Assembly (NCBI RefSeq): GCF_964204645.1
Contig: NW_027437437.1
Span: 62,001-126,000, forward strand
Source of the DNA: Tubulanus polymorphus
Lineage: Eukaryota > Animalia > Nemertea
DNA length: 64,000 nucleotides
Reading direction: 5' to 3'
The notes under the pieces are model-generated. The model saw only the letters and a list, made by a program, of their open reading frames with translations. It ran no database searches and had not been told where the DNA came from. Numbering within the stretch: position 1 is the stretch's first letter; the number at the start of each line of letters is the position of its first letter. The position numbers were made by a program, and so were the translations under genes. Of this stretch, positions 1 to 64,000 are shown one piece after another.

Positions 1-780
1 ATAAAGAATGAATGATCAATAATTAAAGAATGAACAATTGAAAGTATGAAAATAAATGAAACAAGTTTATTTAAAAAGGAAGCACCACAATGTCAATATA
101 ACGTGTAATTAGAAAGGAAATATTACATTATTTACATAATCAAACAGAATAAAATGAAATATAAATTGTAGCAAGAGTCACCAAACATCAAGAATTAGCC
201 TTACACTGAATGTAGGCTTATGTGTACACCTTTATGAAATTGCATCTAAATTTGAATTGTAAAAAATTAAATCTTAGCAAGAATTAGAAATATACTGTGA
301 AGATTGGCTTGCAATATTTAAAAATGAATGTTAAGATAAGAAGTAGAAACCACATTGAACTGAACTTCAAACCTTTAAGCATGAGTAGATGTTTAAATAA
401 CATCAGAGATATATAGTTATATACAAAAATAAGCTGTAAGAATCAGAAATATCCGTAATAAGATAAGATAATTACAAACAGAACTAAATCTAGTGTCCGC
501 ACCGTCAGATAGAAGTCTATTAATTTACAAAAATACATATTAAATGTAAGAATTAAAAATCAGATTACATAATTTCATGTGAAGCTAACTCTTAAGCTTA
601 ACAGAAATTACAGTCAAGATGCAACAGTTTCATGCAAAATCAAAGAGAAATCTAGTAAGGTACAAAATATTACTCTACATGTATGAATCAGAAATCAGAG
701 TAAAGATTGTCTTAAACTATGCAAAATTTACTCTGAAGCTTATCAAAAATTACAGTCATGATGCAACAGTTTCATGCAAA

Positions 781-892
781 TGTGATGTATGTAGCTTTCG
801 GAAATTAGTTTGACTGAATGAAGACACTTCCGTTTAGAGTACAATGAATGGCGTTAGAGTTCATTGATAATCGGCCAGCAGGAAACGTCACA
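781..892 (+). repeat. 5' LTR (112 bp)
   Basis: TG...CA ends with short inverted repeat TGTGATGT/ACGTCACA; immediately followed by the PBS; first 21 nt recur after the PPT. Confidence 0.8.
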
Positions 893-896
893 TTCT

Positions 897-908
897 TGGC
901 GACGAGGA
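897..908 (+). promoter_or_regulatory. Primer-binding site complementary to the 3' end of tRNA-Ser(GCT)
   Basis: TGGCGACGAGGA 4 nt after the LTR end; reverse complement of the ...TCCTCGTCGCCA end of metazoan tRNA-Ser(GCT). Confidence 0.8.
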
Positions 909-944
909 AAATTTAATATCGTTCTCCAACCGAGTGTAGAAGGA

Positions 945-3525
945 ATGAGTATGGCTTCTGCTTATATCGGTTCGATAAATGAGTATTCTCCGCAAAAGGA
1001 AGAATGGAAAAACTATCAATGTAGACTCGAGGCGTGGATGAGGGTAAATAAAATTTCAAATGAAAGCAAAACAGACGTCCTTCTATCAATGATTGGGCCT
1101 GAAACTTTCGAACTTTTAGTAAATCTAACCATGCCAAAGGCTCCTTCCGATGAAAAATACGAAGATCTCACAGCCTTGTTAGAAGCTCACCACAAACCTC
1201 CGTCCACAACAATGGGTGAACGGTACAAATTTAATATGAGGCGCCAGTCCTCGACAGAGACTTTGTCGGAATACAGTGTAGCTCTGAAGAAACTTGCTTT
1301 GTCGTGTGAGTTTGGAGTATCCCTGGAGGATCAACTCCGACGAAATCGGTTTGTCGCTGGAATTAGAAGTGAACCTATCCGCAAAAAACTACTTGGTTCG
1401 TCAAAATTAGTTTGGAAAGAAGCATGCAAGGATGCCCTTGCTATGGAAACGGCATCCCTGGTGTCAAAGCAGATGTCAGTCGGGTCGACTTCGAATCCCA
1501 GTGAAGGCGATGTTAATATGGTCAAATCGCGTACCGGTAATAATAATAGTAACTTTGGTAGAAAGCTGCAGATTAATCAACAGTGCTTTCGTTGTCACGG
1601 AACGGACATTTAGTGGACAGTTGCAGATTTCGTGGATCTGAATGTCACAAATATAATAAAACTGGGCACATCGCGAAAGCATGTCGTACAAATTTGAAAA
1701 ACACCGATAGGAGAAAAACCGCCGCTCGTGTTAACAATCGTACAAGCAGATCGTTTCATGGTGGTGCTACTTCGTATCTTCAAGAAAATTCTGTTGCCGA
1801 TACAGATAATGATTACAACACTAGTTTTGACGACTTGTACACCGTGAATGGTAAAACTGGCAATTGTAAAAATGTAATCAAGGGTTACACTGCAGAGATA
1901 GTTAAACAGGAAACCGATGATATATTTTTCAGAGCTAGACCTACACCGTATGCATTATTAGACAAGGTATAAAACAATCTTAAAAGATCTGTTGAAATGA
2001 ATGTTATGAGTACAGTTGAGACTAGCAAATACTCGAGTCCAATTGTAGTTGTCCCAAAAAGAAATGACGATGTGAGAATTTGTGGTGATTTTAAGGCGTC
2101 TATCAACAATTTCATCAATAGTGGCCTTTATCCCCTGCCCACACCAGAGGACATTTTCTCAAAACTAAGTGGATGCAAATACTTTTCAAAGATTGATCGT
2201 TCAAATGCGTATCTTCAACTGGAATTATCTGATAAGTCCAGAGAATTGTGCACTGTTAATACACCATTTGGTCTTTTTAGGTACAACCGTTTTCCATTTG
2301 GAGTCAAAACATCTCCAGTTATTTAGAGATTTATGGACAAACTACTCGTATTCCACAGGCAGCAGCAAGCCAAGACGATATATTGCTTGCTACTGTTACT
2401 GCAGAAGAACATGTGAGATTGTTGAGAGAAATTTTTAGTAGATTACGTAAACATAATGTTACTGCAAGTTCTAGTAAATCTCGGTTCTTTGTACCTGAAG
2501 TAGAGTATTTAGGTCACAATGCAGATAGTGAAGGTATTCATCCAACATCCAAGAATGTTGAAGCTATACATGCAGTACCTACTCCTAGCAGTGTTTCTGA
2601 GTTGCGGACTTACCTTGGCATGTTAAATCATTATGGTAAATTCTTACCAAACCTGTCTACGTTATTGTATCCTTTACATCAATTTCTCAAAAAGGATGTT
2701 AAATATGTGTGGAGTTCAGAATGTGAAAAGGCATTTTTGGAGTCAAAAAGGTTGTTGACAAGTAACCAGTTATTAGTACATTTTGACCCTAAGGCAGAGC
2801 TAGTTCTAGGCTGTGATGCGAGTCCGTATGGTTTAGGTGCGATTCTTTCTAAAAAGTTTCCAGATGGCTCAGAGAAACCCATAGCATATGGTAATCGTAG
2901 TTTGACTCCTGCAGAATGCAATTACTCCCCAATTGAACGTGAGGCTCTTTCAATCATTTACGGAATCAAACACTTCCACAAATATCTATACGGTAAAAAG
3001 TTTCTGTTGGTCACTGACCACAAACCTCTTGTAACAATTTTTGGTTCGAAAACAGGGGTTCCGGCCCTGGCAGCTCTGCGTCTGCAAAGGTGGTCACTTA
3101 TTTAATGGCATACGATTACGAAATTGTGCATAGAAGTGGTAAAGATCATGAAAACTGTGATATGTTGTCTAGATTTCCTAATCATAATGCTGAGATGGAA
3201 GCAGTGGAACTGGATATTAATTATTTTACGTATTATTGTCGTTATTGTCACATTGATCACATTTCCCTGTAGTGAAAATGTTCATGTAAATAGTAGTCGT
3301 GAAGATGATGTAGACAATCGACAAGATGATATGCCTAGTGTTACTGTACCAGTGATACCTCCAGTCAATACTGATCTGGGTACTCAACAAGGTTTAAACC
3401 CAGATGTTGAGAGTGGAGTTAGAAGCTCAGGTGATTTGGTTGAAGTTTCTGATCAACCCCAAGCCCATAGTGTTCCTTTAACTGTCAGGAAATCCTGTCG
3501 TGTTTCTGTACACCTAAGAGGCTGA
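945..3525 (+). pseudogene. Gypsy gag-pol pseudogene (gag, RT, RNase H; protease and integrase core missing)
   Basis: gag with CFRC..H..C and ECHK..GHIAKAC knuckles; RT motifs SPIVVVPK, RICGDFK, FSKID..NAYLQ; RNase H motifs CDASPYGLGAIL, EREAL, TDHKPL; multiple stops and frameshifts. Confidence 0.92.
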
Positions 3526-3645
3526 TCGAAGAAACTTAAATGTGGATTTCCTGGGTTTTATTATGTCAGTTTTTCTTATAATTACATTTTAAGATGTTAA
3601 TATGGAGCTTATGCATTTTAAGATAACTCCTAGTTCTTTTAACTA

Positions 3646-3677
3646 GTGTGGAGGAGTGTGATGTATGTAGCTTTCGG
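3646..3677 (+). repeat. Polypurine tract plus 21-bp 3' LTR remnant
   Basis: GTGGAGGAG followed by TGTGATGTATGTAGCTTTCGG, identical to 781-801. Confidence 0.8.
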
Positions 3678-3951
3678 TTAGAAACCAAGAGTGAAGGTTA
3701 CACAATATGATGCAAAACCAGATCTAGGCTAAAAAAGCCAAATCAGAGACAATGCTAGTCAAGTATTAAAATGAACTCTAAGAAATATATGTAGAAAGCA
3801 GTCAAAATGTAAAAAGTTAAAACATAACCAGATGAAGATTACACAATATCATACAAAACCAGATCTCGGCTTAAAAAGATTGAGTAGTGAAGATTTTCAA
3901 TATTTCTAAATTAGACGAAAATTGTCGGAAGCATTCGGAATAGTTTATGAT

Positions 3952-6931
3952 TTATGCTGTTATCTGCTTTTTGGTAAGTGGCTCATCTCGGTGAATGAAA
4001 CAATTTTTGACAATACAAGAGTCGAAATTGCCACTGATCTGAATAGGAGTTTGGTTTGAGATGGCTTTGAGAAGTAATTCGCGGATGTTTTCGACGGACC
4101 ATTCAATATTGTCTTGAAGATCGCTTATCAATTGATTTAATTGCTGGTGGAACATAGTCCACACTTTCAACTCATTGTTGATAATGAAACCAAGTTTTAC
4201 TCGATAAATCATCAGTCCTGTGTTTGGTGAATATTGTAAGCATTTAGGGCACTTATTCGTATCGTCAAGTTTCTTGCGCAAGCAGTTTTTTCGCAGACAG
4301 GTATAATATGAATAAACTGAATCTAAAGCGACTGGAATAGCTCTGTGGTAATGAATGTTAGATTCAGATGCTGCAGGACAATCACCTTCGTCGGAGAGAT
4401 CATCTGTATCAGAGATGTTAGCAATATCAGGATACACTTGTGGAGATAATATCTGAAAGTGAAGAAACAAAAGTAAAAGGTGACTGTTATGTTCTATCAT
4501 ATAAGAAATGACATAGTTAAATATTTGTTGATACTAGTAGTGTAATAATCATGATCCATGTAGGTCAATAAATGACTAATTAGAATATCTGTATCAAAGA
4601 GATTAGGTATGAAAGAACAAGATATTATCTCCAAGGAAGCGTTCATTGCTTTTGCAAGTATGGTTTTTTTGTTAAAAGACGTTTTATGGCAATTCTTTAT
4701 ATTCACAATATCTCCGGGTGAAACAGATGACGATGCTACAGGAGGCCACAAAGATATTTTACACGAAGTAGATTGATCCTTTATGTGAAGATTTCTTAAT
4801 TCTATTTCTTCCCGGGTTTTGCGGTTCGTAACTGTTTTGGTTGGAGTAACCTGAAAAATAAGTATTGAAATTGGAAGATGTATCATACTGCAGTATGACA
4901 ATGATAAAAATAAATGGGTAGTATTATACTACTAGTAGAACTCGGTTAAGTCAAATCACTAGGGACCAGCAAATTTTGCCACAATTATACAAAAACAAAA
5001 ATGATGTGGTCTCATTTGAATAGAAATAACCTAGAGGGGACTGGAATTTTAGTCTTTAATCAGTGAACATCTGAATTAAAGTGATCTGAATTAAACAAGT
5101 TATATATACTGTATGAGAAATACATTGTCCTTATGTAATAATGGTAGAAGGAATATGAAACATTATCATTTTTGAAATACAGGTGTGTATAATCTATTTC
5201 AAGTAGACTTGAGAGAACATCGGGTGTCCTAGGCCACATGATGTCATCTCAAGTCAACTTGAAATAGACCTTTAGAGTAAAAGATTAAAGCAGTTAAAAG
5301 TTAATGATATGTTAATGATACACAAATATTGAGGACATACTTTATGTTAGTATGGAAAGATGGCAGCACCAATCAAGAAGTAGAAAAGTGAATACAATAG
5401 CATGTAATTTTCCAAAAACAGAGGGTTATACACGGGTGGATAATACCTGATTTTAATCTCAAATCATCAATGACAAAACCCAATTGTTCATCATAGCTTT
5501 TAATCAAATTAAACTTGTGTTCCCTTTTTATATAAGAAGTTAAGCCAATGAGCTTATTTTGTATGGATTTTTAGGCAGAATAATTGATTAAAATGATAAT
5601 CAATAGTGAAGGGTGGCTACATATTGGCAGAAAAGATGCTTATATTCAGAAACAAGAGGACTTCAAAGTCCTGGGGTTCGAAGAAGCAAAGTCTGATGTA
5701 CAAATAATAAATTACATAAAAGAATGGCAAATTATGAAAAGAAATTGATATTCCATTAGAAAAGTTTGCTTAAAAAAATTCAATTTGTTTTCCATTTGCA
5801 TTGCGCACGTGGTAAATGATATGCTTTGTAATTATATTAAGGTGTAATAAAGTTATTTTGAATTGAATTTTGAATTTGAATTGTTTATATCTGACGTAAT
5901 CGATAAAATTTTGCGCGCAGCTGATCTTGCCTGCCAATCAACATAATTGGTCTACACTAAAAATACGCTTACTTGAAAAACTATGTAGTGTATCAATCTA
6001 GAATTTTCGGCACAATATCCGATGCTAAATACCTTACTTTAAAGGTTGATTTGGTGAAAATCGGATCACAAATATCTCTAACATTTCGTTCTTAACTTTT
6101 GAAGTGGAAGCCGGTGTCGGCATCAACGTGTGTATGTCTGTACGTACGGGTACTGGCGCTTTAACAGGCTCAGCATTGATGGTGTATTTATGCGCTAGTC
6201 GTTGTAATGATTTGTTTTGACCAACCGCTAAATCGGCATTCATTACGCATGATTTTAGAAAATGATATTATTCAGAGTATTTGAATATATCTATCAAGAT
6301 AATTATAATATTCTTAAGACAAGTGAATTACGTATGTGGACGTATTTCATTGAGGCGTATCACTCAATCTGAAAAAAAATCTTCCGATCCTGTCACGTGA
6401 CTTCATGACTGCAACTTGACGATAGCTTAGGTTCTCGTTCTTCGAACCAATAAGCAATAGAAAGGCAAAATAGAATCATCGAAAAAATTAGTAGCAATTT
6501 ACCTTCGTTTCTTTAACACAAATGCTGCTCTTTCTCGGAGATGACATGGCTTCAGCGATTGAAGTAAAAGAAGACGAAGAAAGCAGCATCAGTTCAGTGA
6601 TGGAGGCAGGAACATCCAATGATGGTCTCTCCAGACAAGTGGACTTAGATGTGAGAATTATAGTTTCGTCTTTGAACAGATAATTAGTCAGTAATACAGT
6701 TTTAAGCTCACGCAGTAGTGAAAATGCAGCTTGTTTGTAGTACACAATGACAATGAGAGTTTGGTTATCAGTGGCAGTGCATTCTTTTATCGCTCGGAGG
6801 TTGCCTTGTCGATCAGTAAAGTGATTTGAGTTGTTTTCCTTGACAATAGTTAATTGGATTGGTTTAGAGATGAGATCATCAAGGTCATGGTTGTCCAGTT
6901 TAGATAAGTCTTCAATTTTGAATAAATCCAT
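3952..6931 (-). pseudogene. RPA70-like ssDNA-binding protein gene, three exons (6931-6503, 4850-4629, 4452-3952; ~383 aa), probably Helitron cargo
   Basis: OB-fold-like segments (IKDQSTSCKISLW...GDIVNIKN) and an RPA-C-type Zn ribbon (YYTCLRKNC..K.....KCPKC); phase-0 acceptors tttcag before each exon and donor AAG|gtaaat; second donor reads GAG|ataata (GT lost). Confidence 0.72.
5193..5268. repeat. 76-bp near-perfect palindrome (miniature element remnant) in an intron of the RPA-like gene
   Basis: TCTATTTCAAGTAGACTTGAGA ... TCTCAAGTCAACTTGAAATAGA. Confidence 0.75.
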
Positions 6932-7305
6932 CTGAAAGATGTGAATATAGAATAGAATCAAATCAAATAGTTTAATACTACAAAGAATATATAACCACAT
7001 GTTAATAATATAGGTAAGTAGACCATGCATAAGTTGGACACGTGAATGTCGAAAAAATGCATAGGGATCATTCATTTATTATGTAACGCAGTCTCAAATG
7101 TTTTGTGACTTTCTCAAAATGTATCAAAAATTTAACTAATTTTTAGTTCATAAGTCCTCAAATATTCATAAATGAACAGTTAAAAATTGTTGAAACATGT
7201 CGACTCTGCCGTAAATCAACCTATTAACAGTCCGGAATTTGGGATAATATTGGGCTTTAGAGAACATAATGCCCCCGCTGTCTTCACATTTACAGAAAAG
7301 ATTAC

Positions 7306-7532
7306 AGGAATATTCCTCCCAATGTCAATCGATGGAAACTTGACCAAGGGGTCCGATATTTTAACAATTGACTTTGGGAGGAATATTCCTCCCAAGGTCA
7401 AATGAAGAGAATTTGACCTTCAGGTCTGATATTCAAAGTATCGACTTCGGGAGGAATGTTCCTCCAAATGTCAAACGAAGGAAACTGGACCTGGTCTGTT
7501 ATTCGAAATATAGACTTTGGGATGAATGTTCT
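7306..7532. repeat. Subterminal ~72-bp tandem units with palindromic core TTGGGAGGAATATTCCTCCCAA (left TIR)
   Basis: Four degenerate cores; mirrored at ~13446-13740. Confidence 0.85.
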
Positions 7533-8297
7533 TGAAAACCATTAAACGCTAAAAACCTGAGCTTTTAGAATTATAGGTATATATATATTAATTATATTGG
7601 TGTAATAATTGTTTTAATAAGTAGTATACTATAGCGACGACACCAGACATATTAAGGCAATTTGAGTGATAATGTACACGGTATTTGAGGGTCTGCGACG
7701 AATGATTTTTAGAAAGTTGAATAGCTGTAGTGCAGGTTCTAATAATGATCCTAATATAGTCTAGTTATAGTCAATATGACTAGTTTTTCTTCATTGATTG
7801 ACGTTGGGAGGTCTAGATCAAATTATATTGTTAATAAAATCAATTATTTTACAACTGCAAATTCACATTTGATATTGATAGTGTGCTTTGCATGAGTATA
7901 AAATTAACACAAGCTGAAAGAATCGAAATTTAAATACGTGGATGATAAAAATCAAGTTAAAAGGTGTAGGGGCGGAGAGATCTGGCGAAAAAAAAACAGT
8001 AATGGGCGCAAAATGGACCCGTGCCTAATTACCCGACCAAAAACGACGGACCAGACCTGAGTCAAATTAAGCGTGTTCATTCAAACTGGTTCTGGAAGTC
8101 AGTCACTTCGCTTCGTTTAAGTATGGACTCGTTTTAGATTCCATGGTTTAAGCATTGTTTAGTAACGAATGAATGGGTTTGAATTTGAATGTGAAATGAA
8201 TTTGAACATGAAAATCGGCGCGCTCTTTGGTAAGCCATGCGTAAAATTTAAGTCGGACCTGATTCGAGCCAATTTAGCCCCTACAAATCGTCTCTAT

Positions 8298-8606
8298 AGC
8301 CGCGATCACACGTGTATTTTTGCCCCGGGCCAAATTTGGCCCGGAACAACTGTTCACACGGGTGCCAAATGGGCCCGAGCCTTTTTGGCCCGGACCAAAT
8401 TTGGCCCGACCAAAACGTCGGACCAGGCCCGAGCACCAGACAAATGACTGCGTTTGAATTGCAACTAGCACCGTAAATGATCCACTTCGCTTTTAGTATC
8501 GAGTGAATGGTTTGCGTGTGAACGCGCTCTCTAATTACCAAATTTGGCCCGAGCCTGATCGGTGCTAATTTGGCCCGGGCCAAATCGTCTCCGTGTGATC
8601 GCGGCT
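8298..8606. mobile_element. PIF/Harbinger-like MITE (309 bp)
   Basis: 15-bp TIR AGCCGCGATCACACG / CGTGTGATCGCGGCT, 3-bp TSD TAT, internal TTTGGCCCGG repeats. Confidence 0.85.
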
Positions 8607-10547
8607 TATGTGGGTCATGATTGATGAGAGAAATCTTTCCCTTTGTTTGCAAATTAGCCATTGTCCTAGTTTTAACTTCTGATTTGTAACCTGTATAGGG
8701 GTTTATATTTCTGTTTGTACTCTTTCATAGAAATACGGCAGATATCAAATGGAATCTTTGATTAAAGACACTGTAGACCGGTACACACCATCCATCCGAC
8801 CTAGCATCCGCAATTATCTCATTAATGAGATGATTGCTCGTAGATCCGACAGCTACGTTTTACAACTAGAAATATATTAGATCAGATTCCTAATAATAAA
8901 ATCATTACTATTAAGAAAATGTTATTAATTATGAATAAATTCAAAAAAATTGACAAAATATATTGCTTTGAATGGTCTTTAGATATTGGATAGGGCGATT
9001 TTGAATTATTTTTGGGGAATTTTATCGAGAAGCTCAAACTCTCTAAGGCGATAAAGTGTTTAAGGCAGATCTTTCCCGTTTATGATCCCACCATATGAAT
9101 TGCTCATGAAACTATTATGTATAAACACCTCACAATTAACGTAATGGCTCAGTGACGTCCTGTTGCACAAGCTATATTACACCGTGATAAAAAGCCTATT
9201 ATAGTCGAGTTGGATTTCTCGATGTATAAATGCAGGGAGGGTCGGGAGCTTTATGTTCAATAACATTAGGTTCCAATGTTTGCTCTATGGATTTCAAAAT
9301 AAAAGAAAAATCTACGTTTAAACGTGATATCTGTTTCATTACTCGTGATATATCGGGGAATCTCTGCAATAAAATTGGACGATTTCAAAAATATTACAAA
9401 ATGAGCAAATTGCGATTCTTAGTGATTTTTGCTAACAGTATGGATTCTAGCGTATATGCGGATTTGTGTGATATGTAATAAGTATCGTAGCGAATAATCA
9501 ATGAGAAAAGTATCTACCGTAGCTAGATATGACAATTAAAAATCCTATATCCAGAATATCTCCCTCAAAATACCTTCATCCGTTCAAAAAAAGAACCCCT
9601 GGTAAAGATTTCCTATGTAGAAATCTAAAAAATCTAAACCCTAGGGTAAACATACCCTGGGTAAAAATCCCCAAAATATTCATATTTGGTGATTGTCAAG
9701 AACATTTCAAAGCACGATGTTTCTCGAATTTGCAATGAGACTGAAATATGTTTGAACTTTTAAATGAAATCTTTCGTTGCGATAAATTCTTACGGATAAA
9801 ATAATTTGTAAGAATTAATAAGAGTAATAAACTTGTATTTGTAATATCTTAAGATTCGAACTGGAATATTTTTGAACTGCGGACTCTCGTTAACTTGCGG
9901 TATATTTCAGCTGTGCGATGCCATGAATTATTAGAAATAACGTACTTTTGATATTAAATATTTTAGATTCAAGCTAGTGTAATATATTGGAAATGTGCGA
10001 TGAACCACTTTACTAAGATGTGCAATAACTACATGTATATGTACTAATTTAGTATCAATGAAACGTTAATTTGTAGTATGTTTTAATTTAAATAGCATAG
10101 TTTCTATGGGCATATTGATATCCTTATATTGTTTGACAGTAAAATATGAATAAATTGGATATACGTATCAATAATACGAATTAATTGACCTTAAGATAGT
10201 ATCTACTTATAATCCCTTCAAAGGGAGGGGATTACCTACTTTGAACAATTGGGGATTTTTACCGAGGCGATTTTTACCTAGGGGATTTTTACTCGCTTAC
10301 TTAGATGTTTTGAATTATTGACTTAGTTATTTTATTAAGTTTAATTTCATCACTAGTAAGTTTATTCATTGACCACTTGCATGATAGTTCTTGATATATT
10401 CTTTATATGCAATGACATGAAATGTAAGTTCATCACATTTCTGAACTCATTAATACCTATTTTTATGGTCTTAAGCCCCATGAAAAATATATGATATCAT
10501 TAAATTGAAAGCTTAATGTTTTATTAACATTGGCAGTAGTTCTCATA

Positions 10548-10670
10548 AATTTTCCTTGGCCTTTTTTCCGCGGCCATCTTTTCCTTGGCCATTTTTTCCT
10601 CGGCAAATTTCCTTGGCCATTTTTTCCTTGGCCATTCTTTCCTGGCCATTTTTCCTTGGCCATTTTTCCA
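10548..10670. repeat. Minisatellite of ~14-15-bp units TTTTCCTTGGCCA
   Basis: About eight degenerate tandem copies; probably the subterminal array of a decayed DNA element. Confidence 0.85.
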
Positions 10671-13445
10671 ACATTCTGGGTTTTTTTTACCGCTAACCCT
10701 TAGCAATGCACTGTAATGAACAATTTACTTTGTTTTGCTAAATTAACTACTTGTAATCAATTCAATATAGAACTGTGGTCGACCCTAACAAAGAGTCCGG
10801 CGTGCTATTCTAAACTTCAGTGGACAAAAATCTCTTTCTAAAAATTATAGTGCTAAGATATTCCTAGTCTTCATCCTTCAGCATGGACTCTAGGCCTGGA
10901 TATATTTCGGATTTATTAAATGGTAGCATGCGTGTGTAGAACGTTTGGGCGAAGGTATTATCCCCCGGTATCACGCATAAAACAAACAGAAAACATATTT
11001 TCATACATAGGTCATCGCATTATAGAAATTGAACTGTTGACAAGTTGTATTAAATCTCCTCTATAGATGAAACACTTTTAAGGAAAATGCATTATGTTTG
11101 TTGTTTCTTTATAACTACTATTGACTGTGCGCCTCGGGCTCAGTCAACTCGCCATCTCCATGATTGAAATATTTGATTAGGCAGTCCTATCAAAAGTGGC
11201 GTAAATTCATACAAGCGAATAATTTGTTGTTTCCAAAGGTTTTTGTTACCGGCTCGTCTACACGGTAATGGTCGAAATTCCCCAGTAAAAATCACCTAAG
11301 AATACCCATTAAAGAGCTTATGATTTGCTGCGGCTGGCATGTTTTCGTTTGTATTGCAAAATTAAGTCCAAAATAACTGGAATCGTTTTAAAAGGATTTC
11401 TGTGAAAATTTTCAATTTTTCCCCACACGTCAACAAGTGCCTTTCGAATCAAGATAGATTCCTCATGCGTAAAAACGATTGTAGCAATTTTTTTCAGTTT
11501 TATTTATCTATGGTTTGATACGTCAAGATTTCAGTAAAAAGGGCAACATCATCGTTTATATTAGCGAAGCTTGGTATACAAGCAAGCTGACAATAACAAG
11601 CCACTGAATTTTATCGGGTTAGGCTTTGTATAGCTCATTATCTATAGAAAGTCAGTGATTAAGTCCTAAGTAAATATTGCTCAATAAAGGAGAGTTCATT
11701 AGTCGATGAACAATGTATAAGCGATGACAGGCCTATGAGGCACCCGTAAATCAAAAATGTATTTCACGGATTTCGCGATGCGATAAATTATTGAAACTTT
11801 TAATTTGAAATATCTTTAAAAGACTATTTGAAATTTGAAATATTATTTTACCAGGGCGATGACTTTTAGTATTAGTTTAGTACTAATGAAGTATTTCAAT
11901 CTTTGGATAAACGTCGGAAAAATGGCAAGGGGAAAATTGCCGCTAGATAAATATTAGAATTTGCAAGTTTTGTAATAACTTTGAATTGTTTAATTTCACT
12001 GGACATTGGTGTATGCTGAATATCATGAATCACGAAACATATATCTCATACAAACGTTGATTGTCTTTTTCATCTTCCTTCATTTCAATAACAATCAATC
12101 GATTTTTAAGTCAATTTAATTACCAGGATAGCGACTAAATGTGTTTGTGCTTTTAATCAATTAGTTTCCGAATCCGTGGTATGTCAATCAAAAAATAATT
12201 TTTTAAGTCGAGAAAAAGTAAGATGCATTCTATCAACTAATTTCATTGTAAAGACTATAATGCTTCGTATATGAATCAATACTAAAGCATTCATACCGCA
12301 GGCCACTTAATATTAAGGTCGATTGTGAGAGGTGTTTAAACATAATGGTCACATGAGTAATTAAATGGTTGTGTCATAAAGGGAGAATTCTGCCTAACAC
12401 ATATCATCCCGATATCCCGGAGTTCTGGGCTTAGAAACGCGTGTTTAGAATGAATTTTATCCGATATTTTTGTAATATAATGTTTTCTCTCTGAAAATTC
12501 CTGACGTTTTCTGGGTGCTAACGTTCAGTGGCTAGTACGCTGGATTGTATTTTCCCTTATTTCATAGATCTACATGCGTATAAACTTGAACTGAACTGAA
12601 TGGGAACTGAGTTCGGTTAGGAGTAAAAACCTCCTTATTAACTCCTATTTCTGAATTGTATATAAAGGAGTGAAGAAAGAAACAAACCCTCATACCGAAT
12701 ACACTTTTACGTATAAATGAGAATAATGCACACTTGGACAATGGCTAATTCGCGACGTTAAAGAAGAAATACGACTCGAATATTTTTATCATACGTGACG
12801 CGCGAATCTCCTATTAACGCTAGTAATGAGAGAAGAATCCACACGAATGAAATGTATCAGCTTCATAATGATCTTTAATCCTTGAATGACCATTCTTAGT
12901 TAACACAAAACACTTAATATAAATGAATTGTATCGATTACTATAGAATTTCCATTTTAAGAATGCATTTATCAAATTACGTCCATTGACTCTGAAAATGA
13001 ACCTTAAAACCCGTAAATTAGCTAAACTCGTGCCAAATTAAGCTATTTGGATTTATCGCAACTGTCTCGTGAAAATTTGTAAGCAGTCCTTATATATTCC
13101 CTGTATAATCAAAACTTAATTTCTATGTTATGCACGCGTTTTAATTACGATTTCCCCTCAACATGTTTATCGTGAAGCGCCTGATTACAATCTGATTACA
13201 ATTGATTGTCAACAAAGTTACAGCAATTCACTGTTAGATAAAGAAAATACTAAATCTATTTTGTTTTCTAAAATGGTATGTATGTCTCATACCGTCTCAT
13301 TACCTCGAACACTGTGTATCGTATCACTCGAAATTCATAGATCTACCTGGCTTTATTGGGTACTGTTTAAAAAATGAAACACAAATTAAACCCAAAACAA
13401 TAAATACCTATCTTTCTAAAAATTCAGGTTATAGCGTTTAGTAGT

Positions 13446-13740
13446 GGGAGGAATATTCCTCCCTAAATCAATATACTTTGAATCTAAGACTAGGGTTCAT
13501 TTTCCTTCAGTTGACATATGACAATATTTCGAATATCAGACCAGGTCCATTTTCCATCGTTTGACATAGGGAGGAACATTCCTCCCGAAGTCAATACTTT
13601 GAATATCAGACCTGAAGGTCAAATTCTCTTCGTTTGACCTTGGGAGGAATATTCCTCCCAAAGTCAATTGTTTGAATATCGGGCCCCTTGGTCAAGTTTC
13701 CATCGATTGACTTTGGGTGGAATATTCCTCCCAAGGTCAA
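13446..13740. repeat. Subterminal palindromic tandem units (right TIR of the 7-kb element)
   Basis: GGGAGGAATATTCCTCCC cores in inverted correspondence with 7306-7532. Confidence 0.85.
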
Positions 13741-14720
13741 TTTTCACAATAGCGGTCCTCTTAATTGGTGACACTCAAAGAACGCGCGGCTCAGATTTCT
13801 ATTGTGCGCCTATCGCGCGCTGCGCGTGAATCACTTACGTAATCTTTTCTGTAAATGTGAAGACCTCGGGGCATTATGTTCTCTAAAGCCCGACATTATC
13901 CCACATTCCTGACTTTAATTGGTTGATTTTTCGGCACAGTCGACAAGTTTCAACAATTTTCAACTGTTCATTTATGAATAGTTGAGGACTTATGAACTAA
14001 AAATTAGTTAAATTTTCGATACATTTTGAGAAAGTCACAAAACATTTGAGACTGCGTTATGTATGCAAAAAATTTGACATTTCAACTCCCTTCCCCCTGT
14101 ATGCAAAAGCGGCCATTTTTTCATGTACGTTGAGCATTACAGTACGCAATTGAACTTACCCCTCCCCTAATGCGTACGTAATAAATGAATGATCCCACAA
14201 GACAGCCAGAATTGTTGTACAGTTATTTTTCTATTAATTCTCTGACTGATTACTATGTAAAAGTCTAATTTTTTAAGCTGAAAACTTGTGTAAGATGGTA
14301 GAAATATTTATTCTCAAGCGCTTAAAAAAAGACAATGATGTTTCTAAGTTGGCTTTGTTTTTTGTTCATTTAAAAGGAAACAATCATTAAAGACTTCTTT
14401 AAATCTGGACTATAGATTATTACAACATCCACGGGGATAGATACACATTTAATTTGTATGTTCAATAGAAACTGAATTATTGTTGCAAAAGAAACTATTA
14501 TCAAGGCAATGTAATTTTAAAGATTATGGAGGGAAAAATCCAAAAAAGGTTGGACTTTTGGTGGGAAATATTCCAAAAATGCTTGACTCTAACCATGGAC
14601 GTATAAACAACTCTAGCTTATACGTCCATGCTATAACTCAAGTTGGCAAAATTGCACTGATCCGACCCAAAGTGTTCGACATAGGCATGATCTAATGTAA
14701 TAGCACACAATCAGCGGTGT

Positions 14721-14904
14721 GAGATGAAAAATCATTGTAATGGTTGGATATTTACAGTGAGTAGAATAAGTTCAATTAAATTAATGGAAGAAAGCCTTTA
14801 TGGGTTATTTGAGATGAAAAATCATTGTAATGGTTGGATATTTACAGTGAGTAGAATAAGTTCAATTAAATCAATGGAAGAAAAGTCTTTATGGGTTATT
14901 TGAG
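14721..14904. repeat. ~90-bp tandem duplication downstream of the helicase
   Basis: GAGATGAAAAATCATTGTAATGG...GGGTTATTT occurs twice, nearly identical. Confidence 0.9.
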
Positions 14905-14956
14905 GAAGGGTGTACATTTTTATTCAAGAATCAATAGAGGAAGAATACATTCTACA

Positions 14957-17900
14957 TTAACGATCATATTCTGCAAGAACCATTTGATTAGCAGTAAACC
15001 TTGCAGGGGCTAAAGATTCCAGAGCCAGTCCATTGAAGGTGGTCAATCGACTAAGAGCGAGATATGCTTGACCTGGTTGGAAAATTTCTTTACCTAAAGA
15101 CAGAACAGCATTACTGAGAGATAACCCCTGTACTTTATGTATTGTACTAGCCCAACAAGGGGTCAATGGAAATTGAGTGCGAATAATAGATCTTCCACAG
15201 GAAATGAATTCTTGGTGATAAAATTCAATAGGTATAGCATTGTGTAAGTCTTTTCTTTGCAAAATTAGACCCACAGAGGGATCATCAAATTTAACGTGGA
15301 TCTGTGCAATCGTAGATTGATGAGAAGTTTCTGAAGGAGAATCATATTGAAATCCCACAACAGTTCCAATGGCACAATTAACTTATCCATAAGGAGTATT
15401 TATATTTCGCAGTAGCATGACACAAGTATCTATAGAAATTTGAAGTTGTTTTGGTAGCCCCCCAGCAAGTCTGTCATCCTTAGGTATGAGACTATGTGGT
15501 ACCATCATGTGAGGTTGAGAGTCATATTCAGAAAATTCATGTTTGGCTTTAATAACATGAGTTTGAGCTGTAAGTTGCATCTGTTGGTGCATATTAAAAG
15601 CAGCAACTTGTGAATTCAGGGGATATAAGTGTAAGCTTGAATAATAAGGTGCATGAATGTATCGATGAGACGAGTTTTTAAGTAAAGCAAAATCTTCTTC
15701 AGTTGTGCGACCAACACGTACTCGATTGAGTAAAGAAGCATAAGTTAGATCCTGTAGCTGGCGAACATTTTGGGTAAGAAACGGTTGAAATAGAGGCCAT
15801 AGTATTAAGTCGGTAAAGGCAAATTTTCCACGCACAGGGCGAAGTTGGAAGAAGTCTCCTATGAGTATAACATTAATACCTCCAAATAAGTCATTATCAT
15901 TTTTAACAGCACATAAACGACGATGAACATAGGAAAGTGTTTTAGCGCTTACCATACTAACTTCATCTATTATTAATGTGTGGACATATCGATATCGAGA
16001 GTGGAGCATGCTTTGAATTCGAGGTGTAAGTTCTTCGAGTTGTAAGTGTATTGAGGTTCAAAACCATGCTGAACTGGTAAATGAAAAGCAGAATGTAAAG
16101 TTACCCCATTGATATTTCTAGCAGCTAAGCCAGTAGGAGCAGTAATTAATATGGGATCTTCTCCAGGATGCATAGGCTTTTCTAATCGTAGCCATTCTGC
16201 AATGCATTTAGTGAGATAAGTTTTTCCCACACCAGCTCCACCAGTTATGAATATCCGTAGAGGAGAGCTACTCATAGTAGAATTTGTTTGTGTGCGGTAA
16301 TGCTGGAAAACTGCTTGCATCACATACATTTGATCAGGAGTTAAAGAATTGAGACATGTTTCAAGGTTAAAATCAGTAGCCATAGGCATTTTCAAGGTAT
16401 GCCACTGTATATCATCATTGTTAGGAAGGGATAAACTTGAATTGTGATTGCTAATGTTAGTATGAGTGTAGTTTGAGGGTAATAGATTAGTTTTATTATG
16501 TAGAATATCAAGAGTTGGGGCGGAAAGTATTGCAATTTCGTATGCATTGAGATTGATATGTCTAATTGCATGCTGAATATCTTCAGCAAAATGTTCATAA
16601 CTTAGTAATGTTGTGTCCAATTGATTGCTATAATGAATAAATGCATCTTGAGCATTTTCAAAACCTTTGAAAAGAGATATTTCATCTCGGTGAGGCATGT
16701 GTAGCATAGTGATGCTGTAGTAGTAGTCATTTTGAAATCTTAAACAGTGAGGTGTTCTAATGACAGCTTGGAAACTTCTTTTTCGGATAACTTTCTTACA
16801 GTAGACTTTTAAGAGATGATATCTTGGTAGCCGCCTTTTAAAAAGTTCAGATATTTTGAGAGGACAAAGCACAAACCAGCTAGAAAATGATAAGAGAATA
16901 GGATTCTAGTTCAGTGGGACGAGCGTGGTAATACTCAACCATACCGGGGATGAAAGGGCAGGTTTCAATAATTGATGTTCGAGAAGATGTAGGTTTTCCA
17001 ACGTTTATGCGGAGGTAAAGTATTGATGTATACAGTTGCACGTGATGAATCAATGAGTTGTAATTGACCTATGCGATAAGCAGCCTCTTGTGCACTAAGG
17101 CGTCTGGATTTGAGTACACAGAAACCAATTTTCAATTGACGCTGTCGGGTTGTTATGTCAGGGGTGTTAGCTAGCTCTTGAATAACATTGGAGAGTGCTG
17201 TTTTCAATGCCTGGGGTTCTGATTTGCACAAGTAAGCACAAACATAGTACGCAGCTGTAAGGGCATTATTGCCTTTTATCTGGATGTCCAAGTTAGCTTG
17301 CCATAAACGCAAAATGGCAAAAGTATATGCATTTACGAATTCATCCCCTTCATTTCTAGCAGGTTCATAAAACTGACATTTATTACAAGAATTGAGGTCA
17401 ACATGTGAAATGAGTTTTGTTTGAAGACACAATCGTTTTGGGAATCCATACCTGCATTGTTTACCTCGTTTATTGCACTTATGTGAATGAGAATGTTTTT
17501 TGCACTTATGTGAATGAGAATGTTTTTGTAATGATGTTACTAAATTCTGAAGTTTAGGATCAGAGTCAGCAGGTATTTGAGTTGATATGATAGAATTGAC
17601 GAAAGAGACGATGTCGTCATAAGAATAAGTTTGAAAATTAGGTGGATTCTTTAACCAGAAGAATATATGTAGATGACTAGATCCCCGCATTTGAAATTCA
17701 GTGCGAGCAAAATAATCAGCTATGTCTCCCAGAGGTTTCAATGGTTCTTTCAAAATGTGGTTGAGTAAAGCTTTCCAACGGCGTTCAAAGTGTAAAGCTG
17801 TTATGAGAGTGTTTTGCCGAACCAGATTTGGCTGAGAGAGATCTTTTATGTGGGAAATATTATTTTCCATGTTATTAAGGTTAGCTATAAGGAAATCATA

Positions 17901-18400
17901 TAGCTCAGGCCAATGGTGATCATTAGCAGACAAGGTTACAAACAATGTTGGTGGGCCTAGGCATTTCATCATTGCTAGTAGATTGTATAGCGAACTTCTG
18001 AAATAGGCTGCAGTTCCTCGAATAGTTTTTGTGAACATGTATGTATTACTTATCTCAGCGCTTGAAAAAATGATTAGCATTATTATGATCAGTAGGTTGT
18101 TTAGGCTTCATCCGCGCATAAACACTAACTGTGTTAAAAAGAAGAGATTTTTCATAAGTATTGACCGCATTGAAAATGTAGGAAATGTCCTGACGCCAAC
18201 GAGGGTCAATATTGTATAGTCGCTGGTGGTAGTACTTCAATATACTAAGAGGTTGACTACGTACTGTGGATATACCATTTTTACATCTGGGAATAGCCAT
18301 GGGAAAGCCATTTCTTCTCCAAAGGGGATAGTTTCAATATCCGTGGGTTTTGATAGACGTGGCAGTTGTATGGCAGTTAAATTTGTGGGATAGTGCAATT
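14957..18400 (-). pseudogene. Helitron Rep (HUH) - PIF1 helicase, frameshifted
   Basis: Rep motifs PTLFVTLSAND..W, RTEFQMRGSSHLHIFFW, YVCAYLCK; helicase motifs GGAGVGKT, LIIDEVSMV, GDFFQLRPV, TIHKVQGLSL, GQAYLALSR; split over five ORFs. Confidence 0.95.
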
Positions 18401-18431
18401 GGTAGATATAGAACTATAATGGAGAAATTCA

Positions 18432-19113
18432 TCAATGTTTACAGCCGTAGGGGGCCGTTGTTGTAGTAGGAAAACATGGAGTCAAATCATACGCAGCTGT
18501 TCGGTAGACATCAAGGAGGTAACGTTTTAGTTCAGCAAGAGATTTGAAAGTTAAAATGACAGCATTTCCAGTTGGATCAAAATGCCCTGATTGATTGCGG
18601 CAGTGGGAGTCTAGAGTGCAGTATGGGCCATCATTATTGTAAATGAGTAGAATTGTCACACCTGATGCAGTGAATAAATTGAAATGGGATAATGAAAAAG
18701 CTGCAGGTAGTGAAGATGACAAAGAAGAAGACAATGCTTCATTATCATCCTGCTGTCCAACAGTACCATAAAACGAATCAAAAGAATAAGATATCTGAAT
18801 GTCACAATCATTGTTTGATAGTTGAGCAGAAGATCCATTGATGGATAATGTTACCATAGTTGGTTAGTCAATATGAGCCAGGTAGTCAAATCTGGGACTT
18901 TCAAGGCCCACATATTGCAGAATATCGCCATAAAAATATGTTCCATTTCTTGTAATAGTGTTCAAATGATCAGATGTCCAACTATTCAAATCATGAGGGT
19001 ACTGTGCGTTAAATAATGTAAACAATATTCCGAGTAGGCAGATGGCAGTACATTGACGTCCACGTAAACTTATTGGAAAGCTACTGTCACCTTGGTTAAT
19101 ACTTCCATGTTCC
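18432..19113 (-). pseudogene. Herpesvirus large-tegument-like cysteine protease/deubiquitinase domain (peptidase C76-like)
   Basis: Manual translation upstream of and in frame with ORF 18432-18857 gives HGSINQGDSSFPISLRGRQCTAIC (Cys codon 19050-19052); downstream LDSHCRNQSG...GNAV supplies D-x-H; one in-frame stop at 18864-18866. Confidence 0.82.
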
Positions 19114-19489
19114 AGTCACCGATTTAAAACCAAAGGCTTGATTTCGCTTACGGTTTAACATTTTGTTATAAGATCGAAATTGAATAGTGAGGCCTAATCG
19201 TGTAAAAATACCTTTCTTTCTCAGATCGTGTCGATAGAGTACGAGTTCTAATCTTCGCGAACGATCTCCCACGCGCGCACGAGGTCTTCAGAACGAAACT
19301 AACTTCCGCTTCCGGGTGGATCCAGAGTTGATTAGGCCAACGGACCTGGTGTTTTGTTGCCTGGACCGCATTCCGCTCAAGCGAATACGACGACGAAAAG
19401 TTCTATCAAAATGATATATTATTTCTTTTCTTTTCTACTTTGAAATTAGAATTACTTCTTCGAAATTAGAATTACTTCTAGTATTTAGA

Positions 19490-20290
19490 AGTCAGAATTG
19501 CTAGAAAAAGGATTATTTGATTTAACTGATGATGAATTAGAAACATTTCCTGAACAAGCACGTTGAGAAATTAAAGGTATGCAAGAATCAGCTGGTGAAA
19601 TTGCTAATATTAAGATGAGATTTTCTAAAATAACCATGTTAGAAAAAGAATTAACTAATGCATATGAAGGATTAAAACAATAAGAATTAGATAAAAATCT
19701 TCAAGTAATAGAGGAAGCTGATTATGAAAGCAGAAAGTTAGCTTTAGAACAAAAAAATAGATGATTTAAAACATAACAAAGAATTTCAGGAAAAAGAAAG
19801 AGATATATTATTAAAATCATTTGACCTTAATCATATTAAAAAATTAAAAGTTATTTTTAAAGATTTGTTGATTAAACCAAATTCTGAAATATCACTAACA
19901 GATAGAATAAAATTATTATTTAAATTAGAAGGAATAACAATTCTTTCAATTCTAACAGCTGTAACTATGGTATTTACAACAATAGGTTTAGCAATATCAA
20001 ATTCATTAAAATCTACTCCTACTCCCAATAAACCGGATAAACCACCGACTGATAATAATTCTATACAGGATAAAGTTAAGGATGGTTTAAGAAAATTAGC
20101 AAAATATTTATGAGAACTATCTAAAAAATCTGCTGCAGCATTACCCGGAGTTATTGCATCAATTGTTGGTTTTATATTGAAATCTGCAGGAAGTATTATT
20201 AACTTTGCTGCTGAACATATAATTTTATTTTTAAATACAGTTGTAAGTGCTATAATTTTTGGGTTAGTGAATATGATAAAAAATAAATGA
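19490..20290 (+). pseudogene. Coiled-coil/transmembrane Polinton protein, 3' part
   Basis: LLFKLEGITILSILTAV...AAALPG..ASIVGFIL matches copy B 40383-40787; several stops. Confidence 0.8.
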
Positions 20291-20310
20291 TTAGTTTTTT
20301 TGTTAAATAA

Positions 20311-21552
20311 ATGAATGGGAGTTATATAAATCCTTATAAGAATCATATAATATTTAATGCTATTAAAGTAGAAAGATCACATCATATAATTACTCATAAT
20401 CCTTCTAATATTAATCCTGATGAAACTTTATATGTTAGAATCCCTAGATCAACACAAAATACTTTTTATGTTCCAAATAGTATTTATTTATCAGCTGATA
20501 TAAAAGTAACCGGTAGTAATAATAATTATGTTGTCGATAATAATGGAAGATATTTGATTAAAACATTAACTATAAAGATTGATCTAGAAACAGTTTTCTC
20601 ATCAGATGATTATAATTTATTTATGCATTATAAAGATTTATGGTTAACAAAAGAAAATAGAAATAATATAATATTTCAAGGCATCCAATCAGAAAACTAA
20701 AATAAATTAAGATCAGAAGCTAATAATGCAGTAGTAACTAATGCTACAGATAATATGATCAAAAAGATTTATGGAAGCAAATATAAAATTCCATTAGATT
20801 TTGAATTGATAAATAATAATGCACCTTTGTATAAATACGCAATTCAAGAAGATGTTATATTCGAAATAACATTTGCTCCTGTTAATGAAATTTTATTATC
20901 TAGCGATGTTAAAGATATGGGTTATAAATTATCGAATATATGTTTAGAATATGATACAGTAACTGATGAAAATATTGCTAACACAATTCAAACTCAATAC
21001 AAGGATTTTCATTATCATATGATTATATTGATAAATTTAAAACTGTAATTATTAATGCAAATGATGAAATAATTAATGAGAATATTAACTTCCCAAGAAG
21101 ATCTATTAAAGGTATATTAATATTTTTACTATTGCAACATATACTAATGGCTCAATACAGGTTGATAAGTATTGTAATCCTGAAATAACAAAAGTAGAAA
21201 TAACTATCGAAGGAATAGCAAATAAGATATCTTGCCAAGGAATGAGAATGATAGATCAGTGGCCAGAAATTAGAAAACATTTTATGAATGAAAAAGTAAA
21301 ATCATCTGAAAATTGTAATATTAATCAAATTGATTATTATACCGGTAATAAATATGCATTATGGTTAGATTTTAGAACAACAGAGGTTAATTTATTACAT
21401 GGTTCTGGAAAAAAAACTACAGAACACTAAAGATGGGATACAATTATTCATGACAAAAAAAAGGAAGCTTAAATTTCAAAATGCACATTTATATTATATC
21501 TGACGCACAATTAAATATTGTAAATAATCAATTAAATAGTGTTATGTATTAG
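20311..21552 (+). pseudogene. Major capsid protein (double jelly-roll type), copy A
   Basis: ITHNPSNINPDETLYVRIP...LSNICLEYD...KYALWLDFRT...LHGSG...HIYIISDAQLNI; ~410 codons with stops and frameshifts. Confidence 0.85.
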
Positions 21553-21584
21553 AATTTTACTTTTAATCAAAAAATTTATAATAA

Positions 21585-22763
21585 ATGGAAGGAGGAATAT
21601 ATGAAATACAAAGTCCAAGTGAAATGATACCAGATATATATTATATAATACCTTATGATGAATACAGTAAGTATTTTGGAGAATACTTCTATTAATTCAA
21701 ATATAGAATAAGTAAAATTGATAATAATATTGAAACAAAAATAGAAGATAATATTGAATCTAAAACAGATAATAATATTGAAACAAAAATAAAAGATAAT
21801 AATATTGAATCTAAAATAGAAGATAATGTTATACCTTCTACATCGAATGATGATACGATTGAACCTGATATCAAAACCAAAAAGACAAATGAAAAATATT
21901 GTGACGTATGTAAACAGTATAAAAGTTATAAGAATTGGGCAACTCATCTTAATTCACTCAAGCATAAGAAAAATAAGAATAAGACTATCAATGAATTGAA
22001 TAATAATAGTGAAATTGATAATGATAATGTTAAAGAAGATAAATATTGTGAAGAATGTGATAAATATATCAGTCGTAGTAATTTTTCAAAGCATAAATTA
22101 ACTCAAATACATTTGCATAATGTAGAAAGAAATATATGTGAAAAGTGTAATGTTGTTGTATTACCTAAAGATAAAATCAAACATGATATTTCTATTGAAC
22201 ATACAATAAAATCTATTGATTCAAAACGCCTTCCAACATAGAGTTCCAACTGTATTTTTTGATATCGAAAATAATAATCATAGGAAATTATATAGATCAA
22301 TTTTTATCGATTATGTAAGAAATAATCCAAAACAAGTATTATCAGATCTAAAAACTCGTCGGACATATATAAAAACATTTCCAGGTGATTATTCAGGTAT
22401 ACATTATTTCATAAAATTTAAAAATACAGATTTTTTAACAGACTTGAAAAAAGTTGCTGCTAATGATAATTATGATAATAAAAGTGATAACTTTGATGAA
22501 ATAATTCAATATTACAGTTATGAAGATTTTTTACAGGATGTTATAAATGAAATAAGAAATGATGTAAAAAATAAATATAAAAATATAAGTGAAGACAAAT
22601 TGAACCAATATATTTATTAACTTATGAATTGGATGCTAAGAATTTGAGTGCTGTTGATGGTTATCATACTAAACTATTAGGTGAAGTTGAAGGTAATAGA
22701 AAATCACAAGAATTAAAAGATGCGCGGCTCAAATTGTTTTTAGAATTAGAATCAGAAAAGTAA
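21585..22763 (+). pseudogene. Multi-C2H2 zinc-finger protein with DNNIE(T/S)K repeats (variable slot after MCP)
   Basis: YCDVC...H.....H, YCEEC...H.....H, ICEKC...H.....H; ~27-bp coding repeats at ~21720-21830. Confidence 0.7.
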
Positions 22764-22779
22764 TTTAAAATATGAATAT

Positions 22780-23378
22780 AATACCCTTGTGTCTTTATTG
22801 TCTTTAGTACTTTTAGTACTTTTAGTACATAAAGAATAAATCTTTATATTATAAGTAGTGAATAAAATCATTTTTAAAACTACTAAACTACTAAAGATAA
22901 TAAAGACATAAATATATATAATTACTGTTTCAATAATAATATTTATTTATCACACATATTTATTATATATTACTGTTTCAATAATGATAAATATCATAGA
23001 TTTATCATATATAAAAATTATTTATATATTTATTTTTCTAAGTACTAATAAAATAAAGATTTATTCTTTATGTACTAAAAGTACTATTAAGATAATAAAG
23101 ACATAACAAATACACATAGATGTATTATATATATTTGATTCAGTAATAAATATCGTAGATTTATTTATTATTTATCTCACAGATTTATTATATATATTTG
23201 ATTCAATAATGATAAATCTATGTGTGTTTGTTATGTCTCTATTGTCTTTATTGTCTTTAGTAGTTTAGTAGTTTTTAAAAATAATTTTATTTTTAAAGTA
23301 TTGATAAAATAAAGATTTATTCTTTATGTACTAAAAGTACTAAAAGTACTAAAGATAATAAAGACATAAGGAGGTATT
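22780..23378. repeat. ~600-bp palindromic region of inverted TCTTTAT/TTTAGTAC repeat arrays between convergent gene blocks (copy A)
   Basis: Left arm CTTGTGTCTTTATTGTCTTTAGTACTTTTAGTAC... is the reverse complement of the right arm ending ...AAAGACATAAGG; internal partial copies. Confidence 0.88.
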
Positions 23379-23407
23379 AATTTGAAATAGTTTAAATTAT
23401 TCTAATT

Positions 23408-24021
23408 TTATTTTATAAATTTATATTCATAGGGAAATTGAAGCCTCAGAAGTAATTTTGCTAACCTTTACTAATCTTTAATTTATTCATATATTCATCA
23501 TGTAATTCAGTAGGTATAATTTGATTTTCTTCCAATGATTGTTGCATAGATTTTCTATCTTTGTTATAAAATAAAACTAGAAATCTTATATTCTCCCTAA
23601 AGTCTTTAACAATTGAATTATATTTTTGATTTAAAACCCATGTTGTTATCCCAAAATGTCTCCCAGAGAAAGCTAGATAACATAACTCACTTTCTCTTAC
23701 TTTTGAATCATGTAAATTTGCACAATCATCTATAATGAATAATGTATTTGATCCTTTATAAATATCAATTGCTATTTTAATACAATTATCTAAATTTTCT
23801 TTTACTGTTTTAGGATCTAATATAATAAACTTTTTTATCTTAACTATATCTCTATTATATGTTTTATTCATTTCATAAGTAGGACAAAATAATATTATAT
23901 TAACAAAATGATTCTTATAATTAGTTTCTAACAAGTCTAATATGAAATATGTTTTACCACAGTTGGTTACCCCAGTAACTAACATATTATGCGGTTCAAA
24001 TATAAATAAATCTTTATTCAT
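23408..24021 (-). pseudogene. A32-like (FtsK-HerA) packaging ATPase, copy A
   Basis: Walker A GVTNCGKT, Walker B FIIDD, SGRH motif; premature end at 23461. Confidence 0.9.
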
Positions 24022-24896
24022 TTATTCTTTTAATTTTACTAGATAAAATCCATTCATTAAATTATTATCTTTTTAATCTTGAATATTTCTTCAGTAAAGT
24101 TAGGGGTATAACCTTTATAAAAGGTTTTTCTATATTTAGATATTCTTACATGTTGTCCTATCTTAAATTTAGGTTCTCCGAAATCATATGTAACAAACGC
24201 ACCATATAAATTATTCCAAACTATTTCTGAATTATCTTCTTTTCTAGCTTGTATAGGTTTCATATTTATAGAACTATGTTTAGAATTATTATAAACTTTC
24301 ACCAAATCATCTAATATATCGATATATTTATATGTTTCATTAGCAGTAAAATATTTCCACATTCTAGTTTTCAATGTTTTATTAAATCTTTCTATAATAG
24401 ATGCTTTTTTATCTGAGTGTGTTGAAAAATAATCTACATCGTTATCAGATAATAATTGTTTAAAATGTTTATTATAAAATTCTTTACCTTCATCAAATTG
24501 TATCTTATCTGGAATAGCTTCTTTAAATATTGATTTAAAAGCATTTGTTATTTTTAATTGGAATTGACCACGCGTATCTACTGAATATGTCTATAACATT
24601 TAATATCCAGAAATATCCTTTGTTGTATTCTTCTAAGTTCTTCATGTCAATGAAATCTGCTCGCCATTGTTGATCAATATATGAATCATAACTTTTCTTG
24701 TTAAATAAGTTTTATCCATTTTCTTCTGGATTTGATATGTTGGTTGATTTTGTAACCATAATCTTAATTCACTATATTTTATATCACCATTTTCTTTATC
24801 AGATTTAATTTTATCCCATAATTCTGTAACGCAAGAATATGATACTTCACTTTTTGGGTTGTAATATAACTCTCTTAAATATTGTTCTTTTTTCAT
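24014..24896 (-). pseudogene. Retroviral-like integrase, copy A (frameshifts; ~0.2-kb deletion removing most of the chromodomain)
   Basis: Direct homology to intact 43768-44859. Confidence 0.9.
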
Positions 24897-24902
24897 CTTA
24901 TT

Positions 24903-25271
24903 TTAATCCATTAATAATAATTTAGATTTAGTTTCAATGACTTTATGATTTGACTTATTTTCTGGTATAATAGGTTTATTATCATTGGAATCATCTTTAT
25001 CATCAGATTTATACTTATATTTATATATTACACCAGAGAATATAATAACTGTTACTAATCCAATTGTAATATATAAGTAATTATTTCTTCCACTATTAGA
25101 AGAATTAGATGGATTATTATTTGAATCAATATCAGATAAAGTCTGTGATTCATTTAAATCAGTTAATTTCTTTTTCTTAGCTTTTTTTAATTCTGCAGAT
25201 CTTTTACCTAATTCTCTTGCCCATATAATTTGTTTCTCGGATCTCGGCTTCTTCTTAACGCCATCACTCAT
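24903..25271 (-). CDS. Polinton small protein, basic N-terminus plus one transmembrane segment
   Basis: Intact 122-aa ORF, orthologous to 44866-45264. Confidence 0.75.
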   Translation of the reverse strand: MSDGVKKKPRSEKQIIWARELGKRSAELKKAKKKKLTDLNESQTLSDIDSNNNPSNSSNSGRNNYLYITIGLVTVIIFSGVIYKYKYKSDDKDDSNDNKPIIPENKSNHKVIETKSKLLLMD

Positions 25272-25873
25272 TTATTTTAGTTAATTTTTGTTTTGATTCA
25301 TTTTCTGTTTCACCGTTTGGGTGTCGTACGGCGCCATCTGTTTCGTTCTTACCTGATTTATATTCCATAGGCTTGATATTCGAAAATGTTATGACACCAG
25401 TAGAAATTAATGTCATAACCGATCCTAATTGGAATGATGCGTATCCAACCCATTTTTGTAATTCAGTCATAACTAAGTAGTCATTTTTCAAATCAGTATA
25501 TAATTTATTTTCATCATCAATTGACATTAACAGGTTACATAATTTTGAATAACATTTGACAATACCATCAGAAATAGAATCATTTATTCGGGCCAATGTT
25601 GCCTCCTCGTAAATCTTAAAATATTTTATTACTTTATCTGGTTTCATAGCATCTAATTCTTGAAAAGTAATGATCTTAGTTAAAAATTGATTACACTTTC
25701 CGCTAGCAATTAGTAATTCAAGATGGTGCTTACAATATAAGTAGTATTCATAATCAATATTACAATTAATATTATTTTCAATTTTGGTCGGAATATCCTT
25801 ATTATCACTAATGCCCAAATCATCTAATGTTTTTTTCAATGTTGGTATTATTCTTACTCGATTTCTTTGACAT
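25264..25873 (-). pseudogene. Polinton hypothetical protein
   Basis: Orthologous to ~45270-45861; TAAATG start at 25873; early frameshift. Confidence 0.7.
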
Positions 25874-26104
25874 TTATATTAGAGAAAAAAGCAAGAAAAA
25901 TATTATAAGTATTATAAAATGATACTAGATAGTTACAGTTAAAGAATTCTAGTATTAGTTATTGTTTTTTTAGTATTTTTTATTTGTGACATAAAGTATT
26001 CTCTTTTTGAAAAAAATAACAGATTTTGAAAAAAATTAAAATAGAAATAATGGCTAGTTGAAGTATGTAATTTTTATTATATTTTATTTGAATTCTATTA
26101 TTCT

Positions 26105-26797
26105 TTAACCATTTATTAAAGACTCAACGTATTGTTCATTATTTGGATCATTATTCCATAATTCAATAAATTTCTTTGCTTTATCCAGTTGATCCAAATA
26201 TAACTGTAAATCTAGTTAATTAAATTTTATTTTATTATCTTTCTTTTTAAGAGGTCTTAAATTCTTCCAATTCCAAATTAGTTTTTTATTGTGTTCAGCA
26301 TTCATGTTAAATTTAGATATTGGTAATCGATATCAAAATAATCTCCCTATAATTCATTTGACCATCGAATTGAAATATAATCCATGATTTAAGAAATTTA
26401 TCTGAACAGCCTAATAATTAGATTAGTGTGGCTGAATGCGTTTCTTTACTGAATAATTTTGATAATCTATTTCGCAAATATTGTTTCATTTTTAAATTAA
26501 GATCTGTTTGACGCCTTTCTTTATGATAATTTTTATTATACACTTTAATATGTTCTAAATGATTTTCTTTCCATTGCTTATTTTATCTTTGCGTGTTTCA
26601 GTATTATTTCTATAATTTTGTTTGCCACTTAGTTTACTACACGTTTTACAATAACTTTGCTTACCATCTTTCTGAGTTTTATAATTATAATATTCCGAGA
26701 GTTGTTTATATATTTTGCATTTACAACATTTCTTCTGATAAATATTTATAACATCATTATTGTTTATATTTATAGCTTGTTGTTGTTCTGACTCCAT
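26105..26797 (-). pseudogene. HNH endonuclease with N-terminal CxxC...CxxC (large-DNA-virus/phage type), copy A inner copy
   Basis: KKCCKCK...KDGKQSYCKTC, LLGCS..FLKSWI.FQFD, NWKNLRPL; fragmented. Confidence 0.78.
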
Positions 26798-27794
26798 TTA
26801 TAATACATATTTTTATTAAAATTGATTAACATTTTAGAATCCTCTTCCATTTCTCGACTAACGTCATCCTTTTTCATTCCTCGCTGCTTTTGATAAATCA
26901 TTTCGGTTCCTTGATATCAAAATCATACCATTTGCAATATCCGTGTTGCATGCGGACATCAATGTCCGCTTTTGATCAATGCGCATGCGCTAATCATAAT
27001 TGTATATTTATTCTGTAAAATTGAAACGACCGAACATAGAAAATTCACCAAGCAGATTTACACAATACATTTACAAGTATGTTCGGTCGTTTCATCCAAT
27101 ACATCATTTGATTTCTATAAATACAATTTATAATTACAAACATTTTTTCAATTGCCGGTAAATATTTAACTACATCAACAAATGTTAAACTTAATCATTG
27201 GAATTTTCGGAGTAGTCTAAATGTTTTTGAAATTCTTATATAGTTTCTTCGTCGATCTCTTGTATTTCTTGTGGTTCTACGCCAATTTCTATTGGTTCGA
27301 TATCCATTGCTGTCGATTCCTCGGAAAGAGTATCTTGAGTTTCTCTATCGCTTCTTGATGCGTATGACATTTTATTAATCTAAAAGATATTAGTGGTAAC
27401 TCTAGCTATCTAAAAGATATACTAAATACACTTAAATATATTTAAAGGTTTCATATTTAGTAGCCCCCTTTCCCTACTTCATAATAACTACAAAAAACGG
27501 TACTTACATTTAGATTTAGAACTGTAAACCTTAACTCCGAATTGTGTTTCGATAGATAAATCCTAAGCGTTCTGTATACACCATCTATTCAGTTCGGGCG
27601 CGCCTTCCAGAATGATCTGATACGTCTGCGGTTTATTATGACTCATTATGTCTGGCGGGCGTCATGGAAACGCTTGACAGCTGTGAATTTATAGGCTTAA
27701 TTAAATAGTTCTTTACATGAAATATAACAGATGTTTTAGTAACCAAAAGCTATGTATTATATACATACAAGGCTCAAATAGAGTTGCCGGTTTT

Positions 27795-28214
27795 CTAACC
27801 ACTGATTAAAACCTCAGAATGCGGTTGATTCTGCGAGCTACTATTCCATAATTCAACAAATGTCTTTGCTTGAACCAGTTGATCTAAATATAACTGTAAA
27901 TCAAGTTTATTAGATTTGATTATATCCCTCTTTTCTAAAGGTCTTAAATTTCAATTATTCATATTTCTAATATGACTTTTAGATTTTAAATGTTCTTTAT
28001 GATATCTTTTATCACTGAATGATTGATTACATGTATCACATTTGTATGTTTCTTTTTCATTCTTTAATTCATCTAATTTAGTTTCTAATATATCATCTTT
28101 ATATTCTAATTTCAATTTATTCCCTAAATGTGTTTTAGTTTTATTGTGTCTTGCTTTTTGAGATTTATCTATATTGATTTTACATGTCGGACAGTAGTAC
28201 CTATTTGCTTCCAT
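27795..28214 (-). pseudogene. Chimera of PolB N-terminal zinc fingers and HNH C-terminal tail
   Basis: MEANRYYCPTC...KSHIRNMNN* is followed in frame by NLRPLEKRDIIKSNKLDLQLYLDQLVQAKTFVELWN. Confidence 0.8.
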
Positions 28215-28293
28215 TTTAATACTAAATTTTTTATTAAAATTGATTTTAGAAGTTATTCATTTATATGTTATTCATATATATGAATATTTTAAG

Positions 28294-28445
28294 AGTAATA
28301 GGGATAATTGGCGTTCAGGTTAAAGGTTGAAGGGGCGGGCGAGTAAAAAATGAAAAATAAATTCGAGCGTGCGAGAATTTATTTTTCATTTTTTATGAGC
28401 TCGACCCTTCGACCTTTGGCCTGAACGCTCATTATCCCTATTACT
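28294..28445. repeat. 152-bp terminal self-inverted hairpin module of copy A
   Basis: AGTAATAGGGATAAT ... ATTATCCCTATTACT with inner stem AAAAAATGAAAAATAAATTC/GAATTTATTTTTCATTTTTT. Confidence 0.9.
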
Positions 28446-30764
28446 GACGTTGAAATCCCTGTTGACTATAATTAGAAATAACATTTTCGAGTAGGTTAAA
28501 GAGTTCAGGGGAGTCATTAGAAGTGTGGAAATTAGAGTCACTCGGTGGGATATAGGTGATGCATAGAAACATATCTTTGTCAAGGTTGAAAAAAGATTTA
28601 CAAAGCTTGATCAAGAGAAGTTCGCTTGATTTAATGGGCAAGGCTTTTAATACCTTGTTTTATAGAGTTTTTTATGAGAAGGGCAATGCCACCATAGTGC
28701 TTTTTAGCGTTTTTGGATTTAGCGCGAGTATTATGAATGGTGGAAAAACCAGGTATTTCAAGGATATCGGTGTTAGAACAATGAGTCTCAGCCAGGCGAA
28801 TAATGTCATCCTTAGAGAGATCGGTATTCGAAAAACGCCTAATGAAAAACACCAAATCGGAAAACGCATAACGCCTAATTCAAGTAACATCCAAGAAATT
28901 GACCTAAATCCCTACGTGAACTATGTACGCAACGCTACATAGTTCACGTCGGAGTGCGTGGAGCGCCGCCTGTTCCATCTTCGTTTCTACGTGAAGCGTA
29001 AAACACATGTATTTTCAAACTGTTCCGTTGATGGGTTGGATTGTGAGTCTCAGTAGATGGTGCAATTACGAAATTAGGTCATTTTCTAGGAATTAGGCGT
29101 TATGCGTTTTCCGATTCGGTGTATTTCGTTTTTCGAGTACCGTAGAGAGATTGCGGTGTACATCAGGGTCTGAGAGTTTACAGTATTTTTGGCCGTTAAC
29201 TCTCCGGAAAGCACCATCGATATTCCAGAAGCAGGTTGAAATCATAGCAGGGCAGGTCATAGTATCATAAACAAAAAAAGAATAACCTATAGATGAGGGA
29301 TCGAGGGCTGTTACATACAATGAGAGTACAATATAGAATATATAGAGACCAGGCTATTGAAGTTTAGGTGCCCATTCGGATATATATGAAGGTTTGAGGG
29401 GACGCAGAAACATCAGTGCACTAGTAGGTTCACAGATATAGAATATACAAGATACATACAGATTGTAGATGCAGATGATATCTTTGATGCTCATGAAGCA
29501 GGTGTGTTTTAAGTAGGTACAAAAGTATCGATTCCTAGTGAGTTTAACAAATATAAAAAATACAAGGTACATAAGATTGTAAATACAAGGTAACTAAGGT
29601 TATAAAGTATTTTTTCCATTTTCTTTAGCAGTTTTAACATAGAGATCAATAAACTAGAGCAATAGACTCAATTATAATTAGCTGTAACATAACATTTATG
29701 AATGATTTAAGAGATAATCCCGGTTAACGGTAGAAAGCGGGTGGATTTATACACCCAGCAAGATAATCCAGGATCTGTTGTACGTGGTTGTAGTTGATCG
29801 GGCCGGTGTGGAAGTTGTTTCTCTGTCCTTTGTTATTGTACGAGCTCGAGAAACGATTGGATGGAGATGGATATCCGTGCGGAACGCGATGAGTAGGAGC
29901 TGGAGTTGCGGTTCCAGAGAGTCCTTGATAGGCTCTCACAAGAAGGCCGGTGCCTTTCTTATTGAGATGTACGCAGTCTGTTTTGAAATAGACGGACGAC
30001 ACAGATTTTAAGGCGGACGGGAGGGCGAAAATATCACAATGCAGGGTCTTCAGCCTTTCGGAGTAGCTGGAAGCTCTCGTTGAGTATCCTTCATCAGCTC
30101 GCGGTAGAGCTTCGGTGATGTAAATCGACGCATTCGTGAACTTTCGCTTGCATAATTCAATGCAAGTGTCAACGCTTTCATGAGCCAGGTCATTGTCGCT
30201 GACCTGTAGGTAGACCTTGACAATGTTGTCATTGCACTGGAGTCGTAGGCGCCCTGAATATTTTTCGCGTCCTTTTCTAATGTTTTGATCGATGTGTATT
30301 GCCCTGGAAATAGTGCGGCGGGCCGTAAAAAACGCGTATGGGAGTTCCCGACTACGATGATCTCCGCGGATTTCGCAATATTGTTACTCAAATTTGCGTT
30401 CACCGGGTTAGGAGCGGCATTGATAGAGGTTGGTGAAGGTTTCGTTTTGGCGACGGTGGTGAACGGTCTCGGATCGGAGAGTGCGTGGTTAGAAGATTTC
30501 AGGGATATTATCTCTTCGTTCAGCAAGTCATTAGTCGAATTTGCAATCAACAAGTTGTCTTCGAGGGTCATAACGGTTGACTTAAGTGACTCTAATGATC
30601 GGTTGGAGGAAGAAATATCATTTTTGCATTTCTTCAGAGCGGACGTAACATGTGATATTCTGTCCTGACTGGAGCGGAGTTTGCAGGACAGGTCATCTAT
30701 CGCTGAGCTTAGTTCGATGACTTTTCTTTTCGTTGATCGGGCAAACACCGCAGGAGGTGGTGTA
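28446..30764 (-). mobile_element. CR1/L2-like LINE, middle part: ORF1 coiled-coil plus SGNH esterase-like domain, start of ORF2 AP endonuclease
   Basis: IIVVGNSHTR and DCVHLNKKG (SGNH-like); DII.LAETH, GGIALLIK, TYIPP and a (G)DFN-like motif cut at 28446 by the copy A terminus. Confidence 0.82.
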
Positions 30765-31302
30765 AGTAATAGGGATAATAGGCTTTCAGATCAAAGGTCG
30801 AACGGTCGAGCTCATTAAAAAACAAAACATTAAAAGTAATTTAAAACTATAATATATTTTCATAACCATGTGCATTTTATATTATAACTAAATATTTATT
30901 CTAAGATATCAATAATTTAATACAATACACAAATTCATATAATCAAATATATTTTAATAATAATAATTATTCTATTATTCAACTGAAATACACACGGTTA
31001 TGAAAATATATTATAGTTTTAAATTACTTTTAATATTTGTTATTAATGAACTCGACCATTCAACCTTTAACCTGAAAGCCTATTATCCCTATTACTCTTA
31101 AAATAATCATATACATGAATAACATTTAAATTGACAGATTATTCAATATAAAAGTATATATTTACAACATTATTTCAATATTCTTATTTGTGTGAGTTAG
31201 ATTTTTAAACATTAAAAGTGTTAGTAAAGTGTGATTGAAATAATACATGATATAAATCATTGAACTTCTAAAATCAATTTTAATAAAAGATTTAGTATTA
31301 AA
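30765..31302. repeat. Left TIR (~540 bp); first 332 bp (30765-31096) are self-inverted
   Basis: Reverse complement of ~47628-48216; the terminal ~107 bp recur inverted at ~30991-31096. Confidence 0.92.
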
Positions 31303-34300
31303 ATGGAAGCAAATAAGTACTACTGCGCAACATGTAATATCAATATAGATAAATCCCAAAAAGCAAGACACAATAAAACTAAAACACATTTAGAGAATAA
31401 ATTGAAACTAGAATATAACTATGATATATTAGAAACTAAATTAGATGAATTAAAGAATGAAAAAAAACATACAAATGTGATACATGTAATCAATCATATA
31501 GTGATAAAAGATATTATAATGAACATTTAAAATCTAAAAGTCATATTAGAAATAAGAATAATGATATTTTAGGTGAAGATTATTTTGATAAAGATAATGA
31601 TAAGAAACAGAAAACAATTAAAAGCATAAAAAATAAATTAAACAATAAAAGACCATACATGGAAGATGTAAGAAATTATATTAATTCATTAGATAATAAA
31701 AAAGATATAGAGATAACGGAAGCATTTAAAAGTGATATTGGTCCAGCAGGAATCGAGTTTAAATTTCATAAAGGAAAAACATTAGAAGAAAATAAAAAAC
31801 ATTTAGAAAATATGAAAGAAATAATAAAAATAATTACTGATGTTGAATATCCTAAAATAAGTATATCTTCTAAAGTTAAATTCATAAAATCCGAAGATAA
31901 ACCAATATATAATATAAATTCTCATTCACAACATATTATTTCAAAACAACATATAGATGATAAATTAGATAAATGTTATAATGAAGTAAAAACTAAAATA
32001 GAAGAGAAATATTTTGAAGGATCTGGTTTTAATATTTGATGAAATAATATTTATGACTTTACATGTTTATAACACAAAATATAATAAGTTAACTAAATCA
32101 AAACCAATAGATGAAAATAATGTATCATATTATAAAGAACCAGATATTGAAGCATCGAGTTATATTAAACTACCATTTAAAACTAATGCTGTAATAAATG
32201 TACAAAATGAAGATGATAAATGTTTTCTATGGGCCATAATATGTTGTTTACATCCTGCAACTTATAATATTTGTAGATTAACTCATTATAAACCATTTGA
32301 AAATAATTATAAGATAGATAAGTATCCTGTTAGAATTAAAAACATCCCAAAAATAGAAAGAGATAATAATATAAAGATAAATGTATTTGATTTAATCAAA
32401 TTACCAAATACAAAAGGTAACAATATAAAACATTATACATTAGAACCTTTATATATATCAAAAGATTATGATTCAAATGATGTTATAGATATACTATATT
32501 ATGAGAATCATTATATGTGGATTAAACAAATAGATTTATTCTTTAGAACAGAAAGTGATCACCATAATAAAATATATCTTTGTAGAAAATGTTTACATAG
32601 ATTCAGTAATGAAAGTACATTATTAAATCATAAACAATTATGTGAAAATCATGATTATTGTAAATTAGTTTTACCAAATGAAAAGGATAAAATATTAGAA
32701 TTCAAAAAATATGATTACAAAAATAAAGTTCCACTTGTTATATATGGAGATTTTGAATCATTAAATAAAGAACTAACTGATCAAGATAGAAAAGAAATAT
32801 ATTATAAGAGAAAGAAATTAAATTCTAATGAAAATGATTATTCTGAAGAACCACCAAAAACAAATACTATTAAAAAGATTCATCAATCAGCTGCTGCTTT
32901 CGGGTTATATATTAAATCTGATTATCCAGAACTAATTGAAAGTGAATATTATGATTATAGAAATGAAAATGTTATCAATCATTTTTGTGACTTATTAATT
33001 GAATATGAAATAAGATTTAGTAAATTATTGAATACAAATATAGAAATTATAATGACAGAAGAAGATAAAGAAGCATTTGCGTTTGCAGGTAAATGTTATT
33101 ATTGTGAAAAGATAATTAATTATAAAGATAAAAAAGTAAGAGACCATGATCATTTGAATGGAAAGTTTAGAGGCGCTGCACATGAGAATTGTAATTTACA
33201 AGCTAAGAAAATTAATTTTGTACCAGTTATATTTCATAATCTATCAGGATATGATGCACATTTATTTATCAAACAGTTATGTCATAAAATAGAAGAAATT
33301 AATAATGAAATAGAAAGATTAAATTCAAATAGATCAAAAGATAAAATACCAACTTATAAATTTAGAATGTTAGCTAAAACATCTGAGAATTATATATCAT
33401 TCCAATTTGGATGTCTAAGATTTATAGATTCATATAATATTTTTAAGTAGTTCATTAGATAACTAATCAAAATCATTAGTTGGTGATGAATTAAAAATAT
33501 TAAAGCAACACTACCCAAATAATGATGATTTTCAATTAATGAGATATAAAGGAGCAATTCCATATTCTTTCTATAAAAATCATAATGATTTCAATATAAC
33601 TGAATTATTGAAAGAACAATTCTATGATGAATTAAAAAATGAATATGTTAAAGATGAAGTCTATAATAGAACATTGAATATTTGGAATCATTTCAAAATA
33701 GAAAATCATGGGCAATTAGTAGATATATATTTAAAATCAGATGTATTATTATTATATATTCGAAAGGTTTAGAGATGTAAACCTAAAATATTTTAATATT
33801 TAATCCTTGTCATTGTTATTCTAGCCCAGGTTTAACATGGGATTGTGGTTTAAAATTTACAGATATAAAAATGGATTTGTTAACAAATATAGATTAATTA
33901 TTATTATTTGAAAAATCTATAAGAGGAGGAGTTTCAGGTGTATTAGGCGATAGATATTTCAATGTAAATGATAACCCTGGATAAAAGTTATTATATATAG
34001 ATGCAAATAATTTGTATGGTTGGGCAATGATGGAACCACAACCTTATGGAGTATTTGAAATAAGTGAAGTTTTACAGAATGAAAATAATGATAAATTTGA
34101 TTGGAAGAAAAGAATTCTAGATATTGCAGATGATTCAGATACTGGTTACTTCTTTGTTGTAGATTTAGAATATCCTGAACATATTAAATTTAAATCTAGA
34201 AATCTAGCATACTGTCCAGAACATAAAACTGTAACTCATGAAGAATTATCAAATTACCAAAAAAGAATTAAACCCGAAAATCATATTCATACAGAAAAGT

Positions 34301-35334
34301 TAATGGTAACTCAAGAAGATAAATATAATTATGTAGTACATTATAGAATGTTGAAGTTTTATTTGAATCAAGGAATGATTCTAAAAAAAGTACATAGATA
34401 TATTTCATTTAGTCAATCTAAGTGGTTAGAAAAATATATAGATTTTAACACCAAACAGAGAACTGAAGCTAAAACTGATTTCGAAAAAGATTTCTTCAAG
34501 TTAATGAACAATGCATTCTATGGTAAGACTTATGAAAATATTAGAAATAGAAATGATATTGAGTTAGTTAGTAATGGCAAAAGGATAAGGCATTTACAAT
34601 CATATCCTAAGTTCATTGGTAACAGAATATTTGATGAAAATTTAGCTGCAGTTAAAATGAGAAGAACTTCTATGAAATTTAATAAACCAATCTATGTTGG
34701 CGCTTCAGTTTTAGAATTATCAAAATTACTAATGTATGAATTCTATTATAATGTATTACAACCACTTTTTGGAGAAAAACATATAGAAATCTTATATTTT
34801 GATACAGATTCTTACATATTAAAGATAAAAACTGATAACATAACTGATGATTTAAAAACATTAAAACATCATTTTGATTTCAGTAACTATCGTAAAGATC
34901 ATGAATTGTTTAGCAATGATAATAAAAAAGTTCCCGGTAAATTCAAAGATGAATTAGGTGGTGAAGAAATGATTGAATTCATTGGTATTAGATCCAAAAT
35001 GTATTCATATAAAACTAAAGAACATGAAGCTAAATAGTTAAAAGGAATAACCAAAAGTGTAGTAGAAAAGAATATTCATTTCAAAGATTACATCAATTGT
35101 ATATTCAATGAAGAAGTTAGAAAACATAAGATGAGATGTTTAAGATCTGAAGATCATGAAATGTTTATTGAAGAAATTGAAAAGATAAGTCTAAACCCAT
35201 TTGATGATAAAAGATATATTCTGGATGATGGAATTCATACAGTTGCTTATGGTTGTAATTTAGATGAATACTTAAAATTTAAAAGAGAAGAAACAAAAGA
35301 GAACGAGATAATGAAAAGAATTCTAACGTGTTAA
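31303..35334 (+). pseudogene. Protein-primed family B DNA polymerase polyprotein (C2H2 fingers, putative terminal protein, OTU-like domain, exonuclease with endonuclease VII insert, polymerase)
   Basis: DDKCFLWA...NHYMWI; YGDFES, FHNLSGYD, YLKSDV; CYYC...RDHDHLNGKFRGAAH..CN; YIDANNLYGWAM, KLMNNAFYGK, YFDTDS; several stops and frameshifts. Confidence 0.96.
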
Positions 35335-35363
35335 TCAAATTTTAATAAAAATATGTATTATAA

Positions 35364-35717
35364 ATGGAGAGTAAACAAGCGCACAGTGAGAAAAACAAAT
35401 CATTTCTAGATAGAATAAAAGATACTACAAATGTAAAATCTGTAGATTATAAATTCAAAAAGTTAACAGAATTAACAATTCATAAGAAATATCTAATTAC
35501 AAATATTGATACAGTTACTAATAACTATGGAGATAAATTAGTTATACACTTAGAATATGAAGGATTAAAAGGAAATACATATAAATTCAGAACATATTTA
35601 CCGGATAGATTTCATAGATTATCAAGTGAAGATTTAGAAGAATTATGTTCTGGAGATTTCTATTTCGTATACAAAGGTAAGAATGAAAAAGGGCATCATG
35701 AAATAGATTTCGAATAA
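35364..35717 (+). CDS. Small Polinton protein, possibly OB-fold ssDNA-binding
   Basis: Intact 117 aa directly after polB; FKKLTEL...Y.I...NYG..LVI.L...YLPDRF pattern; function is inference. Confidence 0.55.
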   Translation: MESKQAHSEKNKSFLDRIKDTTNVKSVDYKFKKLTELTIHKKYLITNIDTVTNNYGDKLVIHLEYEGLKGNTYKFRTYLPDRFHRLSSEDLEELCSGDFYFVYKGKNEKGHHEIDFE

Positions 35718-35734
35718 GAAAATATGTAAAATAA

Positions 35735-36493
35735 ATGGTAGAATTAAAAGAATACAGAATATTTGTTGATTCTAGAAGACTTACAAATTATAAATCTCAT
35801 AATTTACCAGTACAATTAGATAGGGAATATAAAAATTGTGTAGATTTAAAATTAGTAAATATAAGTTTATGTAATTCTTTTTATAATATAACGGATAAAA
35901 CTATTGAAGATAATGCTTTTATGATTCATATTAGAAATGTAAATAAATGGTTTCATCTAATTTTAAAACCAGGATTATATAATTGAGAAACATTAGCTCA
36001 AGAAATTAATCGAAGAGCACGGTTGAAAATTAGAAAAGATGATAAATTTTTAATTAGATTTATAAAAAGTGATAGCACAAATAAAATTAAAATAAAGGTA
36101 TATGATGAAAGTCAACATGCATTTATGGTAAAAAAACCATTAGCTAAACTGTTAGAAATTGCACCAGATACTGTTACAGGAAACGTAGATGGTAATTCAA
36201 ATATAATACCTTTTACACACTTTTATATTTATTGCAATTTAATCGAGCCTACAAAAACATTCGAAGCAACTAAAGATACAATTTGTAATTCTAGTATATT
36301 GAATATTTTACCATTAAAAAATGTTAAACAATTTGGAACGCAAATAGATTATAATTTAACAGAATGTGATTTCAAACCATGCATTTCTCAATTTAATAAT
36401 TTTAGATTAGAAATAAGAAATCACAATGGATATTTAATTGATTTGAATAATTTTCCTGTGATATATGAATTAGTTATAAGATGTAGAGAGTAA
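35735..36493 (+). pseudogene. Minor capsid (penton, single jelly-roll) protein
   Basis: IFVDSR...NSFYNI and FYIYCNLI...ILNILP...FRLEIRNHNGYLIDLNN; two same-frame ORFs separated by one TGA at 35984-35986. Confidence 0.82.
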
Positions 36494-36510
36494 TGTTTTT
36501 CACTATATAA

Positions 36511-36867
36511 ATGAATATAACTGTTGGACCGAGTATATGTTTTGGGTTTGATTTTAAACGTGAGAAAGAAATGAAATTTAACATTACTGATGTAATTACA
36601 CATATCAAAAATATAACATTTTCTAATGAAACAACATTTGAGTATGAAACAACAATAAATAAAGAAACTTTAAATGTAGAAAAGATTACTAATTTGATTA
36701 GAGAATCTTTAAGATTTTATGAATTAGATGAAGATTTTATCATCGATGATATTAAAAAAATAATAATTGAAATATATACAAATGAAACTAGTAATGAAAT
36801 AAATGTTGAATTAATCATAAATAAGATAACTAAATATTTTGATGATAGTAATTTTTTTGATAAATAA
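36511..36867 (+). CDS. Polinton hypothetical acidic protein
   Basis: Intact 118-aa ORF in a tightly packed block, TAAATG start. Confidence 0.65.
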   Translation: MNITVGPSICFGFDFKREKEMKFNITDVITHIKNITFSNETTFEYETTINKETLNVEKITNLIRESLRFYELDEDFIIDDIKKIIIEIYTNETSNEINVELIINKITKYFDDSNFFDK

Positions 36868-37089
36868 ATGAGTGATAATAAGTGGATAATAACTGGATTA
36901 TATAACAGAGCATTACTATCAGTTGGAACTGTTGGTTATTCAATGGTATTAAAAAAAGTATTTAAAATGGGAAGTGTTAATGTTGATAGATTTGATATCA
37001 ATGATATTTTAAAATTAACATTAGCAGTCACTTTATCTAATTTAACTATTGATTATTTGGAAAAACAAAAATATATTCCTCCCATATAG
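36868..37089 (+). CDS. Small hydrophobic protein (73 aa)
   Basis: Two hydrophobic stretches, TAAATG start. Confidence 0.7.
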   Translation: MSDNKWIITGLYNRALLSVGTVGYSMVLKKVFKMGSVNVDRFDINDILKLTLAVTLSNLTIDYLEKQKYIPPI

Positions 37090-37113
37090 ATACATAATTA
37101 TTTTACTAAATAA

Positions 37114-37536
37114 ATGGCTTCTGCAGTTATAACTATTATAGGATCGGCAATTGTTAACGCTTTAGCATTTACTGGTGGTGGTTATTTATTCAAGCATATT
37201 GATAAAAATGGATCATTAACAGAACAAAAAAGACATAACTTAGCATTAGAGAAATACAATAAAGCAGCAGAAGAATATAGAGAAAAACGACAAAACTATA
37301 TGGATTATATTAACAAAGAATTATATGATCAGAAGATTTCACATAGAGATTTTCAATCAGTTGATGATGCAATCAGTTTATATAACGCAGTAACCAATAA
37401 AGAAAAATTACATCTACATAAACCTACAATATCAGATTATTATACCCCAAGTAATGAACAGAAGAAATATGAAATAATATGGATTTTAGGTGGAACAGTT
37501 ATTGTTATATTTGTTGCTTATAAGTTTACTAATTAG
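37114..37536 (+). CDS. Membrane protein with hydrophobic termini and central coiled coil (140 aa)
   Basis: MASAVITIIGSAIVNALAFTGGGYLF...IIWILGGTVIVIFVAY. Confidence 0.75.
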   Translation: MASAVITIIGSAIVNALAFTGGGYLFKHIDKNGSLTEQKRHNLALEKYNKAAEEYREKRQNYMDYINKELYDQKISHRDFQSVDDAISLYNAVTNKEKLHLHKPTISDYYTPSNEQKKYEIIWILGGTVIVIFVAYKFTN

Positions 37537-37555
37537 TAATTTTTTTGCTAAATAA

Positions 37556-37990
37556 ATGGAAGATAAAGTTGATAATATTGATATTATTCCTCATGATATA
37601 AATAAAACTAAATTAAAAACATATTTAGAAAAACAAATATTAGAATTTGAAAGTGATTTAAAAGTTAAAAAGAAAAAATATTTAAAAAGTAAAATTATAT
37701 ATTATCTTATTATCAGTGGTTCGGTTACAATTTGTTCTGTAATAACATTTCTAGCAATATTCAGTCCATTAACACCTTTAGCTATATCAATTGGTGTATT
37801 AGGATTAAGTTCAAGTGTTTTAACTGGTATAAGTTCAAAATTGAATATAAAAAGTAATAAAGAAAAAATTAAAACTAATATAAAAGAAATTAATAAATTA
37901 AAGAATACACTAGATTATATGATAAGTTTAAATGGCCATATAACAGTTGAAGAACAACATAAATTATTAAAAGAATTAATAAATTATTAA
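37556..37990 (+). CDS. Two-TM, coiled-coil protein (144 aa)
   Basis: IIYYLIISGSVTICSVITFLAIF and LAISIGVLGLSSSVLTGI flanked by charged helices. Confidence 0.72.
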   Translation: MEDKVDNIDIIPHDINKTKLKTYLEKQILEFESDLKVKKKKYLKSKIIYYLIISGSVTICSVITFLAIFSPLTPLAISIGVLGLSSSVLTGISSKLNIKSNKEKIKTNIKEINKLKNTLDYMISLNGHITVEEQHKLLKELINY

Positions 37991-38006
37991 TTTTTGAGTT
38001 ATATAA

Positions 38007-39334
38007 ATGGCTAGATAGTTTTCCAAAAGCTTTCCAATATAATAAATCAATTAAATATAATATTCCAGCAATAGATTTTAATAAAGATATTACATATAGA
38101 AATGAAGTTTTAAATTCATTAATTGATTTATATATTTATGTTACTGAAAGTAATAATTTTCATGTAAAGATGGAAAATATATTTCATGTGTATACAATTA
38201 ATTTTCAAAAATTTAAATGAGGCAAAACAATGGTTATTAAAATCTAATATGAAGTATTGGCAGAACCAATTAAATTTTGCTGTTTATTGCGCAACAACAG
38301 GTTGTGGAATTAGTTGGAATGATCATTTAAACAAACCAAGTTTACCATTGATGTTATCACTTTTTAGATTTCATACATATTTTCAAATAAAATTAATATT
38401 AGATGAATTAGAATGTCCTTTACCAGGTTCAAAATTATTTAAAAATTTGAATAATAATATTAATTTTTCTAAGTTTTATAAAATATGTAATGAATTTAAT
38501 ATTAATTCAAATAAAGATTTTAGAGCAAAAATTGGAACAATGGGTGGATTAGGAATATTATATACTAAAGAATTTGGAAAAATAATGACAAATTCAGATA
38601 TAGGAACACTAAATTGGAATGAATTACCAAAATATTATAATAATATACAACAACAAAACAATAATGGTTGGGTTAATTTCATTTTAGAAAATAGTGAAGG
38701 TTTTACTAAAGCTGGTATACAAAGAATAAATCAATCAATTAGAACTTATTTGATATGTATTTTAGGTGCGCAAGTTGAAACAAGATCCCCAATAATTGGA
38801 AATGATAACACTTCATTCGATGCGCAGAAACAACTCAAAGTATTATTTGAAGATTCAATTCATTATGATAAAAATAGATCGATTCCAGAAAACATTGTAA
38901 GATATCAAAATTATTTAGATAAATCACATATTAGATTAAATTATTGTATAGGCCCTAATCTATTAATTATTTCTAATGATTTAGTATTAAAGATGGGAAA
39001 TATAATTGGTTATAATAATCTAATTAAAACTGCAACAATAAATAATTCATTTGGATTGAATGATACAACTAAAAAGATTATCACTGCTCCAAAATAAATG
39101 GAGGGTGAAAAAAATAAAAAACACATTCAATCAACAGAAACTAAAACTAATAATATTAAATTAAATAATGATTCTAAAATAAAAGATTACAATACATCAG
39201 AAAATATTAGAACTGATATTATTCAACATGATATAATTAAAACTAATGATGATAATAAATCCCATGAAAATGCTAAATTAGCTTTAACTTGTGTAGGAAT
39301 TGTAATCGGAGGAATATTATATTTTAGATTTTAA
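38007..39334 (+). pseudogene. ~440-aa Polinton protein with C-terminal TM anchor
   Basis: TAAATG start at 38007 with early disruption; 38186-39097 and 39098-39334 are in one frame separated by a single TAA; ends LALTCVGIVIGGILYF. Confidence 0.7.
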
Positions 39335-39350
39335 TTTTTTCATTATGTTA

Positions 39351-40787
39351 ATGGCAGAAGGTGGAGAAGATATTCCAATAGATACTTTTGGTGACGCTCC
39401 CGGCATAAGTGATGAACAACCACCTGATTTTAGTGAAACAAGTTTTAGTAATGATGGTAATGAGCCAGAATATAATTCTAATTTAAATACACCTGAAGTT
39501 GTTCCTGGTTCTAAACCCCAATCAACAAATGAATATATTAAAGGAGCTAGATCGAAAATACGTGCTGAAAATTTAGTGCCAGGTTTAATAAATAAAGAAT
39601 TAAATTATGATGAAATCTGGTTTCAATATAACAGATAAAGGTATGGATATATTAGCAAAAGATTTGAAATATTTAAAGGGTGTTTATTATTGGAAATTGA
39701 AAGGCGACTATCATTTTATTATTTTAAATATTAAAAGTAACGATAAAATAATAGCACAATCAACTTTTAAATTATTAGAACAATCTAGAATTAAGAAAAT
39801 CAATAATGATGTTATAACTGATGTTACAAAAAAGAAAGATCTGTTAATTTAAAAGAATTTAAACAAAGATATGCTAAATTTTTTAAGATCATTAATGAAA
39901 AATTAGAACCAGAAACAATTACTAAAGAAGTTATTAATTCCAAAACTAGTAAACCTAATTCAATAGAAGTTCAAACTGAAAAACTTTTACCGAAGGGATT
40001 ACTTGGTGCAACAGATCAAGAATTAGAAAATTTAAATATATTTTCTGATGAAGCAATTAGAGAGATTATTAGTATAAGAAATGCATCTGATAAAATTGCG
40101 CATGAAAAAAATATAAGAGATTTAAAAATTAGAACTTTAGAAAAAGAATTAACTGATAAAAATGAAGAAATAGAACAATTAGATAGAGATAATAAAGTTA
40201 TTGAAGAAATAGAATATAGGCAAAAAGAATTACGTTTAGAAAAAGAAATTGATGATTTAAAATATAATATAGAATTACAGAAAGAAGAAAGAGATATATT
40301 ATTAAAAGAATATGGTAATAATCTTAAAAGGTTAAAAGATGTTTTTAAAAGATATCTAATAAAACCAAATTCTGAAATATCATTGAAAGATAGAATAAGA
40401 TTATTATTTAAATTAGAAGGAATAACAATTCTCTCAATTCTAACAGCTGTAACTATGGTATTTACAACAATTGGTTTAGCTATATCAAATTCTTTAAAAT
40501 CTACTCCTACTCCCAATAAACCGGATAAACCCCCAGGTAATAATTCTATACAAGATAAAGTTAAAGATGGTTTCAAGAAATCAGCAAAATATTTATGGGA
40601 ACTATCTAAAAAATCTGCTGCAGCTTTACCAGGAATTATTGCATCAATTGTTGGTTTTATATTGAAATCTGCAGGAAACATTCTTAACTTTGCTGCTGAA
40701 CATATTATTTTATTTTTAATTACAGTTGTAAGTGCTATTATTTTTGGGTTAGTAAATATGATATCAAAAAATATCAAGAAAGAATAA
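39351..40787 (+). pseudogene. Long coiled-coil protein with C-terminal multi-TM region
   Basis: MAEGGEDIP... start; fragments in several frames; three hydrophobic segments at 40383-40787. Confidence 0.72.
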
Positions 40788-40836
40788 TAAAAAATAAACA
40801 TAATCAAAATAAATAATTAATTTTTTTGTTAAATAA

Positions 40837-42016
40837 ATGAGTGGGAGTTATATCAATCCTTCTAAGAATCATAGAATATCTAATGCTATTAAAGCAGAAA
40901 GATCACATCATATAATTACTCATAACCCTTCTAATATTAATCCCGATGAAACTTTATATGTTAGAATTCCTCGATTAACACAAAATACTTTTTATGTTCC
41001 AAATAGTATTTATTTATCAGCTGATATAAAAGTAATCGGTAATAATAATAATTATGTTGTTGATAATGTTGGAAGATATTTGATTAAAAAGTTAACAATA
41101 AAGATTGGTCCAGAAACAGTTTTCTCATTAGATGATTATAATTTATTTATGCATTATAAAGATTTATGGTTAACTAAAGAAAATAGAAATAATATGATAT
41201 TTCAGGGTATTCAATCGGAAAACCATAATAAATTAAGATCAGGAGCTAATGACGCAATAGTAACTCGTGCCACAGATAATTTGATTAAAAAGATTTATGG
41301 AAGCAAATATAAAATCCCATTAGACTTTGAATTGATAAACAATAATGCACCTTTATATAAATACGCAATTCAAGAAGATGTTATATTCGAAATAACATTT
41401 GCTCCTGTAAATGAAATTGTATTATCTAGCGTTGTTAAAGATATGAGTTATAAATTATCAAATATATGTTTAGAATATGATACAGTAACTGATGAAAATA
41501 TTGCTAGCACAATTCAAACTCAATACAATCAAGGATTTTCATTATTATATGATTATATTGATAAATTTAAAACCGTAACTATTAATGCAAATGATGAAAT
41601 TATTAATGAGAATATTAACTTCCCAAGAAGATCTATTAAAGGTATATTAATATTTTTTTACCATTGCAACATATTCTAATGGTGCAATACTGGTTGATAA
41701 GTATTATAATCCTGAAATAACAAAAGTAGAAATAACTATCGAAGGAATAGCAAATAAAATATTTTGTCAAGGAATGAGAATGATAGATCAATGGCCAGAA
41801 ATTAGAAAACATTTTATGAATGAAAAAGTGAAATCATCTGAAAATTGTAATATTAATCAAATTGATTATTATACCGGTATTAAATATGCATTATGGTTAG
41901 ATTTTAGAACAACAGAGGATAATTCATTACATGGTTCTGGAAAAAAACTACAGAACACTTAAGATGGAATACAATTATTCATGACAAAGAAAAAAGGAAG
42001 CCTAAATTTCAAAATG
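40837..42016 (+). pseudogene. Major capsid protein, copy B (frameshift ~41660; last ~25 codons deleted)
   Basis: Highly similar to 20311-21552; homology stops abruptly after AAATTTCAAAATG. Confidence 0.87.
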
Positions 42017-42573
42017 TAACAAAGGCTAATTGGGCAAAACATTATAAATTAATAACAAAAGGTGGAAATGATTCAGCCCATGCAATATAGGTATTTAAAT
42101 CTTGGTGTGAAAAATGTAAAGAATATGTAATATATGATAAACAATTGAATCATAAATACTCAATTAAACATATTGGTACAGATAATGTAATAGAAAATCC
42201 AACAGTTATAAATCCAAAATTTAATAAAATGAATATATTAGATTATCGGTGGTATAGAAAAACATTTATAGATTATTTCTCGAGTAATGATATAGTTACC
42301 ATATTGAAAAAGTTAGATAACTTTAAACCAAATGTTACTGATGCAATGAACTTATTTGAACTTAAATATGATGATTTTAGAGAATTTTTAAATAAACATC
42401 CATCTAAAACTGAAATCGAAAATTATATTCCAAAAATATTTTCAAGAGAAACATTCAATAAATATAAACTCGGGAATCGTTTAGGAATTATACCAATGAA
42501 AATGCAAAGGAATATACGGTTAGAATATGATAAGCTTAAAGAAAAATATGAAAATGAAAATGAAAAAGATTAA
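42017..42573 (+). pseudogene. 3' remnant of the variable zinc-finger gene, copy B
   Basis: WCEKCKEYV......H.YSI.H and YRKTFIDY align only weakly with copy A CEKC...H.ISI.H and YRSIFIDY. Confidence 0.6.
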
Positions 42574-42588
42574 TTTCCATTTATATAT

Positions 42589-42908
42589 TGATGGATGAAT
42601 GGATGAGTTGGATGAGTTGGATGAGTGGAAGAGTGGATGAGTGTAATAATATATATATTTTACTTTTTAACACATGAATTGGAAGAATAGTATGAGTATA
42701 AATATAATATTTGTATTCTTTTTTAAATTTAACACAATATATATATATTATTAAAATAATATTTAAATGTAGTATAAAATTGATAAAATAACTTCAAATC
42801 AAACTCTTACTGTTTTAAAAATAAAAAACATATGTAAATTATATATTATTACACTCATCCATTCATCCAATTCATCCAATTCATCCAATTCATCCACTCA
42901 TCCACTCA
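42589..42908. repeat. Inverted arrays of 8-9-bp GGATGA(G/A)T repeats around an AT-rich core (copy B)
   Basis: ~6 units plus GTGTAATAATATAT on the left, mirrored by ATATTATTACAC plus ~6 TCATCC units on the right. Confidence 0.9.
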
Positions 42909-43159
42909 AACACATTCAAAATTCTATAATATTTTAAATTAGGATTTTATTTTGTAAATTTATATTCATACGGAAATTAAAGCCTCAGTAATAATAAATA
43001 ACCTTTATTATTTTCAAACTAATTCATATATTAGTTGAAAAAAATAAAAATAAATTGGTTGAAATTATATGAATAATATTTATTTTAAAAATGGGGTTTC
43101 AAGCATTAATGTATTTAATACGTATCTAATACGTATTAGATAGATAGATATATAAATAG

Positions 43160-43775
43160 TTATTTTATAAATTTATATTCATATGGAAATTGTAGTCTCA
43201 GTAATAATTTTGAACCTTTATTATTCTTTAATTTATTCATATATTCATCATGTAATTCAGTAGGTATAATTTGATTTTCTTCCAATGATTGTTGCATAGA
43301 TTTTCTATCTTTGTTATAAAATAAAACTAGAAATCTTATATTCTCCCTAAAGTCTTTAACAATTGAATTATATTTTTGATTTAAAACCCATGTTGTTATC
43401 CCAAAATGTCTTCCAGAGAAAGCTAGATAACATAACTCACTTTCTCTCACTTTTGAATCATGTAAATTAGCGCAATCATCTACAATGAATAATGTATTTG
43501 ATCCTTTATAATCAATTATCAATTGCTATTTTTATACAATTATCTAAATTGTCTTTTACTGTTTTAGGATCTAATATAATAAACTTTTTCATCTTAACTA
43601 TATCTCTATTATATGTTTTATTCATTTCATAAGTAGGACAAAATAATATTATATTATCAAAATGATTCTCATAAATAGTTTCTAACAAGTCTAATATGAA
43701 ATGTGTTTTACCACAGTTTGTTACTCCAGTAACTAACATATTATGAGGTTCAAATATAAATAAATCTTTATTCAT
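43160..43775 (-). pseudogene. A32-like packaging ATPase, copy B (single frameshift ~43515)
   Basis: GVTNCGKT, FIVDD, SGRH. Confidence 0.92.
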
Positions 43776-44859
43776 TTATTCTTTTAATTTTACTAGATAA
43801 AATCCATTCATTAAATTTATCATCGTATCCTTTATATTTCACCAAAGAATACTTTTTTCCTTTAAGAGTTTTTGTTTTCAATACTTTTTCTATTTTGTAT
43901 TCTATTTCATCTGGATTTGGTACAAGTGATAATTCTTGTTCATAGAAATAACCTAATATTTCTTCATCTTTTAGATCTTCTAGTTTATAAACAAAAGGTT
44001 TAGTTAATATTATCTTTTTAATCTTAAATATTTCTTCAGTAAAATTAGGAGTATAACCTTTATAAAATGTTTTTCGATATTTAGATATTCTAACATGTTG
44101 TCTAATTTTAAATTTAGGTTCACCGAAATCATGTGTAACAAATGCTCCATATAAATTATTCCAAACTATTTCCGAATTATCTTCTTTTCTAGCTTGTATA
44201 GGTTTCATATTTATAGAACTATGTTTAGAATTATTATAACCTTTCACCAAATCATCTAACACACCGATATATTTATATGTTTCATTAGCAGTAAAGTATT
44301 TCCACATTCTAGTTTTCAATGTTTTATTAAATCTTTCTATAATAGATGCTTTTTTATCTGAGTGTGTTGAAAAATATTCTACATCGTTATCAGATAATAG
44401 TTTTTTTAAATGTTTGTTATAAAATTCCTTACCTTCATCAAATTGTATCTTATCTGGAATAGCTTCTTTAAATATTGATTTAAAAGCATTTGTTACTTCT
44501 ATTCCAGTTTTATTTTTGATTGGAATTGACCATGCGTATCTACTGAATATATCTATAACATTCAGTATCCAGAAATATCCGTTGTTGTATTCCTCTAAGT
44601 TCTTCATGTCAATTAAATCTGCTTGCCATTGTTGATCGATATATGAAACCATAACTTTTCTTGTTAAATAAGTTTTATCCATTTTCTTGTGTATTTGATA
44701 TGTTGGTTGATTTTGTAACCATAATCTTAGTTCACTATATTTTATATTACCATTTTCTTTATCAGATTTAATTTTATTCCATAATTCTAAAACGTTAGAA
44801 TATGATACTTCACTCTCTGGGTTATAATATAACTCTCTTAAATATTGTTCTTTTTTCAT
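43768..44859 (-). CDS. Retroviral-like (rve) integrase with C-terminal chromodomain, intact 363 aa
   Basis: DDE motifs WQADL, IQFDEGKEF, IERFNKTLK; chromodomain YKIEKVL...LVKYKGYDDKFNEW. Confidence 0.95.
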   Translation of the reverse strand: MKKEQYLRELYYNPESEVSYSNVLELWNKIKSDKENGNIKYSELRLWLQNQPTYQIHKKMDKTYLTRKVMVSYIDQQWQADLIDMKNLEEYNNGYFWILNVIDIFSRYAWSIPIKNKTGIEVTNAFKSIFKEAIPDKIQFDEGKEFYNKHLKKLLSDNDVEYFSTHSDKKASIIERFNKTLKTRMWKYFTANETYKYIGVLDDLVKGYNNSKHSSINMKPIQARKEDNSEIVWNNLYGAFVTHDFGEPKFKIRQHVRISKYRKTFYKGYTPNFTEEIFKIKKIILTKPFVYKLEDLKDEEILGYFYEQELSLVPNPDEIEYKIEKVLKTKTLKGKKYSLVKYKGYDDKFNEWILSSKIKRINE

Positions 44860-44865
44860 CTTCTT

Positions 44866-45264
44866 TTAATCCATTAATAATAATCTTGGTTTATTTTCAA
44901 CGATTTTAACATTTGACTTATTTTCTGGTATAATAGGTTTACTGTCTGTACACGGATAACTAAGTTTCCGATTGTCATTGGAATCATCTTTATCATCAGA
45001 TTTGAATTTTGATGTATATATTACACCGCATAATATAATAACTGTTACTAATCCAATTGTAATATATAATTTATAATTGCTTCCAGCATTAGAAGAATCA
45101 GATGGATTATTATTTGAATGAATATCAGATAAAGTCTGTGATTCATTTATATCAGTTAATTTCTTTTTCTTAGCTTTTTTTAATTCTGAAGATCTTTTAC
45201 CTAATTCTCTTGCCCATATAATTTGTTTCTCGGATCTAGCCTTTTTCTTAACTCCATCACTCAT
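44866..45264 (-). CDS. Small basic plus TM protein (132 aa)
   Basis: Intact in copies A and B; YITIGLVTVIILCGVIY hydrophobic segment. Confidence 0.75.
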   Translation of the reverse strand: MSDGVKKKARSEKQIIWARELGKRSSELKKAKKKKLTDINESQTLSDIHSNNNPSDSSNAGSNYKLYITIGLVTVIILCGVIYTSKFKSDDKDDSNDNRKLSYPCTDSKPIIPENKSNVKIVENKPRLLLMD

Positions 45265-45269
45265 TTATT

Positions 45270-45861
45270 TTAGTTAATTTTTGTTCTGATATCATTTTCT
45301 GTTTCGACGTTTGGTTGTAGTACATCTGTTTCGTTCTTACCTGATTTATATTCCATAGGCTTGATGTTCGAAAATGTTATGACGCCAGTAGAAATTAATG
45401 TCATAACCGATCCTAATTGAAATGAAGCATATCCGACCCATTTTTGTAATTCAGTCATAACTAAATAGTCATTTTTCAAATCACTATATAATTTATTTTC
45501 ATCATCAATTGGTATTAACTGGTTACATAACTTAGAATAACATTTGACAATACCATCTGAAATAGAATCATTTATTCTAGCTAATCTAGCTTCTTCATAA
45601 ATCTTAAAATATTTCATTACTTTATCGGGTTTCATAGCATCTAATTCTTGAAAAGTAATTATTTTCCCGATAAACTGATTATATTTCCCGCCAGCAATTA
45701 ATAATTCTAGATGGTGTTTACAATATAAATAGTATTCATAATCAATATTACAATTAATATTATTTTCAATTTTGATTGGAATATCCTTATTATCACTAAT
45801 GCCTAAATCATCTAATGTTTTTTCATATGTTGGTATTATTCTTATTTGATTTCTTTGACAT
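45270..45861 (-). pseudogene. Polinton hypothetical protein
   Basis: Orthologue of 25264-25873; TAAATG start at 45861; disrupted. Confidence 0.7.
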
Positions 45862-46973
45862 TTATATTAGAGAAAAAAGCAAGAAAAATATTATAAGTAT
45901 TCTTCAAAAGATACTAGCTAGTTAAAGCTAAAGAATTTCTATTCGGATCTATTCAAAATATAAAGTATTCTCTTTTGAAAAGAAAGTATTAAAAATATAA
46001 TAGAATTCACTAGCTAGTTGAAGTTTTTGTTTTTTAAATACTTTTTATTTAGATTAGGATTTAGATTATCTCACTAATATTGTTTATCTATAGGAGCAGT
46101 AACTATAACTGTCCAGATAAGTCATTTCGGATTCTCGATAATAAATCCTAAAACTGAAAATAAATTCAAAGAAACGACTGGTGGAAATACTATTTCATAA
46201 ACACATATATTTTGTTATACAATCATTATCGATTTCTACATTCCTCACCGGGCGTCTGAGGCCCGGCAAGTTATGCGTGGAATGCAGGAATCAATAAAAT
46301 ACAATACAACATCTGTCACTGTGTGTCATTAACAACAGCTTAATGACGCAATTGACATTCCGACAAACGTAATGCATTGGAAGCCTATACAGTATGGCTA
46401 AACTGCTACATGTCTCATGAGTTGAAATATCCATTATTTCTGATTCCACATCCATCTATCTTCACTTTCTTGATTCAATGGCCTTCATTTTGTTATCTAA
46501 AAGATAAATATCTAGCGTAGAATAAAACTAACTTGAAGTTGTAGTTGTAAAATATTAATTACAACACTTAAACATGACCATTTTGTGGCGCATCTTACCA
46601 GGATAAGTTTTACATGTTTAGCGTTTTCCAACGCCTTAATAACAACAAAAACCGTACTTACATTTATAACTGTAAACTCCTAAAATTGTGTTTATAGAGA
46701 GAATATCCTATACGTTCCTATGCTTATGTGCTGCGCGTTTATAACTGGCAGTTATTCACTAGCTAAACACTGTCTGTGCAACAGATGTTCCTTCTTTTGT
46801 AATATAATTGATTAATCCTTTTCAACTAAAATAACACACCCGATCAATATTCAAATGAGATACACCCTATTCAACTGAATATGAAATACGGCACAGATGT
46901 TTTTGTAAACAACCTAATACAATTACATACAGGCGGTTTGACATAGATCGAGAGTAACCGGTTTTCTAAGCGT

Positions 46974-47627
46974 TTAACATTCAACGTATTTTTCATTATG
47001 TGTTGAGTTCCATAATTCAACAAATGTCTTTGCTTCATCCAGTTGATCTAAATATAACTGTATATCTAGTTTATTAGATTTAATTATATTTTCTTTCTTT
47101 TCAAGAGGTCTTAAATTTCTCCAGTTCTATATTAGCTTCTTATTATAATCATCACTCATGTCAAATTTAGATATTGGTAACAGGTGATCAATATGGTAAT
47201 AATCCCCATAATTATCTATATTCATTTTATCATCGAATTGAAATATAATCCATGATTTGAGAAATTCATCTGAACAACCCAATAAATTAGATAGTGTTTC
47301 TGAATGTGTTTCTTTGTTGAATAATTGTGTTAATCTAGATCTTAAACATTGTTTCAATCTAAAATTAAGATCTGTTTGATATCTTTCTCTCATATATTCT
47401 GCCATATAATAATTATAATGTTCTATATTATCTTCTCGGTATTGTTTGGTATATAGTTTAAAACAAGTTTTAAAGCAATATTGAAAACCATCTTTGCTAA
47501 TCTTACGCTTACTAAATTCTGTTAAAGCTAATTTATCTAATTCACATTTAGAACACTTCTTGTAGTATATATTTATAACACCAGCGTTATTTGTTATATC
47601 GATAGTTTGTGGTTGTTCTGGTTCCAT
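46974..47627 (-). pseudogene. HNH endonuclease (large-DNA-virus/phage type), one premature stop
   Basis: KKCSKC...KDG...C, LLGCS, NYGDYYHIDHLLPISKFD, then *NWRNLRPLEKKENIIKSNK. Confidence 0.85.
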
Positions 47628-48216
47628 TTATTATACATATTTTTTTACTAAATTGATTTTAGAAGTTCAATGATTTATATTATGTATTATCTCAATCACA
47701 CTTAACTAACACTTTTAATGTTTAAAAATCTAACTCACACAAATATAAATATTGAAATAATGTTGTAAATATATACTTTTATATCTATTCTATAAGAGCT
47801 CACACTTTACTCACACTTTTATATTGAATAATCTATCAATTTATATGTTATTCATATATATTTTATTCATGTATATGATTATTTTAAGAGTAATAGGGAT
47901 AATAGGCTTTCAAGCGGTCGAGCGGTCGAGTTCATTAATAACAAATATTAAAAGTAATTTAAAACTATAATATATTTTCATAACCGTGTGTATTTCAGTT
48001 GAATAATAGAATAATTATTATTATTAAAATATATTTGATTATATGAATTTGTGTATTGTATTAAATTATTGATATCTTAGAATGAATATTTAGTTATAAT
48101 ATAAAATGCACACGGTTATGAAAATATATTATAGTTTTAAATTACTTTTAATGTTTTGTTTTTTAATGAGCTCGACCGTTCGACCTTTGATCTGAAAGCC
48201 TATTATCCCTATTACT
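47628..48216. repeat. Right TIR; last 328 bp (47889-48216) are self-inverted
   Basis: Reverse complement of the left TIR; inner AGTAATAGGGATAAT at 47889. Confidence 0.92.
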
Positions 48217-49345
48217 GGTGTATTTTTTTCATGTCGCGTATTAACTTAAAGACTTTTTCGGAGAGTGAGAGAACTTGTAGGTCTAGACATACAATTTTTT
48301 TTCGGATTGAGACTTACTAAGTGTTTGTAGTTCTTTATTAAGCTTCTTTTCCACTAGGAGTTCTCTTTCGATAGCTTTGTGCCGTAGTTCATCGTTTTCG
48401 GAGGACGCAGACAGGAGTTTGTCAACAAATTTTGATTGAAGTTCTCTAAACATAGCCATACAGGGAGTATGCGAAATGGATGTATCTTGATACGTGTTGG
48501 TGGAGGCGTCACTCAGAGCAGATGATTTTGGCTCGGTTTCAGTGTTCGTTGATGCGCATGCCATGGAGGGCGTATCGAATGGTGAGAAGAAGTCCGACGG
48601 AATAGCGCATATACAATACTCACATTGAAATGTACGCTTCGTTTTATGCAGAACATAAAGTTGGTAGCGGGGCAACTTAGTGCATTTATAATGCAGCCAG
48701 CTTGCGCAGCTTTTGCATTCGATCATGCGTTCATCATCTGGCAACGCGCAGAGAGTGCAGCTATAGTTCATCGACGGTTCAGAAACGGTTCTGTCGTTAG
48801 TAGCACAGTGAGATGGCGGTTCTTCAGTACATACAGGTTCGCTTAGAGTTGCTCGGCACGTTGTCGGAAACTCGATCCTCTGGGTTTTACAGAATAGGCT
48901 GAGAGGTGTGGATTTCATAGTCCCTAGCAAATCTATGGAATGTACTATAACATCCTCTAGCGGGTGTTTCAGAGGTCACGGGCATCGCGAAGACTCGAGA
49001 ATTTCTTAAAAGAGGGATTTGATACTCCCTTTACCGAGGCCTCACACGTGTCCCGAGATGTGTGTATGCCGCGATCACGGCCGACCGCGACGGCGTAGTA
49101 CCAGTTCTTTTGTTTGCTCGGCGCCATGTTTGTTGTTGTTGACGTTGTTTTAGGCAGTTTCAGAACGCGACGCAAATCGATGAATTTAAGATAGACGATA
49201 GATGATTTAGTTCAAATGAGGAGCACAGATAGTTAATCAGCACTTACGATTGATAGATGTAAATGACAGACGAACTCGATCGGTCAAAATAGTGAAGAAA
49301 TCTCAGATTTAAAGGGAGCGCTGCAAAAACATGTTAGCGTTCAGA
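48217..49345 (-). mobile_element. 5' part of the CR1/L2-like LINE: 5' UTR and ORF1 with RNase H1-N/viroplasmin-like domain and PHD finger
   Basis: WYYAVAVGRDRGI......C...VKG.....FKKFSS...A; CTLC...MIECKSCASWLHYKC...FQCEYC; joins 30764 across the GGTGTA TSD. Confidence 0.82.
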
Positions 49346-49786
49346 GGTGATCTCAACTGTTACTCAACTGTTACATATCAGAAGTTTCACTGAAAACACT
49401 GTATTTCAGTATGGCACTATCTTTCGTTCGTTGGCGCATCTGAAATTGCATTTTTTTGAGCTAGAATATTGTTTGATTTTTTCCATATGCCTTTTAGTAC
49501 CGATTCATGGGTCTCGGGGTTAAACTGGGATTTTGCTTGCTGATAATTAAGCGATATGGCTAAGGTGGATATACTGATATTGGATTGGGGTGAATTTAGA
49601 AGCTCGCGCATAGTGATACAATTGGCTTTTCTTAAAAATTCAATTTTTTGTTTTGTACTTATCGAGTAATGAGCGATCAAGTAGTACGTGTTGAAATTCT
49701 GGTCGAACTTCATATAATTCAGATATACGTACCAACCATGAATATTTCATTGCGCTCAGCTTTAACTTTATTTATGAACAGACTGA

Positions 49787-49831
49787 AGTTCTCTTTCGAT
49801 AGCTTTGTGCCGTAGTTCATCGTTTTCGGAG
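49787..49831 (+). repeat. 45-bp exact copy of 48359-48403
   Basis: AGTTCTCTTTCGATAGCTTTGTGCCGTAGTTCATCGTTTTCGGAG at both sites. Confidence 0.9.
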
Positions 49832-52041
49832 CGATGAAGGTACTGAGAGAAACAACTGTCGGACATTTTTTTAAATATTTTGGTTACATAAGGGACTTTT
49901 CGATTCACTTCTACCAATTCGGGAATTTGCATTCGTTCCAAGACACGACGGTCAATTTATGGTGGATTTATGTTAAATCCTGTATAAGATTATTCTATAA
50001 TAACATATTTGTAGTTCGAAAGATTATAACAATCACAGGTAAGAATGGACATAGATATCAACGTGTGTTTATCGTAAATGAAACATGCCTAACTTTCTCG
50101 TAAATCCATTGTTGCGCGCTCCATCGACGCATTGATGAAGCTCGCGCGCTATTGAGTTTTGTGTTAGTGATTTGATTTAAACGGCAGTTAATCTTCCATG
50201 ATGTTTTATTGTAAAAAGTTGAGTATTAATAAATTTACTTTAGAATAATGTGATTCTCGTGATGTAAAAATCATTTTCCAACTGCAGAGAAAAGTTTTTC
50301 CAATTTAACCGTAAAAATTGATCGGTAAAGTCAATTGTTTTTCCCATTACGGGCACGCGTTGAGTGGTGTCTTAGTGTGTTTGGCTGTCAATAGATGGAG
50401 CAAAAATGCATCTTATGCATGAGTTGACTATACAGTTGCCATATATGGATCTCTACGGTCACAACAGTGTAAGACAAATTCGGATAGTCGCAGATTTGAT
50501 TTTTCCAATTTAGAGCCAAAAACCAGATCTGTAAAAATCAGAAAAATTTTAAGGTTTTAAATGGACGCTTAAAATCACGAATTTGACGACACCGTGGACA
50601 CGCCATGCAATTTTTGCCTCATAAATCCTATGACATCATCACACTTCCCATTTAATGAAAATCTCATCTGGAATAGGCTCGTCCCTAAGAATATAATATT
50701 CTCAAATGATTTTTTCAACCGTAGGCCCTAATTTTCTTGGTTTCCGTCCACCTCGTCAATGCCGATACCGCACCTTCCCCCTCATGACCCTATTTAAATC
50801 ATTTCAAAAACTTACTGATAATTATTAGACCGATAATTACTCTTAAAATGATAATTCATGTAGTATATTGCATTCAAAAAAACTGTTTTCATTCAAACAC
50901 TGTATTAAAACAAAACGTATAGCGCGAGCGCGCGGCGCGCCCCAATATATGAGCACTGGATGTGCTGCCAGCATGGTGACTGTAGCGTGTATGTGATGGT
51001 GTTTGTAGGCCTCTATACATCAGTAATCTGCATATCGAGCGCTTAGCCCCGTGTACACTGACTTACACTGACATCACGAGTGGGCTGACTGTTGCTACGC
51101 ATTGAATTGTCTTCAGTAAATAAATATCCGTACACCATACAACTCGGCGATAATCGATAACATTAAAGACTTCCAAAGACAGGCTTTCAAATTTAAAGAT
51201 TCTAGTATTTCCCCAGCAACATAACAATTCAAAAACCTTCATGGAATTTAAAGACCGCTACGGACCCTGGTATTAGGCTATTCCATCACATTTTGTCCAA
51301 AATCAGTTTTTGAAAAATAAATCCTTTCCAAAATTGTTAATATTGAATCCACCATCTGATCCAGATAAATGTAATTAAGAATACATGTAATATAAGCAAA
51401 CATTTTATTTTTAAAAACAGAAAAATAAATATATAAATACAAACATTAGTAACTATTTTGAGACAGAATACATAACACAGAATGGACAGAATACATAACA
51501 CAAAATGAAAGACAATTTCATCAATTAATATCAGTTACATCATTATACTCTTCTCTCATGAAAGGGGTCATGCATTTAATATGTCTTATGTATTTAGAGA
51601 TCTCAGGACCCACCCTCTCCGAGCCATGCATATACATACTAAATCGATGGTTCCACAAAATCATCACATTTTTACAACAATTGGTCAAATTCCAGATAAT
51701 TTTTGGAAAAATAATTTAAGTTCGTACGTTCAAATTAATTTCTTACTACATGTACAAAAATTCTGAAAATGGGTGTCTGCACCTTCAAAATCATCGCATT
51801 TTTACACTATAATCAAAATAATTTTGGAAGTATGCATGTCAAAATCCCGAAATCAGGAAAAATTGGCAACACTCGTGAAAGAAAGAAAAGGGCACCAATC
51901 ATTCATGATGGCTATTTTCTTAGCCCAACCACTGATTCGCAGGGCTTTCGTACCTCATTTTGAATTACTAGGCTTTAATAACTCTCTTTTCATCAAGAAT
52001 AATTTCTTCAAGGGTTCACAGGTTGTACGCATACTTTTAAC

Positions 52042-54535
52042 CGGTTCCTGAACTTCGCTGAAAAAGCTGAAACACTGAAACGCTTAATATTCGCACATTC
52101 GAATATAGCAGAAAGTAAGATAAATCATCCAAGCTTTAATTATAATCTTATAATACATTATATTAATACCGCCTAGAAATATGGAACATTGAATTGAAAC
52201 TCACCAAACAGGGTAAAGAAACTATGGGTTGATTTTCTGATGTTTTCTTTACCGCTTTACATTTAACACACGTAGCTGTAAAAAACCAAATGAATCTTGC
52301 TGTCAAACTTTAACAGACTTATTTACACACAAACTTATCCAATCTAATGGATCTCATAATCTATGCACTAGTCTATTTTAAATCTAAATCATATGAATAC
52401 AACATTCAAGGCTAGGGTGGAAAATGTCTATGGTATGGATGTCAATTAATACTCACTTGTTCCGGTCCAGCTGCTTTGAAAAATCTCTAGCAACGAACTA
52501 AAATGTACAATTAAATCATCATACAATATTCTGGCCAAACAGGTTATGGTATAAGGATTTATGTCCTTTGGAAGGATTCAACTTGACAAAGCCACAGCCA
52601 ATAAAGTTAAAAAATCATTCGGAATTAATGTTAACTGTTCCTATAACATGTGCGTATGAGATTCACCTATTAGAACTAATTTTTACAAAGCTAAAAAATT
52701 GCTCTGAAGTGCTTCAGATATATAGAACGAACCATACACCAATTACAGTTAAAATTAGACTAAATACTTACGGCTCCTGATTATAAATTATTCTGAATAG
52801 CCCTGTAAGAAACTCTTCAGCATCTTGCTGATGACGAATATTGCCACCAGGAATAATGTCTGAAAGCAATGAAAGGTAATTAAAGCACCAAACTGCAACT
52901 TTTGCATGAAACAACTGTAACAACTTAAATGCCCTTATCTTATACTAAATAAATTTGAGCCTATGCCCTAGTAGTCGGAATTGACCTTGGATATTGCACT
53001 TATCAGCCAAAGCCTAACTAGATATCGACTGTTCGAATTTAAATGCATTCTTCATACAGTTTAAAAGATGAATTAAGACTTACCATTTACCAGATAAAAA
53101 AGCTCTTCGTGATAGCCACTAAAGCAGTGGTCAAGTATACAAAGGATGCAATCATCCACTACACCTACAACAAGAACATGAAAATTAATCGATGTTGTAC
53201 TTGCTGCAAGACTACATTTTATATTATCGTTGTATGTACATGTATCTTAAAAAACCTTGAAATTACACTGCATTAAATTGTTTCTTATTAACATCTTCTT
53301 TTATCTTCTTTTAATTACTTCAATTTACTCCAGCTGACCACGTAACACACAAGGTCCTATTATCGATACAGGCCTACCTGTTAATATTTCAGGTCATACT
53401 CACAATCAACTGTGCTGCTGTGTGCAAATATACGCTCCCTAAAACATGGCAAGGCCTTCAAACATTGAACTATGGCATTCAAGTAACAACTACTTGCATT
53501 TAGATTGCTTAGCCCTTTAGGTTCCATATTTAGCAGAATTGAAAGTAAACACGTTTTCTCATCAATTGGGTTGTAGATAACTGTGCTTCAATTATCTGTA
53601 TATGATCATGATAATCAGACATATCAATATCATTATTCATATATAGGCCAATTTACCAGGCGGCATATAGCTGGCTTAGAGAAAATATTTCCACTCGAAT
53701 TAAATTCACGTTTATTTCATAATTTCAGTCAGATAAACCAACTTGAATCAAATCGACCTTCGTCGTTTTCCGAACTTTTCCATACCACAGGACCAAATTG
53801 CGATGTCAATCTCTAAACAGCGTATATACACACACCAGCATGGTGCCATAATACGCATGTGTGAACCCGGTGAACTTAGAAAATCCAAAGACAAATGTTA
53901 CAAAAATGGGATTCGGACACGCAAGCACGTGAATGTCATATGCCTTATCCGCATGGGCTACTGTCAAAACCTGATTCTGATTACCTGAAGTATGGAAAAG
54001 TTCATTTACCATCAACCTCAGACTTAGCAAGGAGTAACTTAGCGCCACAACCGACCTACTTCTGGGTGTCCAATGACAAAGAGTACTAGCAATTTTCAAA
54101 ATAATGAACAAATACATTGATTTGAATTGATTTTGCCGGTTAATGAATATTTCATGGCATGCATTATGTCAATGCGAACGGCCTGCAAAACCCGAAATAT
54201 TCAGCGGAATAAATGTGTATGAGTGTTCAAACATGTAAAACACATCAAAAACACATCTACGCAATCCGCAATCGATTAAAAGTCGAACATGAAGACGACC
54301 TTAAGGCATTTCTCTGTAACCGAAGGTGGAGACTAAAACACGGTTCAGGACTCGGCAGCGGACACCGGCCCGGAAATTATTCCAAAACGTGTTTTGTCGG
54401 TACCACGATTTCAGCGTTTTTCGGGAATTCCCTGAAATTTCGGCGTTTTTCGGAAATTCCCTGAAATTTCAGCGTTTTTATTTCAGCGATTCAGCGTTTC
54501 AGTGTTTCAGCTTTTTCAGCGAAGTTCAGGAACCG
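52042..54535. mobile_element. Non-autonomous TIR element with 10-bp TSD (MULE-like)
   Basis: ~43-bp TIR CGGTTCCTGAACTTCGCTGAAAAAGCTGAAACACTGAAACGCT; TACTTTTAAC at 52032-52041 and 54536-54545; ~28-bp subterminal repeats at ~54408-54480. Confidence 0.9.
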
Positions 54536-55916
54536 TACTTTTAACTCCCATTTTCAAAAGTTCAGACCTTAATCCCTCAACACTTTCAGGTACAGGATCA
54601 CATGGAACACAATTTTCCTGTATCTCCTGCAGTATTCTACGCTTTTTTCTTTGAGCCCGGGAGTGCTTTTCCCACAACCAGTAATTTTGATCAGTTTTCT
54701 TATATGCCCTTTTCTTTCTTTCATGGCCAGAGTCCTTTAAATGTTCTATTCTTTTCAGGACCGTTAATACCTCCTTAGTTGAATCAGCCTTACAGGTCTT
54801 AGCCATGTGTAACTTTTTGATAATCGCATTCAACTTTTCTATCCCTTGTCCTGTATACCTTTTGAGCGGACCAAATTTGTCCAAAAAGAAAGGTACATGG
54901 AAAAGAAGCGCATGCATATAGGGTGTGATATTGGCCTTCTTGTATCCCTTCCTTTGAGAACCAAGACTGAGAAAATCAGTAATCCAATTTTTCACATTTT
55001 CAAAGAAAACCAATGGTTCTGGTACATGCGTATCATCAGACAAATATTTGTACAAATCAAAGAAATTAATCCACAGTTGTAATACATCATGTTTTGTCTG
55101 TGCATGCATGACATCTGACCCCTGTAACATCTGAGGTAGAAGTGTCATAATGGTTTTTACATCGGGTCCTTGAACAGATGTCCAATCAAGTTTGCCAGTA
55201 CCTTTATGTGTTAATGGATCTCTGACTTCCCAAATTCTGAAAGTCACACCACATGAGTTTATCAGTTTACAAAGGTTTTGTAGTTTATCTCCTATTGGTA
55301 GTTGATTAGCAGTATCTAGCTGGCCAAGTCTGGCAAAGTCATCAAGATCCTTAACATCAGTGATGATATTACGCAATAATACATCAAATATTCATATTAA
55401 TAGCTCGTCAATTACAATGTTTCCTGGATCTATCTTTAATATAGGTTGAGGGTCTACCCCGTTTTTGGATTCAAGGGCATCATTCACTAAATTATCATAG
55501 GTTCTGACATGAGGATCTTGATGAAAATGATCCCAATTATGATTATGATGTCTGTTGTCTTTGTGCACTTTGCACCATGGACAACTTTGATTGGCTGTAC
55601 TGCCTTTTAAACCACACAACAGTTGTAAAAATTTCATATCGCCAACAATACAATTTCAACCTCATATGATAGACGATTAATAGCCATTATCTTTTGAATC
55701 AATATTTCATTGATTTCATCAATGAGTGGTTTGAAACCGTTCTTGATAGACTCATACGATTCAGACTGGTTAAGAATTGCAATAGGAATAAGTACACCTG
55801 GGTTTGCCCCTTCTTTCAGAATGGCAAGTGACATAGTTAGGAAACTACTAACACGACTCATGTTTGCTCCATCACCACCCAATTGTAAGACAATTTTCTC
55901 AGCAGACTGAAGAGAA

Positions 55917-56050
55917 GGGCCATTCTTAACCAGAAGAGCTACTTGCTCATGGAAACTTATGTAAGCTCCTGGTATTCCCCCAAGGGCCATTCTTAACCAG
56001 AAGAGCTACTTGCTCATGGAAACTTATGTAAGCTCCTGGTATTCCCCCAA
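55917..56050. repeat. Exact 67-bp tandem duplication that frameshifts the transposase
   Basis: GGGCCATTCTTAACC...TATTCCCCCAA twice. Confidence 0.92.
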
Positions 56051-57343
56051 CAGCCCTATGCATAGAATATATATCTGACAGAGATTCCCTACATTGAACT
56101 ATAAGTGACTTCTTTGGTAATTCTGAATCAAGAACGGTCAATTCATGGAAGACAGCATCGCTGATACAAAATGAGTCTAGCACATACAAAATATTGTTCA
56201 ATTTGTCCTTCACGGAGTCGGACAATTTCTCATAACTACCTATGTTCCTGCTGTTGTCAGATTTCAAATTGATATTATGCTCGTTAGTTCCACAAGTTAC
56301 AATCAAGGAGTCAATTTCCAATATGTTTCCATAAACCATAGAGCCCTTTCAATTTCCCCATGTAGCGAATGAAGTCTACGCTTTTGTTGCCAATCACTAA
56401 GATCATGATATGATTTCCCACTATTTGTCTTGATAGGATTGTTATAAACCTTGTCTAGATAATTACTTAATGATGAGCTCAATCTTTCAATTTCTATTTG
56501 CTGTTCCTGACATTTGGTAGACAAGGAGTGGGTACTGTTTTGATATTCAATGATTGATTCCAAAAGTAGATCAATCCTTCTCTGTAGGTCACAGTTTTTA
56601 GAGGTCAAAATTTTACAATTCTGAACTTGCCCCCCAACAACTAGTTCAGGGGCATATATGCCCATTGACCACACTTTAGCATTCAGTTCCATGTACCTTC
56701 TACCGGACAAGTTCTTGTACTTGTACTTGGTACTTGTTTTTACAGAGTAACAGATTTCTTTGATTCTTTGATTCAGACGTTCAGTATGGTGCAACTGAAC
56801 AACGTTTGGAAGGGCTACATTCAATAATAAAACATAGCTAGCATCTTTGTATTTTTGCTTGAAGTTTAGAGCTTCTTTGATTAGACCATAGTCCATTTGT
56901 AAGCTAAGTACAACATCAGCAGATGTACTGAAACTACATGTTACTAAATTCAATTTGTACATATATTCGATATTTCCAAGAGACATATTGCAAGTTCTAA
57001 ATATGATTGTAAACAGAAGTAAATAACTAACACTCCAGTTCTGCAGTGTAATAAGTACAAAAAATACAAAACCAGTTCTGCAGTTAAACCTTGCCTAACG
57101 CGGACAAACTGGGACTGGCAAAATTGGTCCGAGGTAAGTGAAGTCCAAATAAAGGATAGGAAAAATTACAAAACCACAATCTGCAGTCGAACAATCGCAA
57201 AAAAGACAACTACAAGTTCTGATGTCAAATATTCATGAAAAAAACCACAAATACAGTTCCAATCTGCAGTCTTAAAATGAAATTCTTGAATAAATGACCA
57301 CTCACTACAGCTTGACATTAAAGTCAATTAAGTTCAATACAAA

Positions 57344-59338
57344 CTACGAATTTTCATCATTCAATGTCGCCGTATCGCACGCAATAGTTACACATCGGAC
57401 GATTATTTTCTCGAGTGGGTGATTCTTCCCAAAATCAAGATTTTTGTTCTCATTTACGTAATAAATTCTTCGACTAAACGATAGTTTTGCTTTTAATTCT
57501 ACAGGGAATAGTATTCTGATTCCCTGCCCATGTTTGTTGATACGATAATTCCAAGCAGCGTCGAGTTGTAACTTATCAAAGTCGCGTTTTTGAAGTGACA
57601 AGTATCCATTTTTAAGAAGAGTTCCCTTTCCGTAAAAAACATAACGATAAATATCCAGCGGAAATTCGATGTTTGCCCTTACTACTCCTTCAGTTAGGAC
57701 TAATCTTCTAACAGCTTCAGAAAAACGATCGGACCAAAATGAAATTCGTGTGGGTTCAATATTTGGTTCCTCGTAATTATCAATAAAATGACGTGGCAGA
57801 TGTGAAGACGGCACCCAGGAACAATGAGTTATACTATAAGTTTCCCACTTGACAAGAAAGAAAACCTGAAAAATACAACAATTTTTTTGTACCAGTACTT
57901 CAGCATCTTGATGACATTTAGATCTTATGAAATATATTATTTGATTCTCATCAGCGCCCACTCCGAATTGTAAACACTTAACATAATAGTGACACATAGC
58001 ACTCAAATGAGTTCACATTTATTGATTATTGAAAGCTAGTTCAGTTCAGCAAACATTGACCCATTTTTGTTCAGTGACAAGCGGTTTTGGTTTAAAAAAA
58101 ATCGCAACCTCAATGGGCCTTGCTATTGTGGAGTCGTTTTTAGATGAATATGACGGATATAAAATCATCATAAATAATATATTATATATAATATATAATA
58201 TTATTTCATACAAAATATAAACCTCCCTCTCCAATATGTTGATCACAACTGATGAGAATCAAGTAATTTTTTATGGCCTGCAGAACGTGTGGTATCACTA
58301 AACAGTCATCTCAAAGTTGATGAGGGTTTTCATAATTCATTATTTTCAGCCACAAAATAGGCAACAGTAACAAACCGAAGAACCTTCACCGACAAGTAGG
58401 CCTGCATACGCATAATATGTGCTATTATATGCTGTATTTATTCATAGGAGTTCTAAACATAATTCAAGAATTATGTGTCAATCACAAATCAACATCACCC
58501 TTGATTTCCTCTCAGTATGAAAATTTTGAAGTTTGAAGAAATGTGTAAAACAAGTAGGCTAGGCCTCCCCTCTAGGACAGGTTGTAACTTCTGTTCTCCA
58601 AATCTTACAAAAACAATAAGCACTGAGACTTCTGAGACTTGGCATCTTAAAAAATATAGGGCCATCTAAATTCAATTGACAATAAACACAACAGACCTTT
58701 CCAATGATTTGTGGCAGTATTTGTTGTAAAATTGGGCAACAGCTTCAATTTATGTTTGATAGGTGGCGCTAGCGGTGGCTCGGTTAGCTGTCAGGGCAGC
58801 CACATACCGAATTATAATCCGTGAATTTAAAGACATAAACAGTGCCATCCGAACTCGTAATGGCAATCTACATAATAAATATTGATCTAAAAATGTTTTA
58901 TCAATGTATTTTAATAGTTTTGTGCGTTATGCTTATTTTCTAGATATTAGAACATAATAAATTAAAAATTACGAATATTTTCATTTGGAACCAGGGCATC
59001 CTCGCAGGCGGGTGACTACACTCATACCTTAATTCCATAGGTCTAAATAAGACATTTTAGCCGAATATACAAGCGTAGTGCGCTAGTTTACTTTGTCTCT
59101 TGTTGGGGGCTAAAAGAATGTATTCTTCTTAACTTAACGTTACCTTTCGGCCCTCTGTCTTTCTCGAAATAATTCTTTCAACGTCGTAGTAGCCTAAAGT
59201 CTGTACAGCAGGTTGAGCTTTAACTTTCCTTTCCTTTATTAATGGAAGTTGGATCATCTGTAGGTAATTTTTTGCCTCTAAATTTCTTAAATTGTACGAC
59301 GACAAGGAATTATCGCTGGAATTCCTGGGAGCCGCCAT
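57344..59338 (-). CDS. Two-exon chromodomain protein (exons 59338-59144 and 57865-57344; ~238 aa)
   Basis: Phase-0 splice AAG|gtaacg ... tttttcag|GTT rebuilds YYDVERIISRKTEGRK-VFFLVKWETYSITHCSWVPSSHL; frame open to the stop. Confidence 0.82.
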
Positions 59339-59454
59339 CACTACGATTTCATTGGTTGAGCTCATTGTAGCACGCCACGCAGTGGCGGATAGGTGAAACT
59401 AATCTGCACAGAAAAGTTCGGCATGCTGGTATTTCTTTAATTCCTAATGAATTA

Positions 59455-59784
59455 AGCCGGGCGTAGGTTGGCCTTGCGACGGCTTGCAACTCACTGCGAC
59501 GCCATTCACTGCGACCGTCAGCGACGATTGCGTTGCAACGACTCAACGACCTACGCTCCCTTGTGACTGCCAGCGACAGGGTGCGACCGTCAGCGACGCC
59601 AGTCACAAAAGTCTAATGTTCTACTTTCTGCGACGCAACCATCACAACCGACCTACGCGCTCTTGGGACTGGCAGAAACTAGTCGCACACCACCGCTGAC
59701 AATCGTGTCGCAACCTACTTGAACCCACAATTGCGACGCAATGCGAGGATTGCTTCGCATCGCAAGGCCGACCTACATCCGGCT
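59455..59784. mobile_element. PIF/Harbinger-like MITE (330 bp)
   Basis: TIR AGCCGG..GTAGGT.GGCCTTGCGA and its reverse complement; 3-bp TSD TTA. Confidence 0.88.
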
Positions 59785-59794
59785 TTAGGTTACT

Positions 59795-60300
59795 GCGGAG
59801 CCGCAGAAAGATCTTTTTTGTTCAAAAGACCTTTCGCTCGAAAATCTTTTTGTCGGAACACAAATTTTTTCGCTTGAACCAATTAAATTCTGTTTCGATT
59901 GAACCAATTTAATACAAAAATCGTTAGAACAAAGTTGTGTTCGTTCGAACAAACTTTTTTTTGTCCAAACGAAAGGTTTTTCGTTCGAACAAGTATATCG
60001 TAAAAAGTTTTTTGTTCGAACCAAAAGTATAAAGCATTTCGTTCAATCGAACAGAATTATTTTCATTCAAACGTTCGTTCGAAAAAAATGGTTTTCGCTC
60101 AACAATTTTTTTTTGTCGGGACAAAAAGTTTTTCATTTCAACTATAGCAATTTTTTGTCCAAACGAAGAAAAGTTTTCGTTCCAACAAAAAGCATGTTGT
60201 TCTATCAAATAGAATTGTTTTCATTCGAACGAGATTTTAGAACATTAAGTTTCGTTTTGTTCGAACAGATATATTGTTTCATCGAAGCATTTTACGAGCT
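59795..60300. repeat. Degenerate TTCGAAC-rich short tandem array
   Basis: Many (GT)TCGAAC units with A/T tracts; starts with mini-palindrome TGCGGAGCCGCA; probably a subterminal array of a DNA element. Confidence 0.65.
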
Positions 60301-62977
60301 CATAAAAAATAAAAAATAAATTCTCGCACGCTCGAATTTATTTGTCATTTTTTACTCACTCGCCCCTTCAACCTTTAACCTGAACCCCTATTATCCCTAT
60401 TACTCTTAAAATATTCATATATATGAATAACATATAAATCTAAAATCAATTTTAATAAAAAATTTGATATTAAAATGGAAGCAAATAAGAAGTACTACTG
60501 TCCAACATGTAAAATCAATATAGATAAATCCCAAAAAGCAAGACACAATAAAACTAGAACACATTTAGAAAATAAATTAAAATTAAAAATATAAAGATGA
60601 TATATTAGAAACTAAATTAGAAGAATTAAAGAATGAAAAAGAAACATACAAATGTGATACATGTAATCAATCATTCAGTGATTAAAGATATTATAATGAA
60701 CATTTAAAATCTAAAAGTCATATGAGAAATATGAATAATGATATTTTAGGTGAAGATTATTTTGATAATGACAATGATAAGAAACATAAGACAATCAAAT
60801 TACCAAATACAAAAGGTGATAAAATTGTACATTATACATTAGAACCTTTGTATTCATTAAAAGATTATGATTCAAATGGTGTTATAGATATATTATGAAA
60901 ATCATTATATGTGGATAAAACAAATCGATTTATTTTTTAAAACAGAAAATAACCACAATAAAATATATCTATGTAGAAAATGTTTACATAGATTCAGTAA
61001 TGAAAGGACATTATTAAATCATAAGCAATTATGTGATAATCATGATTATTGTAAAATAGTTTTACAAAATGAAAAGGATAAAATATTAGAATTCAAAAAA
61101 TATGATTACAAGAATAAAGTACCATTTGTAATATATGGAGATTTTGAATCACTAAATAAGGAACTAACTGATCAACTAACTGATCAAGATAGAAAAGAAA
61201 TATATTATAAAAGAAAGAAACTAAACTATGAAAATGATTTTTCAGAAGAACTACCAATAACAAATACTATTAAAAAGATTCATCAATCAGCAGCAGCTTT
61301 TCGATTATATATTAAATCTGATTACCCAGAACTAATTAAATGTGAATATTATAATTACAGAAATGAAAGTGTTATCAATCATTTTTGTGACTTATTAATC
61401 GAGTATGAAATAAAATTTTATGAAAAGTTAAATGAAAATAAAGAAATAATTATGACAGAAGAAGATAAAGAAGAATTTGAGTTTGCAGATAAATGTTATT
61501 ATTGTGAAAAGATATTTAATTATAAAGATAAAAAGTAAGAGACCATGATCATTTGAATGGAAAGTTTAGAGGCGCAGCGCATGAGAATTGTAACTTACAA
61601 GCTAAGAAAATTAACTTTGTTCCAGTAATATTTCATAATTTATCAGGATATGATGCTCATTTATTCATCAAACAGTTATGCCATAAAATAGAACAAATCA
61701 ATAATGAAATAGAAAGATTAAATTCAAATAGATCAAAAGATAAAATACCGACATATAAATTTAAAATGTTAGCTAAAACATCTGAGAATTATATATCCTT
61801 CCAATTCGGGTGTCTAAGATTTATAGATTCATATAGATTTTTAGGTAGTTCATTAGATAATTTATCAAAATCATTAGTTGATGATGAATTAAGAATATTA
61901 AAGCAACACTATCCAAATAATGATGATTTTCAATTAATGAGATATAAGGGAGCGATAGCATATAGTTTTTATAAAAATCATAATGATTTTAACATAACTG
62001 AATTATTAAAAGAACAGTTTTATGATGAATTAAAAAATGAATATGTTAAAGATGAAGTATATAATAGAACATTGAATATTTGGAATCATTTTAAAATAAT
62101 AAATCATGGACAATTAGTAGATTTGTATTTAAAATCGGACGTATTATTATTAACTGATATATTTGAAAGGTTTAGAGATGTAAATCTAAAATATTTTAAT
62201 ATTGATCCTTGCCATTGTTATTCATCACCAGGATTAACTTGGGATTGTGGTTTAAAATTTACAGATTTAAAAATGGATTTGTTAACAAATATAGATCAAT
62301 TATTATTATTTTAAAAATCTATAAGAGGAGGTGTTTCAGGTGTATTAGGGGATAGATATTTCAATGTAAATGATAACCCTGGATATAAATAATATATCAT
62401 ATATAGATGCAAATAATCTAGTTGGGCAAGTAATCTGGTTGGGCAATGATGGAACCACAACCTTATAGAGTAATTGAAATAAGTGAAGTTTTACAACATG
62501 AAAATAATGATAAATTTGATTGGAAGAAAATAATTCTAGATATTGCAGATGATTCAGATACTGGTTACTTCTTTGTTGTAGACTTGGAATATTCTGAAGA
62601 TAAAAAATTTAAATTTAGAAATCTAGCATACTGTCCCGAACATAAAACTGTTACGCATGAAGAATTATCAAATTATCAAAAAAGAATTAAACCTGAAAAT
62701 CATGTTCGTACAGAAAAGTTAATGGTAACTCAGGAAGATAAATATAATTATGTAGTGCATTATGTTGAAGTTTTATTTGAATCAAGGAATGGTTCTAAAA
62801 AAAGTGCATAGATATATTTCATTTAGTCAATCTAAATGGTTAGAAAAATATATAGATTTTTACACCAAACAGAGAACTAAAGCTAAAACTGATTTTGAGA
62901 AAGATTTCTTCAAACTAATGAATAATGCATTCTATGGTAAGACTTGTGAAAATATTAGAAATAGAAATGATATTGAG
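60295..62977 (+). mobile_element. Polinton copy C: partial left TIR (copy-A-type hairpin) and truncated polB
   Basis: 60295-60404 is the reverse complement of most of 28294-28445; polB homology ends at 62977. Confidence 0.92.
60475..62977 (+). pseudogene. pPolB fragment with ~0.8-kb internal deletion at ~60797
   Basis: Jumps from the equivalent of ~31618 to ~32397; same exonuclease, endonuclease VII and KLMNNAFYGK motifs as copy B. Confidence 0.92.
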
Positions 62978-63034
62978 GAGAGAATCCCACAATGATAATA
63001 AAAAGTCCGAAAATGAAACTTCGAGATAGTAGTT

Positions 63035-63078
63035 TATTTCAACGTTTCGACTATATCCTAATAGTCATCTTCAGGAAT
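63035..63078 (-). ncRNA. Minimal type I hammerhead ribozyme motif
   Basis: Minus strand TTC-CTGAAGA-T-GACTAT-loop-ATAGTC-GAAA-CGTT-GAA: conserved core, 6-bp stem II, palindromic AACGTT in place of stem III. Confidence 0.72.
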
Positions 63079-63389
63079 AATGAGATACTACAGAAATTAT
63101 GAGATATATATACAATCCAGAGACAAAGAGACTAATTCAAGTAATCAGAGATGATACAAACTAAAGGAAAATTAACGTAGAAACAGTTACACTCTAAAAT
63201 AGATTAAAGGGAAGCAAACTAAGGGGTGATTATAAACAACAATAGTGAGTATAAATATAAATGAAACTTAAAGTCAGTAGTAAAAAGAAAGACAAACTAG
63301 GGGGCACTTAAATTAAAACAAAGGTGAATACAAGTTAAGTCAGAGACGAAATTGATGAGAGAACAAATAACAAATAATCAAAGGGGAAA

Positions 63390-63887
63390 TCAAGTGTTGA
63401 GTTTAACCAGTTTACAGAGGAATTTTGATATAAGTTTATTATGGGGTGAAAAACCATTGTTAAGGTTTACAACGTTGTTCGAATTTTCAATAATTAATGC
63501 AGATTCCAAAATATGTCTTCTAGTTTTATCGCTGCAAGGGTAAACTAATTCAGCATGAGCAAAATCAAAATTGTGTGAAGTCTGAAAAACATGACTAGCA
63601 ACTCCGCTTTCAGGTTTAAAGTTTTTTACATCTAATTTATGCTCTTTTATGCGTTGATTAAGATTCCGACCTGTTTCTCCTATATATACTTTGTCGCAAA
63701 CTTTACAAGGTATTTTATAAATTCCACAGTTTAGGGATTCGGTTTTCGGTTTGTTGTTAATCAATATGTTACTAAGTTTATTATTGTATTTAAAGATGAG
63801 TTGTTTATTTAGTGACCGAAGAGAAACTTTAGAATTCTCGAGGAAAGGTACATACGGTACAATGATAGGCTGTTTATCGGTAGCCAA
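63390..63887 (-). pseudogene. Penelope RT C-terminus plus GIY-YIG endonuclease fragment
   Basis: GIYKIPCKVCDKVYIGETGRNLNQRIKEH...H...HNFDF...R.ILES..I...LN.G. Confidence 0.93.
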
Positions 63888-64000
63888 CGTAGGAGTTCTA
63901 AGGTTGTTATTTCTACGTTAATTTTCCTTTAGTTTGTATCATCTCTGATTACTTGAATTAGTCTCTTTCGAGTTCGCATATAGCCTGTAGATTCATGAAT

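Follow-up and report, generated by a model that had tools for sequence, protein, structure and literature searches.

Polintons, or Mavericks (Polintoviricetes; the 'adintoviruses' of Starrett et al. 2021, PMC8502044), share with the locus described here terminal inverted repeats, a 6-bp duplication, and genes for polB, an rve integrase, an ATPase, a capsid protein and a penton. The mode of transcription of animal Polintons, and their status as autonomous viruses or as parasites of larger ones, are questions for which almost no experimental systems exist, and the main texts of PMC8502044 and PMC11071308 do not contain the word 'promoter'. Virophages have late promoters in common with their helpers (PMC8547959, PMC6510173). 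Polinton-like viruses (PLVs) have been found in entomopoxvirus occlusion bodies, and the Polinton-type elements AHEV_PLV1/2, CBEV_PLV1 and Ca_PLV1 have been proposed to be poxvirus hyperparasites (Barth et al. 2024, PMC11296320). The capsids of two entomopoxvirus-associated PLVs adjoin the maverick-polinton 2 clade, and the terms 'promoter', 'motif' and 'transcription' appear 0 times in the main text of that study (PMC11296320). We found no earlier report in the literature of TAAATG pox-type starts in Polintons.

The element studied here, copy B, occupies positions 30765..48216 (17,452 nt) of the window, i.e., the whole stretch of 64,000 nucleotides that was analysed, and is an integrated, decayed Polinton. 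It is bounded by the target-site duplication GGTGTA (30759..30764 and 48217..48222, both + strand), and a duplication of 6 bp is a hallmark of Polintons. The left terminal inverted repeat (30765..31311, + strand), the outer ~330 nt of which form an imperfect palindrome, contains the polB start and its promoter, and the right one (47619..48216, − strand) contains the start and promoter of an HNH gene; the two arms are 86% identical over 603 nt. GC content is 21–25% in most 1-kb bins (~24% overall), several genes are fragmented, and the longest open frame has 482 codons. The window also contains the right half of a related element (copy A, 19507..28445), in which TAAATG is retained at 20311, 21585, 24021, 25873 and 26797, and a left-end fragment (copy C, 60339..62977, + strand) with a polB start at 60475; all three copies are decayed. 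The flanks of copy B contain Gypsy-type, Helitron and PHD-finger remains, which are compatible with an animal host without being proof of one, and 668 raw reads leave the right end into dissimilar flanks (agreement 0.35), indicating that the element is abundant in host DNA.

The gene content is likewise that of a Polinton, with a protein-primed polB, an rve integrase, an A32-like ATPase, a double-jelly-roll capsid and a single-jelly-roll penton. On the + strand, polB (31303..35334) is broken into several pieces and has an N-terminal zinc finger and an endonuclease VII-type insertion; these pieces show 28–41% alignment identity to the polB of locus L018, which matches PF03175. It is followed by a 117-aa gene with no assigned function (35364..35717), the penton, or minor capsid, gene (35735..36493, two ORF pieces), four small genes, some with hydrophobic segments (starts at 36511, 36868, 37114 and 37556; 36511..37990), a conserved gene of the 442-aa type with no assigned function (38007..39334, in pieces), a conserved gene of the 485-aa type with a hydrophobic C-terminus (39351..40787, in pieces), and the major capsid gene (40837..41962), disrupted past 280 codons. 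The penton assignment is taken from the predicted fold of the homologue in locus L005 (pLDDT 63; mavirus penton, E 5e-8, TM 0.43), and the predicted fold of a capsid relative, P0001 (81% identical; pLDDT 85), matches an iridovirus capsid (E 5e-17). The − strand carries the packaging ATPase (43160..43775, in pieces; PF04665), whose promoter lies within the 3' end of the integrase gene, the integrase itself with a chromo domain (43768..44859, an open frame of 363 aa; PF00665 at 35.8 bits, above the cut-off), two conserved genes with no assigned function (starts at 45264 and 45861; 44866..45861), and the HNH-type gene (46980..47627, frame truncated). No RNA polymerase family matched copy B, the related loci being fragments.

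An earlier note on this DNA proposed that most of these genes start at TAAATG, and this was confirmed at all 12 starts listed (35364, 35735, 36511, 36868, 37114, 37556, 38007, 40837, 43775, 45264, 45861 and 47627), with TAAAATG at polB and with the integrase and 39351 as exceptions, the latter retaining an upstream T-run. Of the 15 gene starts of copy B, 12 have the word, whereas among the remaining 352 sense-strand ATGs of the gene blocks 16 do (Fisher p = 1.2e-12), and the longer form [AT]ATAAATG is found at 12 of 15 and 6 of 352, respectively; the ATG at 39098, inside the gene starting at 38007, was assigned to the background. A T is present at −12 in all 12 TAAATG starts. The more elaborate motif TTTTT-N2-4-TA[AT]ATAAATG, said to be shared by the capsid and membrane-protein block, gave 14 overlapping matches at six sites (20311, 36511, 36868, 37556, 38007 and 40837), whereas 37114 and 45861 fit only more loosely; in 100 dinucleotide shuffles the mean was 0.06 and none reached 14. 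Translation context offers no explanation of the Kozak type, since only two of the 15 starts have a purine at −3, versus 190 of 352 other ATGs. The early-type words AAAANTGAAA and AAAATTGA occur seven times in the element, at positions that are not ahead of annotated starts.

The signal is not confined to the window. In 16 related metagenome loci (20–44% GC), TAAATG was found at 60 of 72 gene starts, the corresponding counts being 35 of 1248 for internal ATGs and 54 of 948 for the first ATG in small ORFs. In contrast, 19 more distant loci yielded a single case among 111 starts (1/20 in seven AT-rich loci of 26–39% GC and 0/91 in 12 loci of 42–59% GC). The motif-bearing capsids form a single branch of the capsid tree (support 100/98). 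T at −12 characterizes 48 of 54 clade TAAATG starts versus 11 of 35 internal TAAATG words, and a purine at +4 characterizes 52 of 54 versus 24 of 35; because these internal controls lie in coding DNA, the T excess is partly a matter of intergenic composition. The motif is real, bipartite and clade-wide, and resembles the vaccinia late promoter.

We compared it with vaccinia promoters using published strings (Table 1 of PMC11423596). In poxvirus late promoters TAAAT(G) overlaps the start codon and the next base is G or A, and this arrangement was found here. The vaccinia late string, T-N9-TAAATG (PMC11423596), matched 41 of 54 clade starts and 10 of 35 internal TAAATG words, the best-conserved T of the clade lying one base nearer to TAAATG (N8, 48/54; N9, 41/54). 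The 'Group I' string matched 16 of 54 clade starts and 0 of 35 internal words, performing best at its published spacing among the three tried, but only 1 of 12 window starts. On the coding strands, TTTTTNT, the early terminator of poxviruses, was counted 10 times versus 32 expected, a depletion that is non-specific, since two neighbouring words are equally low.

The proposal of a second, intermediate-like promoter class was only partly right. An A-run variant with a AATCAATTT-type core is indeed present at 31303, 35364, 47627, 26797, 28214 and 60475, but it is partly one copied promoter, and the six sites cannot be counted as independent. Those at 31303 and 47627 each fall in one arm of the terminal repeat, those at 28214 and 60475 are further copies of the polB start at 31303, and the promoter at 35364 shares 88% identity over 66 nt with the one at 26797, which belongs to the copy A HNH gene. 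A pattern able to match only the polB-type start returned the three copies of that start. The T-run form precedes capsid and membrane-type genes, the four small genes and those at 38007 and 45861, and the A-run form precedes polB, nuclease, zinc-finger, ATPase and penton genes as well as 35364. However, the suggestion that replication genes are intermediate-like and structural genes late-like was not supported in that form: A-runs also precede the packaging ATPase gene and the gene for the penton (at 35735 in the window, and in L005 and L011), L005 has a T-run ahead of its 35364 homologue, and L007 has an A-run ahead of its capsid gene. Furthermore, T at −12 is common to both classes, and the vaccinia intermediate string TAAAAA-N14-TAAA (PMC11423596) matched none of the 54 clade starts and none of the 12 in the window. 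A looser wording specifies no T ten bases before TAAA and an AT-rich block 15–19 bases upstream (PMC11980589); the A-run starts have A at −13 but retain T at −12, and a TT[TA]AATAAA block starting at −24 was found at 4 of 54 clade starts. The two forms are probably variants of a single post-replicative promoter that differ in strength or timing, rather than a code separating replication from structure.

Several explanations can be considered for such a signal. That it is an artefact of AT richness, stop–start overlap, the poly(A) signal AATAAA of the preceding gene, or a trans-splice acceptor is very improbable. The element is indeed AT-rich, and 22 of 54 starts read AATAAATG, which contains AATAAA; however, AATAAATG is no commoner behind a tandem gene (14/35) than in head-to-head pairs (5/14), AG falls within 12 nt in only one of eight T-run starts, and the AT-rich sister loci almost lack the motif. 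Together with the shuffles and the start counts in the window and the clade, these results refute this reading in the main. A role in translation alone, with TAAATG as an insulating in-frame stop or a site of re-initiation on long polycistronic transcripts, is also improbable. TAA is in frame with the ATG by construction, and the tandem genes are closely packed (many gaps of 9–32 nt), but the triplet before the ATG is TAA in 60 cases, TAG in 0 and TGA in 1, although all three would be equally serviceable. Moreover, only 1 of 60 TAAATG starts in the clade, and 1 of 12 in the window (36868), adjoins the stop of a preceding gene, 14 of 16 head-to-head starts carry the word, and the fixed T at −12 is left unexplained.

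A third possibility is that the motif is a relic of an ancestor that needed a pox-type helper, the present members spreading only within genomes and keeping the motif by descent. The decay of all copies in the window would fit this scenario. However, the motif has been retained across capsids that are ~50% identical, across 20–44% GC and through rearranged gene orders, and open capsid frames of 408–419 codons are found in many metagenome loci; selection on the motif has therefore been recent, and we regard a pure relic as decidedly improbable. A stronger competitor, albeit still an unlikely one, is host RNA polymerase II: the motif would be its core promoter in this clade, possibly assisted by an element-encoded factor, with transcription starting at or near the ATG of an autonomous, nuclear element. 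Nuclear integration, the abundance of the element in host DNA, its zinc-finger genes, the fact that sister clades do without the motif, and the 21 of 54 starts that read TATAAATG, containing a TATA-like word, all agree with this explanation. However, a TATA word usually lies 25–30 nt from the start site, and here it sits on the start codon, leaving no space for that distance; the likeness to a known cytoplasmic-virus architecture covers two separate parts of the motif; and AATAAA is not depleted in the coding strands (150 versus 156 expected, in a test without a good positive control). Short head-to-head gaps were dropped as an argument against the host polymerase, because sister loci without the motif have even shorter ones (4–11 nt), so spacing alone does not exclude it.

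We therefore favour, with a probability of about 0.65, the view that this is a provirophage-like clade tuned to pox-type late transcription, its helper being a cytoplasmic large DNA virus. A poxvirus-like helper appears to be the best single candidate and takes the larger share of that probability, the remainder falling to some other nucleocytovirus with TAAATG starts. The two-part signal, T at −12 followed by TAAATG over the start codon, would be a promoter for the late-stage RNA polymerase of the co-infecting virus. Transcription would start inside the AAA of TAAATG, and slippage would add a 5' poly(A) leader, as in vaccinia; the mRNA would then lack the T at −3, which is unfavourable for translation. 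Until infection of the cell by a helper, the integrated element would remain silent; thereafter its own polB would copy it and its own capsid would enclose it, as happens in mavirus with CroV; the decayed copy B could act only as a passenger. A counter-point to dependence on a helper is that the integrase must act in the nucleus, yet its gene lacks the motif both in the window and in locus L004.

Searches for the helper gave no lead to a poxvirus. In giant-virus-like contigs, TAAATG-type starts were found at 4 of 7 (L099), 4 of 10 (L057) and 2 of 3 (L098) further starts among the matches listed, and bin G002 had 166 motif matches versus 82 for the reversed control; the helper may therefore be something other than a poxvirus. 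In a motif scan covering at least 120 loci of IMG/VR, TAA preceded the ATG at 52 of 481 other starts, and no poxvirus was recognized in the seven of these loci whose proteins were scanned. No Polinton relatives were found in IMG/VR by capsid, polB or 442-aa protein, nor in the phage set. No accessory gene linking the clade to a poxvirus was found. Following the L005 kinase gene turned up a single viral contig, matched at 37% identity, in which TAAATG stands at 1 of 18 ORF starts, and gave no helper lead.

A clade-restricted promoter of the pox late type makes transcription directly testable, and provides a way of assigning helpers from sequence. If our reading is correct, the mavirus model of genome-resident, virus-triggered elements would apply not only in protists but also in a host that is probably an animal. 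We further suggest, tentatively, that a clade of integrase-bearing Polintons in invertebrate genomes could be provirophages of an undiscovered poxvirus-like lineage, with promoters serving as a helper fingerprint and a switch from host to helper transcription on one branch; start-codon motifs might then sort animal Polintons by the virus they parasitize and predict poxviruses in new hosts.

The clade differs from described Polintons in the start-fused TAAATG promoter on most of its genes, which is absent in sister loci, and in that no Ulp1/adenain-type protease was identified by Pfam, NCBIfam or PDB-sequence matches among the proteins scanned. The entomopoxvirus PLVs, compared through their published description only, owe their link with poxviruses to co-isolation and not to promoters, and an rve integrase, present in copy B, was reported in none of them and a protease in all four (PMC11296320). 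The initiator of the yeast pGKL elements (TAAAN) resembles the TAAAT of the clade, but these elements, unlike copy B, encode their own polymerase. Vaccinia late and intermediate promoters resemble those of the clade in having TAAAT over the start codon, a purine at +4 and, roughly ten bases upstream, a conserved T within a T-run; they differ in the position of the strongest T, one base closer in the clade, and the A-run class misfits the published intermediate string. Mavirus, the EMALE provirophages and the Sputnik-type virophages have protist hosts, Mimiviridae helpers and other motifs (TCTA for mavirus), and their use of a helper has been shown by experiment, whereas for the Polinton clade it is deduced from sequence. 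They are, like the clade, integrating and capsid-coding elements without an RNA polymerase; they carry the late promoter of their helper, and the clade penton, as modelled from the L005 homologue, is predicted to fold most like that of mavirus.

The interval 30765–48216 (copy B) is a Polinton, as the earlier note had proposed. It is bounded by terminal inverted repeats (301 nt at 98%, or 603 nt at 86% with gaps) flanked by a 6-bp target-site duplication (GGTGTA), and contains an rve integrase with a chromo domain, an A32-like ATPase, a major capsid gene, a penton gene (35735) and a protein-primed polB in pieces (28–41% to the polymerase of metagenome locus L018, which itself matches PF03175). 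The predicted fold of a capsid relative at 81% identity (pLDDT 85) is a double jelly roll, with an iridovirus capsid as its best structural match (E 5e-17), and that of the L005 penton homologue (pLDDT 63) best matches the mavirus penton (E 5e-8). No protease was identified among the scanned proteins of the element and related loci, and family searches and open-frame lengths (longest frame, 482 codons) revealed no RNA polymerase-like gene in the element, in line with what had been claimed. Many copy B genes are broken, and two partial copies (A, 19507–28445; C, 60339–62977) lie in the window. At the right end, 668 reads of one raw DNA run continue into unlike flanks, evidence that members of the family are inserted at many sites.

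Each terminal repeat has an imperfect palindrome (77–79%) as its outermost 330 nt (30765–31096 and 47889–48216); at the palindrome centres (30920 and 48060), raw DNA reads show different loops and joints where the strand switches, which suggests hairpin-like ends differing among copies. In copy A, the right end (27844–28266) has the 5' end of polB (28214, with zinc fingers) and behind it the tail of the HNH gene, a recombinant formed inside the terminal repeat. The capsid and ATPase blocks converge on a repetitive, palindromic, non-coding insert, different in copy B (42588–43032) and copy A (22785–23371). The 64-kb stretch is repeat-rich, with three Polinton pieces; in the flanking sequence (945–3525, 15383–18080, 48283–48918 and 54516–57997) are remnants of Gypsy-type gag and RNase H, a Helitron (Rep, PIF1) and PHD-finger, weak RAG1-like and chromo-domain ORFs. 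The host is a eukaryote, probably an animal.

TAAATG was found at 12 of the 15 gene starts of copy B, as noted earlier, and at 16 of the remaining 352 ATGs on the sense strand (p=1.2e-12); the ATG at 39098 lies inside the 38007 gene and is hence no gene start. The T-run form occurs at six window sites, against a shuffle mean of 0.06. A purine stands at −3 in only 2 of these 15 gene starts (190/352 background ATGs), the opposite of the usual eukaryotic start context.

A capsid profile search of metagenomes yielded 36 loci, of which 35 were grouped; L036, with a 27-residue match, was left out. In the 16 near loci (20–44% GC), TAA precedes ATG at 60 of 72 called starts (TAG at none, TGA at one), compared with 35/1248 internal ATGs and 54/948 first ATGs of small ORFs. 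L014 is the exception (0/2). The distant loci gave 1/20 (seven AT-rich) and 0/91 (twelve GC-richer), and these loci nonetheless have homologues of the same genes. These groups were fixed from capsid identity and motif prior to the capsid tree (26 rows, omitting L002, L012, L023, L025, L027 and L031–L036 as near-duplicate, short or broken), in which a branch with support of 100/98 separates the near group's 14 rows from the rest; L015, which lacks the motif, lies next to them. Judged from sequence, the TAAATG signal is real, clade-wide and promoter-like, in a known kind of element. In one clade member, L005, a deoxynucleoside kinase (10340-10981, minus strand) is encoded by a gene whose TAAATG start has a T-run; L007 has a weak homologue. 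In the AT-rich distant loci L015, L017, L019, L027–L029 and L032, AAA precedes ATG at 10/20 starts versus 29/302 internal ATGs, which may reflect no more than translation context or else a second signal fused to the start. In GC-rich sister loci (L018:5419, L021:4794, L022:30, L024:983), a GTTCAATAC-like word just upstream of the capsid start, clear in three of four, is a candidate promoter of another type.

Stop–start overlap, a cause the earlier note had considered, does not explain the motif: a stop abuts TAAATG at 1 of 12 copy B starts and a called stop abuts 1 of 60 in the near loci. With the near-duplicates L002 and L012 removed, TAAATG was present at 35/43 tandem, 14/16 head-to-head and 5/7 contig-edge starts; head-to-head starts have neither a stop nor a poly(A) site upstream, so overlap with either was rejected. 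AATAAATG is not commoner in tandem (14/35) than head-to-head (5/14). A trans-splice acceptor requires AG, which was present in just one of eight T-run starts. Composition accounts for part of a second upstream signal, the control being coding DNA: T at −12 and −13 in 48/54 and 41/54 TAAATG starts versus 11/35 and 10/35 internal TAAATGs. However, the sharp T peak at one position, unlike part of the T excess, is not compositional; in the window T-12 is found at all 12 TAAATG starts. A purine follows at +4 in 52/54 (24/35 internal), and A stands at −18 in 43/54.

Directly upstream of T-12, 16 of the 54 starts have four T's in a row and 7 have four A's, together 23 versus 7.8 expected (column shuffles, 0/5000), an excess inflated by runs in AT-rich DNA. 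The two-class reading previously proposed is right only in part. Within the window much of the A-run class consists of copies of the terminal-repeat promoter, but a TT[TA]AATAAA block beginning at exactly −24 in four clade starts, from three kinds of gene, argues that the class is more than this. T-runs prevail at the major capsid, small membrane-type genes, 38007 and 45861, and A-runs are characteristic of polB, the penton, the ATPase and zinc-finger accessory genes. The suggested split into intermediate-like replication and late-like structural genes fails as written, since the HNH, 35364, 36511, 39351, 45264 and integrase families are mixed, the L007 capsid gene has an A-run, and boundaries blur in shared head-to-head promoters, where one strand's A-run is the other's T-run. 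Vaccinia intermediate genes include DNA-binding and packaging proteins (PMC11980589); the published intermediate string (PMC11423596) matched 0/54 clade starts.

In vaccinia and yeast pGKL elements, TAAAT serves as an initiator at which slippage produces poly(A) leaders (PMC6211774), and asfar-like viruses use TATATA (PMC11788076). An IMG/VR motif scan returned at least 120 loci; among the matches listed, TAA preceded ATG at 52/481 further starts, and no locus with at least five further starts exceeded 3/5 (clade, 83%). Giant-virus-like contigs gave 4/7 (L099), 4/10 (L057) and 2/3 (L098), and bin G002 had 166 motif matches versus 82 for the reversed control. Together with the vaccinia and pGKL initiators, these contigs point to a nucleocytovirus with start-fused initiators as the likely helper, a poxvirus-like virus being the best candidate. 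From sequence data, we place dependence on a helper virus at a probability of about 0.65. Many starts in the giant-virus-like contigs L057, L098, L099 and L105 read TAAATG, TAAAATG or AAAATG; an ATG8-like protein is encoded in L099, and a Ras-family GTPase, an HMG box and a TspO protein in L057. L068 (record G001; 19 kb, 44% GC) has ten [AT]ATAAATG, all on one strand, versus three in the reversed control, and its three scanned proteins had no Pfam match.

Virophages carry the late promoter of their helper (PMC8547959, PMC6510173, PMC6401483). Polinton-like viruses have been found in entomopoxvirus occlusion bodies, and two polintons were mobilised in cell lines making baculovirus-made particles, in a paper whose accessible text does not mention promoters (PMC11296320); 'promoter' is likewise absent from the main texts, as accessible, of PMC8502044, PMC11071308, 10.64898/2026.10.13.758929 and 10.1101/2024.03.23.586382. 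In some papers with both 'polinton' and 'TAAATG', the latter sits in primers. Our literature search, with subscription journals, Repbase reports and preprint supplements (which might mention such starts) outside its scope, found no description of Polinton genes that start with TAAATG, so a clade-wide signal of this kind is apparently unreported.

In poxviruses, early genes are transcribed in the still-encapsidated genome, whereas transcription of the intermediate and late ones follows replication (PMC11423596). Since early transcription is so confined, foreign DNA in an infected cell could use only the post-replicative machinery, and late-type starts throughout the element, polB included, would fit such transcription. 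The integrase is the exception, lacking TAAATG in the window and L004 but having it in L001 and L005. Codon shuffles brought out no clear further signal: AATAAA was observed 150 times versus 156 expected, and TTTTT[ACG]T 10 times versus 32, with neighbouring words equally low.

Vaccinia late promoters carry TAAAT at the start codon, in most cases with a G next, and a conserved T ten bases upstream amid T's (PMC11980589; likewise PMC5294985), a pattern to which the earlier note had likened starts of this element. The late string T-N9-TAAATG (Table 1, PMC11423596) matches 41/54 clade starts versus 10/35 controls, with N8 fitting better (48/54). The 'Group I' string of the same paper matches 16/54 versus 0/35, its published spacing being the best of three tried, and only 1 of 12 window starts. 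The architecture of the clade starts is therefore close to that of poxvirus late promoters, with a best-fitting spacing one base shorter than in vaccinia.

Follow-up and report, generated by a model that had tools for sequence, protein, structure and literature searches.

Polinton copies and genes in the window

The window analysed here, a stretch of 64,000 nucleotides, was found by self-BLAST to hold one Polinton with both of its ends, copy B, together with two remnants, copies A and C (Table 1). TIRs in the range of 100–1500 bp that characterises Polintons, accompanied by a 6-bp TSD, were found in copy B only (547/598 nt, GGTGTA); since the left end of copy A and the right end of copy C are missing from the window, the TSD can be checked in one of the three copies. 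The left and right TIRs of copy B are identical at 522 of 541 aligned positions, with 63 gap positions (98% over the first 301 nt), and its ends read AGTAAT, giving the AGT start and a 5/6 match to (AGT)2, which along with (AG)3 is the end motif of Polintons. TIR length varies between subfamilies: the right end of copy A (27943–28266) matches the left end of copy B up to 31572, into the start of polB, while the right end of copy B continues instead into a different ORF (47127–47627).

Copy B is apparently inserted in a decayed PHD-finger/coiled-coil frame (30050–30790 and 48283–48975), which we take to resemble LINE ORF1. A Helitron Rep/PIF1 remnant (14957–18863) adjoins the missing left half of copy A; an element with ~490-nt inverted ends (78%) built of 70-nt repeats occupies 7084–14059; and a GIY-YIG fragment flanked by perfect 59-nt inverted repeats lies at 63125–63968. 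Between copies A and B (28806–29210) there is a separate MITE-like palindromic repeat of ~300–400 bp, at ~350-fold read depth.

The pPolB of copy B is broken into several reading frames; a related locus, L003, has it in one unbroken frame of 1305 codons, to which the three ORFs in Table 1 are 64%, 73% and 83% identical. On the copy C frame, DNA_pol_B_2 was matched at E 9e-6, 0.5 bit under its cut-off. Among the 27 ORFs scanned there was no Pfam match to a major or minor capsid protein or to a maturation protease, and a single ORF is listed as a candidate capsid gene. In L003 (1–7154, ~80% DNA identity) the right-hand gene block stands directly downstream of polB and in the same direction, so that either the order of the genes differs there or the assembly has been collapsed. 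Just past the stop of the ATPase, where the gene blocks converge, long AT-rich palindromes occupy the same place in five elements (42588–42909 and 22744–23413 in the window, L001 3504–3695, L002 3033–3105, L004 9082–9359), with sequences unrelated to one another; they are candidates for a bidirectional terminator.

In much of this, copy B is like the animal Polintons/Mavericks (adintoviruses) as portrayed in PMC8097293, PMC8502044 and 10.1101/2023.08.22.554363: these share with it a length of ~17 kb, TIRs of ~550–600 bp, a 6-bp TSD and an AGT start, as well as a pPolB with TP-like and OTU-like N-terminus, an rve integrase, an ATPase and two inward gene blocks. It differs from those accounts in its tip, which reads AGTAAT and not (AGT)2, and in a TIR that opens with a fold-back copy of the tip 150–400 nt in size. 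The main texts of the three papers make no mention of a terminal palindrome or hairpin, nor was such an end of an animal Polinton met with in the openly accessible passages surveyed of 10.1101/2025.02.07.637071, PMC12220804 and PMC8547959.

Table 1. Positions of the Polinton copies, their terminal modules and their coding features within the window.
Feature	Position	Strand	Details
Polinton copy A, right half only	19507–28445	.	self-BLAST against B, 73–96%
A-right module, 152 nt	28294–28445	+	inner arm 28294–28364, loop, outer arm 28375–28445
Polinton copy B	30765–48216	.	two-ended, 17,452 bp; recognised by TIRs and TSD and by its pPolB, rve integrase and A32-like ATPase
Copy B left TSD GGTGTA	30759–30764	+	from sequence
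Copy B left TIR, 547 nt	30765–31311	+	module included
B-left module, 332 nt	30765–31096	-	outer arm 30765–30877, spacer 30878–30985, inner arm 30986–31096; - strand folds better, its 3' end being the terminus
Central-hairpin point	30920–30921	.	most B-type reads hold an extra hairpin of >40 nt here, missing from both copy B ends
pPolB of copy B, several broken reading frames	31461–35037	+	ORFs 31461–32039, 32002–33450, 33985–35037
Terminal-protein-like (D1) domain of pPolB, predicted	31707–32073	+	position inferred from L003 residues 81–201
Endonuclease VII-like insertion in pPolB	33055–33201	+	PF02945 E 1.3e-5
Candidate capsid ORF	40837–41676
Packaging ATPase fragment	43160–43525	-	Pox_A32 E 1e-4, 22.3 against a cut-off of 22.8 bits
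rve integrase with chromodomain	43768–44865	-	PF00665 E 9.9e-9, PF00385 E 8.2e-5
Copy B right TIR, 598 nt	47619–48216	-	module included
B-right module, 328 nt	47889–48216	+	orientation as in B-left
Copy B right TSD GGTGTA	48217–48222	+	from sequence
Polinton copy C (left end, partial polB)	60295–62977	+	self-BLAST against A and B, 90–92%
C-left module, A-type, 110 nt	60295–60404	-	alignment to A-right begins at module position 43

Anatomy of the terminal fold-back module

The ends of this Polinton family start with an imperfect mirror-image copy of their own tip, forming a module of 150–400 nt that comes in several sizes. The exact 15-nt terminus occurs seven times in the window (28294+, 28431-, 30765+, 31082-, 47889+, 48202- and 60390-), and a search allowing up to two mismatches gave no site in the window beyond these. 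A preliminary description of the locus had the terminus present twice, in inverted orientation, at each end; this is so at B-left, B-right and A-right, while C-left has lost its outer 42 nt and the outer terminus with them, which accounts for the single 15-mer there. Similarly, the 152-bp module ascribed to copies A and C stands for A, and C retains 110 nt. The ~330-bp module with ~107-bp arms given for copy B agrees well with what was measured, 332 and 328 nt with arms of ~110–113 nt (57 nt at 89% and 53 nt at 94%), a spacer of 108 nt and an AT-rich interior. The arms of the A module are 71 nt long, 61 of the 71 positions being paired, and enclose a 10-nt loop. All modules have the first ~57 nt of each arm in common; beyond that point the interiors of B and of A/C are unrelated, as had been stated, and each is palindromic. 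A source for the B interior was sought elsewhere in the window, with weak AT-rich matches and nothing convincing. Exact 15-nt inverted pairs 40–700 nt apart form 17 clusters in the real window, three of them being these modules, against 0–2 per shuffle in 20 shuffled windows. Both arms (30786–30812) also carry two spaced GGTCGA-like repeats, reminiscent of a nuclear-receptor direct repeat.

The stem is flush with the terminus, with 15/15 pairs formed in A and 25/25 in B-left. The module adjoins the TSD inside the TIR, and its claimed position within the TSD holds for both ends of copy B, where GGTGTA lies outside it, A and C having one end each in the window. Outer and inner arms are distinguishable, since positions 28 and 35 differ alike in the A- and B-types, and the outer-type arm sits outside at all four ends; the orientation is fixed, with no flip, and the shared relative orientation of the two B ends is thereby confirmed. 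Comparison of the A and B outer arms revealed three transversions (positions 20, 39 and 52), all of them matched in the inner arms, and a further six transversions, confined to the inner arms, that break pairs. Between A and B, 11 of 56 inner-arm positions differ, a higher proportion than in the shared block of the TIR interior, which is identical at 302 of 322; the inner arm is thus no better conserved than the TIR interior.

It could be supposed that such a module is a self-perpetuating by-product without function, in which snap-back errors of the polymerase make palindromes, and template switching and copying from TIR to TIR keep them symmetrical. The interiors, wholly different and gaining or losing pieces, are consistent with this, as are the unrelated long palindromes at the internal site of gene convergence, the divergence of the inner arm at the pace of the TIR interior, and the excess of outer over inner arms described below. 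Taken alone, however, a by-product predicts neither the flush register, nor the fixed inner and outer marks at positions 28 and 35 that the A- and B-types have in common, nor the one-strand G·T bias to which we now turn, and we regard this explanation as unlikely.

Strand bias and variation across the family

When folded, as proposed in the preliminary description, the modules pair far beyond chance, with z-scores of -17.9 for B-left (0 of 100 shuffles as good) and -16.1 for the A module (0 of 200). When the mismatches in the aligned arms are read on the 3'-terminal strand, G·T outnumbers A·C by 10:1 in B-left, 7:1 in B-right and 6:0 in A. All 12 distinct transition sites in the well-paired stems are G·T (p 0.0005), where the limit of the stem was set after inspection and the full alignments give 14:1. 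After removal of four sites private to one copy, three of which were identified by reads and one by comparison of B-left with B-right, the family-level sites are G·T in 8 cases out of 8 (p 0.008). Six control internal hairpins gave G·T:A·C ratios of 5:3, 16:4, 6:3, 0:0, 2:3 and 1:2; the second of these is biased too, so that the bias is not unique to the modules. Folded as DNA, the 3'-terminal strand reaches -97/-95/-60 kcal/mol, against -85/-90/-51 kcal/mol for the opposite strand (B-left/B-right/A), an advantage of 5–12 kcal/mol, which becomes 20–37 kcal/mol as RNA (for B-left, 37 against 12). No such bias would be expected of a cruciform, in which both strands are exposed. The bias, which did not figure in the preliminary description, therefore favours a hairpin on a single strand over the cruciform suggested there. 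Deamination of the displaced strand would not rescue the by-product, since it would be expected to bias the 5'-terminal module instead.

The larger advantage as RNA raises the alternative that the module acts within outward transcripts, as a terminator or a dsRNA signal. The energy gained from a G·U-type bias fits such a role, and palindromes do occur where two gene blocks converge, in the relatives L001, L002 and L004 as well. The genes beside both TIRs point inward, however; Rfam gave only two generic miRNA-precursor matches, at 28–31 bits against cut-offs of 75–85; and an RNA signal would not require the exact terminal sequence. A role as an RNA hairpin is accordingly quite improbable.

For the family as a whole, raw WGS reads of run X6 were used, which bears the same species label and comes from another study; ~12% of the run was taken, and placed twice. 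(Six runs were matched in the search, among them X1, a marine metagenome with a share of 0.07 and 15 records, which says nothing on habitat.) Reads with mixed flanks stop at the outer tip, 1771 of them at 30765 (agreement 0.34), and in the second placement 1573 at 30765 and 547 at 28445; with the TSD outside the module in copy B, this upholds the claim that the module is part of the element, family-wide. Depth is continuous across the inner tip, with 1932 at 31084 and 1982 at 31106 in the first placement, while in the second the inner arms had 2327 at position 11 and the depth directly inside them was 2297. No loose-end row for the inner tip appears among the six listed for X6 in either placement, where the lowest listed have 278 and 415 reads. 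If the listed rows are the best supported, then solo, flipped or inner-integrated ends make up less than ~16% of outer ends. As the outer tip has many different insertion flanks and the inner tip continues into the TIR, solo modules, flip-flop and use of the inner tip as a further integrase end have at most a minor place, and the suggestions to that effect in the preliminary description find no backing here.

It is very improbable indeed that the module is an independent MITE or mini-Polinton merely adjoining the ends, or that it acts as a second integrase end. The module does have correct termini on both sides, and the arms are 4–6 times deeper than polB where a factor of 2 would be expected; but the excess of ends over polB is as well explained by internally deleted copies, depth runs on past the inner tip, and the window contains no solo copy, the TSD in B lying outside the module. 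The depths in X6, ~9 in the flank, ~550 in polB and 2300–3600 in the arms, are not convertible to copy number. Depth on the outer arms exceeds that on the inner ones by a factor of 1.56 (3624 against 2327), which counts against universality of the module: unless library bias is responsible, as many as about one in three ends may have no inner arm that can be recognised. As a separate observation, the summed contig depth over the Polinton (30705–33200) is ~3000 times that of the flank in run X2 and ~60–70 times in X3 and X6, figures that again do not give copy number; the excess in X2 could be due to the library type or to an amplified element.

The two size variants of the preliminary description proved too few, as the reads contain at least five interior variants, symmetrical wherever readable. 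At the central-hairpin point, 743 and 822 loose ends and 243 bridging reads were counted in the first placement, and 741 and 853 loose ends in the second. Both ends of copy B share the absence of this hairpin, which suggests copying from one TIR to the other. An A-type variant, seen in 415 loose ends at 28346 and in 78 reads that span the joint 28399–28380, has an insertion in each arm at matching places; its pieces, compared by eye, are reverse-complementary at 22 of 25 positions; a short variant of ~95 nt is represented by 25 reads (joints 28335–28396/28399). Polymorphisms are mirrored between the arms: at arm position 11 the alternative base is carried by 2057 of the 3624 reads on the outer arm and by 1304 of the 2327 on the inner arm, and at position 20 by 793 of 1155 and 846 of 1262, respectively. 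These are separate counts for each arm and not linkage on the same molecule, and some reads may sit on the wrong arm (387 of 15147 fit two places).

The polymerase, related termini and possible roles of the fold

A structural model of the N-terminal region of the L003 polymerase (pLDDT 75.6) has as its best viral matches the PolBs of an adintovirus, a MELD-virus and mavirus. When the L003 D1 model was compared with the PDB by Foldseek, nearly all of the listed rows were Y-family polymerases, one of them the little finger on its own (1unn_C); the E-values began at 1.4e-3, none reaching 0.001, and the probability was up to 1.0. According to PMC11071308, a Y-family little-finger match is the mark of a PRD1-like terminal protein, in which the linking Ser/Tyr is found near a Gly between helix 2 and strand 4. 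A Gly-Ser at that site is invariant in 16/16 aligned rows, and C252 and H350 of the OTU-like (D2) domain are invariant in 25/25. The pPolB thus keeps a predicted terminal-protein-like fold and, to judge from these models, the lineage is likely to have retained protein priming.

The endonuclease VII-like domain previously noticed in polB is real (Table 1), and its DHDH..CN motif is intact in B, in C and in a relative. The same Pfam domain occurs in 7 of 24 homologous polymerases, so that the proposed connection between this enzyme and a cruciform at the ends amounts to co-occurrence.

Parvovirus ITRs and poxvirus hairpin telomeres are likewise long imperfect terminal palindromes able to fold flush, from which the present ends differ in showing no flip/flop mix, in that the scan of 27 ORFs gave no Rep/HUH nuclease, in keeping a predicted protein-priming domain, and in integrating with a TSD. 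By analogy with parvoviruses, the folded 3' end might itself prime synthesis, and the endonuclease VII-like domain would then cut the hairpin or dimer junction. Since a palindrome is normally inverted by hairpin transfer, the identical orientation at four of four ends tells against this model, as does the scarcity of inner-type ends with host flanks (fewer than 278 reads against 1771, if the listed rows are the best supported). In its favour, pairing of the terminal 3' base with the inner tip is flush, with the TIR interior as the next template; the better-folding strand is the one bearing the 3' end; the nuclease motif is intact; and self-priming has been proposed for elements of Halocafeteria (10.64898/2026.07.28.741278). 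The predicted TP-like domain has been retained, however, and the nuclease domain is common among pPolBs, where PMC11071308 reads it as a homing-endonuclease insertion. Self-priming of this kind is, on balance, decidedly unlikely. It is also improbable, if slightly more so, that the ends work in two modes, combining TP priming with a self-priming folded 3' tip whose head-to-head junction is cut by the element's own endonuclease VII-like domain; if true, this would be a hybrid of adenovirus-like and hairpin-telomere replication.

The closest precedent for the module is in Halocafeteria seosinensis, whose endogenous virophages (subtypes 1, 2, 5 and 6) and PLV subtype 4 have terminal palindromes (10.64898/2026.07.28.741278). 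These too lie inside the TIR, adjoin the TSD and are present in all copies of a subtype, and a hairpin role was proposed for them; they measure 52 nt in the case figured and go preferentially with non-pPolB replicases (10.64898/2026.07.28.741278). The module described here is 3–8 times longer, imperfect, variable in its interior and strand-biased, and it belongs to an animal element with a TP-bearing pPolB. A search of viral contigs gave no match to the terminal motif and no relative of the integrase. The wider comparison with related elements that had been proposed was carried out on 83 loci (79 metagenome, 4 genome), none of which reaches or matches the tip, so that another species with this end was not recovered; the closest, L001–L004, with 63–84% integrase identity, end inside the element. 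Two palindromes among these loci were considered as Polinton tips and rejected, that of L049 as a tandem satellite and that of L081 (16342–16518) as repeated beside a retroelement, and a 224-nt inverted repeat around a distant element in L081, containing short internal hairpins only, was dropped as a control for want of an AGT end and a TSD. What is described here is a large, plastic and strand-biased fold-back tip on a terminal-protein-bearing Polinton; terminal palindromes are on record for protist virophages and PLVs, and the literature surveyed gave none for animal Polintons.

Polinton strand-displacement replication passes through single strands, and so, reportedly, does the excision model of Kapitonov and Jurka of 2006. 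The explanation we tentatively prefer, at a little short of an even chance, is that a fold-back on the 3' end supplies the single strand with an origin in duplex form and with a template for repair, much as the telomeres of Streptomyces work. The palindrome would arise when the polymerase snaps back and switches template, an event that would have recurred with different interiors, and one TIR would be copied onto the other, as the want of the central hairpin at both B ends suggests. In vivo, when a genome copy is single-stranded, the module at its 3' end would then fold back, so making the origin locally double-stranded and offering it to the terminal-protein-primed polymerase, while the copy of the tip at the inner end, opposite the terminus, could serve as the template for restoring a damaged end. 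Streptomyces telomeres have terminal-protein-primed ends on which the single-stranded 3' part folds back (PMC5449611, PMC8743542); a 3' end that has been truncated is repaired there on the folded strand as template, after which the terminal protein primes (PMC5449611). That TP-capped telomeres need folded palindromes, as PMC5449611 has it, makes it too strong to say, with the preliminary description, that protein-primed replicons require only a simple origin. Streptomyces differs in being bacterial, in having several small palindromes and the Tap/Tpg machinery, and in combining an internal origin with end patching (same sources), and we use it as a working analogy without homology.

The preference for a fold-back acting as origin and repair template rests on the flush register, the mirrored near-terminal polymorphisms, the strand bias, the fixed orientation and the retained terminal protein. 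Against it, mechanical correction of a palindrome would also give matched arms, and the difference between strands is far larger as RNA than as DNA. In either case there is a tip predicted to fold better on the 3'-terminal strand, which has been rebuilt with new interiors, yet is flush and oriented, and terminal palindromes are extended from protist elements mostly without pPolB to one that bears both pPolB and a predicted terminal protein. To our knowledge, the route from the chromosome to a free, protein-primed linear Polinton genome has never been shown; for the question of how an integrated Polinton takes that route, the tip provides a short and concrete substrate on which priming and end repair can be tested. 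Should the module prove to be a by-product, it would still record repeated snap-back copying at Polinton ends.

The tip sequence itself is also subject to variation. At 30784, 278 reads diverge in the first 19 nt of the tip and match further in, and these represent a subfamily with another terminal sequence.

Follow-up and report, generated by a model that had tools for sequence, protein, structure and literature searches.

A hypervariable zinc-finger and palindrome junction in a family of Maverick/Polinton elements

Results

Layout of the element and its central slot

The 64-kb stretch of DNA analysed here (the window) holds three decayed copies (A, B and C) of one AT-rich element, whose host is presumably a marine invertebrate. 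In copies A and B, a slot between a putative major capsid gene (MCP) and a packaging ATPase gene contains a zinc-finger gene and a large palindrome. The relevant features, in window positions, are as follows.

30765–48216, no strand: Maverick/Polinton copy B, decayed; TIRs start AGTA, 6-bp TSD GGTGTA on both sides
40837–42016, plus strand: putative MCP of B, broken and 3′-truncated by a deletion at 42016; weak Capsid_N match, intact orthologues
42017–42573, plus strand: slot gene of B, 5′-truncated; half a finger, one U1/matrin-like finger and a helical C-terminal domain; one in-frame stop
42588–42909, no strand: B palindrome, inverted arrays of TGGATGA(G/A) units of 8–9 nt round an AT-rich core
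42947–43032, minus strand: decayed duplicate of the final 86 nt of the ATPase gene; identity to 43160–43245, 84%
43033–43159, no strand: 127-nt spacer with the remnant of a second palindrome type (TAATACG, ~43109–43146), common to L002
43160–43775, minus strand: A32-type packaging ATPase of B, frameshifted; Pfam Pox_A32
20311–21552, plus strand: putative MCP of A, broken, C terminus kept
21585–22763, plus strand: slot gene of A, broken; a conserved motif at the N terminus, then a low-complexity linker, three U1/matrin-like fingers and a helical C-terminal domain
22785–23371 (fold-back arrays 22744–23413), no strand: A palindrome, nested inverted repeats with TTAGTAC and GTCTTTA units
23408–24021, minus strand: A32-type packaging ATPase of A; Pfam Pox_A32, E 1e-10

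The TIRs of copy B (30765–31311 versus 48216–47619) are 86% identical and end in AGTA…TACT, in agreement with the AG…CT of Mavericks, and GGTGTA at both ends forms the 6-bp target-site duplication typical of the group. Pfam identifies an rve integrase (E 1e-8) with a chromodomain, the A32-type packaging ATPase (Pox_A32, E 1e-10) and a protein-primed family B polymerase (pPolB), the latter from a copy C gene 90% identical to that of B (DNA_pol_B_2, E 8e-6; E 1e-36 in the relative L019). On these sequence features, the element is a Maverick/Polinton. The capsid assignment is putative, based on position and a weak Pfam match (Capsid_N, E 0.0045, below the cut-off); the gene is conserved at 414–420 aa in relatives, and its product has no sequence match in the PDB. 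Among the ORFs scanned, no Pfam or NCBIfam match to an adenain-like protease or a minor capsid protein was found.

Copy C is the third and a partial copy (60295–62977), comprising the left end and the polymerase, ~90% identical to B. A GC-richer, non-homologous stretch in B (~46120–46970) is absent from A and is probably a later insertion. Another element in the window (7084–7531 and 13574–14059) has long inverted repeats made of 73-nt tandem units. Within each TIR, the terminus is duplicated in inverted orientation, over ~330 nt in B (30765–31096 and 47889–48216) and ~150 nt in A (28294–28445), so the element ends can fold back. Terminal palindromes are reported in protist virophages and PLVs in the accessible part of bioRxiv 10.64898/2026.07.28.741278.

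A single metagenome scan yielded 26 related loci, three of which (L002, L005 and L006, the last two near duplicates at 99% likeness) have the full MCP–finger–palindrome–ATPase slot, with the same layout and other repeat units. No relatives were found in the viral contigs or genome contigs searched. Intact MCP orthologues of 414–415 aa occur in L001, L002, L005 and L006, and intact slot proteins have 277 aa in L002, 408 aa in L005 and 431 aa in L006.

Close relatives show two gene orders. In the window, L002 and L005, the integrase–ATPase block and the capsid block face each other across the finger gene; in L001, L003, L004 and L025, the former directly follows the latter with no finger gene between. 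The close relative L001 also has a deoxynucleoside kinase gene (7874–8512; Pfam dNK, E 2e-31), which fits a link to large DNA viruses. Element-specific, GC-richer repeats lie upstream of the finger gene and within coding DNA (L002:3168–4065; L005:1200–1250, 4945–5015 and ~6330–6360); they include three FPEHSS repeats in the L002 protein and CAGAC-type units in L005.

Sequence relationships of the slot genes

MCP and ATPase are very alike between A and B (93.3% and 95.3% identical), as the first-pass annotation had reported. It had also called the finger gene barely alignable, and the slot genes of A and B indeed give no blastn match at E ≤ 1e-3, but shuffle-tested alignments reveal homology. 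Finger 3 of A and the finger of B share 10/27 residues, a score reached by 0/300 shuffles, and the same holds for the modules of B and L005 (25/97, 0/300) and of L002 and L005 (43/94 or 46%, 0/300). An N-terminal motif is common to A, L002 and L005 (A–L005 12/21, 0/300). The helical domain of A aligns weakly, with 3–5 of 300 shuffles reaching its score. Both the closest finger (14/39) and the closest N terminus to those of A belong to L005. All slot proteins combine widely spaced C-x2-C…H-x5-H fingers with a helical domain. On these alignments, the slot genes of A, B, L002 and L005 are one homologous, fast-diverging zinc-finger family.

Pfam matches of the fingers are weak, sub-threshold and of U1/BED types; U1/matrin fingers usually bind RNA or protein. 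A model of the full-length slot protein has a pLDDT of 37.5, too low for use. That of a 108-residue module reaches 68.6, with no convincing structural match (best Z 4.4); the lack of a Foldseek match at E ≤ 0.001, and of any DNA-binding fold, does not imply a novel fold. Homologue searches returned near-self matches only. Atlas matches to HTH_23 clusters scored 0.85 and 0.75, below the trust level, and all atlas scores were under 0.9. The one representative match, P0124, was rejected as a charged repeat protein with compositional likeness.

The B gene, previously described as a zinc-finger gene, is a 5′-truncated stump, and the same deletion clips the capsid gene. The MCP ends at 42016 without the last 22 codons found in A, and the sequence then enters mid-finger. 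At that position 441 raw reads (same species label) diverge from B, and in a contig from another run the B finger gene continues 213 nt further upstream.

Palindromes of different sequence at one position

The B array has 11 copies of TGGATGA, counting both strands (42588–42909), and the A array has 8 of TTAGTAC and 7 of GTCTTTA. RNA folding gives z −14.1 for B (0/100 shuffles) and −20.4 for A (0/20); termini aside, no fold-back window of either copy scores higher than its palindrome (194 and 143; medians 28). Alignment of the A and B spacers is no better than shuffled (141/300 reach the score). The earlier description, of one inverted-array design built from unrelated units, therefore stands for the folding and the unlike sequences, but A is a nested double inversion and not simple arrays round one core. 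In B, the two arms are homogenised separately (GAGT versus GAAT units). The TGGATGA array assigned to B is likewise real, but a second repeat type (TAATACG, within 43033–43159) and the 86-nt copy of the ATPase 3′ end had been missed.

In all five close-clade stretches scanned (A, B, L001, L002 and L005), the highest-scoring internal fold-back window is the spacer 3′ of the ATPase. The convergent ATPase/finger junctions fold strongly on both strands in five of five cases (z about −7 to −31), and their spacers are unrelated in sequence, with 259/300 (A–L002), 274/300 (B–L005) and 61/300 (L002–L005) shuffles reaching the score. Conservation of shape and not of sequence at gene 3′ ends is thus present at 5/5 such junctions. 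A hairpin after most genes is absent, most spacers being shorter than 40 nt or not folding. Two of the four tandem-order relatives fold after the ATPase (L004, z about −9; L001, −2 to −5), and L003 and L025 do not. The spacers of L001, L003 and L025 partly resemble the B region upstream of the 45270-type gene (0, 1 and 0 of 200 shuffles). These three are therefore no clean examples of a palindrome without a finger gene. L004 is the cleaner finger-less fold-back, but its contig is 1.3 kb; the contigs of both L001 and L004 are incomplete.

Weaker fold-backs occur at two other places in L002 (scores 76 and 62). AATAAA is found 9 and 11 times on the two strands of the A spacer and on neither strand of the L002 spacer. 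The palindromes have no match in Rfam, and no strand bias in G-U pairing was seen. A pattern search with GGATGA returned L027–L030, which are four unrelated coding repeats and were set aside.

Probable exchange of the slot between copies

A and B are sisters on the ATPase (99/99) and MCP (100/100) trees. Among the spacers tested, TTAGTAC is enriched only in A (8 copies) and L005 (3), TAATACG only in the B remnant and L002, and TGGATGA only in B, with 0/500 shuffles in each case, counts that overstate the strength of these motifs because they were chosen after viewing the data. The motif types cut across the core-gene tree. Over the whole spacer, A and L005 do not align significantly (184/300 shuffles); the 127-nt TAATACG spacer of B is like that of L002 to a degree reached by 1/300.

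Since the 86-nt copy of the ATPase end lies between the two palindromes of B, each palindrome type follows its own ATPase stop codon. The duplicated end is likely a fossil of cassette capture. The simplest reading of the sequence is that a block made up of finger gene, GGATGA palindrome and donor ATPase end became attached to a copy with another type of slot; a less simple alternative would be an ancient local duplication.

Read depth, taken from ~12% of one run at 82% likeness, gave bins of 808–1016 for the capsid gene, 520–813 for the ATPase, 28–60 for the B finger gene, 31–47 for the GGATGA palindrome and 41–61 for the duplicated ATPase end plus spacer; the bin at the gene/palindrome junction (7.5), where repeats were skipped, is unusable. 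The B slot type thus marks roughly 5% of the family, with gene and palindrome equally abundant. Their matching depth makes them appear to travel together, unlike an independent MITE, whose depth would be higher than that of its neighbour. At 43140, a further 79 reads depart from B and enter a longer array like the TAATACG remnant, so the remnant type is common in this genome. The suggestion that the slot is an exchangeable cassette is supported by the sister position of A and B against repeats shared with L005 and L002, respectively, by the duplicated ATPase end and by the matching depth. We conclude that this is a real exchangeable junction in a Maverick family.

TAAATG at gene starts

TAAATG starts 25/27 ORFs in six close loci (L001–L005 and L025), against 23/410 out-of-frame ATGs, and 37/46 ORFs in farther relatives (a subset of L008–L026); the background is 65/927 ATGs in the close loci and 104/1790 in the farther ones. 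The upstream stop is reused in only 1/25 TAAATG starts of the close loci. In A and B, the motif is present at 15/18 hand-picked starts (window 19507–48216), and outside the elements it is found at 1/22 ORFs of the window. T at −3 is a poor Kozak context.

In the available text of PMC6211774, TAAAT is the vaccinia intermediate/late transcription initiator. The TAAATG starts suggest that the element may be transcribed by a helper virus with a poxvirus-like polymerase. Such a helper would be needed, as the element yielded no RNA polymerase gene.

Roughly a dozen units that contain TAGTAT, together with a shared CTAGCTAGT motif, precede the block-initial 45270-type gene and probably form a promoter element. 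Sites are at L002:1–218, window 45913 and 46009, L003:1290 and L025:401.

Discussion

A candidate two-way 3′-end signal

Our preferred account, held tentatively and drawn from comparison of the copies, is that the slot is a hypervariable Maverick junction whose finger gene and palindrome likely move as one block, the palindrome likely acting as a shape-defined, two-way 3′-end signal for the converging gene blocks. It takes up the second option of the first-pass annotation, a bidirectional 3′-end hairpin, which would fit best. Exchange would come about when the conserved flanking genes, MCP and ATPase, recombine, with an imprecise join in B. Selection would act on the fold-back rather than its sequence, so that slippage and template switching could replace the repeat units; being neighbours, protein and repeat would co-vary. 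A poxvirus-like (helper) polymerase would make read-through transcripts and would need one strong stop where the blocks meet.

Several findings count against a 3′-end signal. Other convergent junctions have no hairpin, including an overlap at L005 1296–1299, a 2-nt gap at L001 7871/7874, an 83-nt spacer in L009 (z −0.5) and the short or missing spacers of L010, L013, L014 and L015, TAAATG users though these are. Such junctions, together with the tiny size of most spacers, rule out a hairpin rule. The arrays span 70–600 nt in many short units, larger than a terminator needs, and resemble binding-site arrays. In the AATAAA-rich A spacer, host polyadenylation would suffice. The TIRs also have fold-back duplications, so the family may simply make palindromes readily. 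Finally, A and L005 share TTAGTAC, the closest finger and the closest N terminus, as a cognate pair would give.

Alternative explanations

In such a cognate pair, the finger protein would bind its own repeat array, which would serve as an operator, an internal origin or a site for packaging or incompatibility, and the two would diversify together. Multi-copy short units in inverted arrays do resemble operator arrays, the B gene and palindrome have equal depth (28–60 versus 31–47) and the proposed capture in B would have moved both at once; the A–L005 likeness and the HTH_23 leads, below trust level as these are, point the same way. However, linkage alone predicts all of this, and the sample is four alleles, with one concordant pair (A–L005) and two discordant comparisons: L002 and L005 share module 1 (43/94) and not the repeat, and the C-terminal module of B is closest to that of L005 (25/97) with unrelated repeats. 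The fingers are widely spaced with weak, sub-cut-off U1/BED-type Pfam matches, and the fold-back spacers of L001 (partly promoter-like) and L004 adjoin no finger gene. Elements with a pPolB start replication at their termini, which makes an internal origin needless. The binder–site pairing put forward in the first-pass annotation thus gained no support beyond linkage, given four allele pairs, a 46% identical L002/L005 module beside different repeats, finger-less fold-backs and no DNA-binding fold found; we regard it as unlikely. We are similarly doubtful of a neutral by-product, whereby the only long non-coding internal stretch gathers inverted duplications (through template switching of the protein-primed polymerase and slippage), has no function beyond a 3′ UTR and hitchhikes with the finger gene. 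The ~330-nt internal fold-backs in both B TIRs, the weaker ones elsewhere in L002 (76 and 62), the separately homogenised B arms (GAGT versus GAAT) and the farther relatives that do without any palindrome all fit this account. It sits poorly with non-coding stretches of similar length that do not fold (L003, L025, L019, L021 and L026, and A and B upstream of the 45270-type gene), with motif types that recur in distant elements and with the same position being affected in every convergent copy.

Baculovirus homologous regions (hrs) and plasmid Rep–iteron pairs are also imperfect palindromes of short repeated units that differ between lineages, the hrs being dispersed in several copies. The slot differs from both in being a single site, at 3′ ends, for which the binder is only a candidate. 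An hr-like array of TA(A/G)TAC-type sites, which a host or helper-virus factor would use as an enhancer or origin and which would be unconnected to the finger gene, seems to us quite improbable. TA[AG]TAC is enriched in A (12), L002 (8) and the B remnant (3), and weakly in L005 (3; 22/500 shuffles), and in L002, L005, A and B the block-initial gene is preceded by similar TAGTA(T/C) units; yet the B GGATGA array, L001 and L004 have no such site, and the array sits where both blocks have their 3′ ends. MITEs that had inserted independently into the slot would be short, AT-rich, palindromic and non-coding, as these palindromes are. We consider them highly improbable, as there are four unrelated types at the same position, no flanking duplication by eye and no other copy in the 64-kb window or the 26 loci, and the palindrome depth (B type only) equals that of the adjacent gene and is not higher. 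For B, an independent MITE is already largely refuted: the refuting outcome named in the first-pass annotation, palindromes dispersed as independent MITEs with their own TSDs, was not observed for this type, given the matching depth and the lack of a stand-alone copy in the window and the 26 loci.

Relation to known systems

The sections available of PMC8097293 describe vertebrate Mavericks/Polintons (Polintoviricetes) with features also present here, namely TIRs, a 6-bp TSD, pPolB, an rve integrase with chromodomain, an A32 ATPase, a putative capsid and two gene modules that converge on the centre from opposite strands. Relative to these, the present element differs in gene order, in having a long palindrome and a hypervariable finger gene in its middle, in TAAATG starts and in that no protease was identified; the terms palindrome, zinc and hairpin do not occur in that paper. 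The hairpin-rule polyadenylation signals of Mimiviridae (PMC4402537, portion available) are likewise palindromes kept in shape and not in sequence, there at transcript ends and here at gene 3′ ends. In that account, most genes terminate in a hairpin, which a viral enzyme cleaves, whereas here each element has one large, repeat-built palindrome and most spacers are too short for a hairpin. Yeast cytoplasmic virus-like elements and vaccinia, in the part of PMC6211774 already drawn on, share the TAAAT/TAAAN initiator and a compact linear genome with TIRs; in the yeast elements, a similar initiator occurs together with 3′-end stem loops and probable read-through. Both encode their own RNA polymerase; none was found in the element described here, which is an integrating one with genes for a capsid and an ATPase.

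Entomopoxvirus-associated PLVs (PMC11296320) and mosaic Polisuviricotina (bioRxiv 10.64898/2026.10.13.758929) show, in the accessible portions of these sources, that module exchange is common, that repeats and palindromes bracket mobile modules and that animal PLVs can be tied to poxviruses. The modules exchanged there are replicases or end modules and not the MCP–ATPase slot. Neither promoter nor palindrome is mentioned in the main text of PMC11296320, nor palindrome or hairpin in the available parts of PMC11131425 and bioRxiv 10.1101/2023.08.22.554363. As far as these partial sources go, the convergent two-module Maverick architecture (PMC8097293) and mosaicism in the group (bioRxiv 10.64898/2026.10.13.758929; PMC11296320) are already known. 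For a central palindrome cassette or TAAATG starts in Mavericks, we found no description in the literature searched, which mostly excluded subscription journals and supplements, and a prior description is possible.

Implications for animal Mavericks

Whether animal Mavericks are autonomous or helper-dependent is a question in the field, and little has been described of their cis-signals. One swappable junction that takes several palindrome types, together with near-invariant TAAATG starts, may bear directly on helper dependence. Helper-type transcription is a more testable lead than the cognate pair. A broader and rather speculative reading, which we think unlikely in full, concerns an integrated Maverick clade, probably of marine animals: a poxvirus-like helper would transcribe it, with every gene opening at TAAAT(G), the read-through transcripts of both blocks would end at one central hairpin, and the hairpin and finger gene would form a swappable specificity cassette, kept polymorphic across lineages, in which the finger protein would either bind its own hairpin, as RNA or as DNA, or block the helper. 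If true, this helper-transcribed reading would make these animal Mavericks virophage-like parasites.

Should neither of two expectations hold, untemplated 5′ poly(A) leaders at TAAAT together with 3′ ends in the palindrome, or allele-specific finger proteins, the slot would be an ordinary variable accessory locus. If the 5′ leaders and 3′ ends both hold, the elements would be virophage-like, and if the finger proteins are allele-specific, the slot would be a eukaryotic-virus analogue of plasmid incompatibility groups.
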